A DNA stretch of 64,000 bases from Convolutriloba macropyga. Its lineage: Eukaryota. Position numbers and translations under genes: made by a program. Positions 1 through 64,000 of the stretch are shown here, piece after piece; position 1 is the first letter of the stretch; every line of letters begins with the position of its first letter. The notes below the pieces were generated by a model, which worked only from the letters and a program-made list of their open reading frames with translations, ran no database searches and had not been told where the DNA came from. Where the stretch lies: the NCBI RefSeq assembly GCF_964194025.1, contig NC_134473.1, positions 65,782,001-65,846,000 on the forward strand, given 5' to 3'.

Positions 1-2370
1 TTTCAGGACTTGTCCTTCGATCTTTTTGTTATTCGTCGTCTCCATTGATGATTCTTACGACCTGACTTCTTGGAATTGACTTTTTCAATGACTTCAGTGA
101 CTTCTACTGCTTTGCAGTTAAAATTTGTGTGCGTGACGTCATTTCTGCTTTTATGTCAATTGCGTGAATTACCTCGCTAAAAAATAACTTCTGAACTCAT
201 TTATGGAACTTCAAATTTTATTAACATTTATTAGTTGCAATAGTGTGCATCTAAGTAGTGCCAAACTTATATGGCCAAATATTTGAGTATTAGTCTAGAG
301 TTTTTGATTAAGAATATCAGTTTTGAATATCTTTCAGTAGCTGTTGCGTTCTGTGACTTTTTTTCTAAGTGTTTTCAAAAGGTCAGCGATTTCTCTGCGA
401 TTTTTGGTTATTTTTGTCTTATCATTTAATTTTAGAGAGAGGACTCATCGACATTTAATGTAAGGTAGCTAATGAGAAATAGAGAAATATAATTGGCTGG
501 TTGTGTTCATAGCAGTTGTTTTTTGATGTTGATCCTGTCTTCTCAAAAAATAGAAGTTTTTTAGACTTGCTGGTTTTTTTTGTTCTTGTGTTGTTTGGTG
601 TCCAGCCTGAAGGGCCAGAAAACCTTTTCCACGGTCTGATAAAAAGTTACTGCATGGATGTTAGTGTCAATGGAATTGTTTTCAACAATGTAACGTTTGG
701 AATTTGAAAAATTTTTTGATAAAATATGCAATTTTTGCAAGTTTCTGCAAACCATTCATCTTTTCAGTTTTTCTTCCCTCAGTATCCAGGTAACCTCATC
801 CAGGGTTTGATGCTATGTTAATACTTGGTTGCTAGGGGCGGTGGAATGGTTGTCAACGTTTTAACAGAAAAACTTTTTTTTAAAATTTGAAACTTTTTCT
901 GAAAATTATTTTCTTACATAGTTTATCGATCTTTGAGGCAAGGATTTCTTTTAGGCTTGGATATACTCGAAATCCTCTAGAGGCAAGAAATGGTTCTGAA
1001 GATATTAATATCACGATTTTCAGCAAGATTTCATGAAAACTTGCAATGGATTTCAATTTAAAAAAAAAATTCTGTCATTTTCTGAGTTTATCGACCTTCA
1101 AGGGCCAATGATTTTTTTTCAGGTCTTGCAGATTAATTCTGGGCTTATTTCAGAGACAAAAATTGGTTTTAAACATAATTTTGAAAAATGTATATTTAAA
1201 AGCATTAGATTTTGCTTTCGGGGTAAAAAGCTTCAAAAGCTTCAGCAGTGAGAATTTTGTTGTTTAGTTTGTATGAATGTTTTCGTTTCTCAACTTTTTA
1301 AGTTGATTTTGTATTTTTTGGCTGGAATTAATAAATTGATCTGCTGCTGAGCTAAAGTACTTCTAAGGTCTTCATTCAATTCTTTGGATTTTATTTCCGG
1401 ACTTGTTCTTCGATCTTTTTGTTATTCGTCGTCTCCATCGATTATTCTTACGACCTGACTTGGAATTGACTTTTTCAATGACTTCTACTGCTTTGCAGTT
1501 AAAATTTGTTTGCATGACGTCATTGCTGCTTTTAGGTGAATTTCGTGACTTACCTCATTAAAATAATATCTTCTGAACTCACTTATGGAACTTAAAATTT
1601 TATGAACATTTATTAGTTGCAATAGTGTGCACCCCAGTAATGCCAATTTTATATGTCCTAATTCTTGATTTTGAGCCTTGAGTTTTTGATTTGAAATATC
1701 AATTTTGAAAAAGCTCTTTTAGGGCTTTTTCCTTATAGACCGTATGTGTCATAAAATTGACTGTCCGAATCTAACCCAAAAAGTCTAGTGGTCTATTAAA
1801 GAACTGGTGGTGATCTGTCTAATTATTTCTTTAGTTATTTCAATTCATGGAAGGCCACAAGCGTCTATCGCGGCTGTTTTCCGGCAATCTGCCGGCTAAT
1901 AACGTTATAAGGTTGTGAAATTTTGTTCTAGATGATACGTGATCGTATTCTACGAGATACGCAATTGGATACTCTATTTAATAAGATTCAAATTAATTTT
2001 CATAACATCTTTGAGTCAATAGTATTACTGCTATAATTGATACGCCATATTTGAGTTTGCATTACCTTCATTTTTTTTATCAGTTTGTAGTATAGCATAT
2101 CAGGATTTTTTCCTATTGTGCCCCGAGCTTTAGTGGGTGAATATTATTTGCACCCCCCCCCCCCCGACGCACGTGCCATATTTTTACATAATTATTTACT
2201 ATGTAATGGGATGTGCTCTGTAACTGAGCATAACGTACTATAGAGGGAGGGGGAACAAACAGAAAATATCCACATATCATCCATTAATGTGTCGAAATGT
2301 CAACATTCGGGATTATTTTTTAATTGCTGGCTTTGATTCATTGTTGTAACATCCTTCTGTGTAATTTTAG

Positions 2371-2692
2371 GAGCTGCGTCACGTCAACTGATGCCAAGAC
2401 AATGTATTTTCCTGATGTTGGAAAATGCTGCCACGCTTCTCATTTCGCAATCAAGCCTTATTATCCAGCAATACGACACAATTGCTTCAGCTCCCAGGAG
2501 TTCATCCACAGCTGCTGGGAACATGGACAACACAAAACTGAGTGGGAGAGCTGAACCTTTTCAGAAATTGTCTAGTGTTGCTACTTCGCCCAATAAATCC
2601 TCTCTATCATTATTTGGCCAGCAGCCGTTTGGTCGAGTGGCTTTACTTGGAAATATATCAGCGGCTAGGATTGACGACGTCTCAATGATAGG
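2371..2692 (+). CDS. NUP188: NUP188-like nucleoporin, penultimate coding exon
   Basis: ttttag|GA acceptor and GG|gtatga donor. Encodes CIFLMLENAATLLISQ, resembling the recalled NUP188 C-terminal MENCFYLLISQ. Ends in phase 2 and joins the next exon in frame. Confidence 0.7.
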
Positions 2693-3330
2693 GTATGATT
2701 AGTGATTAATTGCTCTGGAACGAAGTTTGAAGAATTAATTGTAAACGTGTGTGTCTGCAAAGTTTTCGCTTGACCATTTTCTTCAAGATTATTCTTCGAT
2801 TTACTTCTTGAGTGATGTTTTTAATTCTGATCTCATGGTATTTTGCTTGATTTTAATTAATTGTTTTTATTGAAAATTTAAATCTGTTGTAAAAATATAA
2901 TCGATTGTAAGCAAGGGTGTTATAAAAGACTGATAGCCAGGTGGTAATTGCTTGAGTCTATGGCGCTTGTTTTTGATGTATCAAGACGATGGTAGAAGTA
3001 TTTTTTGTGAAGTTTGCACCGCAATGCTATGCGAGGATGAGCTCGATTTTTTAAAATTTGGAATAGATTCATTATCAAAAGTGATATTCAAGTCTTGAGT
3101 ACGCTACATTTAAATTCGAAATTGGACTGGACACGACTTTTTTGAAATTGGACTGGACAAGAATTTGACAATGTTCATTTGCATCATATTTGAAAAATCT
3201 TTCAATTCTTGGCTTTGACAATGAGAAACAATCGATCTACATGGACTGCCGTAGCTCATCGTCTGGTTTGAAAATCACTGTCTAGTCAGTTCTAATTAGC
3301 AGTATTTTGGGAAGTTTGTTTGTTTTTCAG

Positions 3331-3697
3331 GCAAGCATCAATCAACAAATCAATAACCGTGGAGAGCGTAAGTGGTATGGCCGGTGGTGGTGGTAAACAA
3401 GCTTTCATTCGAGACGTCTCAAGCGAATTGGAAACATTCATAACTTCAATTAGCCGATACTTTCATAGAACGGGAATATCAATTGCGCCTCTTAATTCGA
3501 CATTTTCTCACCAATCTGCAACGTCCAACCTGTCAAGTCTGAACGACTCTCAACAAGGATCTCTCTCGTCCAAATTTGAAACTCCGACGGTGACGTCATG
3601 TAGAACGGGAAATTGGAGTAATAATGTGGAACTGACTGTCTATTATATAATTGACATGTTTCTCAATCGATGTCTGAAAAACACAACCTCTGCTTGA
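3331..3697 (+). CDS. NUP188: NUP188-like nucleoporin, terminal coding exon
   Basis: tttttcag|G acceptor in matching phase. KQAFIRDVSSELETFITSISRYFHRTG resembles the recalled NUP188 KQRMKQELSSELSTLLSSLSRYFRRG. TGA stop ends at 3697. Confidence 0.72.
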
Positions 3698-4353
3698 TTT
3701 TTTGCGATTGATTTGAAGTGTAATAATTGATGTTTTTTTTCAGTGAGATGATTTGATTGTAACTTGTATTTTTCGTTTTCAACATAGTTCATGTTCTACT
3801 GCTTCCGTTTTTAAACTTCCGTTTGTTTCGAGTCGAAAATATGAAAGATGATAAATACTTATCTCGAGGTTTGTGATGATTGATGGTGTCCAATAATAGT
3901 TTTTAATTCATTGCAGCTTTCAAAAAAACATTGGTTTAGCTGATATTTACTGCATCTCTGACATCAGAAATTGGTCAAAACAATTAAAAACCAATAAATG
4001 AGTCGAGAGATAATCGTTGTGAACATTAATATTAAAAAAATTCCCTAATGATTCCCGAAATTTGGATATAAAACACCCAATGAGATGGATATCGTCTGTG
4101 TTTTGTTGCAACATTTCATCCCACCCAATGAGAGATCGAATTTTTATGATAACAATTATATAAATACCCGAGAATTTAGAAAGCTCGTGAATATGAGAGG
4201 GAGGAGATGAGTTGCGAATGATTTTCTGTTATACTTTTGGCACTAATAGACATTAAATTGTAAGTGGCCTTTATTCGATGTTTGAAAAAAAACAAGGCTG
4301 TTATCAACTTCCATATTGAATGAAATAACTTCTTAATTGTTCTTCAGATTGAA

Positions 4354-4626
4354 ATGAGCTCCCAGGAGACGAAGAAAACAGCAACATCAGTTGAGGTTTC
4401 CGCAAAACCCACTGCGGCCGCGTCCTCCAAAGTGACCATAGTTGATAGGCTAAAGTGGCCTGCGTTCTACACCGCATGGCTTGGAGGCTACTACCACTTG
4501 TTAATGTCAATTCACCACCAGAAACACAAATGGGGAACCCCTTGGGGTAGAACTGGTATCGCCATGGCAACCATTTTCACTCTGGGAGCTGTGAAGAATT
4601 TCGTTTCACCCCCAAAGAAGGATTAG
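4354..4626 (+). CDS. Small 90-aa membrane protein, possibly ATP synthase subunit k/DAPIT-like
   Basis: ATG just after a ttcttcag acceptor (putative 5'UTR intron from gtaagt at 4260), TATAAATA near 4158 and AATAAA at 4661. C-terminal TPWGRTGIAMATIFTLGAV followed by a basic tail resembles the DAPIT T-x-x-G-R...A-T motif. Confidence 0.5.
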   Translation: MSSQETKKTATSVEVSAKPTAAASSKVTIVDRLKWPAFYTAWLGGYYHLLMSIHHQKHKWGTPWGRTGIAMATIFTLGAVKNFVSPPKKD

Positions 4627-6675
4627 CTGGATACTATTAGCCGATATGATTAACAAACGTAATAAAAATTGAGCATCCGAAGCACATGACCATAAAATTG
4701 TATCACTAGAATCAAATATTTGACTATGGACACCTCAGAAACTAAAGGAGTGTAAAATGTTAACAAACTGATGAAAAAGTTGCGAATAACTGAAGAATTG
4801 AGTTTGATGAACTGGTTTTCACCTTAAATTGATGCTCTTTAGGGATTTGAGACTTTATCTGTACTACTGTAGACCTCCTATTTCTAACTCAGAATTAAAA
4901 TGTATTCAACTATTTCTGTTTTCAACAAGTAGGTACGCTTTAAATTGTTCTCTTGACCCTGAAACTGGTTTTCTACGTTTGTGACTAAGTTAGTTGATAT
5001 TCTGCTGTTTATGGCTTGAATATTTGGCTGTTTCGTGAACAGCTCAAATTATTGTACAAGAAAAGCACGGATAGATAGCGAGGCCAATAGAGATTATCAA
5101 TTTTTGTGTTCGTTATGAATTAAGAAAACAGTTTATAATTTTTCAAACCAGTTCAATTCAATTAATGTGAGTCAAATGTCAAATGTCCATAAGTAGTCAA
5201 GTTTGCGGAAAGCTTGTAATCAACTGAAGAGTTTCTGAAAATGCTAGAATTGGAAGTCAGTTGAAATTTCACATGCATTATTCTAAAAATAATTTTTCAG
5301 ACTGAATGGAAGGCGGTGAAAACATAAGCATTCCTGGTATGTCCAATAATAGTTCTGTTTAGATCGCTTCTAACTGATGTAACCTAGTTTGTTTAGAAAC
5401 TACTGTCTTTACATTACTGTTTTCAGTTTTCTATTAATTTTTAGAAAGCTTCAGAGGTGTTAACAATTCTATTTGTGGATAATACTCAATAGTCGCTGCA
5501 TTAAATCAGCTGGCTATTATTGCAGTCCTATTTTCAATTTATTACCACTCGACGAGTTTTGGTGGTGGCGTCTTTTCTATGAATCGAAAAAAATGCTGCA
5601 CGTGCGAAAATTTATATTCCTTAGACTACTGAACAAATTTGAAGAGGAGTCAAAGGTGGTTTCCTAGGGAGCAAGAAATTGGCGCAGAAAATTTTTCTCT
5701 AAGGAGCAAATTTTTTTTATACCTATGTGGCCTTTTCAATTTTTATAATTCTTTAAAAGTTTCAAAGTTTTTGATAAATTTTAACAAGTTTTAAGCTTTT
5801 TGGAAGATGTTTTTGTTGATATTCATGCCATTGTAGCAATTTTCACTCAGTTTCGTCTTATTGGATTTATTGGGAACTGAATAGATGCCTCGCCTAAGGG
5901 GCATTCTGGATTATTATTGGATAGCTGTTTTTCCGAGAAACATAACAAAAAATTGAGAAAAATGTAATGTTTCTGTTGATTTTTCAGCTTATCATCTGCA
6001 TCAACCTTAGAGAAGTATCGGAACTTGTAAAGCTGCGCATTGTATTGCAATTTAAATTTCTCAATTGCACGAAAGAACGGGTAACTTTATTTTATGTGTC
6101 TGTTTTATCTGAAAAATTAATAGATTTTTTTCAATGTTTCAAATTTTTTTGTAATATTTTACCTCAGTGGGCTTTTTGTTTGCTCTTTTTTATGAATAAT
6201 AAATGATAGTTATATCATGGGCTGCATGTTTGGTGCAGACGACTCTTCGAGTTGTTTCCGGTTGTTTTACTCAGACAAAAAAAAGTTTGTTTCACTTGTA
6301 CCTATGTCTATTTTGACTGCTCTAGGTTAGGTGCTCCGCAAGGCAATTCAAAATGAACGGGGTCAATATTAAACGAGGAAACGAGAAAATCTAGTGTTAG
6401 GTGACTGCTACTTGAACTTATAATTAGTCTGTTACCATGTCTAATGCCTTGTTATTAATAAGAATTAATCTATCGCCTTTTGAGGAAGAACTGATACGCC
6501 TTATTATCAAATCCAGTCAAGGTAGATTTTATAGTTCGTTTTAAGGAAATGCGTGTTATTTCACTTGTTTCAGTTCCAAGTGAGATTATATGAATCAATC
6601 ACGTCTATTTTCAAAGTTGCAAGAATTATCAGCCTATTTAATCCAAAAATTTTGGAGAAATTTCATCTTAATTGG

Positions 6676-9360
6676 TTAATAGCCGCACAGCGATAGCTGG
6701 GGCTATTATTGGCCTTCTCTTGGTTTTATACAATTCAAAGAATTTGAATTGTATTGGGGTGCTGTCTTTTTTAAAGATCTGTTGAAACATTTTCATGATT
6801 TTTGAAGTCAAATTGGAGTGGTGATTTTGGTCACGCCGAAACAGGAAATGGAGCGAAAAAGCGAGTGGTTTCGCGGCGTGAATTTTTTTCGCTCTAATTT
6901 TAAAGTAGAGTGAGAAAACGGTGTTTGAACAAAAATTCGGTTTCTCGGTAGTGGTTTTTTGTTCACATGCGTCAATTTCACTCTGATGTTTACTGTTTTT
7001 TCGATTTTTGGATCGGATTTTTTTTCTAAATAGTTTTCCCAATCCATTCACAGCTCATTCTGGACCTAGTTTTTGTTAGAATCAAAATAACATATCTCAC
7101 TGGTGGTTTTTTATTCTCCCTAGCAGCATTTTGACATTGATTTTCTGTTTTTTTTTGTTTTTTTATCTGATTTTTTTAGAAATGGTTTTCCCAATTCACT
7201 CATTGTCCGTTCTAGGTCTAGTTGTTTGTTAAGTCAATGAAAATTCTTTGAATTGTACGTCAGGACTTGTCCTGCTATGTTTTTTTATTTCGTCGTCATG
7301 ATTTTTGTTACGACCATATGACGTCACAGCCACTTTTTGTTCATTCGTTCATGCAGTTTCAACTGAATTGCATGTGTGACGTCATTTTTCGCTCTTAGTG
7401 GAGCGAGTTTTTTTGTTCGTTTGCGTGATTAAATTTTTGGTCACACTTGACTTACCTCATTCTCAAAAATGACTTCCTCACTTTGAAATTGACTTTTATT
7501 TACTTTAATTCAAAGAGTTAAGGTTTAAATGGGTGTGTGTCACTCTAATTGAAGGTTATTTGAGAGCAGCTAATAGAGGCAGCCAAAATTTATACTGATT
7601 TTCAATCAAAATGTAACAGATCAGCCTTCAATGAAAAGACGAATTTTTTTGGTCTGTCTTTTTTACTGTTTTTTAGACTGCCGGTCTACGAACCTATTGC
7701 GGCTAATTTCTGGCAATCTGCCAGCTATGTTTTTTGTTTTGTTTTCATCTGATTTTTTTAGAAATGGTTTTCCCAATTCACTCATTGTCCGTTCTAGGTC
7801 TAGTTGTTTGTTCAGTCAATGAAAATTCTTTTAATTGTACGTCAGGACTTGTCCTGCTATGTTTTTTTAAGATCTGTTCACACATCTTCATGATTTTTGA
7901 AGTCAAATTGGAGTGGTGATTTTGGTCACGCCGAAACAGGAAATGGAGCGAAAATGCGAATGGTTTTTTTGGCGTGAATTCTTTCGCTCTAATTTTAAAG
8001 TATAGTGAGAAAACGGTGTTTGAACAAAAATTCGGTTTCTCGGTAGTGGTTTTTTGTTTACATGCGGCAATTTCAATCTGTTTTTTACTGTTTTTCGATT
8101 TTTTGGATCGGATTTTTTTCTAAATAGCTTTCCCAATCCATTCACAGCTCATTCTGGACCTAGTTTTTTGTTAGAATCAAAATTACATATCTCACTAGTG
8201 GTTTTTTGTTCTCCCTAGCAGCATTTTGACATTGATTTTCTGTTTTTTTTTTGTTTTTTTTTCATCTGATTTTTTTTTAGAAATGGTTTTCCCAATTCAC
8301 TCATTGTCCGTTCTAGGTCTAGTTGTTTGTTTAGTCAATGAAAATTCTTTGAATTGTACGTCAGGACTTGTCCTGCTATGTTTTTTTAAGATCTGTTCAC
8401 ACATTTTCATGATTTTTGAAGTCAAATTGGAGTGGTGATTTTGGTCACGCCGAAACAGGAAATGGAGCGAAAATGCGAGTGGTTTTGCGGCGTGAACTTT
8501 TTCGCTCTAATTTTAAAGTAGAGTGAGAAAACGGTGTTTGAACAAAAATTCGGTTTCTCGGTAGTGGTTTTTTGTTCACATGCGGCAATTTCAATCTAAT
8601 TTTTACTGTTTTTTCGATTTTTTGGATAGAATTTTCTAAATAGCTTTCCCAATCCATTCACAGCTCATTCTGGACCTAGTTTTTTGTTAGAATCAAAATT
8701 ACATATCTCACTAGTGGTTTTTTGTTCTCCCTAGCAGCATTTTGACATTGACTTTCTGTTTTTTTAATTTTTTCATCTGATTTTTTTAGGAATGGTTTTC
8801 CCAATTCACTCATTGTCAGTTCTTGGTCTAGTTTTTTGTTAAGTCAATGAAAATTCTTTGAATTGTACGTCAGGACTTGTTCTGCTATGTTTTTTTATTT
8901 CGTCGTGGCGATTTTTGTTACGACCATATGACGTCACAACCACTTCAAATCTGCTTCTTGTTCATTCGTTCATGCAATTTCAACTGAAGTGCGTGTGTGA
9001 CGTCATTTTTCGCTCTCAATGGAGCTATCTTTTTTTGTTCATTCGCGTGATTAAATTTTCGGTCACACTTGACTTACCTCACTCTCAAAAATGACTACCT
9101 CACTTTGAGGTTGACTTTTATTTACTTCAATTCAAAGAGATATGGTCAAATGGGTGTGTGTCACTCTAAATGAAGGTTATTTGAGAGCAGCTAATAGAGA
9201 CAGCAAAAACGTATGCAGATTTTTAATCAAAATAACATATCAGCCTTCAATGAAAAGACGAATTTTTTTGGTCTGTCGTTTTTACTATTTTTTTGAGACT
9301 GCAGATCTACGAAGCTATTGCGGCTATTTTCTGGCAATCTGCCAGCTATGTTTTTTCTTT
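6676..9360 (+). repeat. Complex tandem array of ~0.5-kb blocks derived from a HINE-like element
   Basis: Block 'gaagtcaaattggagtggtgattttggtcacgccgaaacagg' recurs at ~6804, 7899 and 8418. A second block recurs at ~7290-7740 and 8900-9360 and ends in the ggca-atc-tgcc hairpin. Confidence 0.8.
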
Positions 9361-12300
9361 TGTAATTGAGTCCTTGATTTTTCGTTTGACGGTTTTTTCT
9401 AAAAGCGGGCTCTGAGCTTAATTCCGAGCTTTCGCAATTTGGCTGGCTGCAGTTTAGAAAAATGAATTGAAATCGATCGGTCGCTTCATTTCTTCTGACT
9501 TTGGAAAAGTCAAAAATAAAGGGACTAAATAATTATCAATTTGAAATACTTTCGTGGCCTATTATAAATTGTGTCACATTGTGAAGTTTTTTTCTAGCCC
9601 TTTTGATACATTTTAGTCTCCCTTACCCGGTCAGATAAGTTGAACAACCTAAAGCCAATTGAGTTTTGTTTAACTGATGCTTGGCTGTGGTGATTTACCC
9701 TTTAAAAATTTCTTATAGATCTGCACGACCGATATGTTGATTTTTTTTTGTAACAGAGCTCCATAAGCGGTAGTTTTGTACTTTATTTATGAAATATTTT
9801 TTATTGGAGTTGAGTCCTTGATTTTCCGTTTGATGCCTTTTCTTCAAGCGGACTTTGAGTTTATTTCCATGCGCTTGCAAATTGACTGTAGTTACGAAAA
9901 TTTGTTTGAAGTTTATCGGTCGCTTTATTTCTGACTTCGGAAAAGTCTAAAATAAAGGGGCTGATGAATTTTCAATTTGAATTTCTTACGTGGCCCACAA
10001 TAAAAGTTTTTCTAGCCCTTTTGATACAATTTAGTCTTCCTTATCCAGCCGTTAAATAGAACAATCAAAATTCATTCAAATTTAAATCAATTAATGGTTG
10101 GCTGTGGTAATTTACACTAAAAAATTTTCTTTTAAATCTGCACTAGGGATCGCATGTTTTTCTTGTAAAAGAGCTCCAAAACTGGTAGATTTGTAAAGTT
10201 ATTAATATTGGTGCCTTGATTGTTCATGCCAGCTGGAACTGAATTGAATTCTAGTCGTTTATTGATTTTTATATTGATTTTTTCAGAGCGTAGCGATATT
10301 TTGAGCTGGATTACATTGATTTATATTTTTTTTAAAGATTGCCAAATGAAGGATTAAAGTCGCTATTTTTCACGATTTTACTTTTGAAAGTCAACAAAAA
10401 GTCGCAAACAAAATGGAACCAACTAACTGCTTGTCAAATTGTAAGTTTTTGTAAGATTTTGTTAAGTCTCAGTTCTTTAACTAGAAAGATTAGAGTTAGA
10501 GTCCTAGTTTATGGAGTGTGTTTATTAATTATTTCTTTGTGAATTTTTTACAGTACTAATGAGGCTCTGATACGCCTAATTATCAAATTTGTCAAAAAGA
10601 CAAGTAGTTTTGATAGACTGTTTTAAGGAAATGCGTATTATTTCAATTTTTTGTTGTTTTAATTCCAAGCGGGTTTATAAGAATCATTCGTGGCTATTCT
10701 CAGACTTGCAAGAATTATCAGCCTCATAAGAACAAAAATCTTGGAGATTTTTAATTGATGTTTTTTATTGTGGTTGAGTCCTTGTTTTTTTGTTTGACGG
10801 CTTTTTCTAACAGCGGACTTCGAGTTTAATTCCGAGCGTTTGCATTTCGCTTGCAGTTAAAGAAAATGAATTGAAGTTAATCGGTCGCTTTATTTCTGAC
10901 TTCGGAATATTCTAAAATAAAGGGAATGATCAATTTTCAATTTCAATTGTTTTTGTGGCCCATTTTAATATAAGTCACATTGCTGTGAAGTTTTTTCTAG
11001 CATTTTTGATACAGTTTAGTGTTACTTACGCGGACCGTTATATAGAACAATCAAAAGCCATTTAAATTTAATTCAACTAATGTTTGGCTGTGGCATTTTA
11101 CAATTAAAAAATTCCTTAAATCTGCACTACGGATCGGTTGTTTTTTTGTAAACAGCTCCAAAACTGGTAGATTTGTAAAGTTATCAATATTTGTGCCCTG
11201 ATTGTTCATGCCAGCTAAAACTGAATTGACTTTTAGTCGTATATTGATTTTTATGATATTGTATAATAGCTTAGTGAGATACTGAGCTGGATTATATTCA
11301 TTTAAACGTTTTTTAAGATCGCCAAACGAAGGTTTAAAGTCGCTAATTTTCACGATTTTACTTTTGAAAGTCAACAAAAAGTCCCATACAAAATGGAACC
11401 AACTAACCCTCCGATTGAACGCGTGCACGCCAATTGACAGACACACTCTTTGTGAATGGCGTACACTTCTTATGAGCCATTAGACCAATATAAGGCTTAC
11501 AACTACACTGTTCATCAAATTGCAAGTTCTTGAAAGATTTTGTTAAGTCTCAGTTCATTAACTAGAAAGAGTAGATTTTGAATCCTAGGTGATGGAGTGT
11601 GTTTTTATTAATTATTTGTCTTTTTCGTGAATTTTTTGCAGTACTAATGAGACACTGATAGGCCTAATTATCAAATCCAGTCTTGATAGACTGTTTTAAG
11701 GAAATGCGTTTTATTTCAATTTTTTGTTTCAATTCCAAACGAGGTTATAAGAATCATTCGTGCCTATTCTCAAACTGGCAAGAATTCCAAAATTCTTGGA
11801 GAAATTTTATCTTAATTGATATTTTTTTATTGTAGTTGAGTCCTTGTTTTTTTGTTTGACTCTTTCTAACAGCGGACTTTGAGTTTAATTCCGAGCTTTT
11901 GCATTTTGCTTGCAGTCAAGAAAAATGAATTGAAGTTAATCGGTCGCTTGTTTTCTAGCTTCGGAAAAGTCCAAAATAAAGGGAATGATCAATTATCATT
12001 TTGAATTGTTTTTGTGGCCCATTTTAAATTGTCACATTGCTGTGAAATTTTTTCTTGCCTTTTTGATACAATTTAGTCTCCCTCACCCGGTCCGTTTAGT
12101 AGAACAATCCAAAGCCAATTGAGTTCGTTTTAACTGATGCCTGGCTGTGGTGATTTACCCTTTAAAAATTTCTTATAGATCTGCACGACCGATATGTTGA
12201 TTTTTTTGTAACAGAGCTCCATAAGTGGTAGTTTTGTAATTTATAAAATATTTTTTATTGGAGTTGAGTCCTTAATTTTCCGTTTGATGCCTTTTCTTCA

Positions 12301-14090
12301 AGCGGACTTTGAGCTTATTTCCATGCGCTTGCAAATTGACTGTAGTTACGAAAATTTGTTTGAAGTTTATCGGTCGCTTTATTTCTGACTTCGGAAAAGT
12401 CTAAAATAAAGGGGCTGATGAGTTTTCAATTTGAATTTCTTACGTGGCCCATAAAAAAGTTTTTCTAGCCCTTTTGATACAATTTCGTCTTCCTTATCCG
12501 GTCCGTTAAATAGAATAATCAAAAGCCTATTAAATTTTATCCAACTGATGGTTGGATGTGGTAATTTACCCTGAAAACTATTCTTTTAAATCTGCAGGAC
12601 GGATCTGTAGTTTTTTTTGTAAAAGAGCTCCAAAACTGGTAGATTTGTAAAGTTATAAATATTTGTGCCCTGATTGTTCATGCCAGCTAAAACTGAATTG
12701 ACTTTTAGTCGTATATTGATTTCTATGATATTGTATAATAGCTTAGTGAGATACTGAGCTGGATTATATTGATTTAAACGTTTTTTAAGATCGCCAAACG
12801 AAGGTTTAAAGTAGCTAATTTTCACGATTTTACTTTTGAAAGTCAACAAAAAGTCCCATACAAAATGGAACCAACTAACCCTCCGATTTAACGCGTGCAC
12901 GCCAATTAACAAACACACTCTTTGTGAATGACGTACACTTCTTATGTACCATTAGATCAATATAAGGCTGACAACTACACTGTTCATTAAATTGCAAGTT
13001 CTTGTAAGATTTTGTTAAGTCTCAGTTCATTAAATAGAAAGAGTAGAGTTTGAATCCTAGGTGTTGGAGTGTGTTTATTATTTTTTTGTCTTTTTTTGAA
13101 TGAATTTCTTTCAACACTTATGAGGAACTGATACGCCTAATTATTTAATCCAGTCAAAAGGACAAGTAGTTTTGATAGTTTGTTCTAAGAAAGTGTTCTT
13201 TAATTTTTTTGTTTTAATTCCAAGCGGGGTTATAAGAATCATTCGTGGCTATTCTCAAACTTGCAAGAATTATCAGCCTCATAAGTACGAAAATCTTAGA
13301 GAAATTTTATCTTCATTGATATTTTTTATTGTAGTTGAGTCCTTGTTTTTTTTTTGTTTGACGGCTTTTTCTAACAGAGGACTTTGAGTTTAATTCCGAG
13401 CGTTTGCATTTTTGTTGCAGTTAAGAAAATTGAATTGAAGTTGATCGGTCGCTTTATTTCTGACTTTGGAAAAGTCAAAATCAAAGGGACTGATAAATTT
13501 TCACTTTGAATTACTTTCGTGGCCTATTATAAATTGTGTCACATTGTGAAGTTTTTTTCTAGCTTTTTTGATACATTTTAGTCTCCCTTACCCGGTCAGA
13601 TAAGTTGAACAACCTAAAGCCAATTGAGTTTTGTTTAACTGATGCTTGGCTGTTGTGATTTACCCTAAAAAATTTTCTTTTAGATCTGCACGACCGATTT
13701 GTTGCTTTTTTCTTGTAAAAGAGCTCTAAACTGGTAGATTTGTAAAGTTATTAATATTGGTGCCCTCATTGTTTATACTAGCTGGAATGGAACTGAGTTT
13801 TAGTCGTTCTTTGAGTTTTAAAATTTTTGTATAATAGCGGTGTAAAACTTGTAAAGCTGGATTATATTGAGCTATATTTTTTTAAGATTGCCAAACGAAG
13901 GTTCAATATTGCTTATCTAATTTTCACAATTTTACTTTTTGAATGTCAACAAAAAAGTCCCCAGCAAAGTGGTCCCAACTAACCCTCCGATTAAAGGCAT
14001 TCACGCCAATTAACAAACAGTCCTTGTGAATGGCGTACAATTATATGCGATTAATAGACTAATATGAGGCTGACAACTACACTTGTCGTC
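9361..14090. repeat. Diverged nested tandem repeats (satellite-like, 0.45-1.5 kb units)
   Basis: 'gagtccttg...tttgac/tttgat' anchors at ~9368, 9812, 10776, 11838, 12266 and 13337. The same spurious ORF recurs at 11051-11446 and 12586-12918. Confidence 0.8.
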
Positions 14091-14786
14091 AAATTATGTA
14101 TATCTCAGAATTCATTCTGTTTGACGAGGAACGTTCAAGATTAATGGGAAAATTTTATCGAAAGACAAATACCAAAATTTAAAATCTAACAAGAATACTT
14201 TTTGCAATGGATCTGAAATCTTAAAAAAATGTGCGTGCAGGTTTTACTCGATGCGATTATCATAGATCATTCTCGGCTGCTGTACCGGTTGTGAAAAATT
14301 GATTTTGAAGAAATCTGATTGAGATATCATCCTGATAATACATATATCAGAATAACGGGAATAAGCTGCTATTAATCATGCCTGATGGATTTCCGGAATC
14401 TCAGATTCTTAATGTGTGTATCATGATCTCTTCATAATAAAATCTGATTGGTTGAATTCGCCCAAAAGAAAACAGATGTTTATTTGGAATTGAATGTTGG
14501 AGCAGAAAAGGGATAGTTTTTTTATCGTACCCAAGGACCATGAATATATTTTGTCCAAAATAAACCCGATAACTCTAATGACCAAGTATTTTTAAAGATA
14601 TACTAAAATTCGTAAGAATAGAAAAAAGTTGCATAATGAGCAAACTAAAGCTTTTGTACTTTGGATCAACCGCTTGAAAGGTTTTTGGGGCTGATGAGCA
14701 TCGCCTACCTTAAGTGGGTGTAAGCGTATCAATTATTGATAGTAGGCATTTATTGTAAAAATCTTCTTAATGGTAATTATGTCAAG

Positions 14787-14951
14787 GTTCTCTGGAGTAC
14801 CAGACGCAAATTCTGGAGCAGAGCTCAACAGGAGAGTCCGAAGAGATCTCAGATGAGAGGCTTCAGAGTGTGTTCAAACTTCTTAGTCAACTCATTCCAC
14901 AAATGGGAGTTCACAAACAGCTGTTTCAGCTGATATACTCTGAGCTCTACA
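14787..14951 (+). CDS. Internal exon of an unidentified coiled-coil host gene
   Basis: aag|G acceptor and A|gtaagt donor; 165 nt, phase 1-1. Open frame SLEYQTQILEQSSTGESEEISDERLQSVFKLLSQLIPQMGVHKQLFQLIYSELY. Confidence 0.6.
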
Positions 14952-16148
14952 GTAAGTAGTGAACGCAGCAAAGTAAGCCGGAGTAGAAGTAAGCCGACAT
15001 ACAAACCAGCCGAATGATATGTAATACTTATCTTTCATAAGTAATACGTTAATCAGGACAGAGCATATTTGAATTTTTAAAATTTATTCAAGTGCGGCAA
15101 TGGAACAAAATACATGTATTTTTAAGACATCTGGTGGTCGTGAACCCCAGCCGACCGCGTTCCATGGCCGTGCCTATCATCCGCTATGAGATGTAATCTG
15201 GAAACTCGGGATTGTTGTCGCGACTGAGCGCGCCCGGCTGCCCACGGTGACAATTTATAATAAAGCTAATAAATTTTTAGTTTTACCTAGCTGGCCTTTT
15301 TTAAAATTCGACTTCCTTACCTGTCGTCTTGTTTGACCGCCACCACAGTAAGCTCTTTTTCAGTTCTTTTGTATTTTATAAATAGGATTTCACATTTATT
15401 CAATATGATTTCCTTTGTGAACTTTGTTAACCAATTTTAGAGATTTCATCAGCGGAATAAATGAACATTTATGTTCTTATAAAAACGACAGGAGGGAATT
15501 TGTAATCATTTCCATTTTCAACTTTGACTGTGGCATCTCTTAAAATTTTGTAAACTTAATTTGAGAATTACATTTAGCCTATTTTCAGTTGAGAATGCAT
15601 TGAAACAACAAAATAAAGGTAGATATCACCAATAAAGGTAGATTTTCATGGAAAAATTATTCATAATATTATCCAAAAAAAAACAGGATATTACTTTGTT
15701 TGATGAAATTTATCTCTCAATATGTAAAATTTTGTCAAATATGAAGTTTTTTGTTCAATTACAGTCGAGATGAAGCATGCGACTTGAAATGTCTACTTAG
15801 GAGACATGAAATGTTTTTGAGATTTTACTCACGAATGTTGAATAAATATGATTTTCATATGTATACAATATGTTTGTACTTTTCTTAACTTCGATTGAGT
15901 TTAACTTTTCTCTGTCCTGATAAATAAAGTTCTGAAAGAGGTTATCAAGTAATGGAAATCTCAATGGTTTACACAATTACTCATTTGAATCCCAGACTGC
16001 ATTTTCTTTGGTTTTGTGGGTCACTGGATGGAGGTACACCTGGATTTTTTGAGGGGTTAACTAATCTTGATCGCCAAGTGCTACTGAAAAGTTTCTGGTC
16101 GAAAAACAGTGAATGAGTAATAATTGTCCGAAAATTTTTATTGACAAT

Positions 16149-17060
16149 AGTAGTAATAGTTAAGCAGATCAGGGGGGGGGGGGGTAAAAGGAAGTACCTA
16201 TGTATTAAGATTAGGTATAGCCCATTTTCGCTCAAATTCCAAAGATGTACCTCACAGCTTGATACCCACGCTGTTCACACGAGGGGGATTAGCAAGTTAA
16301 TCCCTTAATATTAAATTAGTAAGGCTTACTCATTCCCATATTGCACTTTAATAATGTAAATTTCCAAAGACGTACCTCACAGCATGATACCCAAGCTGTT
16401 CTCTCAAAGGGGATTAGTTAGGTAATGTTTTAATATTAAATTAGATAGGGTGACTCATTTACACTTACGTACGGTTTAAGTGATTTTCAAAAGTGTACCT
16501 CACAGCATGATACCCAAGCTGTTCACACGAAGGGGATTAGCAAGACAGTGCCTTAACAACAAATTAGTAAGGACATTGACCCCTACCATATTACAAATTA
16601 CTAATGTCAATTTCTAAAGATGCACCTCACAGCATGATACCCAAGCTGTTCACACGAAGGGGGATTAGCTAGGTAATGTTTTAATATTAAATTAGATAAG
16701 ATGACTCATTTACACTATGTACAGCTTACGTGATTTTCAAAAATGTACCTCACAGCATGATACCCAAGCTGTTCACACGAAAGGGATTAGCAAGATAATC
16801 CTTTAATAATAAATTAGGATGACTCATTTACAGTTACGTACGACTTTTCAAAAATGCACCTCACAGCATGACACCAAGCTGTTCACACAAAGGGGGATTA
16901 GCTAGGTAATGTTTTAATATTAAAATAGATAGGATGACTCATATACACTTATGTACAGCTTACGTGATTTTCAAAAATGTACCTCACAGTATGATACCCA
17001 AGCTATTCACACTAAAGGGATTAGCAAGATAGTGTCTTAACAACAAACTAATAAGGTCAT
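16149..17060 (+). repeat. Left TIR with 7 copies of a ~46-bp core at ~110-128 bp period
   Basis: Core gtacctcacagcatgatacccaagctgttcacacgaaggggattagc at ~16247, 16372, 16495, 16622, 16745, 16856 and 16979. Confidence 0.93.
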
Positions 17061-17362
17061 TTACCCACCCATTCCCATATTAACAAAAAAGTACAATTTT
17101 TTATTTTTGATTTTTACAGATTTTTTTACAATTTTTTAAATCAATTTTTTGTTTAAAGTAGTGTTTCACTGTATCGTTTCAAACTGAAGTTCCAATTTTC
17201 CGATTTCAGAAAAAGTTGTATTATTGTTTTGAAAATGTCTATTTCTTATTTTTTTGTAGCCAATCACATAATCTGTCAGATCTGATTTTGGAATGTTGAT
17301 GCTGAAAAACATTTACGATTCATTTTGTCTTTTTTCTTGGTTGAACATAAGTAGCCTAAAAA

Positions 17363-17944
17363 ATGCAAAATACTCCAATTCTTCCTTTACTTCCTTCAAC
17401 ATCTTTTCTTTCTACTTTTCATTCAGATTTAGATTACGCTCCTATCACGGAAGCATCAATATTTAAAACGGTAGTAACCGATAACAATTTGGAATTATCT
17501 TTTGAGGTGGATTGCACTAGAGTAACAATTAAAACTCAGACAACTAGCTTGACACTTCCGAAGGATTTGTGGAGAACTTTAGAGGCAGCTAGACATCATA
17601 ACCTCCACCTAGCCGAAGAAAAAGTCAACAATTCACTGCTTTATCTCCAAACTTATTTTCAAACCATTGAAAGAATTCGAAAAGAACAAGGGTTTCACCC
17701 GTTGAAAGACAGCAAAGGAATTATGTTCCCGTACTCTCGTGACATAAATCACTACGGTGTTTGGTGGGTAGAAGACATGTTCTCCAAGCATGCGGACTCA
17801 TTTTCTAAAAAACCAGAAGCCTTCAATCTGCCTGATTTCAAAGACCTTATTCTTCCTCCGATCCAGGAAACTGACAATGAAGAGACTCAATCATCTCATC
17901 AAAATATTCCTTTCTCGAACTATAGGTGTTCTCCAATAGAATAG
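17363..17944 (+). CDS. Polinton accessory ORF, 193 aa, unknown function (possible PC4-like segment)
   Basis: Intact ATG-to-TAG ORF just inside the left TIR. The segment TRVTIKTQTTSLTLPKDLWRTLE resembles a PC4 strand-helix motif. Confidence 0.65.
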   Translation: MQNTPILPLLPSTSFLSTFHSDLDYAPITEASIFKTVVTDNNLELSFEVDCTRVTIKTQTTSLTLPKDLWRTLEAARHHNLHLAEEKVNNSLLYLQTYFQTIERIRKEQGFHPLKDSKGIMFPYSRDINHYGVWWVEDMFSKHADSFSKKPEAFNLPDFKDLILPPIQETDNEETQSSHQNIPFSNYRCSPIE

Positions 17945-18284
17945 TGAGATAACTCGCTTTTGTTCGATGCTAAATTAACCCTCACGTGACTAAATATAGA
18001 AAACTCATCTTTGGCATCACGTGATGTTACTAAAAATAGAAGTGACATAACTATTACGTCATGACGCACGCTCTATTTTCATTGGTTACGAATTATTTTA
18101 TAACATCTCATTGGATACGAAGTTTATTTTTCGCTACTGTTCTCGTTCTTACTTAAATTTCATTGGTTCAAGATATCAAGCCCTTTCTTGAAGACAATTC
18201 ATTCATTTGTTTCTTTCCACTCCAATTTTCAGTTACCCTTGTATACTCAACTTTTCTACTTTAAAAACTCATTTTTACTTTCTG

Positions 18285-19024
18285 ATGGATCAAAGCTCTG
18301 TCTCTCCTAACTCCAAAAAACCATTCTACTTTCCCATCCGCAAACGAGATTACAGTTGTTCCCTCTCCACAGTTTGATTACCACAATGAGAGCATGTTTT
18401 CTCTATTTAAAGACATGAACGATAAAAAAGACAACACCGACTCAAAACCAAATGAGGAGCACCAAATGGAAGAAACAACTGTTGGTCCTTTCAAGAATAC
18501 GGTAACCGGAAGTTTCAAATCAGCATCCCAGAGGAAACAATCAACACAAACTCTAACTGGACTCACTTGAAAGTATTTCGCGAAAATGTGGAAAGTGAAT
18601 ATGTTTGCATCAATTTCTGATGCTATCGGCCAGAGAATTGAAGCTTGTTATTGAAAAGATACCTGAGATGATAAAAGAAGCACTACTGTTCGAACCTACT
18701 GTAGGTACTGCGAAGCTGGTGATTGACGAAACTGTGTTCCAACCAACTGATGTTGAGGAAAAAGCAAAATTTGATGTGTTCTGGGAGGTGAGTGAGACTG
18801 CTCGACGGAAGGTGTGTGTGACTAGAATATTTTTCCAAGATGATCCGAATCGATGTTATTACACAATCAAGCTGTTCACACGAGGGACTGAAAAGGACAG
18901 TTTTAGAAGGAAATGCTTTCTTTCGGTCAGAGTTGGCGAGATGGAGAAACTACACAGAATGAGCGATGAAATTATTTCAGTGCTGAACAAAGTCAAAAAC
19001 CAAAAAAGAGCGCAAAGTGCATAA
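18285..19024 (+). pseudogene. Frameshifted Polinton ORF with two putative PC4-like ssDNA-binding repeats
   Basis: Joined across frames: RKFQISIPEETINTNSNWTHLKVFRENVESEYV/LHQFLMLSARELKLVIEKIPEMI, and in 18605-19024 RRKVCVTRIFF...YYTIKLFTRGTEKDSFRRKCFLSVRVGEMEKLHRMSDEI. Both show a beta-beta-beta-helix pattern. Confidence 0.5.
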
Positions 19025-19111
19025 AAGTTATTGAAAATTTTTATATTGTATGTTGTGATGTTTGTCTTTAATCACTTTTTAAAATTTAATGTTCCAGTAC
19101 AGTTGATTGAT

Positions 19112-19508
19112 ATGAACATTGAGGAAATTGTAGCGTTGGAGAAAGAAATCAGTAAACTTTGTTGGAAATACAAAACGCAAAAATTATTTTTTGGCTGTCT
19201 GTCGAAGCTTGAACAAAAATGTAGATCTGGATAAAATCAACAGAGAAGCTCCGTTTGGGGGACTAATAGGAGTTGTTGACTCAAAGTTAGAAAAACTTCT
19301 CAATTGGTCAAAAATTTTTCGATTACATGCTACATTTCATGATGCCGCAGGATACCTGAAAACAAATCTAAATATCGGCCCTGGATATTGTTACATGGTT
19401 CCATTTTTTAATTCTATATAGAATTTTTGTTTCTTGGGACATATAACAGGTCTTGCATATTGTTGTTTTTTGAAGATGTCACCACGATTCCAATTTATCA
19501 AAGTGTGA
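19112..19508 (+). pseudogene. Polinton ORF with a PLA2-like HxxxHD motif (one frameshift, one premature TAG)
   Basis: MNIEEIVALEKE.../...APFGGLIG...FRLHATFHDAAGYLK...GPGYCYMVPFFNSI*NFCFLGHITGLAYCCFLK. Frameshift near the T-run at ~19190; TAG at 19419-19421. Confidence 0.5.
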
Positions 19509-19550
19509 ATCATTATTTCCTAAAGACGAACAAAAATCAGTTGCTCTCTA

Positions 19551-19805
19551 ATGACAGATCATCTCAATCACGCATCTGACTTTATTTTTGATAATAACAA
19601 TCAAGAAAGACCTCCTTAGAAAATCTGTGGTCGCACTTGCTCTCGAACAGCTTTTTTGTCAATATTTCAGTGCTTAGTTGTATTAGTACTGCTTCTGTTT
19701 TCAATTATTAATCTTATTTTTGCTAGAACTTGTGACGAACGAACAGTTTGGATTGCTATTCTTTCAAGTGCCGTTGGTTATATACTTCCTAATCCCAGAA
19801 AATAA
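19551..19805 (+). pseudogene. Small two-TM Polinton membrane protein (premature TAG at 19617), absent from the ORF track
   Basis: MTDHLNHASDFIFDNNNQERPP*KICGRTCSRTAFLSIFQCLVVLVLLLFSIINLIFARTCDERTVWIAILSSAVGYILPNPRK. The GY(I/L)LPxP C-terminus is one I recognise from small Maverick proteins. Ends 1 nt before the ATPase ATG. Confidence 0.65.
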
Positions 19806-19806
19806 A

Positions 19807-20547
19807 ATGAACAAAATCATTTCAACAAACGAACGAATTTTGATGTATCTTGTTGGTCCTTCCGGATCTGGAAAAACTGTTTTTATCAATGATATGCTAC
19901 GAATGAAAACTTTTCAACCATCATTTGATCGAATTTTATACTTTTATAAGCACTTTCAGTCAATTTACGAGACAATGATGCAATCAATTGCAGACATAGA
20001 ATTCATTCAGGGAGTTGACTTTGATTTAATCGATAACTTACCCGCTGACGGCACTAAATATTTACTTATATTCGATGATTCATTGGACATTCTTTCCAAG
20101 TCGGAAAAATTCAACGGAATTGCGACAGCCGGTAGACATCGAAACCTAAATTGTGTATATATCACGCATAATCTCTTCCACAAAAATAAAACTGGACGTG
20201 ATGCCGAGCTGCAGACTACTCACATTGTTTTGTTCAAATCACCGAGAGATGTGCAGCAGATTGATATCTTGGGGAGACAGCTAGGACTCGGAAGACAACT
20301 AAAACAGTGGTATGATGATGCAACAGAAGAGCCATATGGTCATCTTATGATTGATTTGAGACCATCTACACCTGATTTGTTGAGATACTGTTCAAATGTA
20401 ACATCATTTCCCTCAGAATTCTTTGTACCGAACAGTCGTGCTCGTATTACTGATATTAATGATAAACGCACAGAACTTTTATACTCTGCAGCTCTTTCGC
20501 AATCTCAGCAAGAAATTTCAACCAGCTTTCCTTCTAAATTGTCCTAA
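19807..20547 (+). CDS. ATP: A32/FtsK-like genome-packaging ATPase
   Basis: Walker A GPSGSGKT, Walker B LLIFDD, AGRHRN arginine finger, QIDILGRQL. Likely ATG at 19807. Confidence 0.95.
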   Translation: MNKIISTNERILMYLVGPSGSGKTVFINDMLRMKTFQPSFDRILYFYKHFQSIYETMMQSIADIEFIQGVDFDLIDNLPADGTKYLLIFDDSLDILSKSEKFNGIATAGRHRNLNCVYITHNLFHKNKTGRDAELQTTHIVLFKSPRDVQQIDILGRQLGLGRQLKQWYDDATEEPYGHLMIDLRPSTPDLLRYCSNVTSFPSEFFVPNSRARITDINDKRTELLYSAALSQSQQEISTSFPSKLS

Positions 20548-20779
20548 AGAGTTCATCAGATTTCTCTGTGAGTGTATTGTAAACTTGATTGAAGGAAACC
20601 TCACAGGAGTAAGAAAAAATCAGTTTGTTCGCTTCCAAAAACAACTTAGGAAGCTCACCTCAAAATCAACAACCCTCAATTCCAGAAGACTTATATTGGA
20701 CTCGAAAGCTGGAATAACAATATTAAATTACATATATCAACCTTGTATGAACAAATTTTCAAATTTCTTCAATGAGTGA
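20459..20779 (+). CDS. Small basic Polinton protein overlapping the ATPase 3' end
   Basis: IRFLCECIVNLIEGNL motif of a type seen in Maverick small ORFs; overlapping virus-like gene packing. Confidence 0.7.
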   Translation: MINAQNFYTLQLFRNLSKKFQPAFLLNCPKEFIRFLCECIVNLIEGNLTGVRKNQFVRFQKQLRKLTSKSTTLNSRRLILDSKAGITILNYIYQPCMNKFSNFFNE

Positions 20780-21242
20780 GGTCAAAAAGTTTGTTCTTGT
20801 TCCAAAAGAACTGTGGGAGACCAGAAAAAGGAAATTACCGGAACCCTACAGCGAGATCTATAAAAAAGAAGAAATAGTTTTCCCAGTTATCAAAAAAGCG
20901 AAAGAAGAAGTTGATTCCGAAAAAACCGAGCGTCCACCTAAAGAACTTAAGACAGACCTGGAATTTCACTATAAGAACTATCCTGAGACATTGAAAACTT
21001 TGAAAGAGATTTACGAAAACAAACGGTTAAAAATTTCACTTTCCAATACAATTATTGTTGACAACGTTGACACAGGAGTTGATATAAAAACATTCCTTCA
21101 TTCAATTAAATTGAAGAACGCTCCAGTTGATCCAAACTATTTCCTTATTCTTAAAGTTCTAAATCTGAGACCACATCTGGTTAAAAACATCATTTTGAGG
21201 ACACAGTATGGCTCAGACTGGTTCAATTACAGTTTCAGATAG
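20772..21242 (+). CDS. Polinton ORF, 156 aa, unknown function
   Basis: Intact ORF (MSEVKKFVLVPKE...) overlapping both neighbours, immediately upstream of the integrase. Confidence 0.7.
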   Translation: MSEVKKFVLVPKELWETRKRKLPEPYSEIYKKEEIVFPVIKKAKEEVDSEKTERPPKELKTDLEFHYKNYPETLKTLKEIYENKRLKISLSNTIIVDNVDTGVDIKTFLHSIKLKNAPVDPNYFLILKVLNLRPHLVKNIILRTQYGSDWFNYSFR

Positions 21243-22152
21243 AATCAAATTGCAGAAGTTGTATAAAGGGAAGGGACCAACAGCTTTCGGTTCTATCAAT
21301 AACCTAACAAAATCAAGTGGAATCAGTCGCGAGAGAGTTACCGAATTTTTACAGTCAAAAGACTCTTATACAAAGTACAAAGGAATCAGACGAAAATTTC
21401 CCCGGCTAAATGCGCATGCTCGCTATATTGATGAGATTTGGTGCTTGGATCTTGCACAAATGGATAGACTATCACAATGGAACCGAGGTATCAACTTTTT
21501 ACTCGTTACTGTCGATGTTTTTTCTCGATTCTTGCGAGTAGAAGCATTACGAAGCAAAGGAGCAGAGGGTGTGAAAGCAGCTTTTATCAAAATGTGTTCG
21601 AAAAAGAACGAACTCAATTTCCCAAAAAAGTTATGGCTAGATCAAGGAAAAGAGTTTTTTGGAGATATGGCCAATTTCTGCGAGGATGTGGGAGTCAAAT
21701 ATTATCACACTTATAGTGAAACAAAAGTAGCTTTTGGCGAGAGAGCTATACGAACCCTGAAAAACTTAATTTACCGCTACCTGGAGGAAAAGGACACATT
21801 ATCTTACATCAAAGACCTGCAAATGTTTGTTGACATCATCAACTCTAGAATAAATCGAAGTATTGGTTTGGCACCCAAAAATGTAGTCAATGCTGACTTT
21901 TTGACTGTCATGTACAAGCGGATGAAACTACGAAAAAACAAGAAGCCTAATTTTAAAGTAGGTGATAAAGTTCGGTTGGTATTAGTAGGGCACAATTTTC
22001 AAAAAGGATATAAGCCTCACTATACACATGAAATTTTCCTAATTCGAAAAATAATTACTTTGGCTCCTTTCCCGACTTACTTTGTTGTTGATCAGAAAGG
22101 AGAAAACATTGATGGAATCTTTTACGAGCAAGAATTGTCAAAAGTTAAGTAA
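21208..22152 (+). CDS. INT: Retroviral-like (rve) DDE integrase
   Basis: WCLDLAQM (D), VDVFSRF, LWLDQGKEF (D), GERAIRTLK (E); C-terminal FKVGDKVR...FQKGYKPHYTHEIF. Consistent with the 6-bp TSD. Confidence 0.96.
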   Translation: MAQTGSITVSDRIKLQKLYKGKGPTAFGSINNLTKSSGISRERVTEFLQSKDSYTKYKGIRRKFPRLNAHARYIDEIWCLDLAQMDRLSQWNRGINFLLVTVDVFSRFLRVEALRSKGAEGVKAAFIKMCSKKNELNFPKKLWLDQGKEFFGDMANFCEDVGVKYYHTYSETKVAFGERAIRTLKNLIYRYLEEKDTLSYIKDLQMFVDIINSRINRSIGLAPKNVVNADFLTVMYKRMKLRKNKKPNFKVGDKVRLVLVGHNFQKGYKPHYTHEIFLIRKIITLAPFPTYFVVDQKGENIDGIFYEQELSKVK

Positions 22153-22179
22153 TCATTTTTCAATTAGTCGCGCTAGAAA

Positions 22180-22519
22180 ATGGACGGTTACAATCTGCCT
22201 TATTTTAAAGGAGTTCCTCGTCAGAGAGGGCGTGGCTTTGGAGCCTTGGCTAGAACAGTCGCTAGAACAACTCTCCCAATTCTCAAGAAATACGTTTTAC
22301 CTGCAGCAAAAAAAAATTGGACGAGATGTAATCGAGTCAGCTATTCCCGAAATTGGAGGTGTTTTATCAGGACAGACTTCAATTAAAAAAGCAGTAAAGA
22401 AGACTGCGAAATCAACAATACGAAAACAAGTTGGTGGTGGTATGAAAAAGAGGAAAAACACGAGACAAAGTATCGTTCGGCAAAAAATTCGGAAAGACTT
22501 TCTGAAGAACCTTGACTAA
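22180..22519 (+). pseudogene. Basic virion core (pVII-like) protein, frameshifted in an A9 run
   Basis: MDGYNLPYFKGVPRQRGRGFGALARTVARTTLPILKKYVLPAAKK/IGRDVIESAIPEIGG...QVGGGMKKRK. Gly-rich candidate cleavage motifs QRGRG and QVGGG. Confidence 0.75.
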
Positions 22520-22560
22520 TCATTTTCCCAAACAAACGTCACAGAGTACAGTCAAACATC

Positions 22561-23357
22561 ATGAATTCGTTTTATCTTGAATTAGTATCCAACGCTTCCT
22601 CTCAAGTTTATCCTCAAAATACAATGGCTTCATTCACTAATTTTCTTCCCGACAAAATTGAACTGGATGGATCTTGGGAAGTAGCTTTAGTCGAAGTATC
22701 ATATCCCGGTATATGTTATAACGTTGAAGGAGGATTGATGACCGTTCACTATGATGAGAAATTTAAGCATGTCTTTGCCATTCCACCAGCAGTTTTTAAC
22801 TCTATGGATGAATTTGTAAAGAGTCTTACAGATATTCCCAAAAAAGCACGACATCCCAAAAACTTAGATCCTCAATTTTCCATCAACATCGACAAAAAAA
22901 GTCGAAGACTAACTTTTTGCAATAGAGAATCTCAAAATGTATCATTCAGCAAAAGTTTGGCTGCTAACTTGGGCGTTGAAGCTGACAAACCTGTTATGCC
23001 TTATTCGAAAAGATCATACAACACCAAGTCCTGGGCAACGGCAGATCTCCCTTTTGATATTACTGGAACACATACAGTTTTACTCTACTTGGATATAGTT
23101 GAACCCAATTCAGTTGGTGATGTGAAATGTCCTCTTCTACGCTCCTTTCCATTCAAACACCGAGAGTTCCATAATGATGAGATTTTTAAGAGATCGCAGG
23201 TTCTGAGTTATCACAGTTTCGAACACTTGAGATTCCATAAAGTAATCAAATTGAACTTCCACAGTATCCATGTAGAATTAAGAAACGCTGCTGGACAGCT
23301 TGTTCCCTTCTTCCCTATTGGTCAAGTTCAACTTTATTATTCCAGAAAGAAACTTGA
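22561..23357 (+). CDS. PX: Minor capsid protein (penton, single jelly-roll); reads through into the MCP in this copy
   Basis: FYLELVSNASSQVYPQNTMASFTNFLPDKIELDGSWEVALVEVSYP N-terminus; YLDIVEPNSVGDVKCPLLR; IHVELRNAAGQLVPF. Confidence 0.88.
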
Positions 23358-23397
23358 TCATATCCTCAATTATCATTATAAAAAACGGTCGGCTAAA

Positions 23398-24636
23398 ATG
23401 AATTCCTTGTCTCACTCTATGCTCGACTTTTTTGGGAAAGTTCCAATTTTAGACCCAATTCTTTGGTCCAATGAACAACAAATATTTCCAGCAAATTCCT
23501 TAAACGAATCAACAATCGAATTTCAATTGGAAACTGATCGTAATATTTTCACTGACTTGCGATCTACTCGATTATTCATCAGAGGAAGGGTTATTAAAGG
23601 CGATCGAACACGTTTGGATAATGCCGAAGAAACATTATTGGTAAACAATGCTCTTCATTCACTTTTCTCTAATTGCGAAGTCTATCTAAACAATGAACAA
23701 GTTCACAGTGCCAATTCTCTTTATGCTCACCAAGCTTTTGTCTCTGCTGAATTTTCAGGAACAAAAGGAACCAAGGAGAGCTTATCCCAATGCCAAGGAT
23801 ATCGATACGAGATTGAGCCGAACGATTTTACAAAAAGAGCATTTACAGATACTGTTTTTCAAAAAGATAAAGATGAATTTACTTTTTACGGTCCGTTGGC
23901 AATAGGACTATTTGCTTGTGAAACTTTACTTCTCCCAAATGTCAACCTCAGACTGAAATTGATCCGATCGTCTCCAGCGTTCTATATGATCGATACTGGT
24001 GGGCTGAACTCTGAGGCTATAATTTTGGAAGCTTGCCTTTTTACTAGACAGGTAGCGATCTCAGATAACTGGATGAGAAGTTTCAAAAGCAGACTGCTTC
24101 GAGAACCTGCCATATTTTACTATAATGAAGAACTTCCAAAGACGTTTATTATTCCCGCTGGACAGAACCAGTTTATACAAGAAAATATATTTTCAAACAA
24201 ACCAATTCGAATGATTGATATTGCTATGAATCTGAATAATGAGTTCAGTGGAACATACAACACGAATCCGTTCCATTTTCGTAAATTTGGTCTTCGACAA
24301 GTTAAAATTGTGCGTGGGAATCAAACTATTGTAAACTTGAAAACAGAAAATCACGTGAGAGCTTATGCTGAAACAATGAAAGCACTCAAATTTGATGATG
24401 ACGGTCCTAACATTCAATACAAGGATTTTGAAAATCATTTTCATTTATTTTTCGATCTCACTTCAACACAGGAGGCCAATGTCGAAATGCATTTTCCTGA
24501 TGTAGTTGGAGCAGGAATTCGTTTGGAGCTCTACTTTGCTAACAATTTGACCAATACTGTAGAATTATTTGTTAGTGGTGAACGCATAAGTTCAATTGCA
24601 ATTGATAAGGAGGGATCAGTCACCAAAAATGGATAA
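23398..24636 (+). CDS. PY: Major capsid protein (hexon, double jelly-roll)
   Basis: Own ATG at 23398. IEFQLETDRNIFTDLRSTRLFIRG, VNNALHSLFSNCEVYLN, NPFHFRKFGL, FFDLT and IRLELYF motifs. Confidence 0.92.
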   Translation: MNSLSHSMLDFFGKVPILDPILWSNEQQIFPANSLNESTIEFQLETDRNIFTDLRSTRLFIRGRVIKGDRTRLDNAEETLLVNNALHSLFSNCEVYLNNEQVHSANSLYAHQAFVSAEFSGTKGTKESLSQCQGYRYEIEPNDFTKRAFTDTVFQKDKDEFTFYGPLAIGLFACETLLLPNVNLRLKLIRSSPAFYMIDTGGLNSEAIILEACLFTRQVAISDNWMRSFKSRLLREPAIFYYNEELPKTFIIPAGQNQFIQENIFSNKPIRMIDIAMNLNNEFSGTYNTNPFHFRKFGLRQVKIVRGNQTIVNLKTENHVRAYAETMKALKFDDDGPNIQYKDFENHFHLFFDLTSTQEANVEMHFPDVVGAGIRLELYFANNLTNTVELFVSGERISSIAIDKEGSVTKNG

Positions 24637-25024
24637 TCAACAACTCTTACATGTTGTCAACAGGTTCCCACACCTAAAGTTCAAATACCTCGGTTCCTTC
24701 CCTGCAGACCTTCGACCGAAAAATTTACCTACAAACACGTTTTGTATAATCAACATAGATCCATCTACTCAACCGGGCTCCCACTGGATTTTGCTTGCAA
24801 ATAAAAATGGAAAGTTGTTCTACGGTGATTCGATGGGAGAAGTTTTGGAAAAATATGGCATCAGGACAAGAGCAAACTTTGGTTCACTAGTACAGGAGAA
24901 ACTCCAAGATTCAGAATTGTGTGGTTTATATGTTATTTATTTTGCACATGTGTTATTTTCCAAAGTCTCATCTAAATATTTAAATGATTTTCATATATTG
25001 AAGTTCTTTGCTGATGTTTTGTAA
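24629..25024 (+). CDS. PRO: Adenain-like cysteine maturation protease
   Basis: YLGSFPAD, INIDPSTQPGSHW (His), YGDSMG (Asp), LQDSELCGLY (Gln/Cys). Confidence 0.93.
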   Translation: MDNQQLLHVVNRFPHLKFKYLGSFPADLRPKNLPTNTFCIINIDPSTQPGSHWILLANKNGKLFYGDSMGEVLEKYGIRTRANFGSLVQEKLQDSELCGLYVIYFAHVLFSKVSSKYLNDFHILKFFADVL

Positions 25025-25262
25025 GTTTTGAAAACCAAAATCTTGAAATTTTTAAACAGTAATCCGTAAAATGTTGCAAATGGTTTTCAAAACTTTCTAT
25101 TGAGGTTTTGTGATTTTGTATTTAATTATTTGTATGTGTATTTGTATCTAATTCAGTTATTTCAAAAAAAGGTCTTTTGTTGAAAAGAGATTTTGGTAGG
25201 AAAACTGTGAATTAAAAACATAAGTAAAGAGGCGATTTAAATATAAGATTAATGAAAACGAG

Positions 25263-28200
25263 TTATATATCTAAAGGAGTAGTGTGAATACCATCTTCAC
25301 AGACTTTACGCTTGGGATAAAAATATGAAAGTCCCACTTTCTTTAGTTCATAGGTACAAACTTTCTTGTTGTCAACAACTCTGAAGCCACGATTTGTTGA
25401 ATAAACTCGCTCCTCATTGAACAGAACTTTTCTATATTTGTTTAGTGGCTCCTCAATGTTGCTCTTGTTGAGTCCTTTACTTGATAGTTTAACTGTGTCT
25501 GTTTCCTCATCGTAACAGCAATACGTCTTTGAACAAAGAGCAATCATTTCAGAGCATCTAAATTCTTCCTTAAAAAGTCCAGGAGTTCTCTTGTCAAAGG
25601 CAGCATGTTTTCTGCAACATTCTCGTGGGAAGAAATTGCTGCTAGAGTTTGCTGGAAAGTTATCATTGCAGTCGCTCTGTCTCATCCAGTACCACACTGA
25701 TCGCATTTCTGGTCGAATGATGTCGTCAATTTTTTCTTCACTAAGGGCCATGTAGAGACTGTCAGTATCCATTTCAATGAGTTCGTACTTGTTCTTATCA
25801 CAGAAAGGGGTGAAGAAGTTGTATTTAAGTTGTAACATGGTGAGTTTGGCGTACTGGAGGATGAAGAAGCCTACAATTATTGGTTCTTTATGATCGATAC
25901 GCGACTTGCTCATTTCTACCTCAAATATCTGCTCTGGTAGCTCATTCATAGTCTTGAAAAATCTATTGTTAATAAATTTGTCCACCTGTGAGCCTTTCAC
26001 GTACTTGGTGTTCGTATGTCGACTACGGTCCATGATCTGATATCCATACGAACTGTTTCCAATCAGCTTCATTGTCTCCGCAACGACTGTTGACTCCTTA
26101 TTCTGGTCTCCTTCGCGGCGGGCATCGACAACATTCTGAACAAATGTCTCAAAGCAGCGCCGGGGAGTGTATTGGAGAAACCAAAAGACGTCTTTTAGGA
26201 TCACACCTTTTTCTATATAAAATAACAAATGTGGTGTAATAACTGGTCCTCGTTCAAGCTTGAAACTGGAAATGAGCATTTTTCTGGGTCTGGATAGTAA
26301 TTTGTTGCGTATTGCAAACTCTTTCATATGGTCCCCAATATCATCTCGTCCAACTTCACAATTCTTGAAAATTGGAGGAAAGTCTTCAAAGTAAGGATAC
26401 ATTTCCTCTGGAACTTGAAGACTACAATCGACGACACCAAACAGTTCTCCACGTTTAATTTTCTCAATGAGCGAGTTTTTGTTCATCGATGGTTGGAAGG
26501 GATAATTTGACTTGAGAAAGTCTTTAACCCCATTTGTGTTTTCGCTCCTCCACTTCTTCCATTGACACTCCCAGATCTCTTCAACATTCAACCCCAATCC
26601 CTTCAGGTACTCTCTTCTATCATTGTCACGTTCTCTCCGCTTCAATCCGCTTTCTATGTCCTCGAAGAGAAGCGGTTTTTCCTCTTGACACGGACAAAAA
26701 TGAAAGAAGCAACCCATCGCTTCAAAAACCGTGTTGCATTGGTTACAAAACCCATCAACTAAATAAGGACCGAGCTTCTTTTGTTTCTTGTGTGTGAACT
26801 GGGTTTGTATTTTACAATTGGGGTGAACCTGTTGGAAGCAGTCCATGACCTGCTGTTCAAAGTAGCTTCTCCAGTTCCTGTTCGGATGAAATTTTTCAGT
26901 CTCTTCATTGTACTCCCACTTTGTATAGGGTCCTGTTGGCATCTCTTTTGTCATGGAAAAAGGGTACAACTGACTGGCATCTATTCCGACGATGGACTTG
27001 CAAACGTTTTCTGACTCTCGAATTTTTGTTTCACCAACTTTTGCATACCTTGTAAAGATAATTGAGGGTCCCCCTGTTAGCCACTTTCGAATGTAATTAT
27101 CATATTCTTTATCCTTCTCACAAAACGGAAAAAAAGCTGCATCTGTTGACGAATGAAGGAACCTGTTTGCCAAGTTGGGAAGAGTTTAGCCCAACTTCAA
27201 CATGTCTACTTGTCTTGAGTGGTAAAAACTGATCATTTTCTTCATAGCCTCAAGTGTAGGTTCGACATCTTTGTTATTGTACCACATGAGGAAGTCACGA
27301 AACGTCTGCATACCTTTTCTTTCCCATATATTTTGAAGCTCCAAGTAATTTTCTTCGGCATTTTGTGGAACTTTCTTGAGTCTCAACTTCTTCAAAATTT
27401 CATCCTGCTCCATTCCACCGTTTTTCAATTCCACAAACTTATCGTAATCGACTGAAAGAACGTTGTGATTCTTCAACTTGCTCCAAAAGCTGTCAATTGG
27501 TGGCAGTTGGGATACATTCAATTTTTCAACACTGTCGAACCATTCATAGGGGAAGAAACCTTTCTCTTCACTCGCTCCATAGGCTTTTAGGAAATTATCC
27601 AGAGTTGTCGCTCCTCCCAGGAAGTTTAAAATGTCCAGAAACTGTAGACCAAGAAAATTCATGCCAATATATTTATTCCCCATTCGAATCACTTTAGGAA
27701 TAACGGTTTTTTCTATTAAGAGGTGATGCAGAAGATACTCTTTGATTAAGTTCAAATCGTACCTCGAACTGTTGAACCCAAACACAGGAATGGTGCTGTA
27801 ATAGTGCTCAAAATCTTGTCTCAAGTTTGATAACATCTTGAGCTCACATCTCAGTCTCTGAATTTCAATGTCTTCATCTTCCTCTCCATCAGGTTCCGCC
27901 TCGTTGTCAATTAGGTCTTCCGCTCCGGTGGGTACCTGCTTGTCTTTCACTGGAACCAATTGTCGAACAGTCCAATATTTTTCTTCCAATTCCAACACGA
28001 AATTATTGAGTTTTTCCTTCATTAGAAGCGTGCTTTTTTCTGCTATATTAGTCAAGCTGGAAACAAAATCACGGATTAGTTGAAGCGGATATTCGTTGCA
28101 TATAAATATTGGATCGGAGAGTAGATTTGAAGATATTGACACACTAATTGGGACATGTTTTCCTATCCACGAAGTTAATTCTGTGTTTTTGAGTGTATTG

Positions 28201-29593
28201 TCGGGGACCGTTATTGACTCGAAATCGAATACGATAAGATTACAAAACAATCTCAGCTCTTGCGGAACATTAATTTTTACATCTTCCAAGCGCTCGAAAA
28301 TAGTTTCAGATAACTGATAGTCTGCTGTTGGATATTTGTGTTTTGTTCTGTCTGAGCAATCCCTCATGTGGACTTCCAAATTATTTGATCTATCGAAAAA
28401 GTGATCGCATACGTAGCACCGGAACTTTTTGAGGAATTTGTTGATGTTTGCTGTCCAACAAATGTGGTTTTCATATCTCAGTAACGAAGTTGTCTTTGTA
28501 TATTTCATCGAGGAGCGACGAGTAAGTTCAGCAAGCATTTCCGATTGTTCGTCAAAAAATATTGAGTAAACTTGAATGTTTCTGTCAACTAGTGCCTCAA
28601 GAACAGGAATATCGTCCTCATGTATTCCTGGAAAGGTTTCGTCATCTCTCCTTGTTGCTGTGAGAAACGTCTGCATCAATTCCATTGTTTTTTGTTGTAA
28701 CTGAACACTACCGTACAAATCGTAAGACAATGCACGGAACATACACAAGTTGTCTTGGTAGGGCTTTTTTTTCCGCAATCCGAAACAAAACACTTAACGT
28801 GCTTGTTCTTGAGCAAAACAGATGGAATGTTTTGAGCAATACAGCCTAGAGGAACACCACTGAGGAGAAATACAAAGAAAGTGACATTTGTAAAGCAATA
28901 AAACTTCCATTTTGTGTCTGGACGTTGATTGATTAGATTTGGTAAAATTTCATTTTCTCTCAGCTTTGATTTAATATAATTGAGATCTGAGTCATCAGAG
29001 AGAACCATCGGATTTAAAAATATGGGGTTGTTATCTGCTGCGTAGTAGTAGCGAAACTCTTCAGGATTTTGCACACTCTGCAGCACGAATCCAAACGAAA
29101 TACTGATTTTAGCTGAACTGGGTAACTCGTTGTAAACACAATCCAATTTTTCTATCACTGTTTCATGATTGATTTCCATTATTTTGAAGTTGTGAACTTT
29201 CTTTCGGGACAATTCAAGAACCGAGTCTCGCAGAAAGTGTTGAACCGTTTGAAGTTCACTGTGAAGAGCGGGAGATTCTCCATAGATAGATAAGTCAACT
29301 TCCTCGTAGGTGCTAAGAGTTGAACGTTGGTGACTTTTTTTTTTGTGATGAAGGAGTTGATAATACGTAGAGAAGGATAGGAGACAGCTGCTACAAGAAA
29401 ACTTCTTCTTGATAATCAGAGACGGTGCATGTACAGAAGCAATGTGTTTCTGCAATTTTGCTTCGTCCGGAAATGACTGTGAGCATTGTGAACATCTTTT
29501 TGCGTGTAGCTTCTGATGTCTGCTCATGTTGGATTTCATAATAAGCTTATTGCAGGAAGAACACTGTTCCTTTGGGTTAGAATATCTGGGCAT
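25263..29593 (-). pseudogene. POLB: Protein-primed family B DNA polymerase (~1440 aa) with N-terminal C2H2 fingers; one frameshift and one nonsense codon
   Basis: Exonuclease motifs FDFES, GFNSSRYDL, YNNKDV. Polymerase motifs IDASQLYPFSM, KLIGNSSYG, EMDTDS. Frameshift in T8 at 28765-28772; in-frame TAA at 27186-27188 within MLKLG*TLPNLAN. Confidence 0.95.
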
Positions 29594-29779
29594 TTTCGCT
29601 GAAAATCAAAATAAAATGTAAGATTGGAAGTGAGAAACGAGGAGTACAAAAATATTGTTAAAATGAAATTTGCGATGGAATAAAAATTTGTCAGAAGTTG
29701 GAATGATTATTGTACTCAATTGCACTCAATTCGGTAAACCTGGAAAGAGAACATAAACGGAAATGAAAAGTCCTTCATC

Positions 29780-29975
29780 AAATATGGCGTAATTATGTCA
29801 TAATGACGTAATTTTGTCGTTTTTACGGCATAATGACAACACTATGACGTAATTTTGACGTTATTATGACGTAATTATGACAACACTATGACCTAATTGT
29901 GACGTGCTATGTTAATGTGATGTTATGATTAATTGTGACAATAATATGGTGACTAATTGGATAATCACGTGAGAA
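29780..29975 (-). promoter_or_regulatory. Cluster of ATGACGTAAT/TGACGT (ATF/CREB-type) motifs upstream of pPolB
   Basis: Three ATGACGTAAT copies plus TGACGT variants and TCACGTGA, ~190-380 bp upstream of the pPolB ATG. Confidence 0.4.
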
Positions 29976-30051
29976 TTTTATGATTTTTAATGGTTTTTTG
30001 TAACCAATAATTGGAAATTTATTCTTACCTCCCAAAAACAAGTTTCAATAA

Positions 30052-30820
30052 TAGCAAACTTACCAGTTTGTTTTTGGATTTGGAAGCGAAGTGAAGTGTT
30101 GCAATATCTACTATTGGGGGAAGTTGTGGCTGGCTAAAATGGTCCAGTTGAAATACAGTAACAAAAGAAGATTTCTATTAGTTAAATTTGTTTGCTTACC
30201 CGCTTCAATACTGCAAGTTTTTAACTTGGAACTCTTCTTGCTGCAAGCAGAAAGAAACGAAGACTATCTGAAGAAACGATAAATTAAAATAGAATTTTGA
30301 TCAACTGACTTTTAGAAGTTGTTTGAAATAATGAATAGGAGTAGTGGCTTGGGAATAGGAGCAGTGGCTTAATAAAAGCAAACTTACCAGTTCGTTTTTT
30401 TTTGGATTTGGAAGCGAAGTGAAGTGTTGCAATATCTACTCTTTGCGGAATATTTTGGCCGGCTAAAATGATCCAGTTTAAATACAGGAACAAAGGAACA
30501 TTTCTTTTAGTTGAAATTGTTTGCTTACCCGCTTCAACACTGCAAGTGTTCAACTTGAAACTGTCAACAAGGAGAAAGAAACAAAGTCTATCTGAAAACT
30601 GTCAACTTGAAACTGTCAACAAGGAGAAAGAAACTGTCAACTTGAAACTGTCAACAAGGAGAAACAAACAAAGTCTATCTGAAAACAAAAAGATAAATTG
30701 AAACTGTCAACAACGAGAAAGAAACAAAGTCTATCTGAAAACAGAAGTTAAATTGTATTAGAATTTTGACCAACTGATTTTTAGAATTTGTTTTGAAATA
30801 ATGAATGGGAGTAGTGGCGG
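30052..30820. repeat. Subterminal tandem duplication (~325 bp) and short microrepeats in the Polinton right arm
   Basis: agcaaacttaccag...gaagcgaagtgaagtgttgcaatatctact at ~30052 and ~30377; ttgaaactgtcaacaaggagaaa repeated across 30550-30750. Confidence 0.8.
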
Positions 30821-30849
30821 ATGAATGAGTAATCCAAACTAATTTGTTA

Positions 30850-32247
30850 TTGAGGGATTATCTTGCTAATCCCTTTCGTGTGAACAGCTTGGGTATCATG
30901 CTGTGCGGTACATTTTTGAAAATCACGTAAGTCGTACATAACTGTGAGTCATCATATCTAATGTAATATTTAAACATTTTATAGCTAATCCCCTTCGTGT
31001 GAACAGCGTGTGTATCATGCTGTGAGGTACGTTTTTGGAAATTTACATTATTAAAGTGTAAAATGGTAGGGGGACAATGACCTTACTGATTTGTTGTTAA
31101 AGCACTATCTTGCTAATCCCCTTCGTGCGAACAGCTTGGGTATCGTGCTGAGAGGTACGTCTTTGGCATTAGTAAAGTGTAATATGGGATGGTTAAATGA
31201 CCTTACAATTTTGTTATTGAGGTACTATCTTTCTAATCCCTTTCGTGTGAACAGCTTGGGTATCATGCTGTGAGGTACATTTTTGAAAATCACGTAAGCT
31301 GTACATAGTGTAAATGAGTCATCTTATCTAATTTAATATTAAAACATTACCTAGCTAATCCCCCTTCGTGTGAACAGCTTGGGTATCATGCTGTGAGGTG
31401 CATTTTTGAAAATCACGTATAACGTACGTAACTGTAGATGAGTCATCCTACCTAATTTAATATTAAAACATTACCTAGCTAATCCCCTTTCGTGTGAACA
31501 GCTTGTGTGTCATGCTGTGAGGTACATCTTTAGAAATTGACATTAGTAATTTGTAATATGGTAGGGGGTCAATGTCCTTACTAATTTGTTGTTAAGGCAC
31601 TGTCTTGCTAATCCCCTTCGTGTGAACAGCTTGGGTATCATGCTGTGAGGTACACTTTTGAAAATCACTTAAACCGTACGTAAGTGTAAATGAGTCACCC
31701 TATCTAATTTAATATTAAGACATTACCTAACTAATCCCCTTTGAGAGAACAGCTTGGGTATCATGCTGTGAGGTACGTCTTTGGAAATTTACATTATTAA
31801 AGCGCAATATGGGAATGAGTAAGCCTTACTAATTTAATATTAAGGGATTAACTTGCTAATCCCCCTCGTGTGAACAGCGTGGGTATCAAGCTGTGAGGTA
31901 CACTTTTGAAAATCACTTAAACCGTACGTAAGTGTAAATGAGTCACCCTATCTAATTTAATATTAAAACATTACCTAACTAATTCCCTTTGAGAGAACAG
32001 CTTGGGTATCATGCTGTGAGGTACGTCTTTGGAAATTTACATTATTAAAGTGCAAAATGGGAATGAGTAAGCCTTACTAATTTAATATTAAGGGATTAAC
32101 TTGCTAATCCCCCTCGTGTGAACAGCGTGGGTATCAAGCTGTGAGGTACGTCTTTGGAATTTGAGCGAAAATGGGCTATACCTAATCTTAATACATAGGT
32201 ACTTCCTTTTACCCCCCCCCCCCCTGATCTGCTTAACTATTACTACT
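30850..32247 (-). repeat. Right TIR with 11 copies of the same core
   Basis: Reverse-complement core gctaatcccc...gtgaacagcttgggtatcatgctgtgaggtac repeated from ~30865 to ~32149. The terminal ~350 bp is nearly identical to the left end. Confidence 0.93.
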
Positions 32248-32469
32248 GACAATATAGAATTCTAGACTTCAAGTTGAATGATTGAAATTTTTTTAATCAA
32301 AGACAGTACTCAAATTTTCTCCAACAATGATCCAGGATAATTCGAAGAAACCCATTCGGTGCTAGGAAACAAAAATTGGTTTGGCCCCGCCCCAGTGTTT
32401 TTCTGACCGACAGTTGACTTTTTTTATTATAACTTCAAGACAAAGCTATACCAATTTTTACGATCAACA

Positions 32470-34555
32470 TTTATCACAAAGCTATAGGATGTCTGCATAC
32501 ATCTTTGCAATGGGGAGTCTTTGCATTGGAGTGTTATTGGGGTGTATTGTTTGGACAACTTATCATTGTGCCTCTTTTTCACGTGGTTGTCTTCGTATTG
32601 CTAGTGTTCTGTGTGTTGCCTTCACGGTTCTGACAGTGATGATTTCTGTATCAGCTCCCACAGTGAATCTACGGTTCTTTTTCACGAGCTGCGCAGACTT
32701 CCTTGGAATTTATACCCCCCCCCCCTCCCCCCCGCGTTTGACGACTACTGGGATCTTTTGTGCTGCGTCTCTTCCCATCTGCTTATTGACAGCCCTCTAC
32801 GTCGTCTGCTCTTTCGTTCTTGAAGTGTTTGTTCCTGAAGTCTACTCTCGTAGCACTATTATTGCCGTCACTGCCTACAGCGGTGTCAATTAGTTTTGCT
32901 GTGGTGCTGTCTTTCTCTTTGACAGAGATCCGGTTAGAACCCTTCTTGTCCACATTTCAATTTCTTCTTTCGTGACCAGCTGCTCTGATTGCTTCCCCAA
33001 ACGGTCTGCATTGAAGTCTGACTTTACCGTGTCGTCGGATTCGTGCCCCCACCTAATGTGCGGACATGCTTGGTTTATGTGCGCGAGACTCATAGGTTGT
33101 GCATCCTGCATTGCACCATTAGTTGAGCGCTGCTGCGTCATCTTCGAGTTCTTGCGGATCTTCTGTGCTCTGATGTAGTTTTATCCAGAGCGTAGGCCGG
33201 GCCCTTGTTATAAACTAGCCTGCTGTGCTCACACTGTCTCTACTCTGTTTCATGTACCACAGTTTCGTCTCGTCTTATTCTGACAGTTTGTTGGTGTTGT
33301 CAGTATGTATCTCGCGTTTTGTGTTCGTTGTCTGAGTCAGGAGATCGGTGTTGCCATACTTCTCGCATCCATTTCTCCATCTTTGGTAGGAGCGTGGACG
33401 TTTTTCTGAGGAGTTTTTTCCAGATTTCGTATCGAATACATCGTTACATTGATAAATCAGCTTCTTCTGTCTATGGACAAACCAGCTGACTAGCCTTGAC
33501 TTACTTTTCCTAGCTTAAGGAGGGTTTCAACTTCACTGTCTGGCCCAGTTGCTTTGTCTGTCGAATGATTCCGTTGTCTTCTTACCTGGGTTTCTAGCAT
33601 TTCCTCATCGAAGGGCTCAGTCCCTGTCAGTTGCACTTTGATTACATGACTGGTGGTACAGATTTCTACCATGATTGCTTGCCAGTACTAACTTCTTTCG
33701 CTGTGGCCAAATGGGGGCTGGAGGAAGGTTTCTCAATTTCTCCGGAGCTGATGTGTTTGAGGAGTCTTTTTCCTTCTTTCAGAGATTGTAGCAGAAGGCG
33801 TAAAAGTAGCGTCGTATTTCTACTCGAAGGCCTCTTTATGGGCGTTTGTTCTTTCTTTCTACTCACAAGCTGGAAATTTTTACTCTTATTTGGAAATGGC
33901 CGTGATGAACTTGTGTAATTTTGTTGTCTCATCGTGGACCTCTCTAAGATTCAGGTGGATGCCATAGATTAACTCAAACCAAGTGTGACTGGTTTCGCTT
34001 GTGATTTCAACGTCCTCGATCCTTGGTTCTATTCTATCGAAATCAATGAGATCTCTCTGAACTGCCGCTGTGCTCTGTTCTTTTCCTTTGTCCCTTCTTT
34101 GACAGCACTTCTATTTATAGCCCAGTGAACGCTCCCGTCATTTTGTCAATCACATTCCTTCCCGTGTTTATGAGTCGTGCTTCTCTTGTCATTAGTTCGA
34201 TTTCATCAGCTGTCCTTATGGCGTTCACAGGCGTTTTCGGATCAGAGTGCATCTGGAAGCTGGAGACCACTATATTTGCTAACTGAAACAACAACTGCAT
34301 GTGAACGTGGCCCCCTTTGATGATGTTGATTTTCTGGCTTTTCGTTCACCTCGGACTTTGTTAATGTTTCCGCACTCAATCTTTTTGCTAGACTTCGGGG
34401 TGCTTCTGATGTCTGATCTACTTCGCTCGACGCCTCTGCTTGACCTTTGCGTGCTTATGACTACTTTCAACATGCTCTTACGTGTCTCCTCAGTGCTACC
34501 TTGTTGCCACAATTTGAGAGAATTGGACAAGTGAGCAGTTGGCTACTGTAATATT
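32470..34555 (-). mobile_element. Highly decayed, internally deleted R2-like (RLE) retrotransposon, copy c
   Basis: Minus-strand CCHC remnant CNAGCTTYESLAHINQACPH...RIRRH (~33030-33120) and RLE-like PDL...LIDTAVGSD (~32860-32935). Ends approximate. Confidence 0.6.
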
Positions 34556-34580
34556 CAACACAGTCAACTATGACCCAGAA

Positions 34581-34667
34581 GGGAGTTATGACTCTCAAGG
34601 AAAGATGACTCTAAGAGAGTCATAGTGATTCCCTCCTGTGTGCTCCGAGAGTTATAGTAACTCCCGC
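34581..34667 (-). other. Paralogous cassette of 28S R2-target-like sequences upstream of R2 copy c
   Basis: gggagttatgactctcaagg / taagagagtcatagtgattccc / gagagttatagtaactcccgc. Confidence 0.8.
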
Positions 34668-35349
34668 GGAACTCCCGTGTTATGATTGCCTAGAGTAAGC
34701 TAAGGTTTTACGAGTATTCGTTTGAATGTTTCCATCCGATACTTACGAGAGCGGCTTCTTATATCAAAATTTTGATTTTCCAGCGCTTGTTCATCTGGCT
34801 TTCACTGTCGTTTTCTGTTCAGAGAAGAATTGGTCTTCATGTCATCTCCTTTTGGAAGTTGGAGACCCCTATACGTGCTGTAACTGACGCCTCCAACTGC
34901 ATGTGAACACGACCTTCTTTGCTGAGGTCGATATCTCCTGGGCTCTTCGCTCACTTCGGACTTTGTTGATGTCTCCGCGCGCAACCCTAATGCTAGACTA
35001 TTGGGCTCACGTGTCTTCTTTCCGCAGGCTCTCACATTGGCTCGTCAGTGATCCTTGTTGCCAGCTGGCTACTTGAAGATCCAATGTTCTCATGCCGGGA
35101 GCTGTTTCCTTGCTAGCCATATTTTCTTTGCTTTGATTGTCATGTGAGTTTGGTAACCGATCACTGCTGATCACATCGCATATGCAGAAGATTGCGACCT
35201 CTACACTCTTTCAGTGCGATCTAGAGGAAGGTGGTGTCTCTGGTCTCATGCTCCATGCAGTTTTGAGGTTCTGCGTCATGATTGGCTGGAGTCAAATAAC
35301 GATATACGTGTTCTCGTTCGCATCGTACTTTTTTTTGCAAACACTAAAT

Positions 35350-38345
35350 CAACTCTTAAAGTAAATCTAGAAATCTAATTCATTGTAAATATGCGACATA
35401 AATCATTTGAGTTTGGATTTGCATTCAAGTGTATGCTAGCCATGAGCTTTAGCACTGTCTATGTGCGGTCGGGCGACTAGATCCTTTCGGTTCTGAAGTC
35501 GTCGTCATCGCTGAGCTGTGAGCACTCTGTGAACCCGCTTCTCCCACTGCTGGAATGTCCTGGTTGATCTCTTAAGACACCTCACAATGTGTCCGGCTTG
35601 TCAATTATTGCATTACTTCTGAGACATGGTAGTATTTGGGCCTTGGCTTGTAAGGGGTCGTTCAAGGTTGTTGTCACTGCATATGATGCAGTCTATCATC
35701 CATGCCTCTTCATCTGTCCACGGCATGTTGAGACCGACTTCCTGGTGCCTGTCTTGTTTGGACAGCCGGCGCTGATAGGGTGCCTTGGCCCCGCTTCTCC
35801 AAGATCACCTTTGCAAGGTCACACAATAGTTGTGTCTTCTGATCCTATCGCCCCAGCTTCTAGGACACACTTAGAGAATGTGTCCCAGCGTCTCCTTTCT
35901 ACCACAAGCATCCCATAAAGATTCTTTTCCGCTGTACCACCTCTGCATCTTGGCCTTTGTTGTTTTCAGGTTGCCTCTGATTTCTATGATGATTCTTGAT
36001 TTTGTTGAAGGCGGACCCTGTCATGAGCAGTGTCGCGTTGGTCAAGACTGCATTACCCCCACACTTTCGCACTGTGTTGAGACCAGCTCCATCAACTGTT
36101 GATTGCAAGGTGCCCCTGTTCTAACTCAGTTCTTTGATGCTGTGTGGAGTTACAATGTCCATGGTAGGCCTTGCTTCTTCCATGCCTTGAGGCTCTTGAT
36201 GAACCCTGTCTGATTGAGGGTAATGACTGCTGAGTCTTCGTCTCTCATAAATCTGGTGAGCCTTGCCTCCTGCATCAGTGGAACCCTCCTCTGCAACTCA
36301 GGTTTGTCCAGTCCTGCTTCGTCAAAATCAGCCTGAAACATCACCTTGGGCGTGCCTTTTGGTCACCTTATAAATTGTCTCAGTCTTCCTGATGACTCAC
36401 CGGCAAGGTGAGTCATCAGTCTCATGATGTCTAAACCGGCAAGTTTCTGCTTGATTGTTGTCTTCGTGAGGACTATCTGATAGCTAGCACTTGGGGATGC
36501 AGTACGTCTACAGGATTCAGGTCCGCTGATGTGTCTTTAGAGGAGCTCTCCTATAATTGTCCAGCTTTTCTCCAGCTTTTTATGCAGTTTGTCGTTGTTA
36601 CCCTTGGCCCTGTCTCGAAGCCCAAGTACTTATATAAGGACTCTGCTGTCAACGTGGGGAGGCCTCCTGCCCTGCTGCTGAACAGTGCTCTGAATTGTCA
36701 CTCTCTGTCTGTCCTTTGGCACTGTGCCCACAGTGTTGCACACTTCTTAGCATTGAGAGCGCGGCAACATTTTTCGAGCAGCTTCCAGTCTGTTGAATGA
36801 ATCCTGGAGCCCTGTCTGTTCCTTCGCTAGCTGGATGTTGTCGGCGTAGGCGAGGTAATTCAGGTTCTGTGGCCAATTCGATTCCAGTCGTCTGGGGTAA
36901 TGTCTTCAACACACTTTCAATCGCCAGGTTGAACAGGATATTAGCGATGGATCACCAGTCTGGGTCCCTTGGATTCGTGTTTCCCAGTTAATCTCCGATA
37001 TTTTGCCGTGTCTCATATAGCCCCTCTTAATATATCTGAGGATCTTTTGGTCCCTATGGGCTGCTTGTGCTAGGGTCCTGTGGGTCACACTACCAAAGGC
37101 CTCAGGTCTTCGAATGCCAGTTTGCGGCCCTATCTTTGTTTTTTGCCTCACTGATGATGTCCTGTGGCAGTAGAGAATTTATTGCTGTCCCGTTTACCCT
37201 CTTAAAATTCTTGTGTCTGATGTTGTCTTCTAGGTCTTCAAGTCCTGCGCAGCCAAACACTTGTGAAACACGCTGGTCGCTACACTCGCAGCCAGGAGCC
37301 ACTCGGTTAGATGTTCGTCTAATAGCCAAAGATTGAAATGGGAGACCGGCTTCGTCAAAGGGATGCCTGCAGTTGTCCTCCTGATCACCCTGTCTGGTCC
37401 ACTGGCTGTCTGTCCCATGGTCTGCACACTTCTGATCAGTTCTTCGATGGTGATTGGAGTGATCCACCCCTGGCATCTAATGGTGACCAATCGATCATGT
37501 CTATCTCGAGGAGCTGTTGCCATGCATCAAGCAACCCCGTCTTGTTGATGGTGTTAATCTCTCCAAACTTCTCCCAAGACCATGCTAAGACAGAAGCTGC
37601 TGTTTTTCCCTATTTCGTCTGTAGAGCTGCAGTGTTGAATACCGCTGTTGTCTCAGACCCCTCTTTGATCGTCAAGGTTGCTTACGAGCTGTCTGTCCGG
37701 CACCCGTCTTCCCTGGTTCTGGAGCGAGGGTTTTAAGCCACATCTGTCCGTCACTCTCAACATATTGCGTGAGTTCGTCGTTTGTCATATTGCAATGAAA
37801 GTCCAGTCTGTCCTCCGAAGTGTCCTGCACCGCAAATTGAGCGAAACCAGTTGGGTACTTTTGCTTGGCCACTAACGGGTTTCTGACGGGGATCCCTGCC
37901 CTCATGCGCAACCTTTGATGAGCCAGGCTGCGATGTCTGTCTTGTGGCTTTTTGACTTTTTCTGCTTCAAACCAAGCTCACTCCCGACCCGACACTGTCT
38001 TGTTGAGAACATCGTCGTCTCCAGTTGAGGCCAGACTTTTCTTCTGATTTAGGGTTGTGTTTGTTTGGAGTACTGTACCGGAGTACAGACTTTTTTTACC
38101 CAGCTTTTGGCAATTTTTTAAGGTGGTCAGCGCACACCAGACTGCCTTTGATTTGATATGGCTCCAAAACCCTGTTTTTTGGTGGTTTGCTTTCCGCGAA
38201 AGTTTGTTTCATTGTTTTCCTGGTCCGCGGTTTGGTGAGTGGTTTTGTAACCACTGGGCAAGTTTCTAAGTTTTGTCCATTCCGGATATTATTGATGGTG
38301 TGCTTGGATCAGCTGCTGGTGGCGGTTTCCAGTCGGACCCCGAGG
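35350..38345 (-). mobile_element. Decayed R2-like (RLE) retrotransposon, copy b
   Basis: TASGPD, ILFNLAIE, LNYLAYADNI, DEAGLDKPELQ, STVDGAGL, DACGRKETLGHIL...IRRH. Collinear with copy a. Confidence 0.85.
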
Positions 38346-38373
38346 ATATTATACAGTCAATTTTGACCCAGAA

Positions 38374-38460
38374 GAGAGTTATGACTGTCAGGGAAAGATG
38401 ACTCTAGGAGAGTCATAGTAACTGCCGTCTGTCTGCTCCGAGAGTCATAGTTACTCCCGC
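38374..38460 (-). other. Cassette of three short 28S R2-target-like sequences upstream of R2 copy b
   Basis: 38440-38460 is the exact reverse complement of GCGGGAGTAACTATGACTCTC. A second degenerate copy at ~38405-38428 and an inverted copy at ~38374-38392. Confidence 0.85.
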
Positions 38461-39079
38461 TGAGCTTCTGAATGGGGATTGGCTAGAGTCAGGTAAGGCA
38501 TTACGAGGTCTCATTCACATTGTTCCATCGCATGTTAAGATGGAGAACACTGCATAAGCTATAACTGACACCACAAATGCATTTGAACGAGGAATCCGTT
38601 GCCGCGGTTGGAATCTCTTGGATTCTTCCTTCGCCTCTGACTTTCTTGATGTCTCTGCGCTCAATCCTGCTGATGGTCTTTGGGGTGCTTTTGTCTTATT
38701 TCCACAGGCTCTCACTTGGTTTCTCAGTGCTGCCCTTCGTCAGTGCTGCCACTTTACTCGAGCTGTGTGGATAAGTCAGCACCTGGCTCCTGAAAGATCC
38801 AATGTTTTCAGACCGCGAAGTTGTTTCCCATCTAGCCATCCTTTATTGCTTTGCTTGTCAACTGAGTTTGCTTATTGATCTTGTCGATTGAGGATCAGAT
38901 CGCATCTCTCGGACGATTACGACTTCTAGTCCTTTTCAGCATGATCTAGATAAAGGCGGTGTGCCTATTTTCGTGCTCCTTGCAGTTTGAGCTTCTGGGT
39001 CATGGTTGGCTAGAGTCGGGTAACGATTTACGAGTACCCATTCACATACTCCATTTTTTTGCAAACACTGTATTCACGC

Positions 39080-42000
39080 TCTATATAAAGCTAGACATCA
39101 ATACATAATAAAGTATATCTAAGATATGACCTCATACGGAGAGTCCTTAGTGAGTGGGTTGGCATACGAGGGCATGCGAGCCGTGAGTTTGTGAGCACTG
39201 TCATTGTGTGGTCGGGTGACTAGATCCTTGCGGTTCTCTAGTCATCGGTGAGTTGTGACCACTTCCTGAAAACGCTTCTCTTCCACTGCTGGAATGTCCT
39301 GGCTGATACCGCAAGACATCTCACGATGAGCAGTTGGAGGTGACTCTTCTTCAGGCGCAGGTTCCAGAGTATTGTCACGTCTTAGGTGCCATTGCCCCAC
39401 GCCAGCTCATGATCAGGGCGCCAAATGTCACACTTCTAGCCTTTGTCATGCACATCACGTCTTGCACAACTTCTGGGACATGGCAGTAGTTAGCCTTTGC
39501 TTGGTACTGATCATGTTGTCACTGCAGATGATGCTGTCTATCACCCAGGCCTGTTTGTCTTTCCACACCACTAGGTCCGGCTTCCCGATGCCCTGCCTTG
39601 TCTTGATCACTGGTTCGGCAAGTGAGCTGTAGCCCTGCTTCTCCTGTAGTCCCTTAGCTAGGTCCACGCACATGTCGTGTCTCCTGATGCTCTCGCCCCA
39701 GCTTCTGGGACACACTTGGAGGATGTGGGCCAGCGTCTCACGTCTGCCGCAAGCATCACAAGAGGGGTCCTGTCCTCTCTGCCACCATCTTCGCCTTGGT
39801 TCTCTCTCCTCTCTCTCCTAGGCGTTCGCCGTTCATTCGGCATGCCCTCCAGTCGCGCTCGAACATTTCCTCACATGACGGGCAAAGTTTGATGCTGACT
39901 TGTACTCGTTACAGTATTCGCACCATTTCGGTGGCTTGATAACTGTTTTGGTTGTTCTGGGAGTCCTTGGGTTGCATTTTTTAATGTGATTCTGGTAGTT
40001 GCTGAGCATCTTGAAAATTGAGTCACATTTTCCGCAATAGAACACCGTCTTCGTCTGCTCGTGGATCCTCTTTACGTGGCATTTTAGCCCTGCTGCAGTC
40101 TTGCATACTAGTCCACATTCGTCGCATTCTAGGCTTGGGGTTGGTGGTTTTTCATTCCTTTCCCTCTTTTCCGCGAATCTGAACTTGTTTGCTGTTTTGC
40201 TTTCCCAGTCCTCCAAGTGCTGCATTCGTTTCCTGACCATAGCTTTCCATTGTTTCCTGTCCTGTGCCCACTTGTGTGCTTGTCTCCAGTCAATGCCAGC
40301 TTCTGTTAACAGTTTCCTCCAGTAAAAAAGCGTCTTCCTTTTCCTGGGGTTTTAGGAAGTCCTTCGAGGCTTCCCAGCCATCCCATGACAAATTTTCACA
40401 GGACGTTCGTCTGACATTCGGAGGATATGACCAATTCTCTCAAGAGTCCTTTTCTCGATCTTCCATCTTAAACTCTTGACCCCGAGAATATTCCTCACGT
40501 CTTGCATGTTCTTTCCTTCTGCTTCCATTTGTATGAGCGGTGGTGCCTTGTTGTTGCTCCACACTGAGCGGTAACATTTGTCGATCCAACTCTGTAACAT
40601 TTTGATCTCTCCAATGTACTAGGGTCTTGCTGCACAATCGAAGAGTAGGCCACTCTCAACGCAAGTTTCCACAATCTGTGCCTGCTTGGTTTTTGGAAGC
40701 TTGGACTTCTTTAGTTGGTTCCGACACCGCGCCCGCAGTGTTCCAGCACGTTTTTTGCGGCACTTTATATCTTCTTTTGGTCCGAGCCAGCGACCCAGCA
40801 TTCTGATTCCATTTGCCTCTTCGCTGGAAAAGACCACCCGCTCCTCCTTGTCTTCGTTGTTTCGCTCTTCAAACTTGTTCATGACGTCCTTCACTATGTT
40901 CAGACCATCTTCGAGTTCCCTTTTCTGTCCAATGATGGTTGTGTCGTCCGCGAACAAGGAAGAGCAGACATTTCTTGTTTCCGTTTCACTGTTGGCTTTT
41001 TCCACTCTGTCCGGGTGAGGGATTGATGGCGATGGTATCCACTTCCACTCCACACCTGTCGTTTCGTACTCTTCATCACTGTGTTCTTTTCTCTATCTCT
41101 GCGATCCGCATGACTACCTGATGGAATATATTGAAGAGGCAAGGAGAGGTAGAGCAGCCTTCTCGAAGCCCTCTCTCTGGTGTCCATTCGTCGCTTTCGC
41201 CCTCCATTCCCTTGACACGGTATTTCGTAGCCTCATGCAAATCCATCAAGGAGTTCAAGAAACTCCCATCCATTCCGTATCTTCGCAACATTTCCCACAA
41301 GGCCGGTTTATTCACTCTCGGGTAGGCCTTTCTTAGGTCGAGAAGCGTAGCAGTGGGGTCGGTGCTCTCTTCTATTGGCAGGTTCTGTTGCTCTCGTCTC
41401 TTCCGTAGGTCATCTGCGTCTTCCTTCATACGAATGATCACTTGGGTGGCGTCTGTTGTTGATCTGCCCGGCCGGAAACCGCTCTGATTTTCGTCTAACA
41501 GCCCTAATTTTTCAGACCACTGCCTGAGTCGTTTGGACAAAACTTTAGCCAAGATTCTGCTGCCCATGGCAAGAAGACAGACACCTCTGTAGTTGTTAGT
41601 GTCGTTTCTGTCCCCCTTCTTGTGTAGTGGAACTATTTGGCCCACTTTCAATGCTTCATTCCAGGTGGGGGCTCTCTTCTCAAAGCTTTCTGTAACGATT
41701 CTCACTACGTGGTTCTTGGTGGATTGTGAGCTCAGTTTGATATACTTTATTCTGACATTGTCCGCGCCCGGGGCTGAATCCTTCATATCTTTCATGCATT
41801 CTTCAATTTCGTGGGGAGAGGGAGTCTCGTTCAGCTTCTTGTCAGCTTCAACATGCCGTGGATCGTTCCGCCAGTCTCCCATTTTCCTCACCCAGGTCAT
41901 CAGCTCTTCAGGCATGTTCTCGTATCTCTGACTCGATACTTGTTGGAAGTGCGTCTTGAATTCGTCGGTTGTGATTGTGGTGCCCGAATTGGGTTTCGAA

Positions 42001-45000
42001 TCCCTCCCGCCAAGTTGCCTCAGGAGGCGGAACATGCTGCCCATATCTCCTTTTTCGTTTGCATCTCGACATTCGTTAAGGATATTGTCCCACCACGCTC
42101 GTTCCAAGTCCGTCAAGCAGTTTTTCATGTTTCTTCGCGCCACCTTGAGCTGGTCCTTAGCCCACTTGCTGTTCCTTCCCACTTCAGTGTCTTCATTTCT
42201 GCATCTCACTGCTTCAGCAATCTTTTCATGAAGTGATTCAAGCTCCTCTTCATGACCTCTTGTCCAAGGGTTGGCAACATGACGCTTCTTGATTCCACAT
42301 ATCTCTCTGACTGCTTTTTCCATTATCTCCGAGATATCTTTCCAGCTGCAGTCCTCGCTCAGGGTCGTACTGAGGACCTCGGTTCTTTCCAAGAATTCTA
42401 GTGCCTTCTGTTGGACATTTAGAGCTTCCCAGTTTAAGTTTGGTTTCCTCTGTGTCCTGGCAAGGCGGTTGTTTTTAGATGTTGTTCTGATGGTTAGAGT
42501 TATTGGTTGATGATCGGACAGTGCGTTGTCATCCGTAACTTTCATACTCTTGCAGAGTTTGTGTCTTTCGTCCTTCCTCATTACAAAACCATCTAACTCG
42601 TACCATCTCTTATGGCTTTCGTTGAACCACGTCCCCCTCTTTTTGATGTTAAAAAAGGAGTTAACCCATTGCATCTCATTCGTTTTGAACCAGTCTATGA
42701 GGTCTTCCCCTGCAATTGTCGATGGAGTGGTTAGGCCATACTTTCCATTGGCTGGGCCCCGCTCCTCTCTTCCTATATGTGCGTTGTGGTCTCCGCCAAT
42801 AACCAAGGCTAGTGACATCGGGGTTCTCGCCAGTTCGCTTTCTAGGAAGTGACGGTACTGGTCAATATTTTCCGGACCATTGCTCCATAAGGGTTGATAC
42901 ACAGACACGAAGCGTATTTTCTCTAGGGTTATAGATGTTACTCTGTCTCCAAAGTTCTTCTTCTGTCCAAAGTTCTTCTTGTATCCACTGGTTGATTCGC
43001 CTTGGTTGTCATCAAGTTGCCTCTGATCTTCGTCACTGCGATGAAGGTGGACCCTGTCAGGAGCAGTGTGCCTTTGGTCAAGATCCCATGACCCCCACAT
43101 TGTCGCATTGTCTTGAGTCCAGCCCCATTCACTGTGGTGTAGAGTCGGTCTCCCTGTCTGACTCTGAGCTCTGCTATGATGTGAGGGGTTACACTGTCAA
43201 TGCCTTGCTGCTTCTATGCTCTCCAGCAGTTTCTTGAAGAAACCTGATTGTGTGAGCTACCACTGCTGGGTCATCATCTCTCAAGAGTCTTGTTAACCTA
43301 GCCTCCTGCATCAGAAGAACCCTCTTCTGTAGTTCAGGTATGTCCAGTCCTCCGTCATCAACGTCAGCGTGGAAGATCTCCTTGAATGTGTCCTTGGGCC
43401 ATCTCATGAACTGCCTCACAGTCCCCTGATGACCCTGTCTAAGCCACCCAGTACTTGCTTCGTTGTCTTCGTGAGGACTATCTGGTGGTAGAGACTAGGG
43501 ATGCAGTACGTCTGCAGTATCCCGATTCGTTGCTGTGGCTTCAGGGGGGCTCTCCTCAGATCATCTAGCTTCCTCTCCAGCTTCTTGATGAAGTTTGTCT
43601 TAGTGCCATGTGACCATGTTTGAATGCTCAAGAACTTGTAGAAGGACTCGGCTGTCATCGTAGTGAGACCTCCTGCCCTGCTTCCGAACATTGTGCTAGG
43701 GTTTATCACTATTTGTCGGTCCCTTGGCACTGTGTCTAGAGTTGAACACTTCTTTGCATTGAGAGAGAGAGGCCACATCTTTCTTGCTCTGTCTCCAGTC
43801 TGCTGATTAAGTCCCGGAGCCCTGTCTGTCTTTGCTAATAGCACAACGTCGTCGGCAAAGGCGAGGTGATTCATCTTCTCTGTGCCCATCTGGATTCCAG
43901 TCCTCTGGGGTAGTGTCTTCAGCACCCTCTTCATCGCAAGGTTGAAGAGGATTGGGGAGATGGGATTCCCCTGTCTGACTTGGAGATCAACATTGGAGAT
44001 TGACGGGTCAAGACGTCTGGTGAAGCCCTCCAAAGGGGTCACCCTTTGGAGGGCTTCACCAGACGTCTTGACCCGTCAATCTCCCACGTTGTGCCCTGTC
44101 TCTTGTATTCCTTCATGATGTATCAGGATGTATCACGTATTGGGATGTATCACTATGCTTGCTTCTAGTGCTTCTTCTGCCTGGGCCTTGTGGGTCACAC
44201 TGTCTAAGGCCTTCTTCACATAGGCCAGTTTGAATCCCTGTGTGTGTGTCTTTGCCTCACTAATGATGTCCTGCAACAGAAGAGAGTAGATTGCTGTTCC
44301 GTCTTCCCTCTTGAAGCCCTTCTGTCTGATGTTGTCATCGATGTCCTTAAGTCATGCAGCCAAACACTTGTGGAACACCCAGGACAGTACACTTGCCACT
44401 GTGATGGTCTGAAGTCCATTGGTTCCTGAGACCCTTACACCTTGGGATGAACACTGTCCTTACAGTCAGGAGCCACTCGGGTAGATGTTCAGCCAATAGC
44501 TAGAGATTGAAGTGGGGAACCATCTTCTTGAAGGGGATGCCAGTCATCGTCTTCCTGCTCACCCTGTCAGGTCCAGTGGCTGTCTGTCCCATGGTCCGCA
44601 CACTCTTGATCACTTCGATGGTGATTGGAGTGACCATCACTGACCGCTGATTGTGCTCAGATCGATTGTCTCTGCCACAGTCTCGAGGAGCTGCTGCCAT
44701 GCATCTAGGAACACTGTCCTGTCTGTGATGGGGTTCTCCAATGACCCATCCATGACTGATGGAGCTGCCTTTGCCCTGTCTCGTTTGTAGAGAGCCTGTA
44801 GTCTTGCATACTGAAGTCGTCTTGTGTCCTTCTTGGAACGTCTGGGTTGTTTACGAGCCCCTGGTCCACCACTCTTCTTCTCTGGTTCTTGAGAAAGGGT
44901 TTGTAGCCACATATGTCCCTCCCTCTCGACGTACTGGGTGAGATCGTCATGCATCATATTTTGCCATTCATCTGGACGATGCCAGCATCTCTACATCAAT

Positions 45001-45566
45001 GAATGTCTCAAGACAGTGCCTTGGCCTGTAATTTTGCTCAGTGGTCTCGACCCTGTCTTTTGCCTGCATCAGTGCCACAAACTGCTGATTTTTTTTCCAA
45101 GCCTTTGAACAACTCTGCGGACCGATGGGGAAACAGTCTGGCCAGTTGCTCATTCTGTTGCTTCTGGGATGCAGGATTTAGGCCCATCATCGCTTCTTTG
45201 ACCAGAGCCATCTCCTCGAGTGTCCACCTTGCTTTGAATCTCCTTGTCTTCTGGGCCTGCATCTGATGGTAGTCATCTGGGTGCCTGTTTCTTGTGTGTA
45301 CTGAGAGACCAGTCTGTCCTTTGAAGGGTCCAGCTCCTCAGATTGAGCAGCACCAGTTGGGGGCTATTGCTTGGCCACTTACTGGTTCCTGGAAGGGATC
45401 CCCGCCTGCATGTCTACCCTGTGATGCGATGCGCCCATATGTGATGCCCCTGTCTTGTGACTTCTGGTCTTGTGCTGCTTCAGGCCTAGCTCACTCCTTA
45501 ACGGACCCTGTCAGCAGATGTCACAGGTCCACATCGAGGCCACTTCTCCACAACTAAAGAAGCAGC
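39080..45566 (-). mobile_element. R2-like (RLE) retrotransposon, copy a, 5'-truncated and interrupted by an RTE-like LINE
   Basis: N-terminal C2H2 fingers (WTCDIC...GLKQHKTRSH; GLSVHTRNRHP) and Myb (KARWTLEEMALV). RT motifs VRQGNPISPILFN, HLAFADD, APLKPQQR. CCHC CDACGRRETLAHILQVC...IRRHD and RLE KPDLVVWKDKQAWVID. Confidence 0.92.
39802..42995 (-). mobile_element. 5'-truncated RTE-like APE-RT LINE nested in R2 copy a
   Basis: 12-bp TSD ttcgccttggtt at 39790-39801 and 42996-43007; GA-rich 3' tail. APE motifs GGDHNAHIG and SDHQPI; RT motifs NYRGVCLL, QSGFRPGRST, GLREGCSTSP, LFADDT; C-terminal zinc fingers. Confidence 0.92.
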
Positions 45567-45567
45567 A

Positions 45568-45649
45568 TTATGAGAGTCAGAGTTACTCCCGTCGTTTACC
45601 TGCGTTTATTTTAATATCTTCTCTTTGACTTTCAGAGCGCTGGGTAGAA
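45568..45649 (-). other. Degenerate 28S rDNA fragment ending at the canonical R2 insertion site
   Basis: Minus strand ttctacccagcgctctgaaagtcaaagagaagatattaaaataaacgcaggtaaacgacgggagtaactctgactctcataa versus 28S TTCTGCCCAGTGCTCTGAATGTCAAAGTGAAGAAATTCAATGAAGCGCGGGTAAACGGCGGGAGTAACTATGACTCTCTTAAGG. Confidence 0.9.
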
Positions 45650-45830
45650 GTAGCAGAGTCGCCATACGGCAAGAATGCGATTAAGAATTAGCACCAGTCC
45701 CTGGGACGTGAAAATTTATGCTCACTAACTCCGGATAAACTGGTTATCCAAAATTTTTGACAGGGTTGAGAGGTACAAATTTTTAAGGTTGAGAGGTTTT
45801 TGAGCAATTTTTTGAGCCACATTTTGAGTT

Positions 45831-46145
45831 TTTTGCTCGAACGAAGTTTGAGGCAATTATTGTAAAAATGTGTTTTACAATAATGATTTTTCTGAGTGAT
45901 TTCATTTACGAGTATTCAGAAATGAAGTCTGTTACTAAAATAAAACCGATTTTGTGTCGACGGTGTATAGCCCATATATTGAAGTGCTGATTTTCCTCGA
46001 CTCTGAGCGCAGAGGTCGCGGGCGCGAACCCTTCATTAGTCAGAACTTGCACCATAAACTATTCTCTAGCCTATGCCCCATTCTAAATTGGTTGCCTCGC
46101 CAGTCGTTCGAGAGCAATTCGTCCGACGTTAATTGGTTTATGTTT
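45831..46145 (+). mobile_element. HINE/Helentron-like non-autonomous element, family B
   Basis: 5' ttgctcgaacga; 3' tcgttcgagagcaatt, then a ccgac... hairpin and tttatgttt. Confidence 0.6.
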
Positions 46146-46259
46146 AATATCTATATGGCAGTCAGGTCATGTCTCTAGTTTTGGCTATTTCGATTTTTTA
46201 TAAAAAACTTTCTGAAACTTTTATTTTACTATATAAAACAGAATAAATAATTGTTACAG

Positions 46260-46425
46260 AGTCCGTATTCAGTTGTGAACTGTCAGTGGCTACTGCTCCA
46301 GTTAGTACCGCAAACAAATGGTTGACATCTGCAGTTGGAAATACAGCAGCAATAGGCGAAGTTGATGCGGGATCCATTCAACATCAGTCATATTTCACAC
46401 TGTACAAAAATATCATCAGGTCAAG
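46260..46425 (+). CDS. Exon of coiled-coil host gene
   Basis: ttacag| acceptor and AG|gttagt donor. Phase-1 start joins 14951 to give ELY-K-SVFSCELSVATAP...QSYFTLYKNIIRS. Confidence 0.65.
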
Positions 46426-47128
46426 GTTAGTATAGCTTTTTTGCGCGATGATAATGTGAAAAACAACCGGTTCAATTAGTTTTGTTTACATGAAAGGTTT
46501 GATTTTGCTATTTTATCGAATTGAAAAACGGCTGATATATTTTAAGAGGTGTAATTTTATGACATCACAGTAATTGTTAAAAACTGTTTAATTGCTTTCG
46601 AAAAAATTGAAACAATTATTGTAAAGGCGCGTTTTTAATGCAAAATTTTCGCTCGACCGTTTTCTTCTAGAACATTCTTTTTGAGTGACTGTTTCACGCT
46701 TGACTTGATTTTTTGAGTTACATGAATTGCGCACATTCAGAAATTAACGTTGTTCAAAATTAAATCCGATTGTGAAGCCCGTGTATAGTACTGGTTAATG
46801 ACGCCCCATTAAAACTACCCTAAATGTTATCCGAGGGGTCGCGTGTTCGAACGACACCCTAGTCAGAAGTTTTTGCACCATAAAAGTTTATCGCCCGCCA
46901 GTCGTTCTAGAGCAATTCTTGTGATGTTAGTCGGTTTATGTTCATTTTTTTTTAGTTTAAAAAATACTCTGTTAGAAAGTTTTGTTGGATTTTGGTTTAT
47001 ACTTTTTTAAAGTAACGTAAAAGGAATAACTGTAGATTAAATGTTTACACATTCATAAATGCAATAGAATTTAGTTGATCCCAACTTTGCAACGATGCTG
47101 GGTTTAAATTTAGTTTTGTATCGTTTAG

Positions 47129-47179
47129 AGACGAGAAATCCGAATCACTGGAGTCTTACATTGGATCTCTTCAGGACAG
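47129..47179 (+). CDS. Exon of coiled-coil host gene
   Basis: tttag| acceptor and AG|gtatga donor; 51 nt, phase 2-2; RDEKSESLESYIGSLQD. Confidence 0.7.
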
Positions 47180-47688
47180 GTATGAATTTATTTTTATCCC
47201 TCTGGTTTAATTCTTAATTTAGAACACTTAATTTTTTATTGTTGTGCAGGATAACCCATGTTTTACATAAAAGTGTGCAAGATTGATTGTTTAAAAAAGC
47301 ACTGTAATCAGTATACAACATAAATAGTGTAGCAACAGTTTTTGATTAGTCTTCATCCTCGTAATTAAAATATTGATATTTTAGCGATTTTTATGTAAGC
47401 AAAATACTGCGAAACTGTTTGTCTAAAATAAATCTTTTGATTTCTTTACTGCTTTGTGCTTTTTATCATTTTTTTATCGATATTATAGCGCTACAGGCAT
47501 TCATAACGGAAAACGGAAATGAGTTAGAAAGATACTTCGTTTTTGGTCTCGATGGTAGTCTTTATACATTATGTCTTGAATTGATTTTGAAAACTAAATT
47601 GTGAAATAAGTTGCTGCTGAACGCCGAAATGTGTCCAGTTTTTTATGATGCTAATTTACGAAAATATGATATTGCAAATGTTTCATAG

Positions 47689-47823
47689 CTTGACTGAGAA
47701 GGAGAATGCATTGGAAGGGTGCAATAACCAGATTATTGAGTTGACAGAGGAGGTGACCAAATTGAACAAAGAAAAAGCCGATCTGGAACAGAAGCTGGTT
47801 GAGCTCACCAACACTATTACCAA
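47689..47823 (+). CDS. Exon of coiled-coil host gene
   Basis: tttcatag| acceptor and AA|gtttgt donor; 135 nt, phase 2-2; heptad-rich SLTEKENALEGCNNQIIELTEEVTKLNKEKADLEQKLVELTNTIT. Confidence 0.75.
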
Positions 47824-48158
47824 GTTTGTTCTTTGAAAATAAATTTTGATTTTTCATAAGCGATGATTTTTATTACTAGCTGGGATAGCGATAGCTGAGA
47901 GGAGCTTTTGCATTGTCTTGATTTTTTGCATTACGTCTTTGTTAACAATCTGTCCACACATTCTTCGACGTTTTGTTGTTAACGGAGTGATGAAAACAGC
48001 AAAAAGCGTATAGAAGTTTTTCAAACTGCTCTTAATTAAAATTCAGGGATGGATATTATTAATAGCTGCTCTAGAAATTCTGAGTGATTCTATTATTGGC
48101 CTTGTCTTGTTTTTTTTTGACAATCCAAAGGATTTGTTGTATTGGGACGCTGTTTTTT

Positions 48159-48538
48159 ATTGCTCTCGAACGAAGTTGTAAACGTGTTGGTCTTTCTTAT
48201 GCAGAATGTCTGCTTGACTGCTCGACATTCTTTGACTTTTTGAGTGACACTTTTTCACACTTGAGTTCTTCATTTTTGGGTGATACCAGTCTCTCTTGTT
48301 TTGAAATCAAGTTTTTTGGGAAAAGTGATGTGAGCGAAGGGAAATCAAAGCTATTGTAGCTGAGTGACTAAGATGTCCGAGTGCCAGTTGGGGGGGGGGG
48401 GGGGGGTCCGGGGTTTGAACCCCTTTGATTTTATTTGTTTGCACCCATGAAACAGTTCTAAGCCACGCGCCCTCTGATGTAAATTGCCCGCGCCTGTCGT
48501 TCAAAAGCAATTCATCCAACGTTAGTCAGTACTGTTTT
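48159..48538 (+). mobile_element. HINE-like element, family B
   Basis: attgctctcgaacga ... tcgttcaaaagcaatt followed by a degenerate 3' hairpin. Confidence 0.6.
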
Positions 48539-49216
48539 AAGATTTTCCTTGCTCCGTTTGACTTTTTGTTGTTTAATAGAGTAGTAGTAAAGACAGAAAC
48601 AAACGTGTAGATTTTTGCAGCAATTTTTTTCGCACTTGTTTAGTTGATATTCAGTGTTGATTTTTTTAATTGTTGCGGAATAAATAGCGGAGCTTGTTTT
48701 TTTTACAATCCAAAGATTTCAGATTTGTGTTGCGACGCTGTCTTTGCGATCGGTTCACACTTTCTTGTCAAGGGGGTAGTAAAGCGAGCCAGGAGCAAAA
48801 AGCGTGTTGTTTTTTGGTTTGATTTTTCAAATCAAAAACTGCTTTTAATTGGATTAATAAAATTTTGGTTTTTCAGATGGAAATTTTTTTGCATGCTATT
48901 TAAAGATAAATATTAATGGTTAAAACTTTTAGTTTCTAAAAAAACCTCTATGGGCAATTAATGGGTTTCATAACTTTGACACTTCGATTGTAAGAAAATA
49001 TTGTCGAATCTTCGAGTTTCTAAGTAGTTTTGGCGCATTTTGATTCCTTTCTTCTTTTTTTTCAAAATTGGCTTGTCTTTTCATAGGCACAACGAGACAC
49101 AAGTGAATTATTTTTAGGTGTTTCAGTTGATAGCTAATACTTTTTTGACTTTTGCTTTACTTGTTTTCTTAAATTATTAGACAACTTTTAAATTATTTCA
49201 AGATTTGTTGTTCTTT

Positions 49217-49510
49217 TTAATAGCCACCGTTAGCCTCTCAACGGCTATTATTTAGGCATTCTCCTTTATAATTCGCTTTTCCTTTTGATCATTTTTTTCA
49301 CATGTTAATAGCTTTCAATTTAGAGACTGAATTAAATGTAATTTTAGAATCTAACCGAATATGGAGAATTTGCACAACAAATAAAAAATTTTTTGACACT
49401 TTGAAAAATTCTGTTAATTTCTATCTCTTATTTTTTTTTCTCTTTGAATCCCAATATGCGTCAAGCGGGTCAACGGCGGCTATTTTCCGGCCATTTGCCG
49501 GCTATATTTT
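49217..49510 (+). mobile_element. HINE-like element, family A
   Basis: 5' ttaatagcc...cggctattat; 3' gcggctatttt-ccggccatttgccgg-ctatattt. Confidence 0.65.
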
Positions 49511-50821
49511 GTCTGGTTGCTTTATATCAGTAATGACAAGTTTTGTTAGTTCCGCAATGAAATAGAATTGAAAAAAATTGTTTATGCTCAGTTTATATTA
49601 AAAAGTTTAATGGACTGTGACATTACTTGTTTTCAAAAATATCAGTGACTTTATGTTTTTGACCGTGTTTGTTAGCTTTTTTCCGGTCACTTAGCCTCCT
49701 GTATGACCGATTGAATTCGCTCTTCGAATTGGCACAGATAAGTTGTTTTATTGCTTTGATTCATGTCTCTACTGTTTCAAAAACTTTGGCTCTACTTTTT
49801 GTACTCTACTAAGTTTGTAGCAATTAAATTAGTCCTGTAATCTTTTTATGCGATTTTTTGCTGGACCGATTTTTGTCTGACCAATTTGACTCGTCATCCT
49901 CAAAAACTGAATAAACAGGTAGCCACCCCCATTATCAACCAACCCCATTATCCCCCGTTCAACACTCCCATTGTCCACCCTCCTCCACCTGCCGATTTGA
50001 ACCCCCCTCTGATCTAACCTTCTCAAGCCTAACCCGTCCATTGCTTGACCCCCACCTCACCACACACACACGCGGACACTGGTCACCCCTAACGCTAGTA
50101 TCCCTAAGCCACAGCTAGCTGCTCCCAAAGCCAACCGCTCGCCGGTTGATTGATAGGAATTCGCCCGACGTTAGTCGGTTATGTTTTTAGTTTTGCCTCT
50201 GCTTGTCCGTTGTTGGTAACTTGTCCATTTTGTCATAAGCGGCAGTTCTCTTGAGCTCTGCTGTGTAATTAGGCATAGTTGGAAACACTTTTGGGCTTAA
50301 TTTTTGACATAACGGTTTATATGACTTCGACTTTGTTTGTTTTCAAATCAAATGTGTGTTTTTTGAATATCGACCGTATGTGCCTTAGTCACTGTTTACT
50401 GTCACTTTTCTGTCACTTAATCACTGTAATGACAGGCGTAATTAGGTTTCGATTGAAAAAATACTGAATTGTTTTCAACGTTTCAGTTTTTAGTTACCAA
50501 ATGTCCATTTTTTTGTTTTGTTTTGTCCCTCAAAGATAGCAGAAAAAATTGGCATATGCTTCCTTGTTGAAAGTATTTTGATGTACTTTGCTTTTTAAAC
50601 GTAGTAACGTGTCCCAATTAGTTTGACGCCACTTAAACTCAAATTCAATAATGAGATTTGATTTTTTTTGCAAAGTTCTTATGTACTATACTCGTACTTT
50701 GTCTTCATTGATTTTCGTCAATATTAATGTAGGGCCAATAATGGGAACTGTTACTTAAGGTTTTCAAATTTAAAGTTTTTGCAGTTGGAGTTTTTGGGAA
50801 AGAGGTTGTTTTCTTTTCTTG

Positions 50822-51347
50822 TTAATAGCCGCCCTCATTTTCTCAGCCGGCTATTATAGCCCTCCTATTTTTTTTTACTTCGTCGAATAAAAAAATGTTT
50901 CGCTTTACTCATTTTGCCGCTTTTTCAACATTTTGCGTGATATCTTTTTGACTTCTCTAGGCTAGTTTATCTCTTCTCTCATTCTGCTAAAAGTGATTTT
51001 GATTATCAGTTGCTCAGCAAAGCAATTCAAAATGAACAGAGTCAGTATAAAAATTGAAGTCAGAAATAGAAACGGGATAAACCCATAAAGCCCAATTTTA
51101 GATGCCCGCTATTTGAACGTCGTTCCTATAAGTCTTAGTTACCATCTCTAATGCCTATTGGTATTAATAGTAGCCCCTGTAGACTCTCTCTATCTCTCTA
51201 AGAAACAGAAGTACGTTATGTTCAACTACGAAATGCCATCAAAATAAATCGGACTTAAAAAATGTTTTTGTACAATGTTCTTTCAATCCCAATCATGCTT
51301 ATTGGAATCAACGGCGGCTATTTTCCGGCAATCTGCCGGGTATGTTT
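50822..51347 (+). mobile_element. HINE-like element, family A
   Basis: 5' ttaatagccgcc...cggctattat; 3' ggcggctatttt-ccggca-atc-tgccgg-gtatgttt. Confidence 0.7.
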
Positions 51348-53258
51348 CAAATTTTATCTTCTGTTTTTTGGGCTTGTTTATATGCAAGATTTCTATCTTT
51401 TCAAGCTTTCTTCTTCTTATTTGACTTGTTTTCAGGTTCTAATTGTTCTCAATTGTTTGGATTGTACTTTTTAATAGCCGCCGTCAGCCTCTCGACGGCT
51501 ATTATTTAGGCGTTCTTTTTTACATTTCATTGAATTTGAATTGTATTTGGGCGCTGTCTTTCAAGACCTGTGCACACCTTTTCATGATGTTTGAAGTCAA
51601 ATTGGAGAAGTGAGTTTGGTAACACCTGAAAAAGAAGTGGAGCGAAAAGACGAGTGGTTTTGTGGCGTGAGATCTAATGTTAAAGTAGAGTGAGAAAACG
51701 GTGTTTGAACAAAAATTCGCTTTCTCGATAGTGTTCTTGGTTCACATACGGCAATATGAATTTGAAGTGGTTTTCTTTTTTGTTATCCGTTCCATGTCTA
51801 GGGTTTTGTTTAGTCAATGAAAACTCTTTAAATTGTGCCATGAATTGTCCTCATATGTTTCTTGAATTCGCTTAACCTTTTGATCTTGTTCTTCTTTTTA
51901 CATATGTCACGATTTTCACGTTTGACTCGTGACTAACCTCACTCATTTTTCCAATTGAATGGAATTTAAATTCTTACAGGCATAGAACTACACAATGTAG
52001 TAAATACAGTCGTAAACCGATAAAGCCCGGTCATTAACTCAAAGTGCATTAGGATATCAAAGTTCATTACCTCAATTGCTAGCTGACATCAGTATTAAGG
52101 TTGATAGCTTTTAGTTTTGGATGCTGACTTAACTATAGTTTAAGAATGTACCCGAAATTGCACATCGAAATTAGAACACTTTTTAAAACCTGCAAAAATT
52201 CGGCCAATTTCTATCTCTTCTTTTGTCTTTTTCTATTTCAATCGTGCTGTTTTTGAATATTTTGACGGCTATTTTCCTGCAGCCTCTGTTAATTTGTCGG
52301 CTAGATTTTTGTTATGTGACGCAATTTCTCGGGTGAGTTTGTGCGTGTCATTTTTTTCGGTATCGGAAATGGATAGCTTTGTGGCCACATTGAACTTACG
52401 TCGATGTGAAAATGAATAATGACTCTGTGTTCCCTAATTGCCTTTTTTGTATAATTTTGGATGTCATATTGAGACTAAGGATCTACGAGGCTATCAAGCT
52501 TTTTGTCATCTGCTAGCTATGTTTATAAATAGCATAGTTGTTCTTCAAAATCAGAGATTCATCCTGGTCTTTTGCCAGGAGCTATTTGGACTCATAGGGA
52601 ATCTTAGAAATTTTCAAAGCGGCCCAGACTCAGTTTTTGTATATAACACCATGTAATTGAGTTATTTTGATTGATTTTTGTGTCAGAGAACGTGCAACTG
52701 CACTTCGTGTGCTTCCACCACTCTCAATGATTGCCATCCACGCTTGATATTTTTGAACTTGTTCTGTGTATGAAACGTACTATATATTGCAATAAGGTTC
52801 TTTGCATTCGTTTTTCGTAAATATTTTTTTTTCTAGTGAAATACAAATTAATTTTACTTTAAGTTTTATTTGATGCTATTTTGAATTTGTTTTTTAGATT
52901 AGACAGAGTTTTGGATTTAAATAATGTTTGTTGTTATTATTTGATTTATCATCAGCTCTCGAATTCGGCATTACTTATTTTACTAAATGATTTGAGTTGG
53001 AAGCTTTTTTGTTCATACACCAATTATTTTTGAACAATACTGGAATTTTTTCTATCTTTTCCTCATTTGGTAGACAATTAAGTTAAAAATGTGGATAAGC
53101 GGGCTCGGAGTATTTTGTGCTAACGCACATTGCCGAGCCTCCTTATTAGTGACAAAACACACATTAGTTCTATCACACACTGAAGGAATACAAAAGCTCT
53201 GTGCACGCGGGAGAGGAAAGGTAGATTCTAATGGTCTTATGTACTTTTTTCACTGTTT

Positions 53259-53639
53259 AATTGCTCTTGAACGCAGTTCATAGCAATTATTGTAAACGTG
53301 TGTGTGTTTTTATGCAAATTTTTCGCTTGACAATTTTGTGCTTTTCTTCTATAACATTCTTTGACTTCTCAAGTGACTTTTTCACTCTTTTGTTCATCAT
53401 TTTTGAGTGATCTCTAGTGCTCCGAAGTAAAGCTTGTTGCTAATATAAAATCGGTTGCAGCATAGAAAAAATAAGTGACTCGTAGCGCAAAGGATCGGGA
53501 GGTCAGTGGTTCGAATCCCGGTGGGGTCGAGGGTTTTTGCACCCATAAAGAAAAATTGATCTATACTGAAGACCATGAATTAAATTGCCTCGCCTGTCGT
53601 TCAAGAGCAATTCTTCCGACATTTGTCGGTTTATGTTTT
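53259..53639 (+). mobile_element. HINE-like element, family B (best-preserved copy)
   Basis: Perfect 15-bp subTIRs aattgctcttgaacg (53259-53273) and cgttcaagagcaatt (53598-53612). 3' hairpin ccgaca-tt-tgtcgg, T-rich end, internal B-box-like ggttcgaatcc. Confidence 0.72.
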
Positions 53640-56600
53640 CTAAGTTGCAGTTTTAAGTTTTGAGAACTATCTTTTGACATTGGAGATGTGACCGTTATTT
53701 ACCCAAGCAAATTGTATATCCTGGAAGTTAATTGCGCATTTAACTTTTTTCTCTTAGGATCAGCTTTTTTCTAGAAAATTGGTACTTTTTTTCTTAGCTC
53801 CCCTATCTGTTAATTTTCAAAAATAAGTTCTGGTAATGTATGTGGTAACGCATGAATTTGACAACTGTTTCAGAATTAAAAACAAAAACTATTGAATTTG
53901 TTTTTCTCAACTCTCCTTTTTTCCCAATCTTTTCCGTGTCTTTTTCCGCAGATCTTTAAGACTAGTATTTTTTGAGACGCCTAAGTTTAAAAAGCCTATT
54001 CGAATAAGTAAATATGTAATTATCAATGTAAATCTATATTCTTTGAAGATAGTCTTCCTTTTTTAGGATAGTCTACCTGTTTTTTTTTGTAGCGATGAAT
54101 TCGCCAATGTGCGGTTTCCTAACATTCATTCAACATCAAAACTAATTCTGAACTTTTTCAGAGGAGTGTTAACTATCAGAAATGATTCAGAAGTTTCTCC
54201 GAATAGACTGTGTAATCATTTTGATTATTTCCTATTCACAGGGATTTTCAGAGCAAAAATTTAATAGCTTTGAGTTCAAATCCATCAATAAACTCTTATT
54301 TTTTTGCTCAATCAGCGCTTCTAAAACATACCGTACAAATTATCGGTCCTCTGGCTAATTTTTTGAAAGATCTATTAACACATTCAGCTGTAATTTTAGG
54401 TCAGCGGGTGTACAAAAGGGAGCGAAAGAGCAATTACTTTTAAAGCGTTAAATTTGTTCAAATGGCTTTCATGTTTGAGTGAGAAACTGGTCTTGGAACT
54501 ATATTTTGGCTCTGTAGAGAGAATTTTTTACTTGTTGCAGTTTTACTTGCTCGTGAAGTGTTGCAAATGTTTGTATCAGTTGTTCTTGTTATCTCATCAC
54601 TTATTCGCTTTAATCACAGGTACCATTGGCTTTCATAATGAGGCCCATTTGCACCTTTTTAACGTTGATACCAAGAGATTTGATTAGTTTTGACCGCATG
54701 TTTCTAATTTTGTCGTCTTGGCATTCAATCTTAACAATGACAGGTTCCGTGTTTTTTAATGAAGCAGACTTGAACTTATTTAATTTATTCAGTTTATTGT
54801 TTATTATAGCTGCGAAGCTGTAAGCGGAGCGGAGCTATTTTGCGCTGCTCTTGGTTTTTTGTTTCGTTGTCTGACTCTCTTTTTTCGTTTTACGTTTGTT
54901 CACAGTGCAAAGCTGAAAAATTCTTCCTCTCATTAACATCATTTGCGCGCGTGGCGTTATTTCTCACCCTCTTTAGGCAACGTTTTTAGCTCTTTTGCGT
55001 GATTAGATTTTGATCATACGTGAATTACTTCACTCAAGAAATGACTTTTACTCTTTAAAAACTTAAGTTTAATTTGAATTAGTTTAAGGAACTTATTTGT
55101 GTAATAAAGGCCCCTTATGAAAAGGCTTCTGCGCAATGAGTTTTAACAAGCTTTATCGATTTATCGCTGAAGGTTTTTTAAATAGCGTTTTTGAGCGGCG
55201 TCGATAACTTCGACTTATATCTACATCTGTAGATATAAGCCGAAGATATATTTGTAGATATTCTATCCTATTATACGGCACGCAAGTCTATTCTTTCGCA
55301 GCTGTTCCGGCACTCTGCCGGCTATGTTTTTTACTACTCTGGTACTGTGTTTATAAAACTTTATTTTTTTAGTTTTGACCTTATTTGCTGTTCTGTTTGT
55401 CAAGTTGTCTGAATCATCATAGATTTCATAACTATGTATTGCAAAAGTTTTTGATCAATTTAATTGCTTTAGTTTTTTGCAGCTAGTAGTTTTTATGCTT
55501 CGACTTCTTTTGGTGTGGGACAGTTTCTGTGAAATAATAAAAAGATTCTTTTGCTTTTTAACGTTCAATTGTAGCTTGTTTTTAATGATTTCATTATACG
55601 GAAACATGTTTAATTTACTTTGACGCCAAGAAATGAGAGATTTTTTTTTCTTTTTAAAAAAATGTTTTGTTCCGATATTTTGTTTTTCTTTTGTTGGGTG
55701 ATATGCGTTATTAGCCGTAAGACTATTTTTGGTTTAAAACGTTTTTTGTCAGGTTAGTTTTTTGAGTTCTTGTGATTTTAGTTCTTGGTCTTGTCTTGCT
55801 TTGTTTTTTTTTTCAATTCGTTATCCTCATTTTTTACGATCAGGAAGTCAAAGTTCGAATGTTTATCAATTATCATGACTTACGCCACTCAGCAAGTCAA
55901 TTTGTGCGCGGTAAGTCATTTTTAATACAGTGCTTTGAATTTTTGGGTCAATCGTGTGATTTTTTTGATCATGTAAAACTTACCTCACTGAAGAAAATAA
56001 CTGCCGCACTCTTTTAATTATAAACTTAGAATGTAAACTCCTGAGCGAAATTCATTGGCGGTCACACATACTAGATAATTAGAATGCTTTCTCAATCTAT
56101 TGATTGAGAAAGGCATTGCTTTTGTTAATTAAGTTTCGTTTTGAAATAAGAATTGATTTAGAAATCAGAATTTTGATATGATTGGCTGGCAATTTGATAT
56201 GATTGGCTGTTTTGTCTTGGGTTCCAGTAATCTTTTTAACTAAGTGCCTCTACGGTGTAATTCGGCGCTATTTGTCGGCAACCTGCGGGCTATGATGTTA
56301 CAATTTGTTGCTATAATTAACTTTTAATTAAAAATACAGAAAGGGGGCATCTCCGGTTTTTTGGTATTGAACCTTTTATTTTTCGCCATTGTGTTTATTA
56401 ATAGCCGGGAAGCGATAGCGGCTATTATTGGGGACATCGTGTTTTTTACTATTCGAAGAGGAGTATTGATATTCTACAGGTTTGTTTTTTTAGCAGAAAG
56501 CAAGATTGTTCATGACTTGAATTTTGACTTCTTTATGTTCGAGCATTTACCTCCATTTTTGATTGTTGACTTCTGTTTTCAATTCGTCAATTTTCAATTC

Positions 56601-56659
56601 AATTAGTCTGTAATTCAAGGTGAAGAGGTCAATTTGAAAAAATTTGATCCCATTTAACT

Positions 56660-56900
56660 GCCTACCCCCCCCCCCCCCCCCCCCCCCCCCCAACGTACCT
56701 CTACCCCCGCCCCCACCGTACCTACCCCCCCCCCCCCAACCCCAACGTACCAACCCCCCCCCACGTACCTACCTACCCCCCCCACGTACTTACCTACCCC
56801 CCGCAACGTACCTACCCCCCACCCGACCTACCTACACCCCCCACCCACCATCACCTACCTGCCCCCCCCCCCCACCACCAGCACCTACCCACACCCCTGA
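56660..56900. repeat. C-rich low-complexity minisatellite (cgtacctacccccc)n
   Basis: Poly-C runs alternating with cgtacct/acct units. Confidence 0.85.
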
Positions 56901-57679
56901 ACTGAAAAAATTTTAACGCTTTTCACGTTATATTGGTGTACTGTTTTTGTTATATCTAGTGTTTTTTTCGGTATTCTGATTTTGTCCCGGTTAGGGTAGA
57001 GATTATTTTGCACGATCATTCGAGTCGTTTCCGGTATTCTACCGGCTATGTTTTTTTAATTCGTCGTCTCCATTGTTGATTCTTACGACCTGACTTCTTG
57101 GAATTGACTTTTTCATTGACTTCAGTGACTTCTACTGCCTTGCAGTTGAAATTTGAGCGCGCGATGTCATTTCTGCTTTTAGGTCAATCGCGTGACTTAA
57201 CCTCACTCAAAAAAATGACTTCTGAACTCACTTATGGAACTTTAAATCTTATGAACCTTTACTAGTTGAAGATCAATAGTGTGCATCTAAGTAGTGCCAA
57301 ACTTATATGCCCTAATTCTTGAGTATTAAGTCTTGAGTATTTGATTTCGAATATCAATTCTGAAAAAGCTGTTTTAGGGCTTTTTCCTTATAGACCGTAT
57401 CTACCAAAAAATTGACAGTTCGAATCTAACCGAAAAAGTCTAGTGGTCTATTAAGGGACTGGTAGTCGATCTGTCAACCTTATTTTTTTAGTTATTTCAA
57501 TTCATGGAAGGCCACAACCGTCTGTCGCGGCTATTTTCCGGCAAACTGCCGGCTGTGTTTTACTAAATAGTTCCGGTTAGTAAGGTTTCTCACTAAAAAT
57601 TTGGAGAATTAAAAGTTTTGACCAGCATCACAAAAATCGTCATTTCGGCTATCGCAGATGGCCTTATACACGCGTTGAC

Positions 57680-60600
57680 TAGGCTTCTTACAGCCAATTT
57701 TTTTGTAATTAGAAGAGTGTAGCAATTTTTTTTCGTGCAAGTAACTTAAGTATTATTATCGTTTCAGAACTGATTTTTTTAATTGTAACTTTTATGGCAA
57801 GGTGAACACCTTTGTCCATCTTTGAAGAACGAATATGTGCATGACAACAATTTGATAACCAAAATGCATGCATTGAGTGCAGCTTTTCGGCTGATCTTTA
57901 TATGATTTTGTTTTGAATAATTTAATGGATTTGTTGTAGTATTTAGACACCCAGCATTGTGGGTTGAAATTTTTCGCGCCCCATGCGTACCATTCTTAGT
58001 ACTTCGCAGTATTGTGCTATATAACAACTCGTAAATTGTATTTGAGTGTATTAAACAGGAGTCGGGGTGATTTTAAGATCGACTGTTTAGACTTGACACG
58101 AGTTTCAAAGATTTTGTCACACAGAAGGACATCTCAGATCTACATTACGAAGACGAGATTCTCAATTTACAGGTTAGATTTTGACGTCTTTTTTTCATCA
58201 AATTTTCAACTTGCATAAATTTTACGTGCATGTGAATTTCGTTATGGCAGCTGTGCTTCGAATGACTTCTGTAAAGTTGTCTAGAAAGACGTTTGTGCAC
58301 TTGTTATAGAATGACTTGAGTGCGACCTCAATGGAAGTGGAGCGCATGGACAAATTCGAGAAGTTGTTCAAAGATTTAGATGAAGGTAAATTGGGCTCTT
58401 TTTCCTTTTTCGTGTTCATAATTTTTAAGAGGATTTGAAACTTTCCCCCGTTAGAAAATGACTCTGCCTAATTGATGTTTTTACACTTTTAAAACGGCGT
58501 GAGTAAATTGCAATGTATATTCTCTACCTCTCAGTAGCATTGGTTTGTTTACACACAGATATGAAAACTAAATTTTTTTTCACGGATGGGTGAACAGTTT
58601 GGAGGATTTATATGCTAGTTTAGCTCTGTCTCTAAACACAAAAAATGATCGCCACTTGAATTCAATTATATTAATTATAAAAGAGATTCAAGATCTTTCC
58701 ATTGCTAAATTTTGATGCGTACAAAAAGAACAAGTATATGTTAGAGTATAGTTCTTGGAAGCCTAAGGCAATTAGAGCTCAAAGCCGAGGGCGCTTGCGC
58801 CCGAGGCTGAGCTCGAATTGCCGAAGGTTTCCCAGAACTATACTCTAACTTATTTAGACCTCAATTTCGCTGTTCAAAACTCAGAGAATTCAATTAAAAT
58901 TTATAGTAACATTGCAATTCTCGTGCAGCGAATCAATCCAACAATTGAATAATCGTTCAAACCAAATAATATTTTTTCTGAATTCCTTGATATTATTTTA
59001 GCAGCGAATGGATCGCAGAGGTCGTCAACCAGCTCTGTTGTGTCACACTCATTGTCACTTTTTATGGTTTTTAGAAAAATGAGCAATTTATAAAAAATAT
59101 TTCCTTATATTGACTCAAGTATAGACCTCAAAAAAGTCCTCTTTGCCGAAGTTTTTATATTTTGTGACTACTCCCGTTTTCAATTATCCCCTTCAATCTT
59201 CGAAAAGTGTATTCTTTGTCTCATGAGAAAAATTTGGGCTTCCAATAAAATTTTCCAAGAAACATGCCTTTAGGCTTCCAAGAATTTTTTCCAAGAAGTT
59301 TGCGCAGCTGATTACTCATTTTATGCCATTTTGTAAGGTTGAACTCTTCGAGACAAGTGTGAAAAGCGAGCGAAAAACTGATTAAGTTGAAAGTCTAGTG
59401 TGATATGAAACGTGAAATCTTGAAAAAAAGGGGACGCTTTAAAAAGTATGAAATAATCACTTCCTGCTTGATCAAGTTTCAAAATTAGTGATCGAGCCTA
59501 ACTTTATTGTTGATTTTCTTTAACAGCGAAATTGAGGTCTAATATCAACTACACGTCAAATAGGCACGCACCTTCAATTGCTGCATTGGCTTCATAATTT
59601 ATTTTTACTACCTATATGGATGATTAATCTAGCTGGTAGCTTAGCGCAAGTTTTGTTGAAGTTTAAGAAACGTGTTATTAATTGCTCTCAAACGAAGTTT
59701 GTAGCAATTATATTAGTCCTGTCGGTCATTTTATGCGATTTTTTGCTCGACCGATTTTTCGTCTGTCGCCTTTGACTTTTCGTCCTCAAAATTGGGATAA
59801 AAAGGTAGCGCCCAGTGGGCATTAAGTGCTTATAGAGCCTTTCAGCACTGTTTCAACTCAAACTGTTTTGGAGACTTATACTTATGGTGTGAAGGGCGGT
59901 TCTTAGAGGTTGAAGACACCCCGACTGTTGACCCCCCTCACTATTGCCCCCACTGTCCGCCCCCACCACGCTGTTGCCCCCCCCAACCCACTGATACCCC
60001 CACCCCCCCCACCCCACTGATACCCCCACTCCCCCGCCCCGGTGGCTACTGACGAACAACCGATCGCTAAAAACACGCAATTTTATACTAATTTTCACAT
60101 TTTTTTTCACGTTTTTTCACAATTTTTGTCGTTTTTTGAGTATTTTCAGCCCTAGGTTTTAATGAACTTTCTCTACGGTATTATAATAGTTTACTGCATA
60201 GTTTCTAGTGGTAGTGGAATGTTTTCTTTATTTTAACTTCACAAATTTTAGCAATTTTTAGAAATTTTTTGACAGACGTGCAATTTTTTTTCAATTTTTT
60301 GGACATTTGTTCTTCATTATCCGCCTCTTTCCAGACGCAGGGGCCAGAAAACATCCTTAAGCGTTTGATAATAAGTTACTGAAAAATTTTCATTTGCCAT
60401 TGAAAATCAGCTTTCAATTTTTTAATATTACAATGTTTATAAAATTTTTGGAAAATGTTTGTCGGTTTTTAGTTTTCTCCAGCCTCAAGAGCCAAGAAAC
60501 CTCGTCTAGGGTTTGAAAATAGGTTACTGTATAGTTTCTAGTTGTAATGGAATGTTTTTAGGCTTCTTACAGCCAATTTTTTTGTAATTAGAAGAGTGTA

Positions 60601-63444
60601 GCAATTTTTTTTCGTGCAAGTAACTTAAGTATTATTATCGTTTCAGAACTGATTTTTTTAATTGTAACTTTTATGGCAAGGTGAACACCTTTGTCCATCT
60701 TTGAAGAACGAATATGTGCATGACAACAATTTGATAACCAAAATGCATGCATTGAGTGCAGCTTTTCGGCTGATCTTTATATGATTTTGTTTTGAATAAT
60801 TTAATGGATTTGTTGTAGTATTTAGACACCCAGCATTGTGGGTTGAAATTTTTCGCGCCCCATGCGTACCATTCTTAGTACTTCGCAGTATTGTGCTATA
60901 TAACAACTCGTAAATTGTATTTGAGTGTATTAAACAGGAGTCGGGGTGATTTTAAGATCGACTGTTTAGACTTGACACGAGTTTCAAAGATTTTGTCACA
61001 CAGAAGGACATCTCAGATCTACATTACGAAGACGAGATTCTCAATTTACAGGTTAGATTTTGACGTCTTTTTTTCATCAAATTTTCAACTTGCATAAATT
61101 TTACGTGCATGTGAATTTCGTTATGGCAGCTGTGCTTCGAATGACTTCTGTAAAGTTGTCTAGAAAGACGTTTGTGCACTTGTTATAGAATGACTTGAGT
61201 GCGACCTCAATGGAAGTGGAGCGCATGGACAAATTCGAGAAGTTGTTCAAAGATTTAGATGAAGGTAAATTGGGCTCTTTTTCCTTTTTCGTGTTCATAA
61301 TTTTTAAGAGGATTTGAAACTTTCCCCCGTTAGAAAATGACTCTGCCTAATTGATGATTTTACACTTTTAAAACGGCGTGAGTAAATTGCAATGTATATT
61401 CTCTACCTCTCAGTAGCATTGGTTTGTTTACACACAGATATGAAAACTAAATTTTTTTTCACGGATGGGTGAACAGTTTGGAGGATTTATATGCTAGTTT
61501 AGCTCTGTCTCTAAACACAAAAAATGATCGCCACTTGAATTCAATTATATTAATTATAAAAGAGATTCAAGATCTTTCCATTGCTAAATTTTGATGCGTA
61601 CAAAAAGAACAAGTATATGTTAGAGTATAGTTCTTGGAAGCCTAAGGCAATTAGAGCTCAAAGCCGAGGGCGCTTGCGCCCGAGGCTGAGCTCGAATTGC
61701 CGAAGGTTTCCCAGAACTATACTCTAACTTATTTAGACCTCAATTTCGCTGTTCAAAACTCAGAGAATTCAATTAAAATTTATAGTAACATTGCAATTCT
61801 CGTGCAGCGAATCAATCCAACAATTGAATAATCGTTCAAACCAAATAATATTTTTTCTGAATTCCTTGATATTATTTTAGCAGCGAATGGATCGCAGAGG
61901 TCGTCAACCAGCTCTGTTGTGTCACACTCATTGTCACTTTTTATGGTTTTTAGAAAAATGAGCAATTTATAAAAAATATTTCCTTATATTGACTCAAGTA
62001 TAGACCTCAAAAAAGTCCTCTTTGCCGAAGTTTTTATATTTTGTGACTACTCCCGTTTTCAATTATCCCCTTCAATCTTCGAAAAGTGTATTCTTTGTCT
62101 CATGAGAAAAATTTGGGCTTCCAATAAAATTTTCCAAGAAACATGCCTTTAGGCTTCCAAGAATTTTTTCCAAGAAGTTTGCGCAGCTGATTACTCATTT
62201 TATGCCATTTTGTAAGGTTGAACTCTTCGAGACAAGTGTGAAAAGCGAGCGAAAAACTGATTAAGTTGAAAGTCTAGTGTGATATGAAACGTGAAATCTT
62301 GAAAAAAGGGGACGCTTTAAAAAGTATGAAATAATCACTTCCTGCTTGATCAAGTTTCAAAATTAGTGATCGAGCCTAACTTTATTGTTGATTTTCTTTA
62401 ACAGCGAAATTGAGGTCTAATATCAACTACACGTCAAATAGGCACGCACCTTCAATTGCTGCATTGGCTTCATAATTTATTTTTACTACCTATATGGATG
62501 ATTAATCTAGCTGGTAGCTTAGCGCAAGTTTTGTTGAAGTTTAAGAAACGTGTTATTAATTGCTCTCAAACGAAGTTTGTAGCAATTATATTAGTCCTGT
62601 CGGTCATTTTATGCGATTTTTTGCTCGACCGATTTTTCGTCTGTCGCCTTTGACTTTTCGTCCTCAAAATTGGGATAAAAAGGTAGCGCCCAGTGGGCAT
62701 TAAGTGCTTATAGAGCCTTTCAGCACTGTTTCAACTCAAACTGTTTTGGAGACTTATACTTATGGTGTGAAGGGCGGTTCTTAGAGGTTGAAGACACCCC
62801 GACTGTTGACCCCCCTCACTATTGCCCCCACTGTCCGCCCCCACAACGCTGTTGCCCCCCCCCCCCAACCCACTGATACCCCCACCCCCCCCCCCACCCC
62901 ACTGATACCCCCACTCCCCCGCCCCGGTGGCTACTGACGAACAACCGATCGCTAAAAACACGCAATTTTATACTAATTTTCACATTTTTTTTTCACGTTT
63001 TTTCACAATTTTTGTCGTTTTTTGAGTATTTTCAGCCCTAGGTTTTAATGAACTTTCTCTACGGTATTATAATAGTTTACTGCATAGTTTCTAGTGGTAG
63101 TGGAATGTTTTCTTTATTTTAACTTCACAAATTTTAGCAATTTTTAGAAATTTTTTGACAGACGTGCAATTTTTTTTCAATTTTTTGGACATTTGTTCTT
63201 CATTATCCGCCTCTTTCCAGACGCAGGGGCCAGAAAACATCCTTAAGCGTTTGATAATAAGTTACTGAAAAATTTTCATTTGCCATTGAAAATCAGCTTT
63301 CAATTTTTTAATATTACAATGTTTATAAAATTTTTGGAAAATGTTTGTCGGTTTTTAGTTTTCTCCAGCCTCAAGAGCCAAGAAACCTCGTCTAGGGTTT
63401 GAAAATAGGTTACTGTATAGTTTCTAGTTGTAATGGAATGTTTT
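57680..63444 (+). repeat. Near-identical tandem duplication, unit ~2879 bp
   Basis: 57680-60558 matches 60559-63444; identical ORFs are offset by 2879 (57779/60658, 58012/60891). Confidence 0.95.
58740..59542. mobile_element. Non-autonomous element with a ~110-bp terminal hairpin and 21-bp inverted repeats (second copy ~61619-62420)
   Basis: Hairpin gttagagtatagttct...agaactatactctaac at 58740-58849. ttagacctcaatttcgctgtt (58854) pairs with aacagcgaaattgaggtctaa (59522-59542). Confidence 0.7.
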
Positions 63445-64000
63445 TCAAGATTTTTTTATTAGGAATTTTTGCATTTTTTGACAAAACGTGCAAAATTTTT
63501 CAATTTTTTGGACATTTATTTTTTCATTATCCACGTCTTTCCCGACGCCGGGGCCAAAAAACTTCCTTAAGAGTTTCATAATAAATTACTGAAAAAATTA
63601 AATTTACCATTGGAATAGCTTTCAATTTTTTAATATGACAAATTTTATCAATATCTTTGATAAATTTTGCATTTTCAAGTTTTTAAAAATTTTTGTCGTG
63701 TTTTAGGTTTCTGCAGCCTCAAAAGCCACATAAATTTTTCTAGGGTTTGATTATAGGTGACTGCGTAGCTTTTAGTTGTAATGGAATTTTTTTTCTAGAT
63801 TTTGATTTCAGCAATTTTTAAAAATATTTGCAATTTTTTAAAAATTTTGAATGTTTTTGAATTTTTTGTCATTTTTTTTCCGCCTCCAGGTTCCTAGGGA
63901 CCTCCTCAAGGCTTGATGATAAGCTGTCGCATAGTTTCTAGAGTTAATGGTTATCAATTTACTAATGATTCTAGCTTTAGCACTTTTTTTGATAAAATTC
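62990..64000. repeat. AT-rich ~180/370-bp satellite-like repeat (related copies at ~560-1250 and 60110-60558)
   Basis: Recurrent ctagggtttga, ttctagttgtaatggaat and gggccagaaaac motifs. Confidence 0.65.

What the first reader, a model, noticed from the sequence alone, without database searches (positions are those of the whole stretch)
32470..45649. Non-rDNA array of three R2-like elements, each preceded by a 28S R2-target mimic (possible decoy landing-pad locus)
Seen: on the minus strand the order is [82-bp 28S fragment ending at GACTCTCATAA] - R2a - spacer module - [3x 28S target cassette] - R2b - spacer module - [3x 28S target cassette] - R2c. All copies share one orientation, there is no other rRNA sequence, and the array appears to sit in an intron antisense to the host gene. 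Known: R2 elements normally insert specifically at ...GACTCTCTTAAGG^TAGC in 28S rDNA, and the sequence upstream of the cut is what their ZnF/Myb domains recognise. Inference: either ectopic mini-targets repeatedly capture R2 away from rDNA (a trap that would give antisense R2 RNA when the host gene is transcribed, as in piRNA clusters), or this R2 lineage carries its own target and builds arrays outside rDNA.
Basis: partly seen in the sequence, partly recalled or inferred. Interest (0 to 1): 0.85.

Follow-up and report, generated by a model that had tools for sequence, protein, structure and literature searches.

The report
Decayed R2 jumping-gene stack outside rDNA
A chromosome site far from the ribosomal genes holds dead copies of the ribosomal-gene-specific jumping gene R2, of at least three different ages, stacked head to tail behind an 82-letter scrap of 28S rRNA gene; the short "28S mimic" cassettes are scars that this R2 also leaves at its normal insertions, not landing pads.

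Summary
On the minus strand there is an 82-bp 28S fragment (45649-45568, 86.6% identical to this genome's 28S) that ends at the R2 site. There are also two homologous cassettes of partial 28S repeats and no other rRNA sequence.

Only two clear R2 copies exist:
- R2a (45556-39054) is 5'-truncated. It looks 7 kb long only because an unrelated APE-type LINE is nested in it, flanked by a 12-bp target duplication.
- R2b (38369-35329) is full length.

Cassette 2 is followed by only about 25 nt of R2, fused by a deletion to a third copy of a roughly 600-nt spacer. A much older R2 relic lies further on.

Intact R2 copies in this genome's rDNA all carry similar, variable tandem 28S duplications at their 5' junctions, starting at 28S position -28. 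So the cassettes are an ordinary 5'-junction by-product, already described in the literature.

R2a has decayed about 4% and R2b about 11%, so they inserted at different times, and the upstream copy is the younger. The best reading is repeated target-primed insertion at the one retained upstream 28S half-site. A decoy or piRNA-trap role is untested because no RNA data exist. The same stretch and its cassette were already noted in this scan (s1-238185, s1-238200). The finding is of moderate interest, as a variant of known arrays of rDNA-specific elements.

The parts
45568..45649 (-). 82-bp fragment of 28S rDNA covering positions -84 to -3 relative to the R2 insertion site. It is the retained upstream half-target.
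   Evidence: BLAST against this genome's own 28S gives 86.6% identity, 11 mismatches in 82. The mismatches include G-27>A and T-6>A, read directly from the sequence.
42996..45556 (-). R2a, 5' part. It is 5'-truncated, starting near codon 20 of the R2 ORF.
   Evidence: 83-84% nucleotide identity to rDNA-resident R2. tblastn with the intact R2 protein covers aa 21-861. The junction is shown.
43988..44041 (+). 54-nt inverted duplication inside R2a.
   Evidence: BLAST hit in opposite orientation to R2 positions 1975-2028.
39802..42995 (-). Nested, 5'-truncated LINE with APE endonuclease, RT and C-terminal C2H2 fingers. It is unrelated to R2 and has a GA-rich tail. It is flanked by the 12-bp target-site duplication AACCAAGGCGAA (43007-42996 and 39801-39790).
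   Evidence: Pfam finds Exo_endo_phos_2, RVT_1 and zf-C2H2. Full-length homologues have the order APE-RT-C2H2. tblastn with P0007 covers aa 134-1186. The target-site duplication was read.
39054..39801 (-). R2a, 3' part (C-terminal nuclease region and 3' UTR), ending in A7.
   Evidence: 83% identity to rDNA R2 positions 3008-3782. tblastn covers aa 865-1049 at 84-88% identity. Alignment A1.
38461..39053 (-). Spacer S1. It is noncoding and unique to this locus. A motif M of about 65 nt sits at both of its ends (39047-38983 and 38525-38461).
   Evidence: There is no frame-specific conservation.
38370..38460 (-). Cassette 1: three partial copies of 28S positions -27 to about -4, separated by non-28S linkers. 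It forms the 5' junction or leader of R2b.
   Evidence: and the alignment with modern rDNA junctions.
35329..38369 (-). R2b. It is full length including the 5' UTR, heavily decayed, and ends in A8.
   Evidence: 65-78% nucleotide identity to rDNA R2 over its whole length. tblastn. 45 indels, of which 34 shift the frame.
34668..35328 (-). Spacer S2, 71% identical to S1.
34570..34667 (-). Cassette 2, with the same architecture as cassette 1.
   Evidence: the repeat finder family D4, 79% identity.
34545..34569 (-). Stub of about 25 nt of the R2 5' end. The rest of this R2 copy has been deleted.
   Evidence: Alignments A2 and A3.
34130..34544 (-). Spacer S3. It comprises the 3' half of the spacer, joined directly to the R2 stub. 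A possible, very degenerate third cassette lies near 34130.
   Evidence: The third cassette is only suggested by reading the sequence.
33046..33744 (-). R2c, a very old or divergent R2 relic. By collinearity its 3' end is predicted near 32420.
   Evidence: Two weak collinear hits with the same offset fall on R2 hallmark motifs: the ...APLKPQQR... region, and the zinc-knuckle ...LAHIxQxCP. No nucleotide similarity remains.

Best explanation
This is a fossil head-to-tail stack of R2 non-LTR retrotransposon insertions at a single ectopic site on a chromosome arm, not in rDNA. An 82-bp piece of 28S (positions -84 to -3) sits at the 5' edge. It contains the region that R2 proteins read upstream of their cut site.

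[quoted passage not shown] The order along the element strand therefore runs from youngest to oldest:
- R2a, about 4% neutral decay.
- R2b, about 11% neutral decay.
- A copy of which only a 25-nt stub is left.
- R2c, barely recognisable.

The '3x 28S cassettes' are not pads. They are tandem duplications of 28S -28 to about -4 that this R2 makes at its 5' junction in ordinary rDNA insertions. This happens because its HDV-like ribozyme is predicted to cut the 28S/R2 co-transcript at -28, so the RNA starts with 28S sequence. The duplications are then carried along as part of the element's leader.

My preferred sub-model (inferred) concerns the full-length units of the older layer. In it they carried the 600-nt spacer plus the cassette as a 5' leader. 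Each full-length insertion re-created the junction '28S half-site | spacer (first base T)', and that junction could be hit again. The last arrival, the 5'-truncated R2a from the lineage that now lives in rDNA, destroyed that junction, and the array stopped growing.

Later events were a LINE insertion into R2a, a deletion of one R2 body, and point decay of the pad itself (G-27>A, T-6>A).
For: Shown directly:
- R2 identity. Intact 1051-aa R2 copies lie exactly at the canonical 28S site in rDNA contigs. They are homologous to the solved R2Bm protein (E=3e-115) and carry two N-terminal C2H2 fingers, a Myb-like motif and a zinc knuckle.
- R2a and R2b align to the intact R2 along their whole length.
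- Different ages. In the three-way alignment, 429 sites are unique to R2b, 156 to R2a and 132 to the modern copy. By codon position (1/2/3) the counts are 119/104/176, 42/41/63 and 22/17/77. The imbalance is uniform along the element. Frameshifting indels number 34 in R2b against 18 in R2a.
- The 28S fragment is 13.4% diverged, which fits the age of R2b and not that of R2a (P=0.0035).
- The cassettes are junction by-products. The four rDNA junctions examined all carry different tandem duplications that start at GGCGGGAG, which is position -28.
- The modern 5' UTR can be drawn as an HDV-like ribozyme. Its P1 pairs GGCGGGA with UCUCGCU over 7 bp, followed by GG. P3 is CCU/AGG, P4 is GCCA-UUCG-UGGC and P2 is GUGUGC/GCACAC.
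- Published work reports cleavage at -28 and such 5' duplications in many R2 lineages (PMC3774820).
- For R2Bm, an upstream half-site suffices: the upstream motif (RUM, -34 to -22) and the cleavage-site motif (RASIN) are required, while downstream sequence +6 to +37 is dispensable (PMC10499050).

Support for the 5'-leader sub-model:
- 0 head-to-tail dimers against 54 canonical 3' junctions in rDNA.
- The spacer starts with T, at the position of T+1.
- No spacer copy follows R2c.
- The spacer is unique to this locus.
Against: - The spacer's origin is unknown, and no living R2 copy carries it. A retrotransposing unit that included the spacer is therefore inferred only from junction positions.
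- Equal branch lengths of the three spacer copies (33, 29 and 40 of 260 sites) are also what DNA-level duplication would give. They cannot date the arrival of S1 if the spacer evolved neutrally.
- A ribozyme with a J1/2 loop of about 700 nt would be unusual.
- The ribozyme fold was drawn by hand. Rfam found no HDV-type match, and self-cleavage was not assayed.
- The target rules come from silkmoth R2, which has one zinc finger, whereas this R2 has two.
- R2c rests on weak protein matches.
- Searches for other ectopic R2 relics were saturated by rDNA copies, with only 40 candidates scored. Uniqueness of the locus is therefore not proven.
Confidence: 0.58

Rival explanations
1. Double insertion followed by unequal exchange. 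In this reading a displaced rDNA/R2 junction acquired an R2 dimer. The unit R2 - spacer - cassette was then amplified at the DNA level by unequal crossing-over, as proposed for the Drosophila R1 array. R2a arrived later or was converted.
For: - The three spacer copies are equidistant, and cassettes 1 and 2 share identical architecture.
- Recombination inside R2 bodies would preserve the unit boundaries.
- There is a precedent in the R1 tandem array with 33-nt rDNA duplications between units (PMC5932611).
Against: - R2a is 2.6-fold less decayed than R2b along its whole length, with no chimeric pattern.
- R2a abuts the 28S fragment directly, without a cassette. An older first unit would therefore have had to be removed with exact boundaries.
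- R2c shares no nucleotide similarity with R2b, so it is not a same-age copy.
Confidence: 0.2
2. The spacer was a 3' tail (3' transduction) carried by each inserting R2. In this reading new copies landed between the 28S half-site and the first cassette repeat of the previous copy.
For: - Each R2 ends in a short A7-8 run that is followed directly by the spacer.
- The spacer ends exactly where the cassette begins, at 28S position -27, which is the predicted ribozyme cut. This would define a unit-length RNA.
Against: - The rDNA lineage would have had to carry the spacer from the time of R2b to the time of R2a and then lose it.
- No spacer follows R2c.
- Occupied sites with this junction are never re-used among 54 rDNA copies.
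- The base at +1 would be G rather than T.
Confidence: 0.1
3. A host-selected decoy or piRNA-type trap. In this reading the locus is kept because it captures R2 away from rDNA and yields antisense R2 RNA.
For: - R2 copies of several ages lie in one orientation in a TE-rich stretch that also holds a nested LINE and an adjacent Polinton.
- The locus is present in three samples.
Against: - There is no sign of conservation. Everything decays at a neutral-looking rate, including the pad itself (G-27>A, T-6>A).
- Only about four insertions occurred over a long time, compared with 54 or more live copies in rDNA.
- No RNA data are available.
Confidence: 0.05
4. A single-event concatemer. In this reading one reverse-transcription event with template jumps, or on a circular or multimeric RNA, produced all units at once.
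For: - Unit junctions coincide with expected RNA ends: the ribozyme cut at -27/-28 and the A-run.
- The spacer copies are equidistant.
Against: - R2a, R2b and R2c clearly differ in age or lineage.
- A regular alternation of two templates is unlikely.
Confidence: 0.04

Closest known systems
Tandem duplications of upstream 28S sequence at R2 5' junctions, caused by ribozyme self-cleavage upstream in the 28S (Eickbush, Burke and Eickbush 2013, PMC3774820)
   Same: - The repeats start at position -28 and are 13-28 nt long.
- They sometimes have non-templated linkers between them.
- They are propagated in the RNA and can become a 5' extension of the element.
- This is seen here at the four rDNA R2 junctions examined and in both cassettes.
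   Different: - Here up to three or four partial repeats are stacked.
- Fossil versions persist outside rDNA, together with a 600-nt extra sequence upstream.
Drosophila melanogaster R1 tandem array outside the rDNA, whose units are separated by 33-nt rDNA duplications (Roiha et al. 1981, as cited in McGurk and Barbash 2018, PMC5932611)
   Same: - An rDNA-specific LINE forms a head-to-tail array away from functional rDNA.
- Short rDNA-derived sequence lies between the units.
- Later TE insertions and internal deletions occurred within the array.
   Different: - That array is R1 (APE-type). It has hundreds of near-identical units expanded by unequal exchange from one dimer.
- This one is R2 (RLE-type). 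It has about four units of clearly different ages, an added spacer, and a retained upstream half-target at one edge.
Rare non-28S R2Bm insertion at a site with RUM- and RASIN-like motifs, and the RUM/RASIN target rules (Wilkinson et al. 2023, PMC10499050)
   Same: - R2 lies outside rDNA at a site that offers the upstream recognition motif at the right distance from a cleavage motif.
- Downstream 28S sequence is not needed.
   Different: - Here the ectopic site is a true 28S fragment rather than a chance look-alike.
- It appears to have been used repeatedly.
R2-derived non-autonomous elements (SIDEs; Eickbush and Eickbush 2012, PMC3414825)
   Same: The piece made of cassette 2, the 25-nt R2 5' stub and the spacer resembles an internally deleted R2.
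   Different: - It is a single copy, with no family elsewhere in the genome.
- It lacks an R2 3' end, so it is better read as a local deletion.

Membership tests
R2 (RLE-type, 28S-specific non-LTR retrotransposon) | Inserts at the conserved 28S site ...CTCTTAAGG|TAGCCAAATG | tested here: met
   The rDNA-resident relatives lie exactly there, with 54 canonical 3' junctions. R2a in the window abuts 28S position -3.
R2 (RLE-type, 28S-specific non-LTR retrotransposon) | A single ORF with N-terminal C2H2 finger(s) and Myb, a central RT, a C-terminal zinc knuckle and a restriction-like endonuclease, with no APE domain | tested here: met
   The intact copy L035:596-3751 has 1051 aa, two C2H2 motifs, WTLEE and RVT_1. 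It matches R2Bm 8gh6 over residues 253-1034 (E=3e-115). The knuckle CDACGRRETLAHILQVC is present. R2a and R2b are decayed copies of this ORF.
R2 (RLE-type, 28S-specific non-LTR retrotransposon) | An HDV-like self-cleaving ribozyme at the 5' end | tested here: inconclusive
   A complete HDV-like pairing scheme can be drawn at L035:232-290, with P1 pairing to 28S -28 to -22. Rfam gives no match, the copies are identical so no covariation is available, and there is no cleavage assay.
R2 (RLE-type, 28S-specific non-LTR retrotransposon) | Resides in rDNA units | tested here: not met
   The window copies lie at C6:65.8 Mb with no other rRNA sequence. This makes them ectopic members of the family, not members of another family.
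TE-derived tandem array formed by double insertion plus unequal exchange (R1-array type) | Head-to-tail units separated by a short duplication of the target | tested here: met
   Cassettes of 28S repeats lie between the units, and all units share one orientation.
TE-derived tandem array formed by double insertion plus unequal exchange (R1-array type) | Units of equal age that were amplified as DNA | tested here: not met
   R2a, R2b and R2c differ strongly in decay. Only the spacer copies are equidistant.
piRNA cluster or transposon trap | Production of 24-32-nt small RNAs antisense to the trapped elements | not testable with these tools
   No RNA run holds the locus.
Functional R2 target (RUM + RASIN, as defined for R2Bm) | An upstream motif at -34 to -22 (A-31 WWWGCNNNA-22) at a fixed distance from T-6 T N A N N | T+1 | tested here: inconclusive
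   Read by eye against PMC10499050. The 82-bp fragment covers the region, but it now carries G-27>A and T-6>A. The cassette repeats lack the cleavage motif and positions -31 to -28. The rules come from another R2 clade.

The most novel reading that the evidence does not exclude
An extinct R2 sublineage escaped the rDNA by carrying a piece of its own 28S target. This was an uncleaved 5' leader that reached back to position -84. The sublineage also carried a 600-nt non-rDNA leader whose first base restores the cleavage motif. Each full-length insertion therefore rebuilt a usable landing site just upstream of itself, and a self-extending array grew on a chromosome arm. The same site later captured an R2 from the rDNA lineage. 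If true, this is a natural in vivo demonstration that the upstream 28S half-site is sufficient for R2 targeting, and it shows one route by which a strictly rDNA-bound element can colonise other DNA.
Probability: 0.3. Interest if true: 0.6.

Novelty: new variant of a known kind. Interest (0 to 1): 0.4.

Why it matters
R2 is the model site-specific retrotransposon and is now being engineered for targeted gene insertion. What a minimal target needs in living cells, and how often R2 lands outside rDNA, are practical questions for that work. This locus is a natural record of several R2 insertions, spread over time, at a site that offers only the upstream 82 bp of the 28S target. That agrees with the biochemical finding that upstream motifs guide the enzyme. 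It also shows that the 28S-like repeats in front of R2 copies should be read as ribozyme and junction scars rather than as decoys. It adds an R2 counterpart to the classical R1 arrays outside rDNA. It does not show a new host defence.

Tried and rejected
- Rfam at gathering score on the window gave 0 matches. At E-value level on the modern R2 and on 34-39.2 kb it gave no HDV-type or R2 RNA family hits.
- No tRNA genes were found by ARAGORN.
- Spacer against R2 protein, R2 DNA and 3 kb of 28S: nothing significant.
- The 65-nt motif M against the 28S site or the R2 3' UTR, by Smith-Waterman with shuffles: at best 12-14 of 500 shuffles reached the score, and the result was inconsistent among copies. 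The resemblance I saw by eye, GACTCT-AGCCAA as a deleted empty site, is therefore dropped.
- A coding reading of the spacer: similarity appears in all frames, so it is noncoding.
- Pfam on ORFs of 34.5-32.4 kb gave nothing.
- R2c by nucleotide search (nhmmer, blastn) gave nothing. Only weak protein hits were found.
- Genome search for cassette or spacer copies elsewhere found only this locus.
- Genome searches with R2a and R2b DNA were saturated by rDNA copies, with 40 of about 75 candidates scored. Other ectopic relics are therefore not excluded.
- The pattern for modern head-to-tail R2 dimers gave 0 hits, against 54 hits for the positive control.
- RNA or small-RNA evidence: no RNA run is on record.
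- Gene calls from a second assembly are simple ORF calls and say nothing about a host intron.
- I first used the equal branch lengths of the spacer copies to date S1. I withdrew that argument, because a neutrally evolving leader gives equal branches whenever it arrived.


Full report
**What is there.** The window is G000:C6:65782001-65846000 of a 1.18-Gb AT-rich animal genome. Between 32.4 and 45.7 kb the G+C content rises from about 35% to 44-50%, and the minus strand is A-rich. All the features below lie on the minus strand.

A BLAST of 3 kb of this genome's own 28S against the window finds one 82-bp fragment at 45649-45568. It is 86.6% identical (11 mismatches) and ends ...GACTCTCATAA at position -3 of the R2 site. 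The same search also finds the short repeats inside two cassettes. Rfam finds no rRNA or any other family in the window at gathering score.

**A reference R2 from the same genome.** The 19-mer around the R2 site occurs 628 times in the genome. Nearly all occurrences are on small rDNA contigs. On large scaffolds there is only C3, which is a true rDNA copy at 99.97% identity, and this window.

Several rDNA contigs showed two matches 25-41 bp apart. Four were fetched (L033-L036), and each holds a 3.7-kb insertion exactly at ...CTCTTA(AG) / poly(A) / TAGCCAAATGCC. The insertion has an intact 1051-aa ORF (L035:596-3751). The ORF matches RVT_1 and the solved R2Bm protein over residues 253-1034 (E=3e-115). 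It carries two N-terminal C2H2 motifs, a Myb-like WTLEE motif and the zinc knuckle CDAC...LAHILQVC. At least 44 near-identical copies exist, and 54 canonical 3' junctions with 29-59 A residues were counted. This is a living R2 family.

**Map of the window against that reference.**
- **R2a:** 45556-42996 and 39801-39054 together form R2a, 83-85% identical to the living R2. It is 5'-truncated near codon 20 and ends in A7. It is interrupted at 42995-39802 by an unrelated LINE.
- **Nested LINE:** its 674-aa ORF has an APE endonuclease domain followed by an RT. Full-length relatives add C-terminal C2H2 fingers. It is flanked by the 12-bp duplication AACCAAGGCGAA. This nested element is why 'R2a' looked 7 kb long.
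- **Spacer S1:** 39053-38461.
- **Cassette 1:** 38460-38370.
- **R2b:** 38369-35329, full length with its 5' UTR, 65-78% identical to the living R2, ending in A8.
- **Spacer S2:** 35328-34668.
- **Cassette 2:** 34667-34570.
- **R2 stub and S3:** after cassette 2 only about 25 nt of the R2 5' end follow. The sequence then continues in the middle of a third spacer copy (S3, 34544 to about 34130). A deletion has therefore removed one whole R2 body.
- **R2c:** further on there is no nucleotide similarity to R2. Two weak protein matches with the same offset fall on hallmark R2 motifs, the KPxQ region and the zinc knuckle, at about 33744-33046. This is a much older or more divergent relic.

The spacer occurs nowhere else in the genome. 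It is noncoding and has no significant similarity to R2 or 28S.

**The locus is not an assembly artefact.**
- Short-read contigs from two samples cover cassette 2, S2 and the R2b 3' end, and cassette 1 with the R2b 5' end, without differences and at single-copy depth.
- An independent 2016 sample also holds pieces of the locus.
- A second public assembly is 99.99% identical over 31076-53098.

**What the cassettes are.** The four rDNA-resident junctions each show tandem partial duplications of upstream 28S sequence. The pattern differs from copy to copy, and the duplications usually start at GGCGGGAG, which is position -28. Some have a few extra bases between repeats. The cassettes in the window align to these junctions and to the first bases of the R2 5' UTR.

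In the living R2 the 5' UTR can be drawn as an HDV-like ribozyme at L035:232-290:
- P1 pairs GGCGGGA (28S -28 to -22) with UCUCGCU over 7 bp.
- The GG directly after P1 can pair with the CC of loop L3.
- P3 is CCU/AGG.
- P4 is GCCA-UUCG-UGGC.
- P2 is GUGUGC/GCACAC.

This drawing is made by hand. Rfam did not detect it.

Eickbush et al. (PMC3774820) showed that many R2 ribozymes cut at -28. The RNA then begins with 28S sequence. Junctions sometimes acquire direct 28S duplications of 13-28 nt with non-templated bases between them, and such additions are propagated and can become 5' extensions of the element. The cassettes are therefore an expected by-product that travels with the element. They are not separate target mimics.

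Cassettes 1 and 2 share even their non-28S linkers, so they descend from one original junction.

**Ages.** A three-way alignment of the living R2, R2a and R2b gives these counts of unique sites:

| Copy | Unique sites (of 2569) | Codon position 1 | Position 2 | Position 3 |
|---|---|---|---|---|
| R2b | 429 | 119 | 104 | 176 |
| R2a | 156 | 42 | 41 | 63 |
| Living R2 | 132 | 22 | 17 | 77 |

The same imbalance holds in every 500-nt segment. The living lineage changed mainly at third codon positions, which indicates selection. R2a and R2b changed almost evenly across positions, which indicates decay.

Positions 1+2 give 83 changes in R2a against 223 in R2b (p=6e-16). I separated a selected component using the pattern of the living lineage (my own arithmetic on the counts). 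This puts neutral decay at about 4% for R2a and about 11% for R2b. Frameshifting indels number 18 and 34.

R2a and R2b are therefore not same-age DNA duplicates, and R2a is not a copy of R2b. R2a came later, from the lineage that is still alive in rDNA.

The 28S fragment is 13.4% diverged. This fits the age of R2b but not that of R2a (P=0.0035 at 5.2%). The pad was therefore already there when R2a arrived. R2c is older still. The order along the element strand runs from youngest to oldest.

**Mechanism.** Target-primed reverse transcription leaves the upstream target intact and places the new copy between that target and whatever lay downstream. Repeated use of one upstream half-site therefore yields exactly this youngest-first, head-to-tail stack.

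For silkmoth R2, an upstream motif at -34 to -22 and the cleavage motif T-6 T N A N N | T+1 are required, whereas +6 to +37 is dispensable (PMC10499050). The 82-bp fragment spans these positions. It now carries G-27>A and T-6>A, so it is probably dead.

The cassette repeats lack the cleavage motif and positions -31 to -28. In rDNA no R2 has inserted into an occupied, cassette-bearing site: 0 dimers against 54 canonical junctions. This argues against the cassettes as pads, and also against a model in which new copies landed between the half-site and a cassette.

I therefore prefer the reading in which the spacer plus cassette was the 5' leader of the older full-length units. In that reading each full-length insertion re-created the junction '28S half-site | spacer', whose first base is T. 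The truncated R2a ended the series. This sub-model is inferred rather than shown.

The equal branch lengths of S1, S2 and S3 (33, 29 and 40 of 260 sites) do not discriminate between the models. A neutrally evolving leader gives equal branches under any of them.

**Rival readings.**
- **Double insertion followed by unequal exchange,** as for the Drosophila R1 array (PMC5932611), explains the equidistant spacers and the identical cassette architecture. It does not explain the age differences. It also does not explain why R2a abuts the 28S fragment directly, without an older first unit.
- **A spacer carried as a 3' tail** is possible but needs more assumptions.
- **A single-event concatemer** is contradicted by the different ages.
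- **A host-selected decoy or piRNA trap** has no support. Everything, including the pad, decays. The number of captures is tiny compared with the living rDNA copies, and no RNA data exist.
- **The claim that the array is intronic and antisense to a host gene** could not be checked.

**Verdict.** It is wrong about the role of the cassettes. The finding is a new variant of known phenomena, namely R2 5'-junction duplications and arrays of rDNA-specific LINEs outside rDNA. It has moderate interest as natural evidence that an upstream half-site can direct R2.

Noticed in passing
window 16141-32255: A Maverick/Polinton-type element of about 16 kb abuts the 3' end of the R2 array. Its ORFs match the Pox_A32 packaging ATPase, the rve integrase and, weakly, a type-B DNA polymerase. 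Its terminal inverted repeats are built from tandem repeats of about 124 bp (16149-17056 on the plus strand and 30823-32247 on the minus strand). The outermost 248 bp of the two arms are 99% identical.
   Followed up: partly
window 39802-42995 (-): The nested LINE belongs to a single-ORF family with the order APE endonuclease, RT, C-terminal C2H2 fingers, and it has a GA-rich 3' tail. Relatives of 1100-1230 aa occur in marine metagenome and genome data and in an acoel (46% identity). Short-read contig depth is about 7-fold the single-copy level, so the family is multi-copy here. I did not assign it to a clade.
   Followed up: partly
window 43988-44041: A 54-nt stretch of R2a is duplicated in inverted orientation right beside its source. 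It is a small rearrangement of unknown origin.
   Followed up: no
L035:232-290 (G000:C351) and the other rDNA R2 copies: The living R2 has a compact HDV-like ribozyme candidate that Rfam does not detect. Its poly(A) tails vary from 29 to 59 A between copies, whereas the old copies R2a and R2b end in only 7-8 A. Long tails therefore look like a recent trait of this lineage.
   Followed up: partly
G000 rDNA contigs; G000:C3:24331229: About 593 copies of the 28S R2 site are assembled, almost all on small unplaced contigs. One rDNA copy sits on scaffold C3. At least 54 sites (about 9%) carry R2. Contig C1027 holds R2 pieces in opposite orientations close together.
   Followed up: no
window 38440-38460: The first repeat of cassette 1 matches 28S at 21 of 21 bases, although its surroundings have decayed by 11-13%. 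The chance of this is about 0.05, so it is not a compelling anomaly.
   Followed up: yes
window 46098-46144 and 46896-46942: A 47-nt direct repeat (85% identical) lies just upstream of the array, in the host flank. I did not examine it.
   Followed up: no

What the first reader, a model, noticed from the sequence alone, without database searches (positions are those of the whole stretch)
38374..38460. Compact cassette of direct and inverted 28S target copies, with one 21/21 match amid decayed flanks
Seen: two direct copies and one inverted copy of the sequence upstream of the R2 site, plus a local palindrome (atgactct-agg-agagtcat). One copy is still a perfect 21-mer, while the adjacent R2 ORF is full of lesions. 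A paralog lies at 34581-34667. Known: some R2 HDV-like ribozymes pair upstream 28S sequence with the element 5'UTR and cleave within the 28S part, which creates target duplications at 5' junctions. Inference: a ribozyme remnant, or a structured target decoy under constraint.
Basis: partly seen in the sequence, partly recalled or inferred. Interest (0 to 1): 0.7.

Follow-up and report, generated by a model that had tools for sequence, protein, structure and literature searches.

The report
Fossil 5' junction of dead R2
The cassette is the decayed 5' junction of a dead R2 retrotransposon lying outside the ribosomal DNA; its 28S copies are the scar this element family leaves because its ribozyme cuts 28 bases upstream in the 28S gene, a known feature of R2 and not a new functional element.

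Summary
On the minus strand, 38374-38460 holds a perfect 21-mer of this genome's own 28S (-27..-7 from the R2 site), a second direct copy (-28..-4, 21/25), an inverted copy, and an 8-bp palindrome. The paralog at 34581-34667 has the same layout.

It is the 5' junction of decayed R2 copy 1 (38373->35288). This copy sits in a head-to-tail R2 array on a chromosome-size contig, not in rDNA.

Of 36 active R2 copies surveyed in this genome's rDNA, 22 carry one or more extra 28S leaders at the 5' junction, each starting at GGCGGGAG (-28). That is the pattern published for R2 ribozymes that self-cleave 28 nt upstream (PMC3774820).

The active copies can form a full HDV-like fold (22/22 pairs). The window copy keeps 13/22, and its core lies outside the finding, at 38298-38355. 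"Ribozyme remnant" is therefore partly right: the cassette is only the P1 strand and J1/2 leader.

The decoy-under-constraint reading is not supported. A perfect 21-mer is not improbable. The two cassettes are more alike (87%) than their flanks (63-76%), but one R2 ORF window is equally alike. The hairpin is stable in one paralog only, with no compensatory changes. How the array arose is unresolved. This is a new member of a known kind, of low to moderate interest.

The parts
38440..38460 (-). Leader 1: 28S -27..-7, a perfect 21-mer. No 28S sequence lies upstream of it, so the unit begins at the predicted ribozyme cleavage site.
38430..38439 (-). 10-nt filler (GGAGCAGACA) between the two 28S leaders. 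It is homologous in the paralog.
38405..38429 (-). Leader 2: decayed direct copy of 28S -28..-4, with 4 of 25 bases changed. It would be the P1 5' strand plus the start of J1/2.
38398..38416 (-). Local palindrome ATGACTCT-CCT-AGAGTCAT, an 8-bp stem. The 3' arm is a short inverted 28S piece.
38374..38389 (-). Inverted copy of 28S -25..-7 with a 3-nt gap. It pairs with leader 2 to give a long hairpin in J1/2.
38298..38355 (-). Decayed HDV-like ribozyme core of R2 copy 1. The parts are P2 remnant 38350-38355, P3/L3 38338-38345, P1' 38331-38337, P1.1 38329-38330 and P2' 38298-38303.
35288..38373 (-). R2 copy 1, full length but dead. It is 70-75% identical to the active rDNA R2.
38461..38529 (-). 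Module Mp just upstream of the cassette: the 3' 'tail' of the preceding unit, then TAGCCAA (28S +1..+7), then 18 nt.
38485..39004 (-). Spacer X2, unique to this locus and of unknown origin. It ends in the same 3' tail as the R2 copies.
39012..45556 (-). R2 copy 2, 83-84% identical to the active R2 and lacking the 5' UTR and ribozyme. An unrelated APE+RT LINE is nested at 39804-42996.
45568..45649 (-). Genuine 28S upstream flank (-84..-3) at the head of the array, with 11 of 82 bases changed.
34581..34667 (-). Paralogous cassette A with the same architecture. Its R2 body is deleted about 20 nt downstream, with the break at 34560.

Best explanation
The cassette is the fossil 5' junction of a dead, full-length R2 retrotransposon (copy 1, minus strand). 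This copy lies in a head-to-tail array of R2 copies and spacers on a chromosome-size contig, outside the rDNA.

In this R2 family an HDV-like ribozyme in the 5' UTR pairs its P1' strand (TCTCGCT) with 28S bases -28..-22 (GGCGGGA). It cuts the 28S/R2 co-transcript 28 nt upstream of the insertion site. The RNA therefore carries a 28S leader. When reverse transcription runs to the RNA end and the cDNA is joined out of register, the leader is added next to the target's own 28S. This produces direct 28S duplications, often with filler bases.

The two direct copies here are such leaders. The inverted pieces are best read as a fold-back or template-switch product made once, when the junction formed, because both paralogs share them. 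Both cassettes start at -27 with no 28S upstream. This argues that each unit was copied from a ribozyme-processed RNA.

Shown: the anatomy, the homology to active R2, the junction pattern in active copies, the possible fold, and its decay in the window copy. Inferred: cleavage at -28, the fold-back origin of the inverted pieces, and the RNA-level origin of the units. At this locus the cassette has no present function.
For: - The ORF pieces beside the cassette are R2: Myb, RT (AFADD), CCHC and a PD-(D/E)xK nuclease, all on the minus strand.
- An intact 3.7-kb R2 with a 1063-aa ORF sits at TTAAGG|TAGCC in rDNA contigs.
- I surveyed 36 active 5' junctions, which fall into 26 types. 22 of the 36 carry one or more extra leaders, each starting at GGCGGGAG (-28), often with filler. 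Some stack two or three leaders, and in some the duplication is inherited.
- PMC3774820 describes the same pattern: -28 is the commonest R2 cleavage site, junction duplications have a matching length, and the 5' end can be extended heritably.
- The active copies can form P1, P1.1, P2, P3 and P4 at 22/22 pairs, with P3/L3/P1' reading CCUCCACGAGG-UCUCGCU-GG. In register 84% of cells pair, against 33-41% when the partners are slid.
- The window copy pairs at 13/22.
- A fossil R2 on contig C12 carries a similar decayed 28-nt leader.
- There is no 28S similarity upstream of -27 in either cassette.
Against:
- Rfam finds no HDV-like family even in the active copy, so the fold rests on my own hand-built model, and there is no covariation because only four lineages are available.
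- None of the 36 active junctions contains an inverted 28S piece, and the leader-plus-inverted join occurs nowhere else in the genome.
- The cassettes are more alike (14/108 differences, no gaps) than their flanks. A purely neutral, same-age model does not predict this.
Confidence: 0.85

Rival explanations
1. The cassette is kept by selection at this locus as a structured 28S half-site. It would act as a decoy or landing pad that binds R2 protein, or captures new insertions, away from the rDNA.
For: - Cassette A versus B: 13% differences and no gaps, against 24-37% in the flanks. This ties for top of 32 windows.
- Cassette A folds far better than its shuffles (z -4.6).
- Copy 2's body carries less neutral-looking change (0.05 at codon positions 1 and 2) than its own 28S flank (11/82) or copy 1 (0.13-0.15). 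This could mean a later insertion at the same half-site.
- A-clade R2 N-terminal regions bind only the upstream half-site (PMC11204384).
Against: - One R2 ORF window is equally alike (87%) and a third reaches 85%, so the excess similarity is not unique to the cassette.
- The finding's own copy B folds no better than chance (z -1.2 to -1.9). By my own reading there is no compensatory change.
- The cassette has no TAGCC half, and nothing is inserted at or within it.
- The perfect 21-mer has a 5-24% chance per leader at the observed decay rates.
- No other copy of the cassette exists in the genome.
- No RNA run is on record among the runs that hold the locus.
Confidence: 0.07
2. The cassette together with its downstream sequence is still a working self-cleaving ribozyme.
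For: - P1.1, parts of P2 and P4, and the GCACAC strand survive.
Against: - Only 13 of 22 pairs can form, and P1 keeps 3 of 7, or 5 of 7 if the perfect 21-mer is used instead.
- L3 is altered, P3 keeps only wobble pairs with a central mismatch, and J4/2 has changed from TGAGCTAA to TGATCCAA.
- The R2 ORF beside it is dead.
Confidence: 0.02
3. The two cassettes are merely a piece of a tandem DNA duplication of one old junction, with no RNA step in forming the array. Their extra similarity is a short gene-conversion tract.
For: - The whole unit R2-Md-X-Mp-cassette is repeated, and diagnostic bases are shared between matching modules.
- The junction architecture is found only in these two copies.
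- Tandem repeats commonly exchange short tracts. This last point is general knowledge, not tested here.
Against: - The unit boundary falls at 28S -27, the predicted RNA 5' end. For a random DNA breakpoint this would be an unlikely coincidence.
- Copies 1 and 2 have unequal private branches, 0.24 against 0.08.
Confidence: 0.3

Closest known systems
R2 5' junctions with tandem 28S duplications, produced by upstream (-28) self-cleavage of the HDV-like R2 ribozyme (Eickbush, Burke and Eickbush 2013, PMC3774820)
   Same: - The duplicated 28S starts at -28.
- Filler bases lie between the copies.
- Leaders are stacked.
- The duplicate is carried inside J1/2 as a 5' extension of the element.
- P1 is formed between 28S -28..-22 and a strand directly 3' of P3/L3.
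   Different: - This copy also has inverted 28S pieces that form a long hairpin.
- It lies outside the rDNA, joined head-to-tail to another unit rather than to a 28S gene.
- Its ribozyme has decayed.
Tandem or extra-rDNA R1/R2 copies with short 28S tags (Stage and Eickbush 2009, PMC2718515)
   Same: - Site-specific rDNA elements occur outside the rDNA.
- They occur as tandem arrays separated by short 28S pieces.
- Full-length copies outside the rDNA carry 28S tags at the 5' end that come from the co-transcript.
   Different: - The published arrays are of R1, or of an R1/R2 fusion, in Drosophila.
- Here the array is of R2, with a 0.5-kb unique spacer and a 68-nt repeated module between units.
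End-to-end template jumping by R2 reverse transcriptase (2X products in vitro, PMC11204384)
   Same: - It would give head-to-tail units, each starting at the RNA 5' end.
   Different: - It has not been shown for this locus.
- The units here differ in apparent age.

Membership tests
R2 non-LTR retrotransposon (the element that owns the cassette) | A single ORF with N-terminal zinc finger(s) and Myb, an RT domain, a CCHC motif and a C-terminal restriction-like endonuclease | tested here: met
   - The active copy has two C2H2 fingers, RWTLEEM, AFADD, CDACG...C and KPDLVVW...D.
- Window copies 1 and 2 align to it over aa 2-1062 and 33-1061 respectively, with many breaks.
- RVT_1 matches on Pfam.
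R2 non-LTR retrotransposon (the element that owns the cassette) | Insertion at the 28S site TTAAGG|TAGCC | tested here: met
   - The rDNA copies have 28S up to about -4 upstream and A(n)|TAGCCAAATGCC downstream.
- The window copies are followed by a 41-nt tail and then TAGCCAA only.
HDV-like self-cleaving ribozyme (active family) | A nested double pseudoknot of P1, P1.1, P2, P3 and P4, with P1' directly 3' of P3/L3 | tested here: met
   - 22 of 22 pairs can form in the active copies.
- 84% of cells pair in register, against 33-41% when slid.
- There is no covariation, because only four lineages are available.
HDV-like self-cleaving ribozyme (active family) | Self-cleavage 5' of P1, with a catalytic C in J4/2 | not testable with these tools
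   - A C is present in J4/2 (GAGCUAA).
- The cleavage site is inferred from 22 of 36 junctions whose extra leader starts at G(-28).
HDV-like self-cleaving ribozyme (window copy at 38298-38460) | Intact P1, P2, P3 and P4 helices and an intact J4/2 | tested here: not met
   13 of 22 pairs form, P1 keeps 3 of 7, and J4/2 reads TGATCCAA.
HDV-like ribozyme families in Rfam | A score at or above the family threshold | tested here: not met
   There is no hit in the window and none in the active copy either. The negative result is therefore uninformative.
Element under purifying selection at this locus | Lower divergence than neutral flanks, plus structure kept through compensatory change | tested here: inconclusive
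   - Divergence is lower: 0.13 against 0.24-0.37.
- It ties with an ORF window for the top place.
- The structure is not kept in copy B.
- No orthologous loci are available.

The most novel reading that the evidence does not exclude
The locus could be a chromosomal 28S half-site that captured R2 insertions repeatedly. Copy 2 looks younger than its own 28S flank and than copy 1. On this reading the leader/inverted-repeat cassette is kept because it binds R2 protein or feeds a silencing pathway, making the locus a trap that spares the rDNA.
Probability: 0.07. Interest if true: 0.65.

Novelty: new member of a known kind. Interest (0 to 1): 0.25.

Why it matters
The cassette itself is ordinary R2 biology. 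Its main use is as a clean genomic read-out. In this species the junction duplications place the R2 RNA 5' end at 28S -28, and they show that duplicated leaders can be inherited and stacked, as the published model of R2 5'-end evolution proposes.

Two side points may interest R2 specialists. First, inverted 28S pieces build a long hairpin in J1/2. Second, in this extra-rDNA array the units start at the RNA 5' end and seem to differ in age.

Tried and rejected
- I first read the neighbouring 674-aa ORF (41076-43100) as part of the element. It carries APE and RT domains and is an unrelated LINE nested in R2 copy 2.
- I first read the third 28S-like piece as a direct copy of -19..-1 (12/19). The inverted reading fits better (16/17 with one 3-nt gap).
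- Rfam, at both gathering and E-value thresholds, finds nothing HDV-like, even in the active copy.
- Spacer X has no significant match to the ribozyme, R2 or 28S. Local alignments score no better than shuffles.
- The 18 nt after TAGCCAA could not be shown to be 28S.
- A protein search with the active R2 gave only four unnamed hits at 35-39% identity, so the host clade stays unknown.
- No RNA run is on record among the runs that hold the locus, so expression could not be tested.
- CpG decay does not explain the older look of the 28S flank: only 1 of its 11 changes is at a CpG.

Full report
**What is in the sequence**

Everything relevant reads in sense on the minus strand. Window 38440-38460 is GCGGGAGTAACTATGACTCTC. 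This is identical to the genome's own 28S at -27..-7 from the R2 site TTAAGG|TAGCC. The 21-mer occurs 621 times in the genome, in rDNA contigs, and 0 times in the reversed control.

Downstream of it, in minus sense, come:
- a 10-nt filler;
- a second direct 28S copy at 38405-38429 (-28..-4, 21/25);
- an 8-bp palindrome at 38398-38416;
- an inverted 28S copy at 38374-38389;
- TTCTGG;
- the R2 5' UTR.

The paralog at 34581-34667 has the same layout. The 28S 16-mer, allowing up to 3 mismatches, occurs 5 times in the window against 0.48 expected by chance. Logan contigs from two runs of one study reproduce 38058-38474 without a difference.

**Context**

The window is G000:C6:65.78 Mb, on a chromosome-size contig and not in rDNA. 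From high to low coordinates, the minus strand carries:
- a genuine 28S flank, -84..-3 (45649-45568; 11/82 changed);
- R2 copy 2 (45556-39012), 83-84% identical to the active R2, lacking the 5' UTR, with an unrelated APE+RT LINE nested at 39804-42996;
- a 41-nt tail, then TAGCCAA, then 18 nt;
- spacer X2, unique to this locus;
- the same tail + TAGCCAA + 18 nt module again;
- cassette B, which is the finding;
- R2 copy 1 (38373-35288), 70-75% identical to the active R2, with 37 out-of-frame indels;
- the same modules and spacer X1;
- cassette A;
- about 20 nt of R2 5' end, then a deletion that runs into a third copy of X.

**What the active element shows**

Intact 3.7-kb R2 copies with a 1063-aa ORF sit at the canonical site in rDNA contigs and end in a long A run before TAGCCAAATGCC. 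The ORF has two C2H2 fingers, Myb, RT, CCHC and a PD-(D/E)xK nuclease.

I read 36 of their 5' junctions, which fall into 26 types. 22 of the 36 have one or more extra 28S leaders, and each leader begins at GGCGGGAG (-28). Filler bases are frequent. Some junctions stack two or three leaders on an inherited one.

This matches the pattern published for R2 ribozymes that cleave upstream in 28S. In that work -28 is the commonest site, and duplicated leaders are proposed to become heritable 5' extensions within J1/2 (PMC3774820). A fossil R2 on contig C12 has a similar, decayed 28-nt leader.

**The ribozyme**

Starting at -28, the active copies can form:
- P1: GGCGGGA with TCTCGCT;
- P2: GTGTGC with GCACAC;
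- P3: CCT with AGG, with L3 reading CCACG;
- P1.1: CC with GG;
- P4: GCCA with TGGC;
- J4/2: TGAGCTAA.

P1' follows directly after P3, as in HDV. All 22 pairs can form. Across the four lineages 84% of cells pair in register, against 33-41% when the partners are slid. There is no covariation.

Rfam detects nothing HDV-like even in the active copy, so its silence on the window means little.

In window copy 1 the core lies at 38298-38355. It keeps 13/22 pairs, with P1 at 3/7 and J4/2 altered. The cassette is therefore the leader and J1/2 part of a dead ribozyme-bearing 5' end, not the ribozyme itself.

**Constraint**

*The perfect 21-mer.* The four 28S-derived leaders carry 0, 2, 3 and 4 changes, and none is shared between paralogs. 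At 6-13% decay per lineage a given 21-mer stays intact with a chance of 5-24% (my calculation). One intact leader out of four is therefore unremarkable.

*Similarity of the two cassettes.* Cassette A versus B, including the 20 nt downstream, differs at 14 of 108 sites with no gap. The flanks differ at 24-37% with many gaps. This ties for the best of 32 non-overlapping windows, but one R2 ORF window also reaches 87% and another 85%.

*Structure.* Leader 2 and the inverted copy form a long hairpin. It is very stable in A (z -4.1 to -4.6) but not in B (z -1.2 to -1.9). I saw no compensatory change.

The excess similarity is real but weak evidence. A short conversion tract would explain it, as would closer kinship of the two units that own the cassettes.

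**How the array arose: unresolved**

Both cassettes start at -27 with no 28S upstream. That position is the predicted RNA 5' end. This favours units copied from ribozyme-processed RNA, by serial TPRT or template jumping (PMC11204384), over a random DNA breakpoint.

Against a purely RNA-level origin, the unit R2-Md-X-Mp-cassette is repeated as a whole, and the junction architecture exists only here.

The apparent ages of the parts differ:
- copy 1: 0.13-0.15 private change at codon positions 1 and 2;
- copy 2: 0.05;
- copy 2's own 28S flank: 0.134.

Later insertion at a retained half-site, ectopic conversion, or copying from a dead donor would each fit these figures.

**Verdict**

This is a known kind of R2 junction scar in a fossil extra-rDNA array.

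Noticed in passing
window 39804-42996 (-): A LINE with APE and RT domains is nested in R2 copy 2. It has an open 674-aa frame (41076-43100) and a C2H2 zinc-finger ORF at 39833-40240, and it is younger than its host.
   Followed up: partly
window 38485-39004, 34692-35281, 34155-34558 (-): The 0.5-kb spacer X is unique to this locus. It is bracketed by two copies of a 68-nt module (41-nt tail + TAGCCAA + 18 nt). Its origin is unknown; it may be a non-autonomous R2 derivative.
   Followed up: partly
window 30833-32183: A satellite with a period of about 123 bp, with 10 or more copies, lies just beside the array.
   Followed up: no
L069 (G000:C12:15561000-15570000): This is a second extra-rDNA R2 locus. 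Two copies 92% alike are each preceded by about 240 nt of 28S, and 140 nt of 28S follows. The 59-nt repeat of the 5' UTR is expanded to about 6 copies.
   Followed up: partly
L070 (G000:C4:56736000-56745000): This is a third extra-rDNA R2 locus. It has one 5'-truncated copy plus three tandem 3' fragments, followed by non-28S sequence (AAAAA|ATAGCAAAT...).
   Followed up: no
L072 (C1027), L074 (C3948): These active-type R2 copies have leader duplications preceded by non-28S sequence. They may be template jumps or rDNA rearrangements.
   Followed up: no
window 37933-38055, 38475, 38483, 38598-38681: Contigs of the public runs show a second haplotype in the flanks, including 44 extra letters at 38000. 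No variants appear between 38088 and 38444.
   Followed up: no
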